A DNA stretch of 64,000 bases from positions 8,308,001 through 8,372,000 of the forward strand of contig CM102289.1 in the NCBI GenBank assembly GCA_046563655.1, in the 5' to 3' direction. Position numbers and translations under genes: made by a program. The notes under the pieces are model-generated. The model made no database searches, was not told the DNA's origin, and worked only from the letters and a program-made list of their open reading frames with translations. Source of the stretch: Yuukianura sp. NJ FZ-2021. Taxonomy: Eukaryota. This document shows, one piece after another, positions 1 to 64,000 of this stretch. How positions within the stretch are numbered: the stretch's first letter is position 1; the number at the start of each line of letters is the position of its first letter.

Positions 1-3000
1 TGTTGAAGGCTTGACGGATTTATCGTGCAAATCACTTTTCCAAATCGAAAACAAAATCTAAATTAAAAACTCACCTAATTTTTTAACTAAATTAGTTTTC
101 GAAGCAACTTTTAAAAAATACTCCAAAAAGATAAAACGATAGAAAATATATAATAAAAAATATATAAAGAAGAATATAATGCGAATACAAAAAATAATAC
201 AAAAAATATATAAAAAATTCAATTGCCTGATGAAACTGAAACTGAATCCTTCTTGACTTACTTCTTTTCAAAAATATTTTAAATTACATTTGGTCTTCAA
301 AATATACATGCATTGATGAATTAATTCTTGGCTGTTGCCTACCTTTCCAGCTACAGATGATGATCATGCACAAATTCCTGTACTATTTAGTTTCCGTTTT
401 GTGTCGACCACATTAACTTTCACTTGATAACATTCAACGGAATATATATGCCACAATTTCTGGAAATACAAATGATTTTTTGCAAAACCAAGAATTTTTT
501 GTCAGATTTTGTGCAACTTTGTATTTTGTAAGTTTGACGATGCAACTTTAGGATGCCACCGCCCACACACAACTACTAACACTAAAAGACGCCACCACCG
601 CACCATCACCAGACTGGTTACAAGTCAAAAGGGTGCTAAACCTGCAAAGTCACTCAATCGTGTAATGTTGTTTTTAGTTGCAAACACAACCGAAACTGTA
701 CAACAATGAAGATAAACTCATACTACTTCAAGCATAGTTTTGCTTAAGATTCATTCAGGAGTTCAAAATAACCAGAGTTTTCTTTTCTCCAATTTCCTTT
801 TTAGTTTCTGTTTTTCTGTTTCCTTACTTTATTGGATGCTACTTAAAATTAAAAAGACTAAGCACTCCTACTTTATTCAACCCTTATTTTTCTTAAAACA
901 CAATAAAATAGTTAGATTGAATTGGAAAAATTAATTTTCCTGTTACTTTCGAATGAAAATAGACTTTTTCCGTTTTAGATTGAGGAGAAAGTGACAGATG
1001 ATGGAGAGGATTGGTCCTTGGGCCATGAATTGAAGGGAAGGAGTCAGGGGAAGACAAGCGAAACTTGGAAAAACCCGGGAGAAGTCAAATGGAGGAAGAT
1101 GTTAGGCGTTAAATAGGAACCATTTTTTATTCTGTCTCCCGCCTTCTCCAAAACTCCCGGGCATCTCCAGGGATTCACGTCCAATTCAACAACAAGATGC
1201 CGTCGATTCCTCATTGTCTTCCCCAATGTTCCACAACATCTCGTTCACTCTCCAATTTCCTTAAGCTAAAGATCCAAATCTCCCGGGTCAGGGGTCACAT
1301 GACCTTCATTGACCAATCCTGAACGTCCTCAAGATTTAATATTAGCGCCAATTTTTAAATTTCAAAATCAATTGATGCGTTCAAATGTGTCCAAATTGCT
1401 TTTCAGAGGTTCAGATGCGGGTGTTTTGCGCAGAAGCAGAACGAATCTTGGCGTGTCAAGGGATGGGGGAGAAGAAAGCAGTTTGAGAACGCCAGGGAAT
1501 TGACGACATTGCATTTTTCCTATTATCCGGGAGGGTATTTAGCTTTACCAGCCTTACCATGGATGGCGGTTTGAAAACTCCCGGGTTTTTTGGCAGATTT
1601 TCGGACCTGGGAACCTGGTGCGGGAGAATTGAATCCAATATCCTCCCCCTTTCCAATTCCCATAAATAAATCTCTTTTATATAAATCGCTTTCCTTCCTC
1701 TTCGTCCATGGCCAACAAAAAAAGTGAAAAAAGAGAGTGATTGAGTAGCTTGTAAGAAGTTTTTTTGGAAAGGAATTTTCATTTCTTCGTTTTTTCTATT
1801 TTTGAAAAGCACAAACTCACACTACCGCTTTCACTTGATTCTAATCCGTCACTTTCTAAAAGACATCCAGCTTAGTAGTTCTGTCTCCGAGTTTTACGCG
1901 CGAAATTTCTACAAATTTGAAAAAAGCTGTTTGTAGCTTTCAATGACAGCAAAAATCTCCGCGTTGAAGATTGATTGCAGCGGTGCTTCATTTTTTAAAA
2001 AGAGTAAATTTTTTAGTAATTGAATCCGGTTTGGGAATTATTTATGATTGAAGATTTTTTTTTGGTAGAAGAAAAGGAAGGCATGAAATGCTTAGTAATT
2101 TTACCAAAGTGAAAAGTCTCCCGCTTTTTTCAAAAGTACTTTTGAGATTCACTTTGGCCATAAATATATTCCAAAATGAGATGATAATGTACTTTTGGTT
2201 GAGTCAAAGTAAAGTGCAATGTATCTTCTCAAAGTAAAAATGCATTTACCCTAACGTTTTTAACGAGAAAAAAAAAGTTCAAGCCAAAAGTACTTTTGGT
2301 GTTTTCAACTTCTTTGAATGAAATTTCCACTTACACTAAAAACTTCAGTTTCCCTTCCGAAATTTTCCGAAATCCGTTTTACACAAATCCTGACTTTTCA
2401 CTTTATTTTTATGCAAATGAAATCCAAACTTTTTCAAATTTATTTCATTTTCATTGAGACGTTTATGTGCATTATCCAGAATACACTCCATGTTTCAAGT
2501 GATTTCCAAATTTCAACTTTCACCAGTGTGAAGTTAAACATCAAGTTTCAGATTTTCATGTTTTTTTGAAAATATTTTGAAAAGTTATGGTATAAGCTTG
2601 AAATCCATAACTTAGCACTTGTTTCCAACATAAGGGAGGGGACCCCCTTCTAACCTTCTAAGCGAAGAGTACTTACCATTTATGGTCTCTTCCGTAACGT
2701 TATGGGCCAGTTAATCAAAATACGCAAGTATCTCCACCCTCACGTCAGAACCGTAAATATGCTTTTTCCTTCTATAGGTTTATGATGAAAGCATTTTAGG
2801 AAAAGTTATCACTTCAAAATAGAAAACAGAGGCACATATCGGAGGAGGCCATTATTGAACTTATGCCCTAACAGCTCTCATTACCATAATCACTCGTTGA
2901 CAGACACACCAAACGTGTGCTCCACTTTCACTTCTTTCACTTTTCATGCCAATTTTCAGCTCTCCCCCACAAATCAACCATAATTCATGCCAATTACAGA

Positions 3001-6000
3001 TTCAAAGAGTGAAAGTTTCCAAAACATGCTAAATTTTCAATGATTGTTCTATTTGCCAAAATCCAAATTGTAGGAGTTTGTACTTTCTCTTTTTAATTGT
3101 GCGGCTTCGTAAACCAATTTTCAGCGATTTGAAACAAAAGAAATTGCTTCACAAACAAAAATTTTGGTGCTACACGTTGAAATTTTTTTTGCCACTACTT
3201 TTCTATATCAGCTTCTCAAGTAAGAGAAAATTTGACGTGGCCGAAGAAAAAAATTTGTAAAAACTCTGAGCTCACAATTTTAATTTCAATAAGAAAAAAT
3301 TGTTAAAAAATTTATTTAAAAAAATTGTTGCATAAACGTTTCAAAAATTTTAACAAAGAGATGTTTCAAACTATCCAAAAGTGCATGTTTGCTTGAAAAA
3401 TTTGTTGTTTTTGAGTAACATTCTTCTTCCGGAAAGTTGAAAAGGTTGGTGTTCGTGTTATTTGAAAGAAAAGTTGGAACTTTCTCTTTGGAGTGCAGTG
3501 ATTTGAAAATATTTGAAGGGCAAGGAGTTTTTGAAACGTGAATAAATTGAAGGTGGGGGACTTTGAGTATCTGATGGTGGCGGGAACGTTTGGTTTGAAA
3601 CTGTCCGATTTCCAATCCAATAAGCTCTGCACTACCTCAGTTCGTATCTTGAAAAAAAGAGAAAGCGAAAAGGGAAATATCAGCATTTCTTCCTGCTTTC
3701 TATTTTACATTTTATATTTTCAGAACACAGTCTTACATAGTTTCTCAACCAGAATGAGTCAACTCCCGCCGCCTTGAAAGTGTGAAACCCTAGTCTGTCC
3801 AGCTTCAGTCCTTAAGAATTCAAGTTAAGAGGGATATAAAGCTACGAAAGATCGGACAGAGAAAGCTCCTTGGGTAGCCTTAGAAAACATAACTTTTTGG
3901 TAGGAGGCTTTGCAAAGCTCGGTTCGAGCGATTCTACCCGGGTTTTTTCTCGCAGCGGGTTTCTAGCCACTGCCACCACCAGCACCAGGAGGCCCCGCTT
4001 GCTTGGTGGATAACAGGCGAGACCGTGGAGAGAGTTGTAGCCACTCGGGTTTCAGACCTGGGAGAGACTGGTTGTCTAAAGGAATTCTGTGTTCATAGGA
4101 TTTCAAAGAAAGTTTTCAAAACTTTTGAAAACAAAGTGCAACTTTTCCGAAATTTCAAAATTTCAGCCTCTTTGCAGAGAAAGCAGAGAAAGTTCTTCTT
4201 CAGCAGCTTCTGCGGTTAAAAGTATGAGTTGATAAATACTGTTCTTAAAAATTTCAACTTTGGTGAAAGTGTGAGTGACAGTAAAAAATATGCTTTGTCT
4301 GGGCCTGAAACTGAGAGCGGTTCGCTTTCTCTTCAAAACGTTCAAACAGAAGTTTTCAAAAACAAACAAAGTGAAATCGCTTGAGCCATTTAGAAAATGA
4401 GGTCAGCGACACCGTGTTATACCAAAAACACATAAGGTTTGATGGGCTGCCTAAACTAAAGTGTGTTCCTTTCACCTTAACTTTGCCTCTCTGTTTGCTT
4501 TTCCATTAAAAAGTGTGTTCAAAATTTTAAAACAAACTTTCAAAATCCAAGGAGAAAGCAATTTACCTAAAAAATTGGACCAACGATCCTGATTGGTTCG
4601 TTTCAGCTTAAAATTTGACGTTAAAGTGACATTTGAGCCTTGTCGTGACTGTTTTCCGGTAAGTCTAAAGCAAAATTAAGTGAAGCATTAAATTCCGTGT
4701 GTCGTTGATGACTTGCCGTGTTTCTAGAAGAAAAAAAAAACCGAATGCTCTACACGTGTAGATGCCCATGTTCAAGATTTTTTTTGAAACAAAGTATATG
4801 ACTTTCTCCGCGTGTGTCGTGTTTAGTTGTTCTAAAAATGATGGATTTGAAAATGACATGCAACAGAACCTAGTCTATAGCAACTTAAAACCTAAAGTAA
4901 AATCTACTCTAACATAGCCTATACCAGGCATAACCAAAAGTAAGCAAGGGTACATTAACCTTATCGTATAACACTATGTTAGGTTAACATTTCGTGTTTC
5001 CGAGGTGTTCTTTCTTCTCAAACGATAAAAAGAGTGAACCCTCAACGTAGGTTTTACTTGTTAATGTTTGACACTCTGTCAGTTTGAGACCAAGTGAGAT
5101 TCGTTTGGATGTGAGACGAACACGCACGAAAATAGTAAGCTTTTGTAGTTACTAACGTCACGGAGAAAGTAATTACTAAGGTGAGTCAATCTACGGAACA
5201 AGTAAGAACTTTGAATTCTTATTTTCCCGGGAATAATTTCGGGGAATTCAAACTTGTCAAATCTCCCGCTTATTTTTTTCATTAAGGGAGTGGAGAGGCG
5301 GGAGCGTGGGAAGGAAACAGGCGGGCATTTTCTGGAACAAGGCAGAAATGAAACGGTTTTCTCCTTTGATCATTTATGAACATCAAATAAATAGACAACT
5401 GCACCCGTCAGAGCCTGAATTCCATTTCAGAGTGAAAGTCCGTCAGAAAGTGAAAAGCGGGGAAAGTGGAACACAAACTTTTCCTTTGTGTTTCGTGTTA
5501 TTTTTGGAATTCATAATTTATGGCCTGCTTCACTCGAAAGATCAACTTCATCGCTGGGCATGAACTTTCACCTCCTCAGGGCATTTCCGAGCTCTTTGAG
5601 TTTCCAAAGTGACTCAATCTGACAAATCTGAAATGCAAAGTGTAGAAGTGAAAGTCAGAATATTAAATGAGACGGAACAAAGAAGAGTGCACAAGGTTTT
5701 GAGGAAAGACAAAAAGCGCCATTTGAATGTTGTTCTGTGTTCTAAAAGTCTAACGATGTAAGTTGATCTTGTCTGTTCTAAAAGCGGAGTCTCAGGTGAG
5801 CATTCCCATCAGTTTGTGTCAAGAACATATAAATTGTGCAGCTCTCCCACTGGCACGTTTCACTTTAAATTGCAGCCCGCTTGTCTCAATTGCAGTGGCT
5901 TTATGCATCTGGAATATTGAACAACGTGTAACCTTATGCGGGCTGGAAAAGTTATTCATCTAAGGCATGTTCCAGAAAAATACAAAAACAACATATTTTA

Positions 6001-6514
6001 CTAATGTTTGTTTTCAAAAAAATGAACCTGCACAAACATGGACTGTAATTTATTGAAAAACTTATAAACTCAAAGTGATGTAGAAAAAAGTGCAGTGTGG
6101 TTCAAAACTCGTTCCGAAACAAAAACTTTTTCATAAATCATAAACTATCCATTTTTCCACGTTTACCGTCATGTCCTTTTCACTAAACAACTTATCCTAA
6201 AAATTTATTATCCATGGTGTACATAACTTCCATTTTGCTTGTTTCGTCTAATTTTGCATAGTTTGATGTTTACGTTTTTTACAAATGGTTGCAGTCAATG
6301 TTTTTTTTTCAAAAACGCAAAAAAAATTTCAAACAAGAATCCTCTTAAGATGAGCAGAAAACACGAACTTGTCGAAAAGTTTGACTAAAAAGGGCCTGCC
6401 CAATAAATTCTTCTCGAAAAAATTTCACCACAACTTTTTGCGAAAAAAAATTTCAGCAGAAATTTTTGCCAAAAAAAAATTTCAGCACAAATTATGCCTC
6501 GAGAAGTGTCGGAC

Positions 6515-6646
6515 GGAAATTTTGGAACCAAAATTTTCGCCGAGAAAGTTTTTGACGGAGAATTTTGAACTAAAATTTTTGGTCGGGAAATTTTGCACGT
6601 AGAATTTTGAGCCGAAACTTTTGCTCGGAAAGTTTTGTCATGGAGA
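6515..6646. repeat. Degenerate ~42-bp tandem repeat (about 3 copies) built from gaa/aaatttt sub-units
   Basis: gaaattttggaaccaaaattttcgccgagaaagtttttgacgga / gaattttgaactaaaatttttggtcgggaaattttgcacgta / gaattttgagccgaaacttttgctcggaaagttttgtcatgga. Confidence 0.55.
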
Positions 6647-9414
6647 TTTTTTTTTTTTGGAAAATTTTTCTACCTAGGAACATATTCCTCTCTCGTCAGT
6701 TGTCAGTTGTCATTTAGGATTGAGCCACTTCCCGTCTTGAGCCAGGATGGTAACTGATTATGATCAAAGTTTGTTCCGAAGTGGCTTCTTGTCTTCCAGG
6801 AAGCTTAAGTTCCTCTGCGTATCGAATGTCTTCCTGGATGGAATGGAGTGCCGTATGGCTTCATTTGACATTTGGAAGTGAGTTGTAAGTGGGCAGGAGT
6901 AGGAAACCTAAGTAGACTTCGTTGGAGGTGGTCTTCCTCGTGTCTTCTAATAATCTTCGTCCTACTTCCACCAGAAAGTGATAGGGCAGGAGAAAGCGTA
7001 GAGGCGACCAGAATTCCAAAGCAGAATTAGGCCTAACATGGTAGGCGGGAGGACAAGATGCTCACTTTCTCTGTGCTTTATGAACAAAAGAAAGTCCATA
7101 AAGAGGGAGACGCGGGAGGGACAAGATGTCTCACACTTTCTCCATGATAATTAAGATTAGCCATTAGGATCAACGTCCTTTAGATTGCAACTTGAGGAAA
7201 TGAAAACTTCCTAAGATTTCAGACTTCAAGAGCCGATTAGGTGGAAATTGTAATCCAAAAACATTTTGGGAATCGTAAAACTCTAGAATCGTAGAATCAT
7301 AGAATCGTTAGGTTGAATGAAACTAACAAAGTCACTTTTATTGTTAGTGAGCAGACAGTTAAATGGGCCACTTAGGAACACTTAAGATCATGATTCCGGA
7401 CCATACTGTAACTTTTTCTGAGGATGCAACAATTAACGTTGCGTTCTAATCGGTAACTGAACAAATTCTGATGCAACTTGCAACAAAAATGTCCGAATAA
7501 CGTCAATTGCTGTAAAAAAAAAACTAAAATGTTTGTGCAGTTGACTGTAACGGAAATTCTAACGAGACTTGAGGGAAAAAAGCTATTTTGGAATTCAAGT
7601 GTAATTTTCGGAATGCATTTTCTGGAAATTTGAAAAACGGAAACCTAGCTTTGGGCATGCAATTCGGTTCGGTTTTAAACAAAACTGAAAAATGATACGC
7701 TGACATTAGCAGTACAACTTGAACGTTTGTTTAGAATTCATTCGTTTGGTGAAAATGTTTCAAACTGTTTGATCTGCTTTTAAAGTTGACTCTTTACCAC
7801 AAACCGAGCTTAGCAAAGCCACATCAAAGGCCTTGATGATGTTCTGTGTAGGACGACATGGAATCTGATCAAAATCAAAGGTAGGAAGCGATTAAAGCAA
7901 ACCAAAGTCAACTCGTGGTTGCTTCTGTTAATTGCTGCCACAAAACAGCGAGACATTCAAAAGCTATCAAAAAGTTCTGAAAACACATAAGCACTTTGAC
8001 AGTTTTCATCCAGAACTTTAAATTACTCAAGTCTTGCGTCAGTGGTCAACGATGCTTCAATTACTCGTTTCATGTTTGTTCACTGAACGCAAACAAATTA
8101 AAAGTTACAGAATTGCAATGTCACTCAAAAACGAATTTTGACATGAAAGACTGACGGAAATTTCGAAATTTTGAAGTTTTCTTCGTCTTTTTTTGCCTTC
8201 TTCTTTTTGCAGTTTCATGCTGTTGCCAGGCATTTGGAACTTTTTCTTTGATAAAATGAGAAAAATTAGCCTTTTCCGGGCTGATGGTATTCAAGTGCCC
8301 GAAAATTTGAAAAGAATGAAACACGCGAAAAAGTTAAAACTTTATTTTTTGTTGTCAAAGTAGAAGCTTTAAGTTGCCATTTTCATTGTAATTTGACAAA
8401 ATTGTGTAATCGGGCGAATCTAAAATTAGGTTTAATTTAGGTTCCAATGAATCTTTTCATTGGCTCAGTGCCTGACAGGCACTCTGCGCAACAGAAACGC
8501 TCCATTTTAAAACAATTCCAACTTTTGCTACTACGTCTAATGCCGGAAAAAGAGATGCATTAGTTTAAGTTGAACGCTCATTTGTGGTTTTTGGCAGGAT
8601 TCAAATAAATGCGCGCGCTCTTAGAACAAAAAAAGACAGGATCAAACCCATTTTGGAGAAAGCAGGCCAAAGGATTTTCGGTTTTTCTGGAAAGCTTAAA
8701 ATTGAATTCTGTAGAGCTAGAAAAGTTTAAGGAAAAGAGGCTTCCAGTGTCACTTTAAAGCGAATTCAGCGCTGCCAAGGACATCCAGGACAATGAAATT
8801 GTTCTTTATGGCCCAACACCCCTTTGTCTTGTCCTCTTAAGCCAAAAGTAATTAAATCAAGAGGCCTACTTTTACTTTCTCCGTGTTCAGTATGCGCGGG
8901 AAAGTCAAGTGTGTACTAAAACATGTAAACAACCTCTCCTCTCATCCATTCTTCCTGAAGCCACAAAATTGTCTTTAGCATTAGCAGGAATGGCGGGAAC
9001 AGGCATTTTGAAGGGAGGCGGGAGAAAGTTAGTTTAAAATTCATCATTAGGCGGCTACAGCGGAAATTAGATTAATGACCTTACACAGAATTTGAATTTG
9101 AGCGGGGTTTCTCTCCTGTTTGAAATTCTCGGTTTTGCACGTTTACATCCTGAACTTACATAAACCTAACCTAAAAGTGAACCAAAAAGCAATTTTGCAT
9201 AGACAAAGTAAAACCAAAGTAATTATTACTTCATTATTTTCGTTTTCCGGAAATAGCTTCTGAAAGTGTTGAATTCTGAAGTTAGCAAGGTCCAATGAAC
9301 TCCGCAGATTCAAATTTCCCGCACCTAATTTGTTTTCCCGCGTGTTTTAAAATTGTGTAATTTTGTGTTTCAGAAAATGAACTCCTCTGTTGATGGCATA
9401 ACGTAGGACGATTA

Positions 9415-12174
9415 ATGAAGATGGAAGTTCGTCCAGGAAAAAGGAGGCGGTGGTGGGGCACGGATTTTTGGTGGGCCGTGGGTCTCGTGGGGCTTTGTGT
9501 TTTTCTCCAACCGACTTCTAGTTTTTGTCCACCGCTGTGTACTTGTGATGACTCTACACTGCTTATCGACTGTCATGAAGCCCGAAATTTGAAAATGGTC
9601 CCAATATTTTTGAATCCGCAGACCAAGTTTCTGAGCTTCTCACAAAACCAAATCAAAGAGATTTCCATGTCACTTCAATTCTACTCGGAATTGCAACTGC
9701 TCGATTTCTCACAGAATCAAATCGAGTCTCTTGGCGGAAACAACTTTGAAAATTTACGAAACTTAAAGGTAAAAGTAGATGCAAGAATTTGAAAGTTCGC
9801 GCGAAGAAAAATCCTACTTTTCCGATCCAATTCATCTGATCAACTTTATTTAAAAAAAAAATACGAAAATTTTTCATAACCTAAGGGTTACTCCAGAATT
9901 GCTCTCAAAATTTCAATAGACACGAACCAAGAAAACCAGAATTTTGACGTGTGAGCAATTTTTTTTTTACAAAAATTCGTAGAAAAAAAATTGTTGTCGA
10001 AAATAAAAATGCTTTGTTGAAATCTCATGAATGCTTTTTTTTTGGAAAAAGTTAACTTTTTTTTTGAATTAAACAAAAAATAAAACTTCATGTACTTGAC
10101 TTTGACAGTTTTTCAGAAATTTTAAGTTTCTGACCATTTTTGAATTTTTTTTTTGTAATATTTTTCATAGGTGCTCAACGTTTCCTACAATTCCATTCGG
10201 ATTCTTGAATCTGGAGCCTTTTCTGGCCTGAGTCAAGCCGTTGTGCTTGACTTGAGTGCCAACCAGATCGAACGGATTGATGCAGCTACCTTCAAGGGCT
10301 TAGGGGGCCTTCGTGACCTCTCTCTGGATCGAAACAGACTTCACTCCCTCGACTGGGATTTGTTCTCTGAACTCCAAGCCTTAGAGAGACTCACACTTCG
10401 GTTCAACTCCATTCGGATCCTCCAACCACCTTTCTCCTACAGACCTTTTCTCAGCACTTTCACCACGGACAATTCAAATAGTCATGGAATGATGAACTCT
10501 AGAAAACGTTGGAGTGAAAGTGAAAAACTTTTGTCATTAACTTTCCCCACTCAACTCAATTCTAGCTCGAGCGAAGGGCCCTGGACCCTTAAGAACGTCC
10601 TTGAACTGGACTTGAGCTGGAATGAATTAGCTGTTGTCCAAAACTTTGGTCTGGCTCCACTCATTGCAAGTCTCAGGACCCTTAACCTCTGCTTCAACAA
10701 GATTCACACGGTAGAAGAACATGCTTTCTCTCCTTTCCCGCCAAATTCAAATTTTCCCGGGAACAATTCCACTACCAGTCAAGTGCTAAAAGTCAAAAGT
10801 GGCCTCACGAGTGTCAATTTGAGTCAAAATAGACTCTCGGCCGTGCCGTCCGAAGCTCTTGAAAAACTTGGTTCCTCTTTAGTCGAACTCGACTTGAGCT
10901 CAAATCGGCTGAGCGATGACCTTGGTGCCGGAGCGTTTCGGACGTTACTTCAACTGCGCAGGGTCAAAGTGTCAGAAAACCCGGGTATTGTCCGAATTGA
11001 CCCAGCAGCGTTTTCGGACAACATCCAACTTGTGACGCTGGAAGCCAATCATCTTCCAAATCTGACAGACTTTCCCCTGGGACTGCTGGCTAATAAACCG
11101 TACTTGGAGAAAGTCTCTGTCCAATTTGCCCAAATTCGAACCCTCCCGCCAGGATTATTTGCAGATCCTGTTTACACTGCCCAAATTGACATCCTTGACC
11201 TCTTTGGAAATCCGATTGACTGCAACTGTTCTATTTGGAAACTACATGAGCATGTTGTTCAAGAAGAGCAAGGGCTCCTAGAGCCCTTTGCTTCACTCCA
11301 AGAGCCTTTACGCCAATCAGAAGCGTCAGACAATAATCAGGATGGCGGGAAAGTGCCAATGGGAAATGTTCAATGCTACTCGCCGCCTAATTTGAAAGAA
11401 TTCAAAATTCGTGACCTCTCCCGCTCAGATTTTGAACACTGTTTTGAACCGCCGCCTTTTTCTCACGACTATTTTGAACTTTTAGTTATTCTTCTAGCAG
11501 TGCTTATTGTATTTTTAATCGTGACGGCCATAATAATCAAAGTTTGTTGCGTCTATCGGTTGTGTCCAAATCAAAAGCGCCAAAAATCTTTAGATTTGGA
11601 TTCAAAAACGACAAAGGAGGGAACGACTTTAGACGAATTTTGCTCAAATGTCGTACTTGGGAACGGTGGATGTGAAAGTGCTTCAGTCTCTACGAGTTGT
11701 ACAAGTGACGCAAAACTTTTGGGCAACGGTGTATGTCACGACTTTACTCCGCCTGTACCACCTTCCCCTGCGTTGTCATCCAGGTCAAAGGTCAACTCTG
11801 GCACAAGGTCAAACGGCAGTCCGCTGTACCACGGTGGTCATCTGCCAGTGTCATACCATAGGTCACCCAGGACGACAACTCTTGGACCACGCATTCCCGT
11901 GCCGTATGACTATGACGACGAAGAGGAACGCTACCATCAGTACATGACAATCAACCATCGTCAACCGCCTCATAGCAATAACAAACTACGCTTCAATCCC
12001 AAGAGACAGCTTGTACTGGACAATGACCCCGAAGGTCACAGAGGTCACGGTCAAGGTCAACAACCTCCGCCATTTCTAGTGCACTACGAATGCGACTATC
12101 CTGCTCCAGACTATCGACGAGGTCATCCCCCTCAACTGCAGCGATACAAACAAATTCCAAGCGTCCTCGTATAA
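9415..12174 (+). CDS. Fili: LRR single-pass transmembrane protein, Fish-lips/tartan/capricious family (2 exons, ~785 aa)
   Basis: Exon 1 is 9415-9768 (donor AAG|GTAAAA) and exon 2 is 10171-12174 (acceptor tttttcatag), with a phase-0 join. The protein has a signal peptide, LRRNT (FCPPLCTCDD..C), many LxxLxLxxNxI repeats, LRRCT (GNPIDCNCSIW...C..P..L), a TM segment (LLVILLAVLIVFLIVTAIII) and a cytoplasmic tail ending SVLV. The segment VPIFLNPQTKFLSFSQNQIKEISMSLQFYSELQLLDFSQNQIESLG resembles Drosophila Fili/Trn/Caps as I recall them. The symbol is a best guess within that family. Confidence 0.9.
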
Positions 12175-12198
12175 TTTTGGCGCCCATTTGTTGTCAAC

Positions 12199-12404
12199 CA
12201 AGGTTTGTTAACAAGAAAGTAGTTTTTTCTTCAACAGGTTAAGCAATAACTCCAACTTTTTAAATTTTGTTAAAAAATTAACAAAACTTTGTTCACCATG
12301 CTATTCTGTAGTCCAATGAAATTGAATGGAAAAAGTGATTTAAAAAAACGTAATTATTGCCTAACCTGTTAAAGAAAAACTAATACGTTGTTATAAGAAC
12401 CTTG
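12199..12404. mobile_element. MITE with CAAGG...CCTTG termini and 8-bp TSD (P- or hAT-like), in the 3' flank/UTR of the LRR gene
   Basis: Imperfect TIRs of ~50 bp (caaggtttgttaacaag...ttcttcaacaggttaagcaataa / ttattgcctaacctgttaaagaaaaa...aagaaccttg). Perfect TSD ttgtcaac at 12191-12198 and 12405-12412. Confidence 0.85.
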
Positions 12405-15400
12405 TTGTCAACTTTCTCCGCAGACGATCCACGAGGTCGATTCTGGCGGGAAAAATTTAAATTATGCTTGTAAATTTACTAAATTTCCAAAAGCAAATAA
12501 TTAATTAAAAAAATTAAAAATTAAAAGGTTAGGCCTTATTTTTTTCGTAAAGTTAATCGTTCGAATGAGGCTTTAGTGCCGCACTTTAACTTCTTGTAGC
12601 CTGTAATTTAAAGTTAACTCTAGTCCATTTTCCTTGTGATTTTTCCTGCTCTTTTATGTTTAACTTATGAACCAAAGGAAAACACCAAATCGAACGAGAA
12701 GTATACATAGAGGTTAATGGAGTCATTCGGAAGGTCATAAATTTCCATTTTAAGGGAAAAAGATCCTACTTGTACCGCATAGACAAGGCAGTTAGGAAGG
12801 CATTAGGAAGGAGACGGAAGAAATTATTGAATAAAATTGATTTTCCATCTAAAAAATACACCAGGAGAAAGTTTTCGTAAGCCCAACAAAAAAGAAATGG
12901 GTTCGTCGTTACGACTTTGCTAAACGATACTTTCGGAGGAGAAAGCAGTAACTGATGCTCTGGAACTGATGTTTTGTGTAACAAAAAAAAAAGTCAAATC
13001 AGGAGAAAATTTTGGAAAATGGTAAATAGCAGGGTGATGTGAAAGTGATGAGAAAAGTCGATATTTTTGTGTAACTTTTCTGAGTGACATTGCGGTGAAA
13101 GCAAAACTGTTCCGTGACAGGTCCACAGTCGACACACTTTGTGGAGCTCGGTCAACTACTTTCGTTTTTGTTAACTAATGCAAAATCAATGAAGAGTGAC
13201 AGTTGTGTGGTTGGTGGTCATTGGGTTTGGGTTTGGAAAGTTTTGGTTTGGAAAAGTAAGAAAAAAACGATAAACGACAAAAAATTTGGTGGATAATTTT
13301 TCTTGTCAGCAAAATTGAATAGTGTAAACTCTGAAGCAGCAACGGAATTTTTTGTCTAAAAAAAATTCAGTCTTTTCTCTTTCTTTCTCTGCATTTTTTC
13401 CTAAAAAGATGCTTTTGTGCATCTGCTCACCTCTACGTTTTTTTAAATTGCAAAAAATCTACAAAATGTTTCTCCTGACGCAGTGTGACTTTGATGGAGA
13501 AAGTGAGGCTTTCGCTTGAAAGGTTCCCAAAGGAAACTAAAACTTACAAATGTTATGTTCTCTATGGATACTTCTGGACGCTGGGCATGATCATTCCCGG
13601 ACACTTTTGTACGGACACCTATGTACCTTATGTATGTATGCACATAGTCAAATCTAATCCAGGCAAGTTCTCAACTGTCCGTCCATGAATTGTTACGCAC
13701 AACCAAATGTCTCCTTTGCGTGCTGACCAATATTGAATCTCCGTTCACATCCATCCTTCCGCAAGCGTCCTGTTCTAGTGAACGGCCAGAGTGAAGTGAA
13801 AGTCTGGCCGAGTGAAAGTGGACTTTGAATGAAAGGAAGTAGAGACAAATCCATCCACTCTCTCTGGGTCTTGAGTCCTGTAGCATAAATAAATCAGCCT
13901 GAGGTTTCTTCTATTTCTCTTCATTTTGCAAACCTTAACTTAGGAAAGTGCAGAAGCAGGAGCAGATGGATCCAGGACTATTCTGGACACTTTTACCCGG
14001 GTAGCAGAACTATTCCAGAGTCTTTTAGTCCGTACAGACAGAGTTATGTATTATGTTTGGCCTACGTAAAATGACATTTGAGGCCCAGAATCCATTTGTT
14101 TTCTGTTACGCCTTTCCCCAGCAGGAGAAAGTCCTTAGTTTACCAAGAAATGGAAATCACCCTTTGTCTCTGTCCTCCTCCTTTTAGTTCAAATCCACAA
14201 TTTATCTTTGCCAAAACGGACTTAAGACAAGGAAAACTCATGCTGCTCTGCACAAGTCAGCAGTTTGGCAATGCAAAAAAAAATGTAATTTTTAAAGCAA
14301 GTTTTAATAAACTCAGCTCCTGATGCTCTGCTCAAATCCCGAGAATAATCTGCGTTTTCTCGTCCTTTAGGTGCATGACTCATAAGAAAACCCTGAAAAA
14401 AAACTAAAAAACTAAAAAAAAAAAAATTTTTTTTTGGTTTTTGCTGCTAGCTTAAAAAATTCAATGAAAAAGGGGCAGAGACGCTTGATGACAGTGGGAG
14501 GAGAAAGATGAAGTGAAAAGTGACACGGCGGGACCAGAAGTGAATTCTTGTGGGGGTGGAACTGGACAGGCTTCGTCTCTTTTCAAAAATTTTGAGTTGA
14601 AACAAAATTTTGAAAATGGGTGTGTTTGAGGAGGTCTCTTTTCAGAAAAGAATTTTGATGCTAGAGAAGAAATATTGGAGTGATTGATGATTCGGTGGGA
14701 TGTCAATGTCAAATCCAATACTTATTTCAGCCCCCAATTCCACACAAATTTACGCTCTGATACACAAACATCAACTTCCTTTCTTCCTGGTGCCAAGAAC
14801 ACGTCATACTTCTATTCCTTTCCCATTTGCACTCTACTTAAAACCACTTCCAACTACTTAACCTAACGTAACCTAACTGTCGTAGCTTAACCATAAAATA
14901 ACGTCCTGAAACAAAATTGAACTCATGATCTAGCAACATGTACTCAAAATTTTGAATTTCAGAAACTTTCAGAAAATACTGCCGTGGTAAGTCATTTTCA
15001 AAAAAAAATAAACTAGGAAGAGGAAAGTGAAAGTCACGAAAGCAGAAAAGAAAAGTTTTCAAAACTCGGTTTCCAGAAAATTTCGACGAGGCATAAAAGT
15101 ATTGACGTTAAAATTATATATATTTTTGTTCTGATCAAAATCAATTTTAAAAACTTCCTGACTATTGTTTTTGCTGTTAAGTTAACAAACTTGTGAACTT
15201 AACTCTACCCTTTGTTTCATCAATTTCTGACAAACTTTCTCCACTTTCTAATTTCCTGCTACCCGGTTTCCAAAATTTGTGAAGTTTGAGTAAATAAACT
15301 TTTTGAGGAAAGAACAGCTTCTTCCCTGTTTAGTTTTGCCAGTGGAGTGTTGATTCTGAAATCGTGCAGGGTTCACTACAGGGGTTTGAAGAAATTGAAG

Positions 15401-16689
15401 AAAACAGAAGGATACAGAGAGAGAGAGAGAGAGAAAGGGAAAATAATAATTTGAGCAAAGTTTGCTCACTTTTGCTCCACTCACGAATAAAGTTCCTGCT
15501 TTTCCAAGAGAAAAGTTGATTCTGCTGAGAAAGTCACGAAGGAGGGGCAGAAAATGCCATAGCTTGAAGCTATTCTTCCCAGACAAGAATAGCGATAACC
15601 ATAACTACAGCTGAGCTGCAAGCTGAAGTTCTTCCAGCAGCGATCGGAGCTTGCTGTGAACAATTCTTCAAACTTTGTTGACTTCGCCTGTTTCACTGCT
15701 TCCATTCACAATTTTATTGATAATCAACCAAACACTACAGGAATGGTTCAAAAGGAACAAAAAGAAGAGAAAGTGAACGCTTCAAGGCTTTCACAGTTTT
15801 CACTTTCTCTAAAACAGAAAAAAAAATATGAGTTTTGTGCATAAAGTGAAAGTTTGGAAAAAAAATTGCTTGCATCTTTAAAGAATAATGTTTTCACCTA
15901 ATCTGAAATGTTTATGGACATAAAATTTCTTTGCACTGCATCATTTTTAAAACCTTGTTTTTCGAAAATGCTACAAAAAAGTGGAAAACTGATTTGGAGA
16001 GTAACTTTCACAACAAATTCTGAGAGTGCGCGTCTAGTTACTAACAGATTTTGGTCACGACTGTGGTGAAAATATTTCCCTGGGAATTGTTCTGCTAGTG
16101 ATAGTCGACTGTTTGAAATTAGCAAGGATCTGGAGTCTGATTTAACAAGGGACAAAGTAACGAGGTGGGAGCTTTAAGCAGACGGGGCGGGAGAATTCAA
16201 AATTTGGCATTCATGTCACGTCCACTTCTGGAAAAGGAGATATTTTAATCTCTGTCAAAATCTGTAAGGTGAAGCAAGATGGAAGTTAGAGGGGAGGGGA
16301 GAGTTTTAGCGCTCAAAATGCATTTCCTTTTTTTACAAACCACACAAAGTTTTCACCAGGGACTTTCTGCGTGCTTTCTCCAAGAATTGTTCCATTGACG
16401 TTTCAATTTCAAACGTATTGAACAAAACGTGCTCAGAATTTAATACGGACCAAGAGAAACTTTGTTCTAAAAAACACAAAACCACAAGCTTTCTGGGATG
16501 CTCTACTTCAAAAATTTTTATTCTTCAGCACTATTTCATAACCCAAAAATATCCTTTGATTCCCTCCTTGTACACGTTTCCACTTCAATTTCAAGAAAAA
16601 AACAAAGCCCTTTGTAATCATAAAACTGAAAAGTGTGCCACTAGTCCAAAAATTGCAAACACTTCAGTTGTCTACCTCAAAAGTATAAC

Positions 16690-16969
16690 CAAGGTTTGTT
16701 GACGTTGATTTTCTTTAAAAGGTTGAGTAATACCTCATGTTTTTCCGATTTTGCAAAAAAAGAAGAATGTTTTTGATTTCATGGTATCCTAGTCATAACA
16801 ATACCGAATTTAACAGATTCAGAATAACCGAATTTTTAAAACTTCAAATACGAATTGGTACCATTTTTTTTTTGAAAATTGTTACCAATTTTCTTTTCTT
16901 TTTTGTCAACTAGCGAGGTAGTACTCAACCTGTTAAAAAAGATTCATTTTTTGTTGTAAGGAAACCTTG
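16690..16969. mobile_element. Second CAAGG-terminal MITE with 8-bp TSD
   Basis: Termini caaggtttgttgac...aaaggttgagtaatacctc / gaggtagtactcaacctgtt...ggaaaccttg. Perfect TSD agtataac at 16682-16689 and 16970-16977. The TIRs are related to the 12199-12404 copy. Confidence 0.8.
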
Positions 16970-19900
16970 AGTATAACTGTGCAAGCGTTCTGGCAAATCA
17001 TCAGTTTTTAAGATGGCGCACGCGCTGTTCAAACGAGCAGCAGTGAAAATTGGCTATTACTTCAAAAAATGACTCGATTTTCCAATTTTGGCGCCAATCT
17101 CACAAGGAAAAAAACTGAAAACATCGAAATTGTTTTTTCACTGATTGAATTGAGGCCATAAATTGTTGAAAAAAGGGGGTGAAGAGCACTTCTGAGTAGT
17201 GTCGAGTATTTTTTCATCTAAAAAAAGTGCCGAGATGTTATGAGCATCTGTAAAGCAAACCTGATTCGATTTTGGCAAACGGAAATAATTGAATTGGTCC
17301 AAGCTACTATATAGATTTTGGCTAAAGCAAAAGTTGTTCGTTTTCCATTTGAAAGAACCAAGTTGACAGTGGGCTGAAACACTTCAACTCCAACTGGTTC
17401 CAAAAAATCCAATAACAATACTTTGCCATTTCGATTTTTTTAGAAATGGGAAAAGACAATAAAACGGAGAACACGAGACAAGCGAAACTCGAAGAAGATT
17501 AAAAATAAATCCAAAGTCGTTGAAATGAAGCCAAAATACGAGTAACCAAAAAACTTTTTCTTGTTATATTCTTTTAACATCTAACACACAAATTCGACAC
17601 TTAGAAAAAAAAGTGGTGCGCATTTTGGAAAAAGCGGGTTTGGATTTTGGAACACTTTTGGAAGTTTTACGACCTCATTACAAAGATTTACACCATTGTC
17701 TTTTGGCCTATAAACTATCCAATTGCTTTCCAAACATTGTTGAGTGTTCAAATACTTATTTTTAGTTTTAGGTCAGTTAGAACTAAAAGTCAAGCTGCAA
17801 CTGTAGGTTCAAAATTTTCCAAAATTTTCAAAATTTTGATCTTGTAAGCCAAAAAGTGAGGTAGAAGATGATTGGATGAGTTGGCACAAAGTCAAAGGAG
17901 CTCAGTTAGTCTCAAATTGAGAAGGAGGCTGAGGGTTCGAATTTAATTAGAAGAGCCTTAATAAGAGGATTCTCCCTCCTGAACAAAGTGTCTATCTGAC
18001 TCCTTCCGAAAAGAGAAGCTTTTTCAAAAAAAAGTATTATACGAGGAAGAAAGGTTCTTTGGAGAAAGATTTTCATTAAGGTGACACCCAAACCTAGGCT
18101 AAAGCTTTCTTTCGTTTTTCTGGAAGTCGAAACATGCCAATGGCAAGAAGGGAGCAGGATTTAATTCCAGTAGGAAAGGAATAAGCCAGGAGCAGGAGAA
18201 CTCTGGTTCGTAGTAGACAAGACTTTACAAGAAAAGAAAGAGAGTAGCATCCTTCCGGCCAAACTTTCACTTCACATTCCCGCACTTTCTTCAAGGGAGG
18301 TGCGAGAGAGGCAACTAATCTTCTAAGAAAAAAAAACGAAACAAACACAATTAATCCTCTCAAAACAACCAGCTTCTGGCGCTTACTTAGTGTAACTTGG
18401 CATCCACAATTCCAAACTTTAGTCGGAAGTCTAAAAAAAAGTCTCAACTTTTCGGATTTCGAATCTGAATCTGCCAAATTCAAAAGTTGCGCCACGGCCG
18501 CTGGTTTTATCAGTTCAAAGTTAAGCCAGGTTTGTATTTTTCGTTTTCATTTTTTTAGTTTTCACTTTTTTGGTTTGAAAAAATAGTAAAGCGGGTTTTG
18601 GAGCAGAAGATATGCATTTTTAAGCGATTTTTGTAAAAGGTTCCGCAATGAAATTTTTTGGTGCTTTCTCTTCTGTTCCATAAAACTAGAAATGCCGTCT
18701 GGTGGGGCCGGTGGGGCTGGTGGGCGGTAGATTTGGAAGTGGTGGGTTTATTACAACAAAAGAAATCTCTCTGGGTTCTCTTCCATAGTCTAACAGTCGT
18801 TCTAGTCTGCCAGAGTAGAAAGGAGAAGGTGAAGTGGAAAACAATAAAAAGATGAATCTCCAAGATTAAAAATAAAATGAAAAGGGAATGTTTGAATGGG
18901 AGCCAAATTCGAAAATACGAAAGCACACTGAAAGCATCTTCGTCAACGGAGACGGAGAGACAGGAAGAAGAAGAATAGAAATGTTCTGCTCGTCAGTCCA
19001 CAACTTTATACGCTTTTCACTGCTAAAGAATCGCTCCTGTCTGCTTCCAGACTAACCAAGGTTACGCTTCACAAAATCAGACCAAAATTCAAACACTGAA
19101 AAACACAAAGAAGGGAATTGCGACGCAGAAGAGTCACCAAAATTACTTTTCTCTAAACTTTTTTCTAAAAAGTAGAAAAGAAAATTTTAGACAAATTTTA
19201 ATTGCAAGTTTCCCATTTCAAGTAGCTTTGTTTTAAAAGTTTTTTGAACCAGCCTACAAAAGTACGTATGTGAAACGTGCTTTTAAAATAAAATTTTTCA
19301 AAATCAAATTTTGCCTTCAAGTTACACTTTTTTTTTTGGTTTCCCCAAAATTTGTTTAAACAAAGCTTTGTTTTGAATCCAATTACTTTCAAATTAAATA
19401 CAGCAACCATTCAAACTTTTTTTTTTGAAATTTTGTGTTTCCTCTGATCTAAATTTATTTTCAATTCCCTTGTAAGCACTAAATTGTAATAAAAGTCAAA
19501 AAGGCTTTAAATTCTTTTTGGCGCTAATTTATCAAGAGTTTTCGATAATTAAAGAGAAAGTTTCTGCTGCCCAATGCAAAAATCCAATTAGACTTTCTCT
19601 TTAAACTTGCTTTTTGCCTCTAAAACTTGTACCTCTCCCCAAAAAGCTTGCAGGAACTTCAAACGAAACCATTTTCTGTTCGTTCCGTTCATCAGCACCA
19701 ACTTTATACTTTCTACTTCCAGTTTGCAACGCACGGGAAACACAGAAAGTACTTTCTCTCCTGCCGCGAATCCTATTTTCTCCTCAAACCAAAAAGTGTA
19801 TGAATGGAGCCCGCGGAATTTTGAAAAACCTTTTCCTGGCGGGCTGAAATTTCTCTTTGGTAAGGAGAGAAAGTGCTTTGGTGTAATTAAAGCTTTAAAT

Positions 19901-22617
19901 CACGGAGAAAGCAGGTGCTGATGTTATGAAACGTTTTTCTTAACGAACGTCCTGATCTTATACCCAATTTATTTTAGCAGCACCCCTGTTCTACTTTTTT
20001 TTCGAAAAAAAATAGGCAAAAAATAGGCTTTTAGCAACTAACAATTCAACGCTGCTGTTTTTTTTTTGCAAAAAGTAAAGGTGGAGAAACTTTCTTTTGT
20101 TTTACTTTTCGCCATTCTCTTTACTTTTACCTTCTTTTTTACTTCCCTTCTTCAAGATCTCATTTCCAAGGAACTCATTCATTTTAATGTTAATTCCCTT
20201 GCTCCACTTTTTTTTTGTACTTTTTCGAAGTAAAAGATTTCAGGAACTTAAATTGGCAAAATACAAAACTTTTCAATTTGGAACGGCGGCCGTAGTAACT
20301 GAATGCCCAAGGGCTCCACTTTCTCCTAGAACTAGAAACTAGATAATCCTAGAAGAGGTTTTCTTTTACTTCCAGAATTGGGTTGAAACAATAGGAGCTG
20401 AAAAGCTGGAGGCTTAGAATTTCCTATCTTATGATGACGAATCGACACTCACGAAATCCGTTTTGAACTTCCCACGTAGTTTTAGCTTAGGAGAAAGCAA
20501 AATGGGGAAAGCCGATGTGAAAGGTCGAGTGCTTCGCTTTCAATCTCGTTTTTGTTCTGTTTTTGAACAGAAAAGCGAAAAAGAGCAGCAACTTTACTAC
20601 AGAAAGCAAGTCTTTTTGTTCCTTAGAAACCCAGAGAAACAAAAACGGCTTTTTACTATAGTACACTCGTTTTCTGCCCATATATTGCACAAAAGGAGTT
20701 TTCACGATGCCCATGTTCGTTTCCATTAGCTTCAGAATTGGGGTGTTGAACCACCAAACGTCTTCGTTTTTACTCAAAATAGACAATCCAAAAAGCACTT
20801 TTGTTATTTTCAGACTTCGTTTTCAAAAGAACAGCTTCCGTAACGTTCCTATTTCTGAAACATGAAAATAACTAAAAAAATATCCGCTTTTGTGCGCAGC
20901 GTAGCTTTAAGCTAATCGATTTTTATGTCAATGACCGACCCTCCTTAAAGTTCCAAATTGTAAAAATTGGCGTAATTCTGATTTGAATTATTAAGTGAAC
21001 CCTAGAAAATTTTTGACAATGTTTGCTCAAAAAATGATAACAACAAAAAAGTAGGGCACTTGGAGCTTCAAAATTGGATTTTTCTAATTTATGGAATCAA
21101 GTTTCCGTGTTACGCCGTTTTTTCTTTGTTGACAGGAAATGAAAAACATTCATTTTTTGCGAACACAAAGAGAAAGTGTTGGGTTGCCAAAATGAAAAAC
21201 GACGTGTTATCCGCATACACGCCTCTCCGCCTCTAATTTCTTCATTGTGCTTCTTCAAAATGAAAATTTCGCATGCTGAGAAGTAAGTAAAAAGCAAAGT
21301 TTAGGCGGAAAATGCCCCGCGTAGTTCTGTGGTGTTAGTTGGGCGTGTCCCGCAGATTTGTCTGCAAAATCCTAAAAACCGGAAACTCAAAAACACCACA
21401 GAAATAGAAAGCTTCCAAACCGAAAAATAAAAATTAAAAAACTCTGCCAAAATAACACACAAATTTTTAGTTTGAAGATCATCGCCTTTGTTTTTGAGTG
21501 AGAAACTAGAAAATGAAAAATTTGGCTTTTTTTTGAATTCTCTTTGAAAAGGTGCCGAATTCCAAAGTTAGACGGAGGAATGTGACGTTCATTTTGAAAA
21601 CCCGGGTTTCCGTTTTTATATGGCAAATGCCAATCTCTTCGGATATCCGTATTAGGTTTAGCTTTTTTGCATATTGGGACATTATTGGCTGGATGTCAGT
21701 CTCATGTCATTTGAGAAGAGAGTAGTGGATGAAAGGATTTTTTTTTCAAAAAACCTCCAGAAAAATTGTGCTTTTGGAAATTGAAAAAGCGAAGACTGAC
21801 TACTGACATTTATTGCCATCTGCATTTGGGATGGATTCCATTTCCAGGCCATAAAGACACCAAACGCACTTTCTCCTCAGACACGACAGGCATAGACAGG
21901 GCTCCACTTTCCAGATTTCCTTTTTGGAAATTTCATAGTTTTACGTGCACTTTCTCCTGAAGGATTCTGAGCTAAAGGAAATGGAACATGGAGAAAGCTA
22001 GGTTATGGTTAGGTTTTTGAAAGGAAATGAATATCGAGACTGGAAACTATTCTGGAGGACCTCAGAAGCACACCAAAGGGAGTTACGATTACCTGAATAG
22101 ACTCTAAAGTACGACCTTCAAAAACCGATAATGTACGAAAAGAAGCCGCTAAACCAAAAATGGGAACCCATTTCATGTTCAAACCTATTTTCAAAAACTC
22201 CCGCCAAACTTTTTTACCTCAGAAATTCCAAATCGATTCTTTTTCAATTTTGGAAAACATGAAAACAACCTCTTTTGGTAAAACTCATTTTTTCTAACAA
22301 CAAAAAAAAAACAACAACAAGCCCAACATTTTTCCAAAATTAAAAAAGTTCAAACAAATGTGAAAAAATGTCTTTGGAAAACACGAGTAATATTGCAGTT
22401 TGAAAACTTTAATTTTCGTTTAAAAATGAATACCAAAATTTAAAAAACGGTCGAAAATGTGTAAAAACAGCTAGGTCAAACATATTGTTCGGAAACAATA
22501 AGTAGTTTAGCATGTAAAAAATTAGCACCTCGAAGATTTTAAGGATTCCTGGAGTCCGTTGCATGTCAAAAATTGTGTTCCGGGAGTATCCGTTTGTCCA
22601 TAGTTGTGTCCAGAAAG

Positions 22618-23114
22618 TTAACGTTTGCCAACATAGCCTCCTCCCATGCCACCGGCTCCAGCCGATGAAGAGGACATTGACATTGACTGTGACTGTGCTC
22701 CAGCAGCGCCCATTCCTACACCACCTCCGTATGGGACGTAGCCGTATGGTTGGACGTATGGACGTCCCCATCCTCCGTAGAAGCGTCCACGTCGGCGGTC
22801 ATTTCCGTAATGGCGGTAATCTGAAACACAAAAAAAACAGTTTAAGATTTAACTCAAAGTCAATTAGTGTCACTAAAATTTAGAATTTGGAATACAACAA
22901 ATTTTCCTGGAACTTTTCAAAATTTGAAATTTAGAATTTTGGAAAACTCACCATGTTCGCGGTCGTGCTCGCGATGGTCGTGTTCCTCATGGTCGTGTTC
23001 GCGATGGTCGTGTTCACGATGGTCGTGTTCGCGGTGTGAATTTGCTTCAGTCAAGACAATCAAAACGAAGACGGCGGCCAGCAAGGTCAAGACGACTTTG
23101 GATGAAAGAGCCAT
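22618..23114 (-). CDS. Small secreted His-rich / Gly-Tyr-rich prepropeptide (2 exons, 121 aa)
   Basis: Exon 1 is 23114-22952 (donor G|GTGAGT) and exon 2 is 22820-22618 (acceptor tgtgtttcag), with a phase-1 join. Protein: MALSSKVVLTLLAAVFVLIVLTEA-NS(HREHD)3 HEEHD HREHD REHDYRHYGNDRRR-GRFYGGWGRPYVQPYGYVPYGGGVGMGAAGAQSQSMSMSSSSAGAGGMGGGYV-GKR*. A TATA+Inr promoter lies upstream. Confidence 0.88.
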
Positions 23115-23213
23115 TTCGAATTTTGTGAAGTTTAAAAAATGTTTTTTGAGTAGAGCAACGTTAAGGTTGATGAGCGGAGCTGCTGTTAGCAAGTTGAGTG
23201 GTGACTTGGAAGT

Positions 23214-23250
23214 GAATGATTTGGCTAAGGGCCCTCTGCCCTTTTTATAC
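23214..23250 (-). promoter_or_regulatory. TATA box plus arthropod-type initiator for the His-rich peptide gene
   Basis: Minus-strand TATAAAAA at 23249-23242 and TCATTC (TCAKTY Inr consensus) with +1 A at 23217, about 32 nt downstream. This sits ~100 nt before the ATG. Confidence 0.7.
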
Positions 23251-26200
23251 CAAAAGGTCGCTCAAGTTCAAGGGTACACTTTTTTAGAACGTAAATTCCA
23301 AACAAAACAAGACAGAAGGCCAACGTTTACTAAAAGACAAGAACAATGCTAAGGTTTAGAATTTTCAGAATTACCAACAGCAAATTTCTAGTTTTGACAG
23401 GAAAAAACGTAGCCTACCCTCGTAAAACATTTTAAGAAATTCTAAAAAGAAACCAACTTTCCGGATTATTTTTATCACAATAACCTGAATGTCAAGAAAG
23501 GCCATCGCTTAAAACCAAAATCCATTTCAATGCTGGGTTTTTCTAGATAATTTTGCTTTGTTCTAAAAAAGAAACATATTTTATCCAATGTAAATTTTGA
23601 ATTTTTATATTTTTTTTTGAGTAGCCTAGGCTTATGAGGTTGATGAACTTAAATTCATTCCGTCTGCTTTAAGAATAAATCTGAAATAGAAATTTTAAGT
23701 TTTCACATATAACGTTTGCGCACATAAAAATGCATAAATGCAAGTTATTGAGATCTGTACCTAGCAATTTTTAACCATGAAATCAATTTTTTTTCATTTA
23801 AATGAACGATATAAAATATTAACATTAACATTTAGCCTTTCTCTTCAGCGCGAAATGGAATGTCGTGGTACGAATTTCATTTTCAAAGCGTTTTTATAGC
23901 GCATCGCTTCGAGTGAAGGTGACCTTAAGGTTTTTCTGTTTTATGACATCGGGAACATCAGATCTTTCCATCACAAAAACTAAAAACTGCTTGTGAAGCA
24001 TCATTTATAACAACCAAATTCAAGTTATGGCTTCCAATAAAACTCGTTTTTCTAGTCACTTTCAGTGGGCTTTAGCTAGAAAAGTAATCAAAATTGCACA
24101 GTAGCAACCAGAATTTTCCTTTATGTCTAAAAAATATGTCATGTCTGAAAAATATGTCAAAGCCTTTTATGGTTTAGCTTAGTTTACTAGTTCCAAAAAG
24201 CTTTTGTCTAAGTCTGTTCATGTCCTTTTAGTGATAAGTATCAAGCTTTTTCCATAAGGTTTTAGTTTCACGGTACACTGGGGTTTTGTGCTGAGTTGAC
24301 CTTTGTTCTAAGTTTCCTCATTTGGGAAAAATAAACGACCTTCCCATTTGGTTTACTTTAGCAAAAGAGAGAAAAAATAGCCTAACCTAAAGAAAGAATA
24401 GAGAAGGAAATGGATTTTTTGCTCGTTTTTTTGGGCCAAAGTGGATGTCGCTAACAATAAATAAGCGATTGGGTTTTGGGCTGAAGGAGGCAGAAAGCAG
24501 AAACTGTTGGGAGTTCATAAGTGAAAGTCTAACTGAGAAAAGCGTTCGCCTTTGGCTTCTCCGCCTGACTTTCACCAAGGCAGAAGCTCACTTGGGAACG
24601 GAGCTAGTTTCCTAGTTTCTAGGTTTCTAGAAAGTTAGGTTAGGCAGGAAAGAGAAAGTCCATGCCAATAATATTCAATGATTCCTTCCGTCGACTCGTA
24701 TGTCTAATAGGCGTATAACAAGGACCAACTTATAAAAGCCTCTTTTTCCACCCATCGCTTCACTTGCTCCACAATTCAATTCTCCATATAAACTTTTCCT
24801 TTTAGAAAAAACGGAAAGTGAAAGCAACTTTCACTGTTGCCTGGGCTTTCTCTGTGACCTTTCAACTTAGCCGTACAGCTTTTCCTTAGTGACACGTAGG
24901 ATTTAACCTCCTTTGTCAATATTGTACACTGTAGTAAGAAAGCTGTATCGATCCATTTTGATTATTTGAAATTTTGAAGAAAAAAAACTAGAAAAACTTT
25001 CTAAAAATCCTAAAAGCTGTAAACAACTTTTTTCTTGTCGGTTTTGTTGACGTTTGTATAAAATTTTGTCAACGATCCTAATTTAAGAGCGGCTGTATAA
25101 AAAATTTAGTAGCCGTGAACCGTAATTTTGGAGTTTAATTTTTGAAATCATAGTTTTGCATCCATGAAATTAAAAAAATTGGCAGTTTTCATATTTCTTG
25201 GGTATGAGGATTCAAAGCCTACAAAAATTTTAATTTAGGTAAGTGAAAAGTTATGAAAATCGGAGTTTTTGAGTGCTCTGGTTTTTCTTTTTTGATTTTT
25301 GTTTGAAATGTGAAGTTGGAGGCATCAAAATAATGAAAGTTTTTCTTTTCGGGTGAGAATGAATAGAGAATGAGGAGCCTATTAGAGGATATTCCGTGAG
25401 TTTTTGAAAAATCTCGACATTCAATTATTAGCTCACAGAAATGCGTAGGATAGAAACCATATCCATGGAGAATAGACTTCAAAAAGCAAAAGAAAACACT
25501 CGAAGAAGAAGAGTCAGCAGGTTTTTTCAGAGTCCTAGAAAAACTTTTTGCAAATTCTAGAATAACTTTTGAGGATTCAAAAGTTAGGAACTACTATAGA
25601 AACTATACGCCTTTTGTTAGATCCTCTTCTTTTAGTGCAAGCTGAAAAATATAAAACCAACTTTGAATAATAGGAACAGAATGGAACAAAATTCCTCAAC
25701 CACTTTTTGATCTTCCCACAACGGGAGTTCGCAGAAGCCAAAAATCAAATTAAGCCAATGCCAATGGCACTTTCACCAGCCTACTTTCACTCCATGAGCT
25801 CCTCACTTGAACAAATTTCCGTAAAGAAATTGCCAGCTCCTCAACTTTTGAGTAATAACTGAAGGGTGCTCCGTTGGCGCTCTCTTTTCAAATTTTGGGA
25901 TTTTGAAAAGCATTTTCAAAAACAAGCCTCAAAAGCCCTCCTTTCGAGGTTAGTCTTTACAATGTCTGAATGTAAATTGGAAAATAAGAAGATTAGTCTT
26001 TAGGCTCCGGCTGCCGTAAAATGGAAAGAGAAAATCCTCTAGTGACTTTCTCTTCAAAAATATTACGGTAAAACTTCTTATAGAAGCCCGGCCTTGCATT
26101 TCTATTTGGCGTTTTTTGTTTTTAAACAGAGCCGGATTTTATAGAGACCGATAATGAAATAAAGTTGGTTGTGATTGGAAACAGTCTTTTATTGGAAGTT

Positions 26201-29200
26201 TTACGGTATTCATAGGTTAGGTGAGGAGAAAGCATAGGGTGAAGGACTCAGTTTTGCAATGGTAGAGAGCTTTATCTTTCTCAAAATCTATTCAAGACTA
26301 ATTCTTACTTTGAATTTCCTTTTACCCTAAATTTTGAGCATCGCTGTATATCTTTCTTCTCTGTTCCAAGAGATGAGCAAATCTTAAGAAAGGATTTTAG
26401 GAAAGCTTTTATCCGTGTAAGAATTATTCGGAGATTTGAGAAATATTCTGATTAACTGCCACTCAGAAACTAAGGGAGGAGCGGGAAATGACAAAATTCA
26501 AAATGGAAATTGAATTGGGCAGATGAAGATTTTCTCAAGACGTAAAACTATTTGAAATGGATGTGCAGAATCCTATATACTGTCTTTGGAAACCTTCCGA
26601 TTAAATATTTTATGAAAATAATTTGACCCCATTTTAAAATTTGACACACGTCGTAAGAACTTAGAGTGCTTGTACTGCTGTGATCTATTTTTGAACAGAA
26701 GTGGAACGCGAGTTTCTTGGAATTTCAAAATTGGCTGCCCGTTTTCTAAGTTTTGTTCTTTTGACTTTCCTGTCACATTCAAAAATACGGTTTCAATTCA
26801 GTCCGACACTCAAGAGAAAGCAAAAAAACACAAAGAGAAACAAAAATAGGCCAACCTTGTCACTTTCTTTTTGTTGTTTTGAGATCAACGAGAAAAGAAA
26901 AAGAAATGAACTTTTCCCGCCAAAAAGAGAAAAGAGAAAGTCAATCCGAAGCACTTGGTTCCAAAAAGTCAAGTGGGATTTTGTGCCAGAAATTGGCTGT
27001 CTATTCCCCAATTTCACAAGTTTTTTTTTCATTTTACTTCCGTAGAAGCATCCAAGACAATCGGAGCAACTTGACCTCTGACCATTTCGAGGTTTTTTGG
27101 CTTTTGTGAAATTGCTACTGGAAACCTGAGACACCGTTTCCCCTATCTCCCCTGTCACACATCTGTCATCGACAGGGGCTATGGCCAATCCAATTCTAAA
27201 CGATAGACAGTAGTCACTTGTACACTTTGGCTCCAGATTCAAAAGTTACTCCCTCCAAAAAGTGAAAAGTGTCATCTTCATCTGGAACTAGAAGATGAAA
27301 CACACGCTGTTGCCAGGAGACGTTGTGAACGTAACAAGATGTTACCAAGGTCTGATCTTCACACGCACTTTAACCCTCCAATTCCCTACTCTAATTTATA
27401 TTTTATTGAAAACCAAGTTCAAAAGTACAGAGCAATTATTGGCAAGCGTCAAAACCGAAAATTTTCAACACTTTGAAAATCAAAATCTTTCACAAACACA
27501 AAACTAAAAAAAAGACAGTTTTGGAAAAAACTTTCTCCGTGAATTCTTACTTAGAAATCTGCCTTTGGCTAAGGTTCGCCTGAAGAAAGTTGAAAAGCTG
27601 AATATTTTCGGAAAAAGTTTTCGTTCCAAAATTTTGAAAATTCGCTCTGTACGGACCGATGACTATGAAATTTCCACCAAAAACTTCCCGAGCTACATTT
27701 TCATGGAAGGTTTAGCCGTTAGTATGACACTGTAGCTGTTCAGCGTCTGTCACATGTGCTGAATTCCTGGCAGCGTAGAGGGAATCCGTGTCACACATTG
27801 TTTCCGGTCTCAACTAATTAAAATCACATCATCACCAGGGACTTAAAGTGGCTTCACTTCCCCATTTCCCTTTGTTCAAACATGTTCAAACAGAAGCAGA
27901 GTCCATGAATAGGCAATAGACCGTATAGGCTGAGGTTAGAGGTCATTTTGCTTTCCAAGGTTCTAAAATTCCCGCGTTGGCAAAAGAGAAAGCAGAGCCG
28001 GAAAATAAAAAATTCCTGCTTCTCATAAATTATTATTTTGAAGCTTCATAACCTCCGGCCTGTTTCCATTTAAATTCAAACTAAAAAAGAGTATGAAATT
28101 TCCACAGTCTCATTCAAACTTTCATTAACTCAAATGAGTTTGAGCGGGAAAGTTTAAATTTTACGTTAAACTAACCTTGGAACCCCTCCAGAATAAATGA
28201 CGCTCCAAAAAGAATAAGTGATGAATGTTTAATGTCCAGCTCCTCGTTCCAGGAAAGTTGGCGGGAGAAAGCGACTTTGAAAAGACTATAAGTCTACAAA
28301 GTCTATAAGAGTGGAGAAAGTTGTATAGAACAGAGATCTCCAAATATATTCAAATCGAGTTTATGAACAGGATGAAACTTCAGTGACGCTTCTTCTTCAC
28401 CAGTAAGAAGATTGATGTTTTCTCATCTTCCAGCGTCCCAGTGCCGGAGTCTCAGTGTGTCAATTGGGTCGCTGTCCGCTCAAACGAAGAGATATTGTCT
28501 TCCGCAAGCCTTTCTCAGAGTTCAATCTTCTTTCTATTTGATTAATGGAACGGCTCATCCCTCCCGCCATCTTTTTTCCTTCAAATTTCAATTTCAAATA
28601 CCATAATAAACTGACATCTTAAACCTAACATATTCAGGTCAACAAACTCTCGACCCACTTTTTAAAAAAGTGAAAGCTGTTCCGTGTAAAGCAAGATGAA
28701 TGAGTCTAAAGCTAAGTTTATTTTCAAAAATTTCCAATTTCGTGTTCTTGCGTCATGGTTAAGCTGAATTAATTAACTTTTATTTTATGTATCACTTGAA
28801 ATAGTGTTAGAGGGGACTAAAATTTAAGAATTGCTGATGGGGGTAGATTTGGCGGTATATTTGAAAACTTTCACTATCACTTTTTTGTTTGAAACAGACG
28901 CAATGAAGTGTTTCCAAGAGTGGAAAAATGTAATGATACACTTTGTGGGCTAAAGTTGGTCGTGTCACTATGCGGGTTATTTCAATTGTTATTTTCAAAA
29001 TAATTTTGTTGGCACGTTCAGAAGAAAAAATGCGTAATACCATCATCATCATCATCACGAAATGATACGGGCATGATTACAGTCGGCAGGACACACTGCG
29101 TTTTATACGCTTTTTTCAAAAACTTTGAAAAAAAGAGTGAAGGGGAAAGTGCGGTGAAGGGCGGCAAATATAAAACAGGAAACGAAATGCATACATTCTT

Positions 29201-30758
29201 ATCACGAAAAAACCAAAGTGCGGGAGCATATAAAGCAACCACGACACGCTTTTTTCGGATCCGAAATTCAAAAAACCTTCCCCAAAGCCAACGGCTTTCG
29301 AAAAATATTTCACCCTAACTTGAATTTGAAGGATTTATGTTCACTCTAGGTTTCGAGCCAAAGCATGAACAACAGAATTTTGCGGTCTCTGATGTGGCAC
29401 ATCATTAGGGAAATATTTAGACGAAATTATTCGGAGATTTGGTTCACGAAAACTATTTTTGGCTTTACTGAAATCCAGTAATGCAGGGTTCAAAAGTGGC
29501 AAAGGAAAAATTTCAAAAAACTTTGTTGTTTACTACCAACAACTCGAAAACAGACTCGCATAGAATTGATTTGTTTTCGAAAATGCTATACTAGAGATTT
29601 TGCAATTTTGCAACTTTTTCAAAAAACCAGAAAATTTTATGTTCTGAACAAGATTATTTTCAAAAGCATAAAAAAAGAGTCTCTATTATCCTTGATACTG
29701 AAACGAGCTAGATCCGGGTAACAAGAAAAAATATTTTTTTTTTTTTTGAAAAACGAATTTTTGAAGGCTCGTTAGGCAAAGATGAAAGTGACATTTTTGA
29801 AAATTCCGGTTAGCAACCTGCTTAAAGTATCGTGACTAACGGGACTCGTTTTTGTGCAGGTTCAACGTTTTTCTATTGACTATTTCTAACAAAAAATAGA
29901 AAAAAGGAAACCTGCTGGAAAAAAAGACATAACCAAAAGAATGAAAATCTTTAGAAAAAACGCGTTTTTTTTCAACGTTTTTTTGATAACTTTCTCCCCT
30001 CATAGTTTCTGGTGTTAACGCGGCACCTTTCTAATATTTTTTTTCTATTGTTCGACTCCCCGTCAAAGACGTCGTCACTTGCCACTTTAATTCCCCATTC
30101 CATCATTAATGTCCCTTGTAAAACCAGGGAGCGAGAACATGAACATGGGAAGATGAAAAGAAAATTCCATCTGGACGATTCATGTTGGACAGCGATAATG
30201 ATACGATAGGTTTCGTCCCATGCTTTCACTTTGGGTTATGTTAGAAACCTAAACTACGGCCGGCCGAAGGAAAGATAGGGAGAGCCTGGTGAAAGCTCAA
30301 CTTTCCCCATTTCAAATTTTCCCGCTTGCTTCCCGCCGTGCAGAAAAAAACTCGTTTTGACCCGAACCGAATCCATAACATTGTTCCCCCTCTCTCTCCG
30401 TCTCTTTTCTATTTATTGCTTTCTTTCTTCACTTATCTCGAGGCTACGCCTGTCTTATTTCCTACTTTCCCTCACACATTACATTTCTCCCTTCCTCTCT
30501 CTAGTAAGGAACAGAACAAGGAGCTCAAAAGTAAATTATTGCAACGGAAACTACTAGAGAGACTCAATGGGAACGAAATAACAGGAAAGATTAGAAAATG
30601 GAGAGATGTTGGCCTCCCCCACAGAGTGGCCCAAAGGTCAAGTTTATCTCAAAGGTCAAATCGCACTAAACACCCGATTTGAAATTCGCGCTTCCATTTC
30701 CACCCCTCCGCATTTCCGCAATACACATTTCTGAAAAAGTTCCTAGTGTATAAACTTA

Positions 30759-30963
30759 GGAGCACGTCATTTCATTGAATGAATTACTGCGAATGAATTG
30801 CTGCGAAATAAATTACTTCGAAAGGCCAATTACTGCGAAAGGTTAGTTACTGCGAAACGAATTAATTCGAAAGGCTGTTTACTTCGAAAGTCCAATTACT
30901 GCGAAATCTGAATTAACTCGGAAACTAAAAACAGTAATTCATTCGATGAAATGGCATGGAACC
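30759..30963. mobile_element. Non-autonomous TIR element with internal ~15-18 bp aattactgcgaa repeats (Merlin- or Mutator-like)
   Basis: TIRs of ~30 bp: ggagcacgtcatttcattgaatgaattactg / cagtaattcattcgatgaaatggcatggaacc. GG..CC termini. Flanking direct repeat ataaactt at 30750-30757 and 30964-30971. About 9 internal aattac(t/g)(g/t)cgaa units. Confidence 0.72.
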
Positions 30964-31502
30964 ATAAACTTCAATTTAACTTTGAAACTACATAACCAAA
31001 CAAGCTCATCCCTTTATAACCTAACATAATTTTAGCGCCTTATAGTAGTACATATTCAGGACTGGTATTTTTGGTGCCAAGAATCACTTTGGATCACATT
31101 GGCGACAACAAATTAATCTAACCTAACAACAAAAAAACAACTTTTAAGGAAGCCTTGAATTTGAATGACCGAACAACATTGAAATTCTTAGAATTTGAAT
31201 CCGAAAACCTGTTCAATTAAAAGTTAACCTTTGTTGGTGTGCATATGTTGTACACTCTGGTTTTTGGCCAACAGGATTGCAAATTGCAATCCTGAGGGAC
31301 AATTGCAAATTGCAGTTGTCCCTCTTAATATTTAAGAAACAGTTTAATCAGACCAGCGAGTACCATTTTCAGCCTTTGCCATCTCGTTTGTGAAATTCAA
31401 GCAGTTCAGATAAGACAGACAAGCAGTTCACTTCTGTAAAGCTGCAGTTAGAGATTGCAATTTTTAAAATAAAATTTCCGAATTGACAAAATTAAACTTG
31501 AA

Positions 31503-33231
31503 ATGTTCAAAAAAGGAGGACTTCACTTACACACCTTGAAGTTTTTAGTATTTTTGTTTTTCTTTGGCCTTTGTGTCATTCTGGGTGAATGCAACGTTCC
31601 AGTGTTTACAGCGAAGGAGGTGGAAGCTATCAATAAGGTCGTTTGCTTACAGATTTTGAATTACTTTTTAAATTGTATTTTGAGCATTTTGGTTCATTGA
31701 ACCTACTTAAACATGTTTTTTTCTGGAACCAGTTGAGAAATGCGGTAGGTTCTAAACTGACAGCTCACTACATGCAGTCTGATGCATATTTGATCAAGTG
31801 GCTCAAAGGTAAAAAATCTGTTAAACTTTTCATTTCTAAGTTGCAAAATCTACCTTAGGTTATCCCCTTCCGGGTCAAATGTCAACTTTTTTCCAACAAA
31901 ATTCAAGAATAATTAGTGTCTTTTCTTTTGCTTTGTCAGCAAAAAAGTTTGACCACACGAAGGCAAAAGAGGCCCTGGAAAAAGTAAGCGAGAAAAGAGT
32001 TTTTAAAAAGAGTTAGTTTATGTTATAATTTCCTTTTGCATGTTAATTCAGCAGTTACGAAATACTTTGCGAAGTTTTAAACAAAAACCTATGTCTATAA
32101 TTATTAGACACTCCAATGGCGTAAAACCGTCGACGCAGATAATCTTCCAAGTTATGACTTTGGGCGAGAAATGACCAAAGGATACGTTTTTGATTTTACT
32201 ACAGCAAAAGACAAATCTGGAAATCCAAGTACATTTGAAACTTTTCATTTCTTCTTGTCTAATTTCGCTATGAACTTCAGTGAAATGTTGAGTTAAAAGT
32301 TCTGTTTCAGTTTTAATTTTTTTAGTCAATCATTGCAAAGTCTCTGATTAATAATAGTTGTGCTGATGCCATTCGGTGACTGGGACATTCGTCGTATGGC
32401 TATCCAGGGAAAAGTGTTTACTGAACTGAGCCTGCGCATGGATTACATGGAAGAAACAGCAGCCCAAATGTCATTTAATGCTACTAAAAATCCCTCCAGT
32501 TTGCTACTGGCTGACTTGGTGGGTTTTTCATTAAGACAGCACGCTTGTACAGGATGTGGGTAACAATATACAAAAGTTTATGATTGCGAGTGTAAAGGAA
32601 ATTATTACAGAGGAGTTTCTAACTTATGAAATGGGCAAAATACAAAATAAATGGCAATTGAAAAGACGGGGTCAGAAAATATCCTTGCCATTTGTTATAG
32701 TCATTGCAAAATTCTCCTATTGGGTGGATTTGGCAATGAAAATAGGACATCAGACTCAGAGTTAAGGAAATTTTCTACCCCATTTGTGCAACTGCCATTT
32801 GTTTTGTATTTTGTCCATTTCATAAGTTAGAAACTTCTCTGTAGTGAAAAAAAATGGCCTTGTCCACCTTTACTTTCAGGTGTTCCATATTATCTGAACT
32901 GGGCCATACACCATGAAAAGCACTATCCGTACAACTTTTACAGAATCCTCTCCATGAATAGTAAGAAAACAACTAAAATCTAAATTCAAAAATTCACTTT
33001 AAAAACTTCAATTAAAATTTATGATTTAATTACCATGCAATTCCGTATTTAGCGCCAAGGATATTTGACCCAATTCTAAGTTTGATGAAGCCATTAATGA
33101 CAGAGTCGACGCAAGACGCTTTACGGGTCGTCGGGTATGACCGAGAAGCACATGCCAAAGAAATTGCGAAATATGCAGATCTCGATCAAATTCCAATTCG
33201 TTTTGCGGGAAATAAGAAAGTGAAATCATAA
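31503..33231 (+). CDS. SEC14-like CRAL-TRIO lipid-binding protein with N-terminal signal peptide (7 exons, 277 aa)
   Basis: Exons 31503-31637, 31733-31808, 31940-31983, 32108-32228, 32358-32555, 32880-32960 and 33053-33231 are all GT-AG and phase-consistent (834 nt). Motifs: DAYLIKWLKAKKFD..A..ALEKTLQWRK (CRAL-N), KDKSGNPI, LLLADLVGFS, HEKHYP....I..MNTPRIFDPILSLMKPLM, DQIPIRFAG. Confidence 0.9.
32608..32841. mobile_element. Tc1/mariner-type MITE in intron 5 of the CRAL-TRIO gene
   Basis: Highly similar TIRs of ~80 bp (cagaggagtttctaacttatgaaatgggcaaaatacaaaataaatggca... / ...tgccatttgttttgtattttgtccatttcataagttagaaacttctctg), flanked by TA on both sides. Confidence 0.88.
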
Positions 33232-35728
33232 GTAGTTAGTATATGTCCATAAGCACTTTGTTAACACTTAGCCTAACATTCTGTGACAACCGAATTCAAC
33301 CGAATAGTTAGTTGATTCAAATGTAATCCAAGGCTGAGGTTGAAGCTTAGTGGAGTAGTGCTTAGGGAAGTAGTTAATTTTGGTCATTTTAATTGAAAAG
33401 CTTCTCAATTGCTAATTAAATCTGTAAGTTGTGCTTTTGGAATTAGTTTAGAGCGTGAGTTTGATCGAGGACCCTGAACTGTGGTTTTTCAAGTGGAAAC
33501 GGGAATTTGGAAAGGATTAAATAATGAAACCAGATTTTGATTTTAATTTGAACTTGAAGTGACAAGCTAGTTTGAGGGGAAACATTGTTTAAGAGTGGTT
33601 ATGATTAATGATTTAGAGGGGGAGGAAAACCACTCTCTCACTTTTCTAAAAAGTGCTTAGCAGAAAGCTTTATTTCCAAAAATTTGAGTCCCCCTCTGCT
33701 CCTGTTTCAAAAGATTTTCAAAAAAGATTTGTAGAATTTTGGGGGACTAGAAAAGTAGAGTCTGATTAATGAAAAGTTTGGTTGAGTAAACTTATGTCAC
33801 TTTGCATTGAGTTTTGAAGAGAGTCCTTTTAATTACTAATTTCAAAATTCCCAACTTGTCAAAAAATATTTTTGGTTTTGACAACCACACGTACTTTTGT
33901 GGTGGTAGCTTACTCCACAAAATTATGCCTTTAGAAAAACTTTTAAAAAAAAATACGCTCCAAAAGTTTTTTTGTGTTGGTAAGTACTAGAAGCTTAAAG
34001 TAGTTTAGGTTAGTGGATTCCTTCACGGACTTTGTTGGTCTTTGGGCTTGGCTTTAGGTTCAGCTCAAGACAAAAGACTTTTTGAACTTAATTTCCTGCT
34101 CAAGTTAAACATCAACAAAGACGCTGAAGAGGACAAAGTCTTCCGCTTGAAAGTTCAGACCAAGAAGCAAACAAAAACTTTAATGTTAATTCAATAAAAA
34201 TTGAAGTAGGTTGTGCTAAAGTTAAGCTCAAGACTTAACACAAGGCTTTTGGCGAATTAGAAAAGTTTTAGCTTCTAAAAATAGGAGAAGAGTTCAAGAA
34301 AACAGAATTTTTCTTTGTGTAAAGTGATCCACTCATTTTCCAACAAAAATCGACAACAAATAAAAAACATAATACGCAATATACAAAACTGTTTTTTATT
34401 AACAGAAAACCAAATTTTTAAAGGCGTTTTTCGAAGCTGAATGCAGGAAACCGTTTAGCTACAATTTTTTTGAAAGAGAAAATTTTCAAACAAAATTGCT
34501 TAGAAGAATATTCGATCCTTTTGAAGTTGTAACACAAAGGGAATTGAAAAAATGAAAATGGATTTCAAAATTTTCAAAATGTTTGCATTGTATTTTGCGA
34601 AACTGCGATAAGTAAACAATACGCACCGCTTTCCCTCTTGTTGCCGTAATATTGCTTCAGTTTACAATGGAATTTGCCGCCAGGCGTCTTTTAAAACAGG
34701 AAATGAACCAAAGGCTGCTCAATTTTGGAAGTTTGCTTTTGGAAAACTTCATTTTTTCGTTTTTGGCAGGATTTTGATTCTGGATTTCGTGTTTACCTTG
34801 GCCATTACCAACGGCATAGTCTCTGCTACCCTAAAAGTGAAAGTTTTGAAAACAAGAAACTAAATTTGTTGGCCTTCCACGCCCAAACACAGTGGTCTCC
34901 AACACCAAATTGGTTTTCATCGACCTTTTTGAAAATTGGCGGTTTTGTGTGCAGGTCGTGAGTATGATGGGGCGTTTGGAGCCAAAATTGAAAGTAATCA
35001 AGGCCCCTGAATCCTCCCTGCTGCTTCCTTTGAGTTATTATTCAATCATTTTACCCCCAACATCCCAATTTCCCATCCGATTGCTTTCTCCTCCCCCGAG
35101 TGTAATTGAAGTACAATGGAAATACAAAGTTCGTGGTTTAGGCTAGTTTAACCTAACCTTCAAATTTTCCCTCCTCTCTAACCTAACTGACTCAATTATT
35201 CCCCATTTCATCATGTCATATCCTCATCAACTTAGGGGGTGGAAAATGTCTTCGTCAGGAACTAACTATACTGGAACCAATTTCAGAAAATTTTTCAAAA
35301 TACCGCGAGAGATCAATACTGAACCCAGACTTCGTTTGAGTTAATGCGTAGCGCGTCATCCAAATGTGTGTTCCTAGTTGAAACGATTTCAACAAACCAT
35401 GCATAATGGTAAAAACGGTAGACCTTCGATTGGATTGTATTGGATTGGCGGTTATGACCTTCTACGGACCTAAATATCTAGTAAAGAATTTGAGCACAAT
35501 TGGAAACAAATTGAAGAAAAAACTGTCGGAATTGAAGTTATGTACAGATGATCATCACATGAGTGATCGATTTAAAAAACCATTTTTCTTTGAACTAATT
35601 TGAAGACAAGCTAAGCATAACTAATAAACTTTTCAATGTCACTTTTTTGTTATTTAAATTACCCAACCTATGCGAGGCCACTTGCTTTTACACACTTGAT
35701 GGAACAGAAAAAACATGATGAATTTTGG

Positions 35729-35735
35729 TATAAAA
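35729..35735 (+). promoter_or_regulatory. Putative TATA box of the GH135-like gene
   Basis: TATAAAA about 80 nt upstream of the ATG at 35811. Confidence 0.45.
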
Positions 35736-35810
35736 TATGTCAGAAAAATTTATGGAAGGACACACATTTCAAGCTACCTTTCCAATTCCAAAACATTCAC
35801 CAAATTCACA

Positions 35811-36732
35811 ATGCTCGCTCTACTTTGCTTCTTCGTTGTTTTCACCGCTTCACTCCATCAAGGACAAGGTAACAAATCTTAAAATTTTAAAAGTTCCAAA
35901 AATTAAAAGAAAACATGGCTGGGAATTTTTCAGTGTAATTTATTTTTTTTTAACTTCCAGCTTTGCGTAATTTTCTGATTATTTTTTTGAAATGTTGAAA
36001 TATTCTTTTAAAGCTGTCGAAACCATGATTCCACTCTACGTTTATCCAAGTAATGGCGCATGGACACCGCTCATCGACGCATATAATGCACAAACGGAAA
36101 AAATTGGCGCATGGGTAATTGTTAATCCACGTAACGGTCCTGGCGACACCATTGATTCATCATACACCGAAGGAATCCAGACTCTGCGCAACGCCGGATT
36201 TAAACTTATGGGCTACGTCCATACTGACTACGGCAGAATTGACATCAACACGGTAAAGGCCGCTGTGTACAAATGGACAATATACTACGAAGGAATCACT
36301 GGAATTTTTGTTGACGAAATGGACAACGTTATGAGCGATAAAGCATTTTCATACTACAACGAACTCAACGACTATATAAAATCTAAAGGATTTGAATTTG
36401 CCGCTGGGAATCCAGGAACAGCTATTGCTAAGGGGCTGATCAACATCTTCGACACGACTGTCGTTTATGAAAACCGGGGATTTCCAAGTGATGCTCTGTT
36501 GGACCAAATTACTTTTCAAGGTCAAACGCCAGCCATTCCCGCCGATAAGTTTACAATCATGGCCTACAATGTTTCTAAATTGGACTCCAGCATGACCTAT
36601 GCTCTAGATAAAGTTGGTTACATTTATATGCAAACTCTGAATAACGATCCGTGGAACTACTTGCCTCCGCAGTCTTTTCTGGAAGATCAATTCCAATTTT
36701 ACGCAACCGGACAAATTCCAGATTCAAGCTAA
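35811..36732 (+). CDS. Secreted spherulin-4 / GH135-like glycoside hydrolase (2 exons, 258 aa)
   Basis: Signal-peptide exon 35811-35868 (MLALLCFFVVFTASLHQGQ, donor AAG|GTAACA) joins in phase 1 to 36014-36732. Spherulin-4 motifs IPLYVYP, VIVNPRNGPG, GYVHTDYG, GIFVDE, GNPGT and VVYE are all present. Confidence 0.9.
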
Positions 36733-37302
36733 TTTTTAGCATTTGACCTCGTGAGCTTATGTTGCCAGTGGTGTTGTATAAATTTGTGTTTAAAAAATAA
36801 AATCAGTGTTTTTTCTGCACTAGTCATGTGAATGAGTCAATTTTAATTAATTTCACTGGTTTGTCACCGTATCTGGGATTTTTTATCAGTTAGGTACGAA
36901 TTCGGTTCATGCGGGCATGATGTTAATATTGACATTAACGTCACACCGTTCAGTTCTACTAATAATAGCGCCGAGGGCGTTAGCTTTTGTCAGAAAGTTA
37001 ATGGATTTGGAAAAAGATTTTGATAAAACTGTTGATCTAAAGACAAAAATTGGTCAGATACTGCTGTAAGTATTGTGGCTCTCAACTTTTTACAAAACTG
37101 TTAAAAAGCTTAATGCATTGAATACCCTCCGCCAGTTACACGCAGGAAACCGCTTTTGCACAATTCTACTTTTTTTCCAAGAGAAAGTCTAAAAAGCTGT
37201 CGCAAGGTGAGAGAAAGTTTTCAATTGTTTTCATAAAACTATTTTTTTGTTTCAAAATTTGACTATTACGTAATTTGTTTGTTTTTATTTTTTCAGAAAA
37301 AA

Positions 37303-38001
37303 ATGAGTTTGTCGCATCAGGAGGATATGGTGCGGTTGCGAAAAATTTTCTACGGTGTTCTCTGTACCGGTTCCATACTTGGTGTCATCATGGTGACCTT
37401 GATGCTGGTCTACACTTTTCAGTACGGCGGTGGATGGAGCTTTAGTGACCCTGCAATGCGTATCAACATTCACATTGGCATGATGCTAATGTTCATGATT
37501 TATCTTCAAGGTCATGCGTCTTTGATCTTCCGGATTTTACCGAACACACCTAAAACTAAAGTGAAATTGGTCCACGGTGGACTCCATTTGCTCGGATGTA
37601 TTGGATGCTCCTTTGGATTTTACGCAGCAGTTTCAATCAACGACAATACACCGTATTCACTACATGCTTGGCTTGGATTTGCTGCAGTGTCGCTCTACTA
37701 CATGCAATTCTTGGCTGGGTTTATATCATTTCTGCCTCCAATGACTCCTTTGAATGTGCGACTATTTCTACTGCCAATTCATAAGGTTATGGGTCGAAGT
37801 ATTTTTACGCTGTGTTGTATTGCCGCTGCAACTGGACTTATGATGAAGGCAATTGGAACTTTCGGACTAACGTATTCATCACTGCCGAGTCCAGCACTCA
37901 TGTTCAACTTTGCTGGAATTTTTCTCGTTTGCTTTGCAATTATATTTGGAAATTTAATGGCTGATTTTCGCTTTCGTCGACCTGTAGAAACTACACGTTG
38001 A
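37303..38001 (+). CDS. Cytochrome b561 family transmembrane ascorbate-dependent reductase (232 aa, intronless CDS)
   Basis: Six hydrophobic segments and four heme-ligand His motifs (NIHIGMM, KLVHGGLH, YSLHAWLG, LPIHKVMGR). The ATG at 37303 follows acceptor tttcag (37296), and a 5'UTR intron donor is at 37207. Confidence 0.92.
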   Translation: MSLSHQEDMVRLRKIFYGVLCTGSILGVIMVTLMLVYTFQYGGGWSFSDPAMRINIHIGMMLMFMIYLQGHASLIFRILPNTPKTKVKLVHGGLHLLGCIGCSFGFYAAVSINDNTPYSLHAWLGFAAVSLYYMQFLAGFISFLPPMTPLNVRLFLLPIHKVMGRSIFTLCCIAAATGLMMKAIGTFGLTYSSLPSPALMFNFAGIFLVCFAIIFGNLMADFRFRRPVETTR

Positions 38002-41000
38002 AAAAAACTAGTTTATTTCTCAAATTTTGAAAATGTCGATCAGGGATTAATATTTCATTGTGTTTTAGTGTTAACAGTCACAATTTGTTTCAAAATTGAA
38101 AACTAGAAATAGAAATGGACATTTTATGTACAATTCCACCGGATTTTTGAGTTTTTAGTGAGGATCAGTTTTTATTTCATAATTTTAGCTAGAATTCGGT
38201 TGTTTCATTTTTTCGAGTAGAATGGATGGAAATTTTGGTTTGGTGGTTTTTTGAAAATCGGGAAACTGTTTTTTGAGCCTGCGTGAGGCAGGGTTAATCC
38301 AAATCCCCATGTAGCGATTTCATTATAAGCACTAAAGGATAGTCTCTATTCTTCTCCCTTCCCACACTCAAATCCTATGTTGGCTTTTGAGGATTACGAT
38401 TACGAAAAAAGAAGATTTTGCTTTCCCCTGACTCACTTTCTCATCCCCCACCACACAAAACTTCCATTTGAGAATTTTAGAAAAAAAGAAGAAGAAGGAA
38501 CCAATAAAAAACGGAAATAGAAACCGAATTCTTTATCTGCGGCGGAAATGAAAGATTCAGTTTGAATAAATTCCAAAATCTTACCAATTTAAGTTTTAAA
38601 CTTCTTCTTTATAAGATCACAGAATTTGTTAAACTTATATTATGGCGGTAGGCGCCAATTTTGAAAAAAGAACTGCTTTTTAAGAAAAATGAAAAAAGTG
38701 AAATTCGTATGTGCTGAAATGACTTTTGCTAAAGAATGAGAAATTTCACCGCCTCGTAGATTTTTATTTTTGTTTCAAGTTTCATCTATTTTGATGAGGA
38801 GTATTTGATGAAGCAATTCAGAAAATGTAAGGCTTCATTACATCAAATTTTTCATAAAAACTACTTATTTTTGAAACAGTGAAACCCATTTTTGGAAGGA
38901 AATTGCACACACCGGTTTCCTCTCCTGGCACTTTTCTGGGAAGTGTTCTCATAAAATATAAAATGAAACTGGACGATACTTCAAATAAACGCGCCTGTTG
39001 TGAGAAAGCACACGAGAGAAGGCTATAGTTATTAGGCAACATAAAATAAACTAGAAAGTTATGAGAAGCACAGTCGCGGGCAGTTTTGAAATTCTAAAGC
39101 GCACACTATTTTCAAAAACGACGTGAAGTAGGACTTGTATGGCGATGGTTTTTGACAAAAGTATCGCTACTTTTCAAAATTTCCATTTTGTTTAAAATGC
39201 AAGTCCAGACTCGTTCTCGGTCTATTTGCTCAACGGATTCACCATAGTCATCACTTTCCTCATTAGAACTGGCGTTACTTTCTCTCTGAGTTTCCTTTGT
39301 AGATACCGTAAAGCTTCCACTAATAGCCGGCCTCCAATGAAACCCGGCTTCCTATACAGGCCAGGTCCAAGGTTGTTTAAATCGTGTTTGTTTTTTCTTA
39401 ACAGGTTTTACCATAATTCCTTTTTTCAAATTTTTAAAGGTTAGTTTTTTGAACCGCACGTCGGACACGGTTACGTTGCTTAGCAACTTGAAATCAAAAC
39501 TATGACTCGGCGACGTTAAAATTCAAACATTTCAAAGCATTATTGAGAAAATCAGCAAAATTCTTCCGAAATTCCTCCAAAAGTTGTTTTTTTCTTGTTT
39601 TTGTTTTATGAAAAGTTAGAGATAAGGCATAACCTGTTACGGCATTTGTATAAATGTCCACTACAGCTACCTTGGGTAGCAAATATAAATAACAATCTAG
39701 CCAATTACTTTATGTTTTACGGTATTCCACAAAATTTAGCTACTTTTTGAAAAGTTAAGCGCCAAGCATCAGTCCCAGATGACTGATTCCTATGCGGTGG
39801 TCTGTAATTGGTAATCATTAGGCAGCGGCGGCAGGAGAAAACCGTGAATTTGTCCAGAAACCGTGGAAGCATCTGCTGGTTGTTCTTCAAGTTAGTTCCA
39901 CACAACTGAACTTCGTATGCAGTTCAAAGTCTCTCGGGACTAAAAGATCAGAAGAACAAGAACAAAGATGCAAATAGTCACTTGGAGAATATTTAAATAA
40001 TAAATTAGGCCTACACAACCATCTTAGACATTCAGATCATGTAAGTAACGGCGGCAGGGTTTGAAAATCTTCTACAGCGCCACATTTTGAATCTTCCCAC
40101 CACCACATGAGGGTTTGTCTAATGGAGATTCATTACTGAACCTTTGAACTTTGTAGCGTGAAAGCCTACCCAGTGTCCAAGGGGACCAAATTTCCGAAAT
40201 TTCTCCCCCATGCACAAAAATTTCAAATTTTCCACCTCTCTTGTTCTGTTACACGCATTTTCAGAAGTTCCACTAAGAATGTGAATAAGACAGATGTGAA
40301 TAGGAAATTTTGAAGAAAAAAAAAGTCGTTTTTGGAAATAAAGGAGGCTGGAAAATGCTTTCACTTTATGCCTAACTTTCTCCTTCACCCTCCTCGCCTC
40401 TTAACATTCGATTTGGACACATCAAGTTCTGCTGGACGTGACATCCCCCTTCCGTCGTCATTCTTCCCATGGACACGTCTAATTTCTCTTCATTGATGTC
40501 CACTTGGGGAAATTCAATTGGGGTCCATACAGTAGTAGGCAAGGAAGTTCAGAAGAAATGCAGAAAAAAAGTTGGATTGAAAAGAAAATGAGATTTCCCA
40601 TTGTGCAGGATTTACTTTCTCCCACATCCACTTTCACTTTCTCCAATCCCTTTTTCTAGCATAACCTAACCTTAACCTAACCATAGCCATAACCTATCCA
40701 TCCTCCCTCTATTCCATTCTCTAGAGTGTTCTGGACCCCCTGGTGGATCCACCGGGGTCACTTTTGGCACTTGGCGGCAGTTCCTGAGGTCACGCAGTGA
40801 TGTGTCATAGTTTTTCGAACCACTCTTGACACCCAAACTTACGCTCCATACTAATACACTAACTTTGTAAAAAAATGCAAACGTACTAAGATAAAAGAAA
40901 ACTAAAGTATACATAACTTTATTTGCGCTTGCTAGTACAGTTTTCCGAAAAAAAATTTCCCTTTATTGATTTTGTTCCTGTGCAAAGATCTTTGAAAAAA

Positions 41001-41359
41001 GAGAGGCGTCTTGTTTCTACATTTCAAAATCTAAATTTTGAAATTTGAGTGAAGCATATCGTTTGTCAATAAAAACTTAGAGGTAAAAATGCAGAAGCTG
41101 TGTTAAATATTAGGTACCAATGCCCAAGAAATTCGTTTGTTTTAGATTACTGGTGAATGTTCTCCGTAAGATTTATTTATTTTACGTAAGTTGGTGCTAT
41201 TTGCAATGATAAATCATCTTCCAAGAATTTTGAAATTGAGTCATGGTAGACAAAGCGACTCAACGACATTGGGTTTCGGTTTTGCTACTTATAACTTTAC
41301 TTGGATGCATTACAAGTTTATTCCAAAAACTAGCTTCAACGGAAACGCAGCAAGACAGA

Positions 41360-42901
41360 ATGAACTCTGGTCACATTTTGGCAATACTGACCATCATTAC
41401 GATCGTCGGTAAGGAGAAAAAACCAACAATATAAGAACCTTCGATACTCCGATTTGGAAAGCCTAAATTTCCAAATCATTTTGAATTTTTTGGTTCATGA
41501 ATATATAGGTATCGGGGTGGGTGCATTGCCGCGAACCGTTTCGGGTGTTTCAATTGGCACAAATGAAGGCGATGTAATCATCACGAGAAAGTCGTCGAGT
41601 AACGTACAAGTGACTTCGTCGAGTAACGTAAACGTGACTTCGTCGAGTAACGTAAGCGTGACTTCGTCGAGTAACGTACAAGTGACTTCCCGTCAACAAT
41701 CGTATATTACTAACCGCCACGGTAAGAAATGCCGGATAAATGGTTCCGCTTACGTCTCTGTGGTACAGAGCTTGCCCACCTCAATGAATACCCGGACGCT
41801 ATTGAACGTTACACAGCAAATCACAAATGGGAAGCTGTTACCTGGCGACATCATTTTGAAACCTGGTACCCATGGGGTGGGTGCAGTGCCAGAAGCCGCG
41901 ACGAATTATCCAATATCTCGGGACGATGTAATCACCAGGGCTAAGTTTTGGAGTAATTTGGGAGTTCCTTACAGTCAAACAGCGTATCATGCAGATCCCG
42001 ACGGAAAAGAATACCGAACAGATGACTCCGGTTACGTCGCTATGGTTTGGAAACTGCCGACTTACATGAATATCCGGATGATACCGTCCTTCACAAAACC
42101 AATCACAAAAAACCAGCTGTTACCCGGTGACATTATTTTGAAAGCTGGTACCCATGTGGTAATTTTTGACAAATGGGTAGATACTGCCAAAACAATGTAC
42201 TGGGCCTATGAACAAACACCACCAGCCACCAAGTATCACCAAATCAACCGGTACCCGTACTTGGGTCGCAGTGGTTACTATCCGTATCGATACTACAACA
42301 TTGCTCAAACTGATGCAGCGTAAGCGAAACAATACTAATATTATCTCATAATTATTTAAGTAATTGAAATAATACATTAAATTAAAAACACACTTAAAAA
42401 GTTTCTATTTGTAGAAGTACAACAACGCCTGCAAGTACTAGACCTTGCAGTTGCCCGCCATCGCCATTGAATGTTGCGACAAACAATGCTTCGTCATCAG
42501 TACTTTGTGCAACGGAAATGCAGGGAACTTGTGATCCAAAGGGCCTCTACTACTGTGCCTACCTTAATGGATGGAATAACAACCAGGGGTCCCTTAGCAC
42601 ACTTACTGTTTGCCAGGAAGGATGCTACTACTACTTGGGCAAGTCCAATGCAAGATGCAGGAACGAAGATTTTCAACAAATTATGGAAGATGCTCAAAAT
42701 AGAGCTAGTACGGGACGTCGATCTGCGGAATCAGGCTCGCAGTCAGAAGACGTTCAAGAAGGCGAGGAAGTTCCGTGTGACGATTTGCAATTTAGTGGGC
42801 AAAATGGCATGGGACCAAGCGGTGCACTTCGTCCACAAATTTTTCCAAAATTTTGTATTTTCATGCTTACAGTAGTGCCTAGTGTTTTCAAAACCTTTTG
42901 A
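41360..42901 (+). CDS. NlpC/P60-fold (actinobacterial-type) protein with catalytic Cys replaced by Asp, a partial N-terminal duplicate, a Cys-rich domain and a GPI-like tail (3 exons, ~448 aa)
   Basis: Exons are 41360-41408 (donor G|GTAAGG), 41509-42319 (donor GC|GTAAGC) and 42415-42901 (acceptor tttctatttgtag), and the phases are consistent. Signal peptide MNSGHILAILTIITIVGIGVGA. The domain ISRDDVITRAKFW...VPYSQ...YRTD[D]SGYVAMVWKL...LLPGDII...HVVIFDKW......YWAYEQTPP...YPYRY matches the YRxDCSGYVSMAW...LxPGD...HVxxF subfamily. Confidence 0.85.
41592..41689 (+). repeat. Coding 24-bp tandem repeat x4 (SSSNV[Q/N/S]VT)
   Basis: Unit tcgtcgagtaacgtacaagtgact repeated four times, varying only at the sixth codon. 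Confidence 0.95.
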
Positions 42902-44475
42902 ATTTGTTTGTATTACCTGTAGCGGCCACAGCTATGGTGGTTTTAAATTGTTTTACATCAACTTCACATTTGTTTCAGGCTTTTCACTAAAAAAGAATTT
43001 CCATTTTACGACACCATTTACTAAAAATTTTAAAAACAAACCATAAGTAGCCGATATAACTTAAACAGATTAAATATTCTTTATTTTATTTGTCGAATAT
43101 TTTCTTGGTTATCCAGAATTGAAATGGATATCAATAAATGAGTTCGAGTTTTTTTTAAAAATCTGTCAATTTAGAAATTTTTTTTTTTGAAAATTAAATT
43201 TTGAAAAGGTTTGCTCAAAAAAAAAATGAAAAAAGTACTCAGGTTAACTAGTGAATAAAAATAGTTCCTTAGACATTTGTGAATTAGAAGCGTGATTTTG
43301 AAAATTAAAATTTGTGAATTTCAGAATCGATTTTTCTGTTTTGACATTTGAATGAAACTAATCCTGGTGTTGAAGTGTTAAACGGCATGAAAGAGGGCGG
43401 CGGCAGGATATGAAATACGGAATCGGCACGCCGTGTCGCTTTTGCTCGTTTGTATCTATAAGCTATGTGTTATGCTACAAAGTCTAAGAATATTTCGGAG
43501 GGTGAAAAACGATTTAGAAAATTCATGGACCATTTAACAATACTTTGGTTGTACTTCCAAGTCTTTTTTTGCACCTCTTAAGGCTTAACGGAAATTGACA
43601 AGATGAATGCTTCGTATTAGGCCTCTTCTGGACACAAATTTGTGAGGAACAAAAAAAGCTAAGAGATTTCTAAAGTAGATTGAAACAGCAGAGACAAACT
43701 ACAAATTTTCTGCGAATTTTGAATTCACAAACAAGCGAACAAATAAATCTGTTGACGCATTCAGATTTTTCGTATGAAACTAAAGGAAACGAGTTTCATG
43801 AAATCTTTAACGAACTGAAAGCTTAGTTTGCATTCGCCAAAGATCACTTTCTTTGAAAAAGAAGAAGAAAAATTGGCAATTTTGATCTTTTGACAAGATA
43901 GTTTCTCTTGCTAACTAGGATTTTCTTTTATCAAAATTTCTAAGAAAACGCGCCTCCCTCGTTTGTAACTTTATTTTCTTCAACTCCATTAAATCTGAAA
44001 AAAAAAATCCTTCTTTTTCACTTTTTGAATTTTTTTTTTTGAAACTCACAAACCGATTATTTATGACTTATAGAGACAGAGTTCACAGCTTACAAAAATT
44101 CAAAAGAAGTCCATTCCCCTTTCATTTAAAAAAACTGTTTTTTCCTTTCTATCTTTTCACATCCATGACCTTAGCTTTCCCTATTTTGGCACAACAGACA
44201 ACAGCTTGTGAAAAAAAGCAAGTTCAGAAATTCAAATCCAATGTTTCAAAACTGAAAAACCCGCCTTCCGCTTCATGACACTTTATAAAAAAAGGAAATT
44301 TATTTTGTTGAGAATATTAAAACGTTGACTCAATAAAGTGCAAGTTAAACGCAAAAACAACATTTGACTTTCCCTTTTTCCTAAAGTGCGACGTATGTGA
44401 CATTTTGCGTACCAAAAACTGACAGATTTCTAGGACAATATTTCTTTTTTGTCCAACTGCCACTTTCCGCAAGAA

Positions 44476-45263
44476 CAGTCTTGTACTGTCTTCCGTCTTC
44501 CAGTCTTCACGTCTTCCGAAGAGAAACAGCTGATTCGTCTTCCAGTCTTCCGTCTTCCGTCTTCCAGAGATTGGTTCGTCTTCCGATCTTCCGTCTTCCG
44601 TCTTCCAGAGAATTTTTTGTCTTCCGATCTTCCGTCTTCCGTCTTCCAAAGAATTTTTTGTCTTCCGGTCTTCCGGCTTCCGTCTTCCAGAGAATCTTTC
44701 GTCTTCCGGTCTTCCGGCTTCCGTCTTCCAGAGAATATTTTGTCTTCCGGTCTTCCGGCTTCCGTCTTCCAGAGAATATTTTGTCTTCCGGTCTTCCGGC
44801 TTCCGTCTTCCAGAGAATTTTTAGTCTTCCGGTCTTCCAGGCAGTGTTTTGTTCTATAGTCTTCCGACTTCCATAGGCTGTTTTGTCTTCCAGTCTTCCG
44901 TCTTCCAAAGAATTTTTCGTCTTCCGATCTTCCATCTTCCGTCTTCCAGAGAATTTTTCGTCTTCCGATCTTCCGTCTTCCGTCTTCCAGAGAATCTTTC
45001 GTCTTCCGGTCTTCCGGCTTCCGTCTTCCAGAGAATCTTTCGTCTTCCGGTCTTCCGGCTTCCGTCTTCCAGAGAATTTTTAGTCTTCCAGTCTTCCGGC
45101 TTCCGTCTTCCAGAGAATTTTTAGTCTTCCAGTCTTCCGGCTTCCGTCTTCCAGAGAGTTTTTCGTCTTCCAGTCTTCCGTCTTCTAATCTTCCGGAAGT
45201 CGGAAGAATGAAGCCGGAAGACGTCTTCCATGGAAGAATCTTCCGGAAGACAGTACATCACTG
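44476..45263. mobile_element. Non-autonomous hAT-like element filled with a ~40-bp gtcttcc-based minisatellite
   Basis: 20-bp TIRs cagtcttgtactgtcttccg / cggaagacagtacatcactg (18/20 match). Perfect 8-bp TSD cgcaagaa at 44468-44475 and 45264-45271. About 16-17 internal units like gtcttccggtcttccggcttccgtcttccagagaatatttt. Confidence 0.88.
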
Positions 45264-48200
45264 CGCAAGAAGAAACTTTGTCTTTTCATTTTTTCAAAAA
45301 GCCACATTTTTGAATTTTCTTTTTTCAAAAAAAAAGTTTCAAGAGAATGTCGGCATCTTCAGCGGTGCTCTTTGTAGCGGAAAGGAAAAGTGAAAGTGAG
45401 TAAAGTCAGTTTTTTTTTCAGAGGTTTGAAGTTGGCTTTTTCCCAGAAAAGATTTACGCTGATGTCCCGTTTTCTTAGAAAAAGCAACTTTTTTTTTCGT
45501 TTTTCTTCAAAAATGATCTTTTGAAAAAGATGGGAACGGAAATGGTCACTTTCACTTTCACTGTTTTCTTCTAGCCTCCAAGGAGAAAGTTACAAGGGCC
45601 TTACACTCTCTCACTTGTGTAATATTTTACATTGAGTCATTCTGTTTTCCCTTAAGATTTCTTTTTCCTCATGGCCAAAACCTTGAATTCATTTTTTTTA
45701 CTCATGTTTTACTTTTTTGAAAAAAGGCGGCTAAGCAGTTACTTTTGCACCGCCTACCGTCTTAACTTTTCCTTTGTGCAGCGCGTCTTTTGTGTAGCAA
45801 TGCGTTTTTGTGCAAGCCAAACTTCTTACGAATTCAAAATCCAAACTTAACCGCTGGGCATCTGCCTTTGCCTTTTCAAGTTCAAATTTTAAGTCAAATT
45901 TTCCCGCGCTCCGTTGCCCCTCGGTTCTCTCAATTTCAAAATCATCTATTATACAAACATCCATGAAAGTTGAAACCACCCAACGAGAAACAGAGTTGCA
46001 AAGGATTTGAGATTTTTTTTGCTTTTTCAACAAAAATTTTAATGAAAATTTTGTGAATTGGAAAAAGAAAAAGAGGTTCTGTTTACTTTTTCTTTACAAA
46101 ACAGGAAAGTAGTCGGCGAAGAGTCCCCACGCTCATTTGAAATTTCGAGAGCTTCGTAGTTTTCCGCTTCCGCTTGTCGTTACTTCCAAGTCTTAAAATT
46201 TTATCGACTTGAAGTTTTAACTAAAAAGCAAAAGTAAAAGGAGTACTACACGGCCTACTTCAAAATAATGATTCAACTTCTTGTACTTCAGTCATTGGTC
46301 GTTTTGACTTTTTATGAAAAAACAAATTTCCGTAATTTCAGTTTAGTACTCCTAAAAATAATAAGTAGATGCAAGTTTTTATGAAAAACTTGTGTCTTTC
46401 TGTTTTCAATTTGAGAATGTTAACTTTCTTTAAAAAAAACTTTGAAAAGGGAACTGTTGTTACAAGTGAAACGTAAAAGAAAAACTAATTTTAGAAAACT
46501 TGAAAAGACTTTCAAAAGTTTGTCGTGTATTGGCCAATTCTTGTCATCCGTTTCTTTTGAAAAGAAAGTATTAATAGGATGCCTAAAAGGAAGTAAAATG
46601 ACAGATGGATCTTTCAAAAAGTAAAAAAAAAACGAAAACTGGCAACAAAAAAAGATGAGCGACGTGGGAGAGACATAGACTAGAGTTAATAAATTTTTTG
46701 CATCTCACAGCCCATAGTCTATACACTTTTGTTTCAGAAGATGAAAATGTAGAGGCGGGACTTTAAAAAAAAAGAAAGAAGTAAAAACTTTCTAATCCAG
46801 TTCAAGTAAGAAAGAAAACTTAAGGACATCAGAAACAAAAAAAGTTTTTGAAATTTGAAATGAAAGGGTTCCTTAAGTTAAGACAAAAAAAACTTTCTTT
46901 TTTTTTAAACTAAATTTTCCCTCCATTTTCTCAAGAGCTCATCCTCTCAATTTAGAATAAGATGAGAGAGAAAGTAAGGAACCACAATGAATTTTAGGGC
47001 AAAGAAAAAAAGAAGAGACAAAGGAGATAATACGTGATGCTTTCTTCCGTCTTCTACCTTTCTAAAAACTTAAATTTTGAACTTTTGAATTCCCCCGCCA
47101 GAACTCCCGCAACTGAAAATAAAATGTGGAAGGAGCAGAAGATGATGACTATTATCATTAGACACACCACTAGGAGGGAAACTTAAGTTTTTTTGATGCT
47201 CCTCTTAGGGGTTGCTACATGCTACAAAAAATTTTTTTTAGAAAGTTGAAAAGTGCTTTTTTTCGTTTTAAATTTACTCCCGCGACTTTCTCTTTCTTAT
47301 CTCCAAAGTCTCCCCCATCATTTCATCAGAAACTTAACTTCAAAAGTGACTATCAGGACTAGAATTAAAAGTTTAGAAAAAAGTTTTTCAAAAAAGTGCC
47401 ACTGTATCTCAAGCATCAAACTGTAAAAGCGAAAAGCGTCTTTTTAGTGATAATCTTTTAGGTTTAATACCGTAATGGATCCATTTCAGCTTAAAAAGTG
47501 ACATTTAATTCAGTTGCAATTTCAAAAAAATGTCAAAAAAGTTTTTTAAATAGGTAGAAATAGGTTAGAAACGTGTTTTTCGTGTTTTTTCAAAATTAAA
47601 AAATTTTGTAATAAGGCGACAAGGAAATATCTGCAGTTACAACAATGTTTTGGAGATCTTCAAAAATATTGTCAGCATTTCACATAACTTCCAGGCGAAA
47701 CATAAAATCCGAAATTTTGAAAAGTTTTTCAGGAAAAACTTATTACTAAAAATAACCAGAAGAATTAAGGTGCCTGTAAAAATTAAGAGGGGGAGAGTCA
47801 CATTATTGGATATTTATGACAAAAGTTTTCGGTGTTTTCTTTATGCCTTCTTTGGTTTATGGGCCAGAGATGATAAGGCTACTTTCACTGGATACTTTCA
47901 CCAGCTCGATTAACTTTGTCGTACATTCACCCAACTTTTACTCTTTTCTTCTTGTCGTCAACCATCTTTAGGATTCTTAGAAACCTAAAACACTGGAACC
48001 CACCATGGACCCACCGGAGCCACCAAAAGTTAAAGCACACATCATTATCTCAGAACCAAAAGACTATGAAACCCACCCACATTTCATTTCCACACAAAAG
48101 AAAACTTATCCTAATGAATTGAACCGAGCAATAAACCTTCTTTCTTAAGTTCTAAGCCTAGTCTGAGTATTTTCTTTCGTTTTTTTAACAAATGGATTCA

Positions 48201-48845
48201 GCATTCACCAAAAGTTTTTGAAATGGAGGGTTTAGTTTTAGCTACTTTGGAAAATGACCTCTTAGGGCACAAAGGTTCAGAAGAGTTTTCAAAATGAGCG
48301 CTTTAAGTTTAAGTTCTGATGGAAATTACTGAAATGCTTAAGTGTTGGCAACAGTCGCATAATTGCTGCTTTCAAACGCACACAATTTCTCTCCACAGTG
48401 CAATTAGCACAAGCAAAAAGTTCATTTTGAATGTTAAATTTTCATTCATTTGTTACACTTTTGGTCTTGGAGCTCAAAAACTATTTCGTTCTGGTACCAA
48501 TTTTAAAGTCTATAGAAAAGGCTAATTTTTTTAAGTGCTTTAGATAGGTTGAAGCCTCTCGGTTGTGTAACGTTGGAGTTTGGTAGTAAAATGTTATATC
48601 TTCTGAAAATGAAGATTATGGTGCTAACTAAGATGATTAAGCAACTTAAAGTCCTTATTTAACTATACTCAACTAGGCTAAAATTAAACTGTTTTTCACT
48701 TTAACTCTTCAGAAGTTTAGGCGGACACTTTCAAAAGTGTCTAAAGTTATCTTTTGCAAAGCTAAAAAATTAAACTTGTTCAAACTTTTAGTAAATTCAA
48801 AAATTGAATCAAAACAAACGCGGCGACAAAATCCACAGCAGTGAT

Positions 48846-49569
48846 ATGTTGCTCAAAACGGTGACAATTAAAACCAAAGCAAATAATATTAACAAGAGAA
48901 TGGAAAAATTACAAAAGCCAAAATTTGGAAAATTGAAAGTTTTTGTATTTTTAGGCTTTTAGCTGCACCTTATTCAAAAATGTGACACAAATGAACAAAT
49001 TGAACGCGATCCGAAAATTCAGTTTCGCGCCTCCACCACTGGACAAATACGTTCAAGTTTTGCCAATCATCAAATTGTCGCCAAATTATCCCAACGGTAA
49101 AATTTTACTTGGAAAATGGAATTATGGAAACTATCAAGGCAGATACACTGGACTCATTGAGAAAATGCCGGTTGACCCCAACGAGCCTCAAGATCAGTTT
49201 CGTTCTACACTGGAAAAATTTGCACAAAAGCTCGTTCCGGCTGAAATCCGGGGTTACGTTACGGATGTAGAATGTAAAGGAATTTTGAAATTCGACGGTC
49301 CACCGGATTCACTGGAGTACATTTGTGTCGCCAATGTCAAGAGTCTCATTGACATCAAAACAGTCACTTTTAACAAAGATTATCCCTACAACTTGGAGTG
49401 GTTTGATGTAAACCGAATTCCATTTGACAAGATGCCGGCAGATGACGAAATTTGGTATCCACTCATCATGCAACAAAAATACATCAAAGGATTCTTCAAT
49501 TTTGGTGGATTGGAGGCACGGTCAATCAAGTCGTATCACATTGTAGAGGTTACCGATTTGCAATTATAA
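48846..49569 (+). CDS. MTH1/NUDT1-like Nudix-fold protein with a degenerate Nudix box (probably 2 exons, ~209 aa)
   Basis: Main exon 48955-49569 follows acceptor ttttgtatttttag. Candidate first exon 48846-48860 (ATG..ACG|GTGACA, phase 0) is less certain. The C-terminal WFDVNRIPFDKMPADDEIWYPLIMQQKYIKGFFNF and N-terminal KILLGKW..G...GRYTGL resemble MTH1. Confidence 0.8.
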
Positions 49570-49778
49570 ACTCAAAGAGGAAAAAATTTCGAAAAGTTTT
49601 AGCATAAACTGTATATGTCCAAAAATGTCTAAAATCTAGTCCCAAAAGAATTCTAAAGTATCTAATGTCTACAAATAGAAAATTCTGAATATTCAAAATA
49701 ACGAAAATTTGTAATCGTAAAGGATGTGTACACTGTCCAAATTTTAAATGTCTAAAAATCCCAAAATTTGAGTGTCTA

Positions 49779-50279
49779 AAAATGTCGAAAAATAAAAATT
49801 AATGGTTCGGGGTTAGAATTTGGAATAGAAGTTTTTAATTTTAATTATAAATTAGGCTCAAACAAATTCAATGAAAAAAATAAGTTTTGACGTCGTATTT
49901 TTTTTTGAAAAATAGTTTCAAAAAGTTTTCTAAAAATTGAATTTAGCTGGATAAGGTTTTTGACTGAGAGCTTGTTTTGTGAATTTGAGATCCAATTGAG
50001 CAGAAGCGATTCTGATAGAGGCTCATTTGACATTTTATCTAAAACGAAATTGAAAAATTTCACACGTTCAAAATTTTTCATTAAGTTTGCGTACCCAAAA
50101 ATGTGGAGAACTTAATTCTCCAAAGAACGTTTAAAGTATCTAAGTTTCACATGTCTAAAAAATCCGAAGTGCTAAATATTCAAAAATGTCGTAAAGTAAA
50201 AATCAATGGTTCTAGGTTAAAATTTGGAATAAAAGTCTTTAATTTCTCACAATTTTAATTATAAATTAGGCTCAAACAA
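49779..50279. repeat. Dispersed direct repeat of ~90-100 bp (about 49779-49866 and 50182-50279)
   Basis: aaaaatgtcg..aaa.taaaaat.aatggttc..ggtta.aatttggaata.aagt.tttaattt...ttaattataaattaggctcaaacaa occurs twice and brackets the duplicated exon. Confidence 0.8.
49870..50065 (-). pseudogene. Diverged partial duplicate of the GRAM gene TM exon and flanks, with the TM-coding part deleted
   Basis: ttgactgagagcttgttttgtgaatttgagatccaattgagcagaagcgattctgataga (~49960-50019) matches 51559-51618. ttgacattttatctaaaacgaaatt matches 51689-51713. The intervening TM-coding part is missing. Confidence 0.8.
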
Positions 50280-51156
50280 CTTAAAGATTTTAGGTTATTA
50301 ATTAATTTGGGCACAGAATTTGAATTTGTTTTACAAATTACAATGGATGAGGATGGGTGAAATTGGAGTTAGAGCTGCCGCCATGGGCTAGGCGCCAACT
50401 TTCAAAATAACTTTAAACTAAAAATTGACACCTTCAAGGAGCACCAGGATTTTCAACACACGGGATTCGGGGTTGCTAATTACTGTAACGCTAATTAACA
50501 AACCAAGTTAGCTGTTTGTAAAATTACTGACTTGAATTCAAATTTTGAATTTTCAGTTTCAACGGGCTAAATTTTGACAAAAGATGGGATTTTACAAAAT
50601 ACGGAAAATGGTGAGTTTCCAGTTTCGAAGCTATTAATCTTACTACTTATTTTATCTCCTCAAAATCTAGTTAACAAGTGAACTAAATATTTATGGGAGT
50701 TCAAAAGTAGAAAATTAATTGAATAAGTTACGGAATAAGTACAAGTGAAAACTGAAAACGATTAAAATTTTTAGTGCCAAGAGTATATTTAAATTTAAAT
50801 TGACTTTTTAACAAGTGCTTTTTTCTCCTGCTTTTTCACAGACGCGCTTTCAAGTGACTGCTTTCAGTAGCCCTCACAATTGTCAAATTTTTGGTTCAAG
50901 AGAGTTCGAGTTATAATTAGTTTTAAAATTAACTAATGTTAAAGATGTTAATGTTTTATCACGAGGTCAATCACTAGTAAACTGGTTCTTTTTAAAGCCT
51001 ATGGATTCCAAAAACTCTTGAATTAAACCAAGAATTAGCTAATTATCGCCCCTCATTTTCTGCTCCATGAGCTAACTCTTGCAATTTTCAAATTCTTCTT
51101 TTCCAAATTTTTGTTGAAAAATTTGCCAACGACGAAGCTTATTTGCTTGTTCAGTG

Positions 51157-54100
51157 CTATTCCTTAGATTGACTATGAGACTGATACGATCCTTCTGATA
51201 TCTTGGCATTCTCCGCCTGACTTGACATGAACAGAAGCGATAACGCTTCCAGCGACTGTCTCACCTGAAAAGCCAAAATCAAAATTTCGAATCACTTCAA
51301 ACATTTTTCAAAAAACTGATTCCCAATTTTGTAAAATGTTCAATTTACTCTAATTATTTGCTGCAGGTTCATGTTGATGTACTGATGAATTTCTTCCGCT
51401 GAGCTCGAATGTAGTTTGTTTTGCCACAATAGAAGTTCTTGGTAAAATTGATCACTGAACAAAAAATAAAATTTTCGACTTTTTTTTAAAAATAGTTTTA
51501 AAAAAGTTTAAATTTTTTTCCAAAAAGGGTATTTCACCTGTCGCGAAACGTTGGATTATTGAGTGAGAGCTTGTCTTGTAAATTTGAGATCCGATTGAGC
51601 AGAAGTGCTGCTGATAGAAATAAAATGACTAGAAGTGCAGTTGCCAGTAGAATCAGAGAAGGACCTCGACCTTTGACCTCAGATTCAGTTGACTTTTTAT
51701 CTAAAACAAAATTTCAAAATTTCAAAAAAAGTTCAAAATTTGTCATTCCGGTGCTCAACTCACTAGAGAAAGTGGCGAGTGAAGCTACAGGATGATTAGC
51801 TTGGACAACAGAAGTCCGATGTGGGATGCGGGTGAATGTGGTTGATGTGCCTGTTGTAGCCGAAGTACTTGGCGCAGTGCCAACAATGGAAGCTGTGCTG
51901 GCGCTTGCGTGGAGCGGATGGAGGGATGCTACTGAGAGGCCTTTGAGGGAACTACTGCTTTGGGAACCAATCAAATTGCTCCGACCACTCGGACTACCCG
52001 GCAAATTTGAAGCTAAGGCTTTTGGCGCCGGGAGTTTTCCGGTAGAAGGCGAAGAGGGTTCAATTGTAGAGTCATTGCCGCTTCCAGACTCTGCTGAAGA
52101 TTCGTCTGGAACGCTGAGGTCACCGCTACATTTGTCCTCTTCCTTCAGTTTCTATTTGAACAAAATTTTCAAAAAATTAATCTAAAATTTCAAAATTTGG
52201 ATTCTTATGTCTTACACTTGTGATTTTCAGAACTTCTTTGGCCTCTTGATCGATACTGTAGTTCCAGACTTTGCACATCAACTTGTACGTAGTGTCACGC
52301 GACAGAAGGGACGCAAAAACATGCTTTTCGGATCTCGTGCAGATTCCCACAGCATTCGGAATGATTTTTGCCGTGCGTTCTTTCGTAATTCGAACAACGG
52401 AGCAAACTGGAATAAGAAGCTGAAAGAAAAAAAAAGTGTAAAATCAGTCAATTTTTCAGAAATTTAAAAAAAAATCTTTATTTCTTTCCTAACTCTTCTA
52501 ACTTTCATTTTTTTTTGAATTTGAATTTAATTTTTTGAATGGTATGCTGACGCAGGCAGTTGCTTAACACCACAATGAAAATTATTCCATGACTAAAAGT
52601 TGAAGTCGTAAAAAATCAATCTCGTGAATAATTGATGTTTTTAGTACCTTTGTGACGTATCCAAAAACATTGGAATAGAATGCAAAATTATTTTCTGTAA
52701 TGTAGAGATATCCTTGAAGCAAAATATCTCCAACTAGGGCGCAAGAGTAATCTGAAAACCAGAAATTTGTCAATCAATTTTGAAATTTCAACTTTTTTGT
52801 TCAAAATTCTTTAAAAAATTGTCTAAACTTACAGTCAAGTACTTTTTCATCTGGAGCAACCGTTTTGAAATGACGATGAAATTTTTTCTGTCGTGATTTG
52901 GATGAGCTTGGAGCCAAAGTCAGTTCAGAGTCGGATCCCATTGCTCTCAAATTCGTCTGAATTGCTGGAGCACTAGCACTCAGATGCTTGAGGGATTGTC
53001 TGCAAATAAAATCAAAAATTATATTTTTAGTACTTCTTTTCCTCATTTCTTCTCAAAAGTCAATTTCAGAAAACTTCCACAAAATCCAGTGTTTGACATA
53101 TCAAGTGATCTGCAAGAGAAAATCTAACCTTGAGTTCCCACAACCCTCGTAATAATCGTAAACATGTCGCCTAGTAACGAACTAGTTTACAGACTTAATA
53201 ACCCCCCATTCTACTTTTGGGGTTTGCAAAAACAAAGGATTTGCATTTGCGAATTTTTACACCCAAAACTTGCAAATTTTAAGCAAACAATCAACACTCC
53301 AGGGAAGAAAACACTAAGAAATTTGCGCCAGCAATTCAAGTTCCAAGTGAATAAAATTCTGGTTTTTCAAAAAGGAAAAATTAAAAGTTGTTCCAAGGTT
53401 AGCTTGCGGACAACTTGCATGTCAAGTCTGAAAAACTTTTTCTTCAAGTTCTAATTACACTTGTGAATTTTTAATTGTTAGTTTCATTTCCTAAATGGTT
53501 TTTAGCCTAACAAACTAACCTAACAAATAGTAAGACATAATCCACCATACTTCTAATCCATAACTTCGCTTTTACTTATACTAATCCCCATGCGTTAATT
53601 TTCAAAATCCATTTTTCACTATGGTCTTAGACTTTTAGGCTAAGAAGGAATCACGAAATTTTAGGATAAAAATTGAAATTGAATTTTGTCTAAATTCAAA
53701 CTAACAAATTTGATGTTTCCAGAAAATGCTGAGCATTTTGCACTTCGAATCCATTTTCGCTTCCTCCTCCACTGCCGCTTTCCTGCTCTTCCAATCGCTT
53801 GCTGGACTTCCACTTTCGCATCTTGGTTATTGTCACAATCACGTTTTTTAAATTGTTCAGTTTCATTCAAGTCCATTTATATCACTGAACGAACACTTTT
53901 ATAGAATTTTTTTTTGAAATATAAACAAACCGCAACAGGAAAATTTCGGATTTTACTAACTTCCAAGAAACTTTCTAATTTCCAACTCTTCCTGGAGCTT
54001 TAGTTTTTCCAGTAACTGTGTTACTGGAGCTGCAGTGTCCTCACTATTAAACTACGCGACTAACATAACCAACTGCTGAAAAGCATATGTTATACGTCAT

Positions 54101-57100
54101 AACTGCTTATGAAAATGTGGTTTGTGGCTTTGGTTTTACATTCTATCAAAAATTTAATCCACACTTTTTCAATGCACGAGATACAACTCTAAGCAGATTT
54201 GAATTTCACAGGTTTAAAAAACTGAATTTGATTTAAACTTTTCCAGGAAATCACTTTCAGCAAAATGCAGAATCAGCTACTAAAAATGTCAAAATTCCAA
54301 AACCGTTTTTCCTAGGAATGAAGATCACGACGCATCTTTATATCAACAGCAAAGTCCATGAAAGCTATTGTAAAATATCTAATCAAATTTTCATTTTGAG
54401 AGGCTATTCATCCATCCCTGGAGCAAATCAGAGTAGAATGTCATCTAAATTGAAAACAGGTTGAAAACTATACTAAACACTTATCTAATACTGATTCGAG
54501 TGTTTGTATTCCACCTGTTCACTGATTAGTCATGTTCTGGACAACGCAGACAAGGTTCATACTTCCATGACACCAAATGCCATGGACACAATTTCCATGA
54601 TAAATCAACTTTTACATGCCGCCACTTCTCGAAAGCTTCGATTTTGAAAAAGTAGAACAGAACACCGAAAAACTAAAAATCAACACCTCAGCCGCACCCT
54701 CTCTGCAATTCCAAGGTTCCAAGATGATACGAAACTGCTGCAAACTGCAAATTTGCTCTCTAACATCTTAAATTTTTTGTTAAATAAAAAAAGTCTGGAC
54801 AACTCTGACTATCTGTTGACCTGTGACCTAAATTTTCCACTTCTGCTAAACTAAAACAACAACTCAACTTTGATTTGAAATGACCGTGACTGAAAGCAAC
54901 TCAAGACAGACGGAGAATTGGCTCTTGAGTTCTGTCCGGTTTGGAAGAAATTTTGAGACTAAAATTTTCCAAAAAGCAAAACTGAAAACCGAATTCGGGG
55001 GAGAATTGACAAAAAGTGTTTTAGACTTAAAAGCTTTATGGCTTTTTGGTTTAGCCTTGAAGGTGACAGTGGAGCGATCGAAGTCCGTCATCCCCTGCCT
55101 GCATGATTGTCAACCATTAACTTTTTATGGACAAGGCTGGAACAGAGTCACAGTTTTTTCCAAAATGGAAAAATAGCTCTAAAAGGGGGTGAATGGAAAA
55201 AATAAGTAAGGTGATGTGCATTAATTATGAGGATTGGACACGGGGATTGGTTAGACGTTTAGTATTTTGGATAAATGACGGAAAACACTGAAAAGGAAGA
55301 ACGTCTTGGGCAAAATACCAAAATTTTAAGCACGAGTTTGATTGCTTTTGTGTTTTTCTTTTTGTGTTTTTGCAACTATTGGTCAAAACGGTTATTAATA
55401 TTTCATAAACATTGGAAAAGCTGAAATTATGGGTTTCCGATGTTCCATATTTCCAATACGTCGTTTACTGCGTTTTCAGAAACTCAAGGTCGTTCCAATT
55501 TTAGAAAAAAAAAATGATTTTCAAAAGACCCAACAAAAAATTTTTAAAGGAGAAACTCTGTTTTTTCAAAATTTTTAATTATTATTTTTGGAGAATTTTT
55601 TTTTAGTGAAATTTTGAATGTGATGTTGATGATATGACATCTATGATTCAGCATCGCACGATTTTTCAAGTGTTAAGGGTCAAAATTCCACATATCACTT
55701 AACTTTTTACTCATAAAATTCAGTTTCGAATTTGGTTTTAGTTGAATAAAGTTTCAAAAAACTTGGATTTTGGACTGTGTGTAATTGGTATTACTCATTA
55801 ATTGTAACAGTGTTATCACCTGGTGGCTGCAGTCACTGTTGCAATGGGCGGAACCACTGTACCAAGTGGCTGGAGCGACGCTTCTGGAGACGAAATGTCG
55901 TTGTCATGGTTATCGTCACTTCCTTGGCCACCGTTCCCACCGTTGGACTGGTCATTGCTTTCCAGCAACGAAACCGTTCCAGAACTCCCTCCGCCACCAC
56001 TGCAAAAAAAATGTAAAATTGAAGCAAAAATTCAACGCCAATGTATTCTTTCTCCAAAAATTTTCTACCCTACACTATTAGACAAAATTTCACCTTGGTG
56101 AAAGTATTTTTATTTTCAACAAAATAAGAAATAAAAAATGAGCAATTAAAAACTTTTTAAATCGACGCCTCTTTCACGAAACGATCAGACAATCACAAAA
56201 AGTTGATGAATAAAAACACGTCGACCAGGATATGTTTAAAGGCCTTGTACAACAATACACTATTCAAGAATAGGTTAATTAACCTAAATACCATTTACGT
56301 AAATGCTGTTAACAACAAAACGGAGGCATTTTTCATTTTGCCAAAAACAAGGTCAAATGTGGTTTAATTTTAAACTTCAAACTCCCAGCAAACGCCTATT
56401 GCCAATTACCTTGTTCCACCTAATCTAAAAACTACGAGTTAATTTAACTTAACTTAAATGCTTTTAAACTAAGCAATTAAAACCACGCGTACCTGAGGGA
56501 TGGGAGAAAACAAAACAATTAGTTTCAGCGAATGGTGTTAAAGTCCTTTCGACCTCCAAAAAAATTTCATTTTTTTTACTTTCTATGAAACTTCCAAATT
56601 TCACTCAAAATGCACTCAAGTTTGTCCCCAAAGTCGTCAAAATTCGACACAACTAAAAATTAGAGTAAGGTACTAAAAGAAGGAGAGAGTTGACAAAAAG
56701 TGACGCTTCAAAATTGATGTTGTCTCACAACGAGTTAAAATTGCAAAATTTCGCCATTACTCTCCATATAGAATGAAAAATGCAACTTCAAATTCAACCC
56801 CCTTTGTCTAACCACAATTTCTGCAATTTGTTGTGAAATCATCCATAATATACCAAGAAGCATTGCTAAGCAACGCGTTGCAACGTTCGAGTTCGACAAC
56901 TTCAAAAGAAAACTCAGCCAAAATCAAAACTTTGCGCGTCATTTGTAGACTCGTTACATCAGTCACGATCACTGATCAAAGAATTCAATTTCAATGTGTT
57001 TTTTCAAAGTATCTCACCTTTCCTTGCGAATCAATGAACCAAAACCATTTTGCAACATGGAGTTGCGCACAACATTTTTAGTCTGTAGTCCATCAATTTC

Positions 57101-57442
57101 ATTTTCCTTGTCATTGTCTTTGTCACTTGAGGCTATTTGACCTAAATGAGGCTGTTTCAGCACAAGGTCAATGCCCGGGCCAGATTCTGTTCCGTTGGTC
57201 ACCTCGCCATTTGAGGTCGTCGACCCCTCGTGACTGAAACACTTTTTGAGTGCCTGGTACTTTGCGCCAGCATTTCTTTTTGGTGGAACAGGAATACTGG
57301 CAGCACATTCACCGTCACAACTACTAGTACTGTCACGACCGCCACAATTAGAACTGGCGATGCTGGCAATTGGGGACGACGAGCGTCCTTCCTTGCAAGA
57401 CTGACTACGACCCTGCACTTTCTTGCTTCTGCTGATTAACAT
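51157..57442 (-). CDS. GRAMD2: GRAM-domain protein with C-terminal TM, GRAMD2-like (9-exon model, ~614 aa)
   Basis: Exons 57442-57018, 55999-55820, 52999-52833, 52751-52648, 52419-52216, 52151-51764, 51700-51538, 51454-51349 and 51264-51157 are all GT-AG and phase-consistent (1845 nt). GRAM domain: FHRHFK.V..DEKVLDYYSCALVGDILLQGYLYITENNFAFYSNVFG...ITKERTAKIIPNAV....EKHVFASLLSRDTTYKLM. TM: LILLATALLVILFLSAALLL. No VASt domain is visible. The first two exons are less certain than the core. Confidence 0.88.
53706..53821 (-). CDS. Candidate alternative first coding exon of the GRAM gene
   Basis: ATG at 53821, encodes MRKWKSSKRLEEQESGSGGGSENGFEVQNAQHFLETSN and ends in phase 2 at donor TT|GTTAGT. 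This matches the phase-2 acceptor at 52999. Confidence 0.5.
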
Positions 57443-58675
57443 TTTAGGTTTGGTTTTTAGGACCTAACTTTTAGCACTCTGCTTTAGTAATCAGCATGAC
57501 TATGAAAATTTTAGCAAAAACATGAAAAATTCGACAAAATTTAAAAAATTCAACACTGCCGAGATGAAATTTGAACTTTAGTCGGCGTCTAATCGAATCC
57601 ACTTGAAAAATGAATCAAGTATTGTGCAAGACAGATACAAGTAAGCAGGAGCACTGCAAGATTGCAACTGTGAAGAGGCCACTAACTTCGTTCTTCTGTC
57701 CAACACTAAAAGATAAACTAAAGTTCAAATCTAGAGGGATACAAGTATCGACCTAACGGCAAAAAAGATGAGAGGAGAGAAGAAAAACTGATTCAAACTT
57801 ATTTTTTCAAAAGATGTTCATTCAATCTTAGCACTACTTTGAGATGCCACACGAACAAAATCCCCCATGACTTGCAAACCGAAAGAAAATGAGAACCTGA
57901 CGAAGCAAGTTTGCAAAAAACGACAAAGTTCTTTGCCTGTCTCTCTTCTCACTAATAACAACTTTTGCAAACTGTCTAAAACTTCAACCGGCGAACCACG
58001 AAGCTCTCCTAAGTAGTTACCACCAGAAAAAAAAAGTTTTGCAAAACTTTGGATGATGCTTTCGTGGTCTATACACTTTTTAGCACAAACCTAACCTGTA
58101 TAAGTTCAACATCAACGGTCAGACACCTACACCTATCTCTCTCAAAAAGTAAAAAGTACAAGGACTAAGATGGGGGATCAGAGAATTTAGGCTACATCTA
58201 TAGACTGAAGCATGAAAAGCATCACAACAATGAACACTACAAAAAATGAACGTTAACTATAGACTTTTGTTACATTTTTTTTTACGTTTTTGTATGAAAA
58301 GAGTACTTTTGTGGTAAAAATGTTTCATATTACGTGGAAGGAGATGATGATGATGATGGGAACATACAGATGAGAGAGGAAGTTTGAAATTTGGAAGCTT
58401 TTTGTTCCCGTGTCCTTGATCCCACTTCATTACTAACTAAATTCCCAAGCGCCAAACATTTACGTTTTGCAAAATTCAAAAAATAATAATAATAAAATAA
58501 TAATAATAACAAAAATAATAAAGTTAAAAAAAAGCATTCGAGGTGCAATTTTCCATGAAACTGTACATACAACTCAAACTAATAAAAAAAGAAAAAAATA
58601 ATAACTTTTTCGATGGCTTTTTGGCTTGCGTGCAATTAAAACTTTGCTAATACTTTTTTTATCTTGTATAATCTG

Positions 58676-59372
58676 CAGAGGCGCAAAACATATGTTGTTA
58701 AAATCTTGAAAAAAAAGTGAATAAAAATTTTTCCGAATTGCGCAAAAATCGGTTTTTAAAATCGTCTAATTAATCGGCGACTATGTTGTGAGTATGTTGT
58801 GGCTATATTGTGGCTATGTTGTGACTATGTTGTGGCTATGTTGTGACTATGTTGTGGTTATGTTGTGGCTATGTTGTGACTATGTTGTGGCTATGTTCTG
58901 GCTATGTTGTGACTATGTTGTGGCTATGTTGTAGCTATATTGTGGCTATGTTGTAGCTATATTGTGGCTATGTTGTGACTATGTTGTGGCTATGTTGTGG
59001 CTATGTTGTGGCTATGTTGTGGCTATATTGTGGCTATGTTGTGACTATATTGTGGCTATGTTGTGACTATGTTGTGGCTATATTGTGGCTATGTTGTGAC
59101 TATGTTGTGGTTATGTTGTGGCTATGTTGTGACTATGTTGTGGCTATGTTGTGACTATTTTTGAAAATTATATAAAAAAAAATTATCCCAACACTACATG
59201 GACCCTTGATTAACGATTTGTGCATGACAAATTGTCTAAAATTTGCAAAAAGGCCACTTTTTTGGCAAAATCTTAGAATATTTTGCTAAATATTTTTTAC
59301 AATTTTTTTCAAGAAATATTTTTTAAAAATATAAAAATATATAATATGTAAGAAAATATGTTTTGCGCCCTG
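58676..59372. mobile_element. Non-autonomous hAT-like element carrying an 11-bp minisatellite
   Basis: TIRs cagaggcgcaaaacatat / atatgttttgcgccctg. Perfect 8-bp TSD ataatctg at 58668-58675 and 59373-59380. Confidence 0.88.
58779..59157. repeat. 11-bp tandem repeat (g[g/a]ctat[g/a]ttgt), ~34 copies
   Basis: Directly visible array inside the hAT-like element. Confidence 0.97.
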
Positions 59373-62300
59373 ATAATCTGTGATGTTTTCCGAGAACATC
59401 AGATTAAGCAAACATTTTGGCGCCAATTTTTTAAACTCAAAACTGACCTACCTTTAGCAATGCTCCGGAAAGTGTTGAATTAAATTCTTAAGCTCTACAA
59501 AATTTCCGGTTTGTGAAAAAGCACTTTGGATACAGTGTCCACAAAAATGAATTTTTGTGATAAAAGTTGGCACTATCAAGTCAAGTGGTTTTTATACAGA
59601 GGCAAGCAAAAGACAAAAGAGCGTATTATTATAAAACTTTTCCAACAATTGTGTTTTATTTTTAGAAATTTAAAATGTGTGTCGTACATTAAAGTGCTAA
59701 AATTCACAATAGTACTTTCCTCGCATGCATGTAGGAATTTTTATGAACCATTGTTTCAAGTCAATGCATAAACAAAAATGGAAAAGCGTTTGGTTTCCAG
59801 TGAGCGTTTAGTCTTTATACGCTTTTAATTTTAATTAAAACTACGTAACTGCAAAAATTAAAAGCTACTGGACAAAAAATTTTCATTCAATACAGTAATT
59901 TTTGAAAAACAGGAGAATTTTGGAAACTTTTTGCAAAATTCTCCTTTTTTCTGAGTAAGTTTAATAGGCAAATAGGACAAACGGAAATGGCCAAAGTTTT
60001 TTTTTCACGTTTCGTTCAGCTCTAATTGTCAAAAAAAATTCATAAGGGTGCCCAAAAAGGCGAAATTTTAACACGCGAAAAAAGGTTTCGACAGGTCATC
60101 AGCAATTCAAAGAAGCGCACGTCTGTAGCATACAATTATGATTTTTCTGTAGAAAACTATTATTTAAACTTGACTTAAACTTTTCCTTCTTGCGAAAACT
60201 CATAGAATTTTCACACAAAAACTATAGGTAAACAATAACCAATTTCAAATTTCAGCAGTAGATAATTTTATGGGCAACAAAAGCGTGGAAGTGACCACTC
60301 AATTTCGGATTATCAAAAATTTAACTCAATCAAGTTTTATGAAGTTCTTAACATTTCAAATTATAACATTTACACATTTAGCCGTTTGACCGTTGGTGAC
60401 CTCTGCTTAGAAATTTGGCGCTTGGCGCTTTAATATACTTTTTAGTTGCAAAGCGTCAGTCACTCATGTTTACTTTTCAATTTTTTCAGTTTTTGTGCCA
60501 ATTTCCTTGTTCCATAAAATGTTGATACGCGGCGGTTGTCAAAATAAATCCGTTGGGGGCAGAGCGTTACAAGACATTTTCAAAAAAATTATTTTAAAGT
60601 TTGAAAAAGAGGAAAGTTCAAATGTCGGCAGACCAGAAAGCACAGGAACAAATGGCACATTTGTATTCAAAAAACGGAACAGTTTTAAAATTCTTTGAGC
60701 ATCATATTTTTCCATCTGCTAACTTTCACTCAAAACTTAAAAAGTTCAAAACTAGGTCACTCTTGAAGCAAAAGAATCCACTTCCTCATAGTTCCGTCAA
60801 GGTTTAACTACTTCACAGTCAATGCTCCAAAGAACTTGTTTAAAAAAATAAATCTGTCAACTTTGAACCAAATTGGATCCTAATTTTCAAATCATTAAAA
60901 AGTTTCATCAGATCTGCCAGATATTTGCCTTGATTGACTTGCAATCCAGGAAATAATTGTCTTCACAAAAGCAATCTGCTGAAACTGATGAATTTTCCGT
61001 ACCATCAAAAACTTTTTGCTGAAATGCTTGCAGCAAATACCATGAAAAAGGAATTTGCTGCCAAGGAAAAAGTTGATCACGCCATATCGAATTATTAAAG
61101 AAAAGTTTTTGCCTTGTCATTTTTCTCAGAGAACTTTTCCCTAGAACTTTTGTGCTGAAAGTTCAACGCCTTTTCATTTCCGGCCTAAAAACAGAAGACA
61201 ACGGACATTTTTCAAACAAAAACCTAAGAAAAAAAAAGACTAAAAAGAAACAGAAGAATAGACAAAAAAAAAACGCTCAACCTCGTGATCAAAATCTGTT
61301 TTCGGAAAATTCTCATCACAAAATTGCAAACCTTGCAAAATTGCAATTTTGCGTCAGCAAAACCGCAATTTTAATCCGGTTTTTTCAATTTCCAGATTGA
61401 ACCAAGTCTAAAACTTCAATTCAAAATAGAAAATGACATACTTTAGACACAAAAGAAATTTTTTATGATGAAAAGGAGATTGCTCAAAATAGAGAAAATA
61501 ACAGTAATGAACGACATCCTTTGTTCTTTTCCTGTTGTCCCAAAAATAAAACCAAGTGGAAATGTCCGTTGCGTGATATGATGAATCCAGAAGATAGTGA
61601 AGCTAAATGTGCAAAAGCAATATTGATTTGTCTATTTTTGCACAGAAGAAAACAGAAGTTCTAAATTAAGAGTGTGGGTTATAAGTTCCATGATCAAAAG
61701 AAACTGATTCCGAATGAGGTCAAACCACACCCTGGTTGTCCATGAATTCGTTTTTGGCAGAACTTCATTTGAGGAAATTTCAGTTAGTCACTGTGCGAAC
61801 TTCTTTCGAAAAAAAATTTGGTAGAAGGTCAACAAACGGGGAACACAAAAGCGGAAACATGGTCTGCTATTTACGAAATACTAAGAAGAAGGACACGACT
61901 AAATTTCTTGTAGAGACTAAAAAGTGACCAGATCATGACTAAAATGAGGCCACGCCCAGGCAATTGTTCATTTAATTTTGTAAAAAGGAACTCCACCTTA
62001 TGCCTGTAATGGACTTAAATTTAGTAACAAACTAGGACTGAAGAAAATACGATAGTAACGAAGCATGTTTTTGCGCAATTTTACGCAAAATTTAGACAAG
62101 GCTCCGGAAATTTTTACTGAAAGAAAAAAATCGCTGTTCACATTTTCCTCGTACACGCGTGTTTTCCTTTTTCCTGAAATTGAAAACTTTGGAGAAAAAA
62201 AAACACGCATGTGAGGAAAGAAATTCAGTATCAAATTAATTTTCTCATTTCTAGGTTTTTAAAACTATCCGTTCTGTTGTCATTTTTTTGTTGCAAATGA

Positions 62301-62513
62301 ATTCTAGAAACGTTTTTTGAAAACAGAAAATGAAAATTTGGGTTCTCGGAAAATTTTGAAAATGAAAGTACCGAGGGAATTGAAAGCGTGAAGGAAAATT
62401 AATTAAGTGTAACTCCCAAGTCGGTAACTTTAGCTTTCTTTTAATACAAGAGCATTGTATCAATTGTAACAAGAAAATGAAATTTTTAAACTTCGAAAAA
62501 CTTTCCAAATTAC

Positions 62514-62611
62514 CTTAGTCTTTTCTCCTCCAGCTCTAACGGTACGAAGTCAGCTCGTTTCGAAAATTTCAAGTTTCCAAAATTTTGAACCAAACATAAC
62601 ATTTTTGTCAT
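62514..62611 (-). CDS. Candidate alternative first coding exon of the GRAM gene
   Basis: ATG at 62611, encodes MTKMLCLVQNFGNLKFSKRADFVPLELEEKRL and ends in phase 2 at the strong donor AAG|GTAATT. Confidence 0.4.
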
Positions 62612-63422
62612 TTAAATTTAACACAAATACTGATATTTACTTTCCGTCTTTTGCAACAAGTATTCCGGTGAATTGCTCAATTCACTTCTTCACAATTTGA
62701 AATTTTCAAAATTTCAGTTCAGAAGACTGAAAACTCACTCACTTCAAAATTTGTTTAGAAGCGGAAGGCAATGGCAGTGGCAAAAGACCAATATTTTCTC
62801 AACTGTCAAAACTGAATTAACGCAGAATGCGTTGTCACCAGGCGAAGATCTCCACTGCAATGCAGTTCTTTTCTCTTTGTGTGTGCAAAAATCGAGTCAT
62901 ACGAGAAGAAATGACTTGCGAAGTCGTAAATCTCAAAATAGGCGTATGGAGTTAGTACGAACCAAAAGCGAAAAAACACATGAATGAGGACAGTTCGTTG
63001 GCAGAATCTTAAGAATCTTTCTGACTCCCCGCTTTTGGCAAAAGTTCAACACAGACTACGAACGGCGCTTGTTCTGCCTGCATTTTCTTCCGGTAGCAGA
63101 GACATATAGACGCTGCTCTCACAGTTTATTTTCAATTTAGGAAAAAACGGAGAAAAATAAGCCGCGTGTGCCTCAAAAAACCCAATGACAAACAGGAACT
63201 AACTTCAAGAAAATGAAAAAAACGCTGCAAAAAAATTTCCTTACGGTGTTGACGCTAAATGAAAACAAAAATAAACAAAAATGCTAAAGTAAAGTCGACA
63301 AACTTAAATTTATCTTTAAAAAAATTTACCTAACCTCTGACAACCATTAGGTTAGGTGACGAATCTTACCCAAGTCTGTTGAAATTTCAAAATTTTGGAG
63401 AAAGTTAAGCTTTCACTTGTAC

Positions 63423-63604
63423 CTGCTTTGCGAATCCAAGTAAACGTCTTCGTCCAAGTCAAAACTTGACACAGAGCTGTGATCTCCGTCACTTGAATTG
63501 TGGACACAAATGATCGGCAGTCCAGTACTAGCATGGAGACTGCCAGTTTTGAAACCGCAGTTTTCGCAAGCCTGTCTATCAATTGTGGTAAACTGATTTT
63601 CCAT
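63423..63604 (-). CDS. Candidate alternative first coding exon of the GRAM gene
   Basis: ATG at 63604, encodes MENQFTTIDRQACENCGFKTGSLHASTGLPIICVHNSSDGDHSSVSSFDLDEDVYLDSQS and ends in phase 2 at donor CAG|GTACAA. It is GC-richer than its flanks. Confidence 0.5.
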
Positions 63605-64000
63605 CACGCTTAAGACTTAGGCTTAACAAGATGAAAGTGTTATTAATTAGGATAAACCGAAAGTAAACATGGAGCAGATGAAAGCCTTTGGCCACTACAA
63701 AGCTCCGCCGTAGAATGATGAAGCTCATCCGATCGTGCTTTTTCCAGAAGACGCTTCAAGACGATGATATTTAAGTTCTTAGCCAATGTCAAACTAATGT
63801 CTATTCTTAGACATGCCCTTCTCAAAAAGCCTATAAACCTAACATCTACTAGGCATTTTGGACAAGTGGGAAATAGAACGGAAGCTAACCTTGTTCCTGT
63901 TCTTAATAGAATTTCTACGAATCAACGAATCCACCCTCATAACATGAAAGTAAGTGACGATGTCAAGTTTGACAAGGTAAATAGTAAGTCTGATCATATC

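Follow-up and report, generated by a model that had tools for sequence, protein, structure and literature searches.

A Spherulin4/GH135-type glycoside hydrolase gene with a predicted signal-peptide exon in an arthropod-like animal genome

Microbial GH135 enzymes and related hydrolases are under exploration as anti-biofilm agents. The founding member of GH135 is Sph3 of Aspergillus fumigatus and A. clavatus, which is described as a retaining alpha-N-acetylgalactosaminidase that prefers acetylated polymer and uses Glu222 as its acid/base (PMC12054363). A D166A mutation in Sph3 is reported to abolish hydrolysis of galactosaminogalactan (bioRxiv 10.1101/113696); the catalytic aspartate is printed as 'Asp196' in the text of PMC12054363. 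Galactosaminogalactan itself is a polymer that contributes to virulence and adhesion in Aspergillus and in Metarhizium, a pathogen of insects. Ega3 (GH114), the PelA hydrolase domain (GH166) and GH191 resemble Sph3 in that they are TIM barrels with an Asp/Glu pair and are concerned with GalNAc/GalN exopolysaccharides (PMC12054363), but they belong to other families.

A second kind of precedent comes from soil arthropods, where horizontally acquired carbohydrate enzymes are already known. In the springtail Folsomia candida, 809 genes are reported to be foreign, and CAZy domains occur in 229 of these (BMC Genomics 2017, PMC5490193). The gene that we describe here resembles acquired CAZymes of the Folsomia type in that it appears to be a glycoside hydrolase gene from microbes that has become fixed in the genome of an arthropod, where it has an intron and a secretion signal.

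We analysed a 64-kb stretch of DNA, hereafter the window. A two-exon gene was read from its sequence on the forward strand at 35811-36732, with the following features.

35729-35735, forward strand: TATAAAA box, read directly, 82 nt 5' of the ATG; putative promoter element
35811-35868, forward strand: exon 1 (58 nt), with the ATG at 35811; codes for MLALLCFFVVFTASLHQGQ, and its last base opens a split codon
35869-36013, forward strand: predicted phase-1 intron of spliceosomal type (145 nt, GT...AG, 22% GC)
36014-36732, forward strand: exon 2, a 239-codon open frame that makes up the Spherulin4/GH135 domain, with a TAA stop codon
36313-36318, forward strand: codons of D101 and E102 (GIFVDE), aligned with the GIFFDE motif of Sph3 that holds D166
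36469-36471, forward strand: codon of E153 (VVYE), aligned with the VVFE motif of Sph3 that holds E222
36796-36801, forward strand: AATAAA hexamer, read directly, 64 nt 3' of the stop codon; polyadenylation-signal-like, role presumed

An earlier, sequence-only reading of this DNA had proposed a separate phase-1 signal-peptide exon, an uninterrupted domain exon and a TATA box. All of these could be read where it had placed them, and the positions that it gave for the acidic residues of GIFVDE and VVYE were exact. At the predicted donor site, AAG is followed by GTAACA at 35869, and the predicted acceptor, TTTTAAAG, ends at 36013. The intron is in phase 1, since exon 1 ends one base into a codon. 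The peptide encoded by exon 1 looks like a signal peptide, with a motif of small residues after a hydrophobic core, and two relatives discussed below (P0030 and P0013) likewise start with hydrophobic leaders. We infer that the protein is secreted by way of this separate leader exon. Because the base that precedes exon 2 is the same as the final base of exon 1, positions 36013-36729 read in frame give the mature protein. An in-frame ATG lies at 35992, within the predicted intron; a product started there from an unspliced transcript would be leaderless. By tblastn, the gene is present in a single copy within the window. An Rfam search of the whole 64-kb window gave no match.

Assignment to Spherulin4/GH135 was examined by sequence and by predicted structure. 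The protein matched Pfam Spherulin4 (PF12138) with an E-value of 2.6e-43 and 148.7 bits (cut-off 30.2), and the match runs across nearly the full profile (residues 5-218 against profile positions 3-229 of 239). An NCBIfam search with the same protein gave no meaningful match. The sole sequence match among solved structures was A. clavatus Sph3 (5c5g/5d6t; E 1e-15, 61 bits); in the alignment with 5c5g, GIFVDE stands opposite GIFFDE and VVYE opposite VVFE, with an offset of 50, worked out by us, assumed between chain and Sph3 residue numbering. An AlphaFold2 model, built from a 29-sequence alignment, had a mean pLDDT of 95.6 and a pTM of 0.92, and displayed the strand-helix alternation of a TIM barrel. 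When this predicted model was searched with Foldseek, Sph3 was the top match (5c5g and 5d6t at TM 0.80-0.81; 5c5g with E 4.2e-15, TM 0.81/0.76 and 23-24% identity). The runner-up had an E-value of 8.7e-06 and a TM score of 0.48, and later entries were generic glycosidase barrels (E about 1e-05, TM about 0.5); PelA of P. thermotolerans was a weak match at rank 50. The window protein is thus modelled as a (beta/alpha)8-barrel of the Sph3 type, and its matches are specific to GH135 and not to the families of Ega3, PelA or GH191.

The putative catalytic residues are well conserved in the family. Across 289 aligned family domains, the column of D101 holds D in 288, that of E102 holds E in 241 and that of E153 holds E in 268; the window protein keeps the majority residue at all 21 of the strongly conserved columns that we checked. 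E167 of Sph3 is said, in work by Bamford et al. from 2015, to be involved as well. Since the conserved columns and catalytic residues are kept and Sph3 is by far the best fold match, the results suggest a reaction chemistry that is at least similar to that of Sph3. The proposal of the sequence-only reading, a Spherulin4/GH135 protein with its catalytic acids intact, therefore stands, and we are close to certain that this is a real GH135-family gene of the animal.

The comparison with Sph3 goes both ways. The two proteins belong to the same Pfam family, share a barrel (TM 0.81, from the predicted model) with aligned Asp and Glu residues, are similar in size, have a single catalytic domain and carry the Glu after strand 6. 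However, they are only 23-24% identical, and Sph3 is reported to be membrane-bound and encoded in a five-gene cluster for galactosaminogalactan synthesis (PMC12054363, PMC8224951). The window gene, in contrast, is a lone gene in an animal genome, without neighbouring synthesis genes, and its product has a leader that looks cleavable.

On balance, we lean towards an explanation in which an arthropod-like animal has a functional nuclear gene, present in a single copy, for a secreted, Sph3-like GH135 hydrolase of microbial origin. We propose that the protein is a small secreted (beta/alpha)8-barrel glycoside hydrolase. Its action would be that of Sph3, a retaining, endo-acting alpha-1,4-N-acetylgalactosaminidase, with D101 as the nucleophile and E153 as the acid/base. 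The substrate would be an extracellular, GalNAc-rich microbial exopolysaccharide, such as galactosaminogalactan from fungi in the food or from attacking fungi, and the enzyme may serve in feeding on fungi or bacteria or in defence. The gene probably entered the animal lineage by horizontal transfer from a microbe, with a source in the prokaryote-type branch of the family likelier than one in the fungal Sph3 branch. This transfer would be old enough for the gene to have gained a signal-peptide exon, a phase-1 intron and the base composition of its host, and to have diverged strongly.

That the substrate is a GalNAc polymer is a tentative proposal, made by analogy with Sph3. As this one characterised relative is only 23-24% identical, the substrate specificity may differ. 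It is conceivable, though somewhat unlikely, that a real secreted animal protein with the GH135 fold acts on something other than galactosaminogalactan or Pel, namely another alpha-linked hexosamine glycan of microbes, of food or of the animal itself. Sph3 is the only characterised member of a large and diverse family (3644 relatives), in which many members sit in prokaryotic proteins of several domains, FN3 or CBM-type modules among them, and the window protein sits on its own long branch. However, the catalytic residues and the residues at 21 of 21 checked columns are kept, and the Sph3 fold match is far above that to any other glycosidase.

Within the Sph3-like explanation, the possible targets are not equally attractive. 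The sequence-only reading had envisaged the digestion or disruption of fungal or bacterial biofilm exopolysaccharide. The Pel version of this proposal is weakened because Sph3 itself fails on mature biofilms of this kind: it is reported to bind Pel but to leave established Pel biofilms undisrupted (bioRxiv 10.1101/113696). Defence against fungi, on the other hand, gains interest from the dependence of Metarhizium robertsii on galactosaminogalactan, which it is reported to need in order to adhere, to form the mucilage of its appressoria and to infect insects topically (PMC8224951). A bolder proposal, which we regard as unlikely, is that springtail-type soil arthropods have secreted GH135 enzymes that form one old and rapidly evolving clade, were taken from gut or soil bacteria and serve as an extracellular antifungal weapon or in digestion of the hyphal matrix when fungi are eaten. 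Such an enzyme might remove the 'glue' of galactosaminogalactan by which Metarhizium and similar fungi adhere, form appressorium mucilage and penetrate the cuticle. Beside its neighbour, a presumably domesticated bacterial protein that resembles a cell-wall hydrolase and is described below, it would form a small toolkit against the microbial matrix, assembled by the same exon-capture route.

The distribution of relatives bears on where the gene came from. A HMMER scan of 1.84 billion cluster representatives returned 3644 relatives at E<=0.001, 31 of them at E<=1e-30. The top scorers were tandem-domain proteins; among the matches listed, the best single-domain match was the metagenome protein P0013 (42% identity, 146 bits), and none exceeded 46% identity. 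Prokaryote-type and environmental single domains scored 120-146 bits, compared with 61 bits for fungal Sph3. A word-indexed search with the protein alone gave one match, a Logan protein at 40% identity, and we read its C-terminal tail as bacterial-type. A profile search gave 151 proteins at E<=1e-10. Nine of the 120 matches listed carried organism names, and eight of these were bacteria or archaea (Aquificota, Deltaproteobacteria, Nitrososphaerales twice, Nitrosotalea, Polyangia, Planctomyces and Armatimonas); the ninth was a springtail.

Prokaryotic Spherulin4 proteins form the bulk of the closest sequences, with 30-41% identity over 63-98% of the query among the 120 matches listed, and share its conserved columns. 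Unlike the window protein, they are often multidomain or tandem proteins, with FN3 or CBM-like modules or with two to three Spherulin4 domains, and they are intronless. A single-protein scan of 185,579 prokaryotic species genomes gave a 31% match in Ilumatobacteraceae and a partial match in Clostridium. By sequence identity, no prokaryotic Spherulin4 among these is close enough to name as the donor. A JGI metagenome scan with the GH135 protein found no relative; the metagenome scan with P0013 found one (L003, 36%). A paper on the gut microbiome of isopods assigns a dockerin-linked GH135 to bacteria, which indicates that arthropod-associated bacteria carry the family. On its fungal side, the family comprises an Ascomycota-rich cluster together with Sph3. 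Slime moulds have members of the Spherulin4 family as well.

The sequence-only reading had held that the family lies outside animals generally. Of the nine named matches among the 120 listed, eight are prokaryotic, but two animal records call for a correction. The first is P0030, a protein of the globular springtail Allacma fusca named 'Spherulin-4' by automatic annotation (NCBI/UniRef), which groups with P0013 and P0060, both from metagenomes. The signal peptide of P0013 looks eukaryotic, and a basic stretch comes after it. The Allacma protein resembles ours in being an arthropod copy with a hydrophobic N-terminal leader and with the DE and E residues kept; it differs in that the two are only 36-39% identical and in that its DE motif is followed by a long basic insertion, which the window protein lacks. 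The second record is by name only: a secretome table of the nematode Heligmosomoides polygyrus has an entry VDP33044.1, 'Spherulation-specific family 4' (PMC10531923). Thus, GH135 is not strictly new to animals. It is, however, undiscussed there in the literature that we searched, which held no paper describing an animal GH135/Spherulin4 or the Allacma protein. The family is not mentioned in the main text and two supplements of the Folsomia candida genome paper (PMC5490193), nor in the MetaInvert paper. A 'spherulin' in papers on sponge biomineralisation and a 'spherulin-2A-like' protein of Lepidoptera go by other names than Spherulin4.

We built two kinds of trees. FastTree was run on 178 domain rows, and IQ-TREE (LG+C20) on 68 of the 289 domain rows, comprising 36 hand-picked and 32 random rows drawn from sequences other than those of fungi, amoebozoans and nematodes; the latter gave a quick and a careful tree. 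In both analyses, the branch of the window protein was long (1.05 in FastTree, where the median was 0.46; 1.88 in the careful IQ-TREE tree, where it was 0.64), and the protein fell in no supported clade. By path, the rows nearest to it in the quick tree were P0013, Allacma and P0060; in the careful tree they were P0013, Allacma, P0063 and P0060, in that order. The careful tree placed the Allacma protein as sister to the window protein with support of 20/0, and a 12-row group that includes the Planctomyces/Armatimonas-type clade had support of 50/71. When the four arthropod-like rows were constrained to group together, the cost was 0.49 log-likelihood units (AU p 0.488), so that a single arthropod clade is neither shown nor rejected. 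The phylogeny that the sequence-only reading had proposed as a check thus yielded nearest neighbours, P0013 and Allacma, but their placement is without support.

Foreign, microbial origin of the GH135 gene is, in our view, probable and the most economical reading of these results. The transfer would be old and is possibly common to springtails. The difference between the score of Sph3 (61 bits) and those of the prokaryote-type members (120-146 bits) argues against a donor of the fungal Sph3 type and against simple opisthokont inheritance. The domesticated horizontal transfer put forward in the sequence-only reading is therefore supported as to a probable foreign origin and the eukaryotic features of the gene, but not as to the donor or the number of transfers, as the branch is long and lies in no supported clade.

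Without any horizontal transfer, the gene could have come down by vertical descent from an old Spherulin4 gene of eukaryotes, since lost in most animals. The family is present in fungi, in another arthropod (Allacma fusca) and, by name, in a nematode, and a clade of the window protein, the springtail protein and two metagenome proteins is not rejected (AU p 0.488). However, Sph3 is far more distant than the prokaryote-type and environmental members, the arthropod-like rows stand beside the Planctomyces/Armatimonas-type group (support only 50/71), the matches listed from the 1.84 billion representatives stop at 46% identity, and so patchy a distribution would require very many losses. Vertical descent is for these reasons distinctly improbable, and microbial origin is the reading that we carry forward.

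Variation among DNA sequencing runs bears on whether the gene is maintained. Five runs contained the stretch, and four of these were aligned (X1-X4); X1-X3 derive from one sample of an organism A, and X4 derives from an organism B in another study. A 541-nt contig from X3 and a 447-nt contig from X4 each take in 5' non-coding sequence, exon 1, the intron and the first part of exon 2. Against the window, the one from X4 has 13 substitutions and 15 gap letters. A contig of organism B shows the same promoter-exon-intron-exon layout at about 94% identity. In X1 and X3, one haplotype carries 85 other letters in place of 97 nt in the middle of the intron, while both exons still align; this fits an unconstrained intron. 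Among the exon variants listed, four change an amino acid and three are silent, by manual reading of the codons, which does not amount to evidence of purifying selection. No contig among those listed bridged the 3' end of the GH135 gene and the cytochrome b561 gene that follows it.

A silent or decaying relic of a transfer, intact by chance or recently inactivated at the level of transcription, would also produce a long branch and amino-acid changes at least as numerous as silent ones (four against three, among the variants listed). We consider it quite improbable that the gene is such a relic. The 239-codon frame is open and 21 of 21 checked columns are intact, the AlphaFold2 model is of very high confidence, a TATA box, a signal exon, canonical splice sites and an AATAAA hexamer are all present, and the contig of organism B keeps the promoter-exon-intron-exon layout at about 94% identity.

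A joint from 35301 to 37290 was seen in all four runs and was considered as a gene-less allele, since it would skip the whole GH135 gene. Its short side is 21 letters only, 26 unrelated letters lie between the two sides, and the low-complexity word TTTCAGAAAA is common to both. For these reasons, we do not take the joint for such an allele and read it as a fork or a chance match.

The surroundings of the gene are those of an animal-type genome, as the sequence-only reading had held. The window is gene-poor and AT-rich (36.5% GC). The GH135 exon has 43% GC and 44% GC3, values that are host-like when compared with those of a cytochrome b561 exon (43% and 41%) and of an LRR exon (47% and 45%). 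The cytochrome b561 gene (PF03188, E 9e-25) is eukaryotic and begins 570 nt 3' of the GH135 stop codon; the nearest Atlas cluster of its protein is mostly Arthropoda, which we take as a lead only. The b561 gene is apparently preceded by an intron in its own 5'-UTR, as read from the sequence. Further features of the window are listed here.

9.4-12.2 kb of the window: gene for an LRR membrane protein, upstream of the GH135 gene
52.2-52.4 kb of the window: GRAM-domain exon

A break in coverage, which might have indicated a chimeric assembly, was not seen at the gene: all bins over it and its flanks were covered in the four runs and two studies. Over 32000-44000, contigs covered 30 of 30 bins in each of X1-X3 and 27 of 30 in X4. 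The three bins that lacked cover in X4, and a further one at almost zero (0.89), lie over 41223-42826; we draw no inference from them.

Microbial contamination or an assembly chimera from outside the animal genome, which the mainly microbial membership of the Spherulin4 family might bring to mind, is very unlikely indeed given the AT-rich, spliceosomal-type intron, the host-like GC and GC3, the b561 neighbour, the contigs of four runs and two studies that run on into animal-type non-coding flanks with the bins of gene and flanks covered, and the closest match in 185,579 prokaryotic species genomes being only 31% identical.

If our preferred explanation, a secreted animal GH135 hydrolase of microbial origin, is true, this would be the first described host-side enzyme of the GH135 type, encoded and secreted by an animal. 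It would also make it possible to test directly whether horizontal gene transfer in arthropods is linked to fungus feeding or to antifungal defence, and it would add one more CAZy family to the microbial enzymes domesticated by soil animals.

A second gene of bacterial type, NlpC/P60-like, lies 4.6 kb downstream of the GH135 gene and has the same exon layout. Its model was made by reading of the sequence.

about 41360-41408: predicted exon 1, beginning MNSGHILAILTIITIV...
to 41508: predicted phase-1 intron
41509-42323: predicted large exon
42414-42901: possible third exon

As read, two microbial-type genes with the same layout of signal-peptide exon, phase-1 intron and foreign domain flank one native gene. 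Together, the GH135 gene and its NlpC/P60-like neighbour would provide a clean example of foreign domains that gained a signal-peptide exon by way of a phase-1 intron. Pfam, NCBIfam and PDB sequence searches with the neighbouring open reading frame were all without a match. The encoded protein has a Ser-rich repeat and a C-terminal domain that is 34-42% identical to actinobacterial proteins (best E 9e-26); some of these are labelled as NlpC-family cell-wall hydrolases (Actinosynnema, Actinomadura), and one carries PF00877. The motif RTDCSG, present in eight of eight aligned homologues, reads RTDDSG in the window, which replaces the catalytic Cys with Asp, and the histidine of HVVIF is kept.

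Downstream of the Spherulin4/GH135 hydrolase gene lies a second gene of microbial type, which begins 4.6 kb beyond the first and can be laid out as follows.

41360-42901, forward strand: second microbial-type gene
about 41360-41408, forward strand: signal-peptide-like exon, followed by a phase-1 intron
41509-42323, forward strand: large exon, with a 24-nt Ser-rich tandem repeat and an NlpC/P60-like domain
42414-42901, forward strand: possible third exon, Cys-rich with a hydrophobic tail

Sequence identity between the domain in the large exon and NlpC/P60-like proteins of actinobacteria is 34-42%, with a best E value of 9e-26. An aspartate takes the place of the catalytic cysteine; the second gene reads RTDDSG, whereas all eight homologues compared read RTDCSG.

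The hydrolase gene itself varies among the four DNA runs whose contigs were compared with the window. In runs X1 and X3, one haplotype carries 85 other letters in place of 97 nt (35874-35970). This replacement falls inside the proposed intron, and both hydrolase exons still align. The coding variants, among those listed and with codons read by eye, include R40S, G74T, R75K and D120E, together with three silent changes.

Contigs of all four runs also contain a joint that leads from 35301 to 37290, with 26 unrelated letters in between. Taken at face value, this joint would leave out the entire hydrolase gene. Its short side consists of 21 letters only, and TTTCAGAAAA is common to both sides. A chance match or a fork in the assembly graph may account for the joint, rather than a haplotype that lacks the gene. 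Summed contig depth was 5- to 15-fold above that of adjacent bins at 32401-33202 and at 39218-40019 in each of the four runs, which suggests that dispersed repeats flank the locus on either side.

Three further features were recorded in the window.

37208-37295: apparent 88-nt intron of the cytochrome b561 gene, read from the sequence, with the 3' end TTTTTTCAG
44534-45185: tandem array of 15.6 copies, unit length 41 nt, 86% matches
48955-49569, forward strand: open frame of 204 aa

The tandem array shows higher-order periodicity at 259 and 300 nt and yields long open frames on both strands; a Pfam search with its 275-aa frame gave no match. The 204-aa frame matched neither Pfam nor NCBIfam, and may belong, as an exon, to an uncharacterised gene. 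In the cytochrome b561 gene, the eukaryotic neighbour of the hydrolase gene, an apparent non-coding first exon ends at AAG|GTGAGA near 37207. The ATG of the b561 gene is at 37303, only 6 nt downstream of the apparent intron end.

Follow-up and report, generated by a model that had tools for sequence, protein, structure and literature searches.

A spliced and expressed eukaryotic gene encoding an NlpC/P60-fold domain with aspartate at the nucleophile position

The window, by which we mean the whole 64,000-nucleotide stretch of DNA that was analysed, contains a real eukaryotic gene that is transcribed and correctly spliced, and whose central domain, judged by sequence relationships and predicted fold, descends from a bacterial, Actinomycetota-centred family of NlpC/P60 cell-wall endopeptidases. 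The evidence supports a horizontal origin of this domain and the loss of its catalytic thiol. There is about an even chance, in our estimation, that the product is a retained surface glycoprotein in which the former enzyme domain now serves as a fast-evolving binding or scaffold module. The features on which the argument is built are as follows:

41360..41408, plus strand: exon 1, with ATG at 41360 and 16 codons plus 1 nt encoding a hydrophobic leader, followed by a phase-1 intron (sequence and gene model)
41409..41508, plus strand: intron 1, 100 nt, GT..AG, skipped in an X4 contig (41407 to 41508, cut +1)
41509..42319, plus strand: exon 2, a degenerate half-domain repeat and then a complete NlpC/P60-like domain, in an open frame of 270 codons
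41514..41878, plus strand: degenerate tandem copy of the domain's N-terminal half, ending at GTH, with Gly (GGT) at the nucleophile position
41592..41689, plus strand: 24-nt tandem repeat in 4.1 copies within the duplicate (TRF: period 24, 91% matches, no indels)
41880..42317, plus strand: NlpC/P60-fold domain of the Actinomycetota-centred YRTDCSG...HVV.F...YEQ family (phmmer, AF2, Foldseek and family profile)
42024..42026, plus strand: nucleophile column, GAC (Asp) in YRTDDSG, two changes from TGC
42153..42155, plus strand: catalytic His column, CAT (His), aligned to the HV of Spr
42210..42212, plus strand: presumed third triad residue, GAA (Glu) in YWAYEQ, GAC (Asp) in X4
42320..42414, plus strand: intron 2, 95 nt, GT..AG, phase 2, skipped in an X4 contig
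42415..42901, plus strand: exon 3, with S/T/P linker, nine-Cys module, acidic stretch, SGA plus spacer plus hydrophobic tail, and stop (translation)

The three-exon model predicts a product of 448 residues, encoded by 448 codons without an internal stop, and an open frame as long as the 270 codons of exon 2 would arise by chance with a probability of about 4e-9 at the base composition of the window. Both predicted junctions are joined exactly in contigs of X4, one of four sequencing runs (X1 to X4) that come from one sample and one study and are not independent: 41407/8 is joined to 41508/9, and 42319 to 42415. The latter junction, for which the initial annotation had named a lack of reads as refuting, is bridged by a contig with 98 nt on its shorter side. 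X1 to X3, unlike X4, run on through both introns; X4 shows zero depth across the 5' flank and intron 1, and 4.55 in the bin that covers most of intron 2. The library type of X4 is listed as 'DNA?', and from its coverage we infer that X4 is RNA-derived. Because X4 depth is 0 at 41200-41321, coverage starting in the bin 41322-41382, the covered transcript does not extend to an in-frame upstream ATG at 41243. The removal of both introns in X4 bears out the earlier view that this is a real eukaryotic gene, and everything previously read from its sequence (introns, signal exon, S/T linker, Cys-rich module and tail) checked out.

Neither Pfam nor NCBIfam recognises the window protein itself; its assignment to NlpC/P60 rests on HMMER matches to its relatives, on the family profile and on the predicted fold. 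Searches with the protein itself found no match to PF00877 even at E<=1, and nothing usable in Pfam, NCBIfam or the PDB sequences. Its relatives are readily found: phmmer with the domain returned 1698 proteins with E values of 1e-3 or below, the best being 1e-37, and with identity to representatives of up to 56%, and a scan of GTDB with alignment A1 yielded 597 confirmed loci, 80 of which were kept; these are 38-49% identical to the domain and mostly from Actinomycetota. Of 95 aligned relatives, 56 match PF00877 with an E of 0.01 or below (6.5e-7 at best), and the family profile matches Spr/MepS with an E of 1.1e-4, bringing the DCSG and HV motifs into register. The AF2 model of the domain has a pLDDT of 93.9 and a pTM of 0.88; in Foldseek its leading matches come from NlpC/P60 or CHAP chains (E of 4.7e-4 at best, TM 0.55-0.69), the top-ranked structures being NlpC/P60 autolysins, Spr/MepS, YkfC and RipA/B/D. 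A tree of 121 rows places the window protein within the family and pairs it as sister with L081 (SH-aLRT 97), a metagenome contig that carries the only orthologue found. With relatives that are overwhelmingly Actinomycetota and include some microbial eukaryotes, the bacterial-type origin that had been claimed for the gene stands. A single-protein contig scan confirmed 0 of 90 candidate stretches.

Loss of the nucleophile, likewise claimed from the sequence, is upheld by the family alignment, in which the corresponding column holds Cys in 145 of 149 representatives, Ser in 3, Ala in 1 and Asp in none; Cys also occupies it in 11 of 11 word-search matches. The 82 of 82 Cys obtained in the alignment A1 scan are uninformative about Cys frequency, because the search pattern itself included the Cys. 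At the nucleophile codon none of the four runs shows TGC: X1 to X4 differ nowhere from the GAC of the window, both forms of the gene present in X4 included. His is found in all 149 representatives at its column, whereas the third triad column has Glu in 138 and Asp in 3 of the 149. The initial annotation had both His and Glu retained; His is, and Glu is kept in the window and in X1 to X3 but not in the sole X4 contig that covers 42212, where A>C turns it into Asp. The active-site neighbours Y45, R46, D48, S50, G51, H92 and E/D111 (domain numbering) are kept, and these neighbours and the His are retained in both expressed forms.

The second of these forms, an allele or a paralogue, is about 9% divergent from the first and is covered to similar depth in X4 (44.6 and 43.5). 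Both have Asp at the nucleophile. Over 85 codons, dN/dS between them is 0.74-0.81, which is indistinguishable from 1 (Fisher p 0.61) and above 0.3 (p 0.017), at a pS of 0.116 that rests on 6.5 synonymous differences. The window form alters nearly invariant positions (S54A, T65I), and the other expressed form alters the conserved GDI-I/L-L strand. Between the window and L081, the domain has a dN of 0.34 against saturated synonymous sites; the saturation means that no dN/dS is given for this pair, and the comparison itself suggests long-term constraint on the domain. When substitutions were simulated without indels, the 448-codon frame survived with P 0.066 at 4% and 0.024 at 6% change. The gene thus appears to be kept open and expressed under selection while the sequence of its domain is weakly constrained.

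Exon 2 also contains a half-domain duplicate with a 24-nt repeat, both absent from the initial annotation. In local DNA and protein self-alignments the duplicate aligns to 41873-42160, and over 189 ungapped nt it is 69.8% identical to the domain (dN 0.33-0.35, dS 0.51-0.61). The repeat encodes SSSNV(Q/N/S)VT units with N-x-S/T sequons, which makes it a Ser/Thr/Asn repeat of glycosylation type. Both X4 forms (records 17 and 18) carry the duplicate, whose 94 codons would stay open under simulated neutrality with P 0.04-0.18 at 15-30% change. Such a duplication of half a domain within one protein is unusual for a module that still works, and it counts against the reading of a retained module.

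The first alternative to consider is that the gene is decaying yet still transcribed, the hydrolase having become useless once its nucleophile was lost, and that the open frame is a survivor, picked because it is intact. We regard this as unlikely on balance. The earlier account had named a dN/dS near 1 or absence of expression as the mark of a decaying pseudogene: the ratio between the expressed forms is indeed indistinguishable from 1, but the gene is expressed and its frame is open. Decay would also fit the changes at nearly invariant positions, a third triad residue that varies between Glu and Asp, the internal partial duplication with its repeat expansion, and the state of the only orthologue found, which is broken. 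In L081 the nucleophile codon is lost to an 8-nt deletion that also causes a frameshift, and a premature TGA stands at the ninth Cys column. Against decay are the 448 open codons with canonical splice sites in use, the low survival of such a frame in the neutral simulation (indels aside), a duplicate that is still open over a dS of about 0.55, the even coverage of the two forms, and the conservation of His and the active-site neighbours in both; the long open frame in particular argues against a dead gene. If the gene is decaying, it clearly illustrates how a horizontally acquired gene ages: still spliced and expressed, no longer active, and disrupted in its sister lineage.

For a retained surface glycoprotein, the reading that we prefer, the two ends of the protein are informative. 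The leader, in which the strongest hydropathy window spans residues 6-20 (Kyte-Doolittle mean 2.84), has a similar counterpart in L081 and would be expected to direct the protein into the secretory pathway. At the C-terminus, SGA is followed by about 8 residues and then by a hydrophobic tail that runs to the end (by inspection), an arrangement also present in L081; on these grounds a GPI anchor that holds the protein to the outside of the plasma membrane is plausible. The nine Cys of exon 3 all lie ahead of the hydrophobic tail, and the other eight of the nine, leaving aside the column of the premature stop, are conserved in L081, which also shares the exon-intron structure (intron 2 at the same position and phase) and has Asp at the third triad position. 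Searches with the C-terminal module found no Atlas match, no family match, no significant hit among 530 candidates in longer proteins, and, in a comparison with the Cys-rich tail of P0014, no similarity (E 7.5); its AF2 model, with a pLDDT of 34.5, is unusable.

Because the thiol is absent, a protein of this kind would no longer be capable of papain-type cleavage of gamma-D-Glu-diamino-acid bonds. Since the active-site neighbours are kept, a ligand resembling a stem peptide may still be held in the groove, as in the non-catalytic RipD. Recognition of bacteria is a possible, hypothetical role, and peptidoglycan binding or pattern recognition is made less credible by the weak recent constraint. 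A bolder proposal is that an animal lineage acquired an actinobacterial-type NlpC/P60 endopeptidase and turned it into a GPI-anchored, non-cleaving receptor for cell-wall peptides, the near-neutral dN/dS reflecting diversifying selection at the binding face and not decay; this seems to us improbable. Were it true, it would parallel the amidase-to-sensor history of the PGRPs on a papain-like fold, and should the protein bind peptidoglycan, it would show that cell-wall enzymes have given rise to cell-wall sensors a second time, independently.

Several known systems resemble parts of this picture. Non-catalytic PGRPs, the analogy put forward in the initial annotation and in some cases membrane-bound, are an amidase fold turned peptidoglycan sensor, a function that has been shown; they differ from the window protein in fold and are not homologous to it, and a sensor role for the latter is hypothetical. 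Domesticated amidase effectors, among them tick Dae2, are bacterial cell-wall-degrading enzymes of the papain-like superfamily that were transferred to animals and are used in immunity; Dae2, however, is catalytically active and is a member of the Tae family, not of the family considered here. The laterally acquired NlpC/P60 peptidoglycan hydrolases of Trichomonas vaginalis are likewise used at an interface between eukaryote and bacteria; by their description they are active enzymes of a protist. In house dust mites, LytFM is an NlpC/P60 endopeptidase that is secreted via a leader and horizontally related to proteins of actinomycetes and ascomycetes, and its D. farinae gene has an intron after the first 16 leader residues, much as exon 1 in the window ends after 16 codons; the mite protein, however, has a single domain of about 14 kDa in which the catalytic Cys is retained, and its reported triad of Cys42/His93/Asn105 is spaced differently from C49/H92/E111 here (PMC4600878). 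RipD (Rv1566c) of the actinobacterium M. tuberculosis (PDB 4jxb, 4lj1), reported to be without hydrolase activity and adapted to peptidoglycan binding (PMC6628586), shares with the window protein an NlpC/P60 fold whose catalytic site has changed, in the latter from Cys to Asp. RipD differs, however, in being bacterial, in acting on the cell's own wall, and in having no signal exon, introns, Cys-rich module or GPI-like tail; it matches the window domain only at the level of fold (Foldseek rank 27, E 8.8e-3, 16% identity), and binding by the window protein is hypothetical. It is already known that transferred cell-wall hydrolases act as active antibacterial enzymes in eukaryotes and that non-catalytic NlpC/P60 proteins exist in bacteria (RipD). 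A literature search for a eukaryotic, surface-tethered, thiol-less NlpC/P60 protein found none.

It is very unlikely that the protein is still a hydrolase, in which Asp, an Asp-His pair or the water that they activate substitutes for the thiol to give a surface-tethered cell-wall or gamma-glutamyl peptidase. Such a role would agree with the retained His, with Glu or Asp at the third position, and with the tolerance of non-Cys residues in four of the 149 representatives, one of them from a named Streptomyces. It accords poorly with a nucleophile residue that no relative shares and with a sequence constraint too weak to suit a maintained active site. Moreover, NlpC/P60 enzymes of the papain fold are thiol-dependent, and a carboxylate is not expected to form an acyl intermediate in such a geometry.

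Finally, an artefact in the form of bacterial contamination, faulty assembly or a miscalled base in the nucleophile codon, suggested by the bacterial nearest named relatives and by the common origin of all four runs, is close to refuted by the two GT-AG introns spliced out in X4, the eukaryotic neighbour genes in DNA of 32-45% GC, the same intron positions in L081 (an unrelated metagenome contig), and the presence of GAC in X1 to X4 and in the second, divergent form. The locus is flanked by a cytochrome b561 gene on one side and by other eukaryotic genes on the other; a neighbouring gene that we take to be of LRRNT-LRR-LRRCT-TM type probably points to a metazoan host. A cytochrome b561 search yielded no matches. 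An Rfam search of the window gave 0 matches and a tRNA scan 0 genes; among 129 further ORFs (>=75 aa), Pfam had one match, a GRAM exon.

The NlpC/P60-type gene proved to be organized as the initial annotation had claimed, with two GT-AG introns (100 nt and 95 nt) and 448 codons free of stops; from the base composition of the window, an open frame of 270 codons is expected with P ~4e-9. The exons of the gene model are:

41360-41408, plus strand, exon 1
41509-42319, plus strand, exon 2
42415-42901, plus strand, exon 3 (short S/T/P linker, a module with nine Cys, then a hydrophobic tail)

All nine Cys lie upstream of the tail, which runs in the order SGA, spacer, hydrophobic residues. Four sequencing runs from one sample and study (X1-X4), none recorded as RNA, cover this stretch and were compared over 41200-43000. 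In X1-X3 both introns are read through, and the loose ends of X3 start at GATC sites. In X4, depth is 0 at 41200-41321 and 41444-41504 and 4.55 at 42359-42419, and its contigs join 41407 to 41508 (cut +1; 100 nt skipped, GT..AG) and bridge the 42319 to 42415 junction, at which a lack of reads would have counted against the annotation (95 nt skipped, GT..AG). We infer that X4 is RNA-derived, despite its recorded type of ‘DNA?’. A processed DNA copy would also yield joined forms, but is unlikely because X1-X3 contain none and X4 lacks cover of the introns and flank. Since transcript cover begins after 41321, the in-frame upstream ATG at 41243 falls outside the transcript, and 41322-41360 is without an ATG.

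The encoded domain is of NlpC/P60 fold and family, as claimed, though its sequence misses the Pfam threshold: sequence searches of Pfam, NCBIfam and PDB returned no match to the protein. The assignment follows from its relatives and its predicted structure. A word-based search gave 11 relatives (32–44% identity, Cys in 11/11), and an exhaustive phmmer search with the domain gave 1698 proteins at E<=1e-3, 804 at <=1e-10 and 6 at <=1e-30, the top one at E 1e-37 and 56% identity. A GTDB genome scan, whose pattern included the Cys, confirmed 597 of 603 candidate stretches; the 80 loci kept (36–49% identity) are mostly from Actinomycetota, among them Lentzea, Saccharothrix, Prauserella, Streptomyces, Brevibacterium and others. 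Together with the named eukaryotic members (Pedospumella, Clastostelium and two ‘Eukaryota sp.’ isolates), this bears out the description of an Actinobacteria-type family with some microbial-eukaryote members. PF00877 is matched (E<=0.01) by 56 of 95 aligned family members, the window member matching nothing; extra domains among the 95 are PG_binding_1 in 4 and GH25 in 1. The family profile picks up Spr/MepS (E 1.1e-4), DCSG and HV falling in register, and an AF2 model of the domain (pLDDT 93.9) is closest in the PDB to NlpC/P60 autolysins, Spr/MepS, YkfC, RipA, RipB and the non-catalytic RipD.

The motif YRTDDSG, with GAC at 42024-42026, is present as first read, and X1-X4 give no difference at that codon where reads with TGC had been considered. 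To place it within the family, domain matches were aligned to the family HMM, and a cut-off of 90 or more model positions retained 149 of the 150 representatives listed.

Residues at the catalytic columns of the family alignment (n = 149 representatives)
Nucleophile (domain residue 49): 145 Cys, 3 Ser, 1 Ala, 0 Asp; window, Asp
His (domain residue 92): 149 His; window, His
Third position (domain residue 111): 138 Glu, 4 Ser, 3 Asp, and 1 each His, Thr, Gln and Ala; window, Glu

The Ser-bearing members include one from a named Streptomyces and one from a ‘Eukaryota sp.’ isolate. By eye, the window departs from the family at 3 of 17 nearly invariant alignment columns (C49D, S54A and T65I). Of the two residues said to be retained, the His stands (42153-42155) and the Glu stands only in part: it is present in the window at 42210-42212, but 42212 A>C makes it Asp on the sole X4 contig there, a change seen in X4 only, and Asp likewise occupies this position in the orthologue described below.

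The initial annotation missed a degenerate tandem copy at 41514-41878 of 41873-42160, with a clean junction, which repeats the N-terminal half of the NlpC/P60 domain up to GTH. Inside it lies:

41592-41689, plus strand, 24-nt repeat x4.1 (Ser/Thr/Asn-rich units with N-x-S/T sequons)

The two copies share 69.8% identity over 189 ungapped nt (dN 0.33–0.35, dS 0.51–0.61), and where the nucleophile would stand the degenerate one carries Gly (GGT). A weak parsimony argument suggests that the Cys was lost before the duplication, since TGC to GGC beforehand, followed by GGT and GAC, takes three changes versus four for independent losses.

The sole close relative is carried by a 5496-nt metagenome contig, L081, with which the window shares the signal-peptide exon and its phase-1 intron, the domain exon, a phase-2 intron at the matching position, the Cys-rich exon and the tail of SGA, spacer and hydrophobic residues; the L081 gene lacks the internal duplication. 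Identity is 57–58% in the domain and 41% in exon 3. With synonymous sites saturated, dN values of 0.34 and 0.59, respectively, place most of the shared history under constraint. The L081 gene is broken: 8 nt are missing exactly at the window's GACTCCGG, so that the nucleophile codon is gone and the frame shifted, and a TGA stands at a conserved Cys codon of the window. Because only one contig carries this orthologue, both lesions are possibly assembly errors. L081 shares no synteny with the window neighbors; at its end (3-266, minus strand) is an open frame resembling, by eye, a GNAT-type acetyltransferase.

A quick IQ-TREE analysis (SH-aLRT only) comprised 121 rows: window, L081, 32 of the 80 loci (one per genus), those representatives among P0014-P0090 that passed the domain filter, and 11 extra; not included were P0019, being the L081 gene itself, the other loci, and P0091-P0163 for the most part. 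Window and L081 are sisters (SH-aLRT 97) inside a weakly supported 12-row set (85, unstarred) with eukaryote-looking sequences including Pedospumella, itself nested within a broad Actinomycetota radiation. The end branches are 0.45 for the window and 0.69 for L081, the window's being no longer. The tree would fit a bacterium or another eukaryote as donor and cannot say which.

Recent evolution can be read from a second form in X4, on contigs at 41950-42208 (24 differences; depth 44.6 vs. 43.5 for the reference form), 41508-41639 (10 differences) and near 41691-41737 (6 listed). Both forms keep GAC at the nucleophile. The second form was not seen in X1-X3; possible sources are an allele from a different individual and a paralogue whose long DNA contigs fall below the 90% likeness threshold. 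The listed differences change 23 codons by replacement and 9 silently, with four further outside the count. The 85 codons with full phasing have Sd/S of 6.5/55.8 and Nd/N of 17.5/199.2, giving a dN/dS of 0.74 (NG86) to 0.81 (YN00); this ratio exceeds 0.3 (binomial p 0.017) and is indistinguishable from 1 (Fisher p 0.61). Of the two signs by which the annotation would have recognized a decaying pseudogene, a ratio indistinguishable from 1 was found over these codons; the other, a lack of expression, was not, with X4 read as RNA-derived. Elsewhere, 42661 G>A is silent (AGG to AGA) in X1 and X4, and the X1-X3 DNA contigs all break at ~42675-42710, where depth goes up two- to three-fold, pointing to a segment that is short and either repeated or heterozygous.

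Three observations cast doubt on function: replacement in the domain is close to neutral, the third triad residue is polymorphic, and the orthologue is broken. Favoring it are expression, correct splicing, similar cover of both X4 forms, and retention in both of the His and the residues flanking the nucleophile. Moreover, the 448-codon frame is still open, as is the much older duplicate; under substitutions alone, the probability that such a frame survives is 0.066 at 4% change and 0.024 at 6%, and about half of the change (pS 0.116 between the two Asp-bearing forms) falls to each lineage. On balance, the whole protein is probably still of use, its former active-site domain being only weakly constrained. 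It would be secreted and probably GPI-anchored, and its Asp-bearing domain should be incapable of thiol-dependent cleavage; the domain may hold a ligand in the manner outlined for RipD (PMC6628586), a bacterial NlpC/P60 protein known as non-catalytic. The proposed role in pattern recognition is possible, though unlikely. Horizontally acquired NlpC/P60 enzymes outlined for dust mites (PMC4600878) and, reportedly, for Trichomonas are active; within the limited collection of literature searched, no eukaryotic, thiol-less, surface-tethered member was found.

The neighbors of the gene are eukaryotic:

9394-12174, plus strand, LRR_8-rich transmembrane protein (E 5e-31; at least 2 exons, N- and C-terminal cysteine caps), with an LRR_8 transmembrane frame at 10171-12174
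37237-38001, cytochrome b561
52180-52443, GRAM exon (Pfam)

In the LRR gene, the cysteine motifs (LRRNT and LRRCT), and with them the capped, membrane-spanning architecture, look metazoan to us. At 35971-36732 (plus strand), 4.6 kb upstream of the NlpC/P60 gene, a single 253-aa open frame matches Pfam Spherulin4 (PF12138, E 3.2e-43), a family that is mostly bacterial, fungal or slime-mold, and may be a second gene of foreign origin. A 204-aa open frame at 48955-49569 (plus strand) has no Pfam match; by Atlas features it neighbors clusters of NUDIX hydrolases, chiefly from Actinomycetota (158 features in common at a score of 0.93), a lead toward a possible third bacterial-type gene nearby. For ~1 kb at 44317-45393, several frames stay open on either strand; the peptide units encoded are repetitive, basic and acidic, the skews are strong (GC -0.20, AT -0.20), Pfam gives no match, and the region is probably a tandem array. 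The open frame at 22917-23261 (minus strand) has HREHD-type His/Glu/Asp repeats, with SCSRW repeats on the opposite strand and no Pfam match. A short CCTAA/TAACC-type repeat at 40660-40701 (TRF periods 6, 11 and 17) resembles an interstitial TTAGG-like telomere motif, at a length too short for taxonomy.
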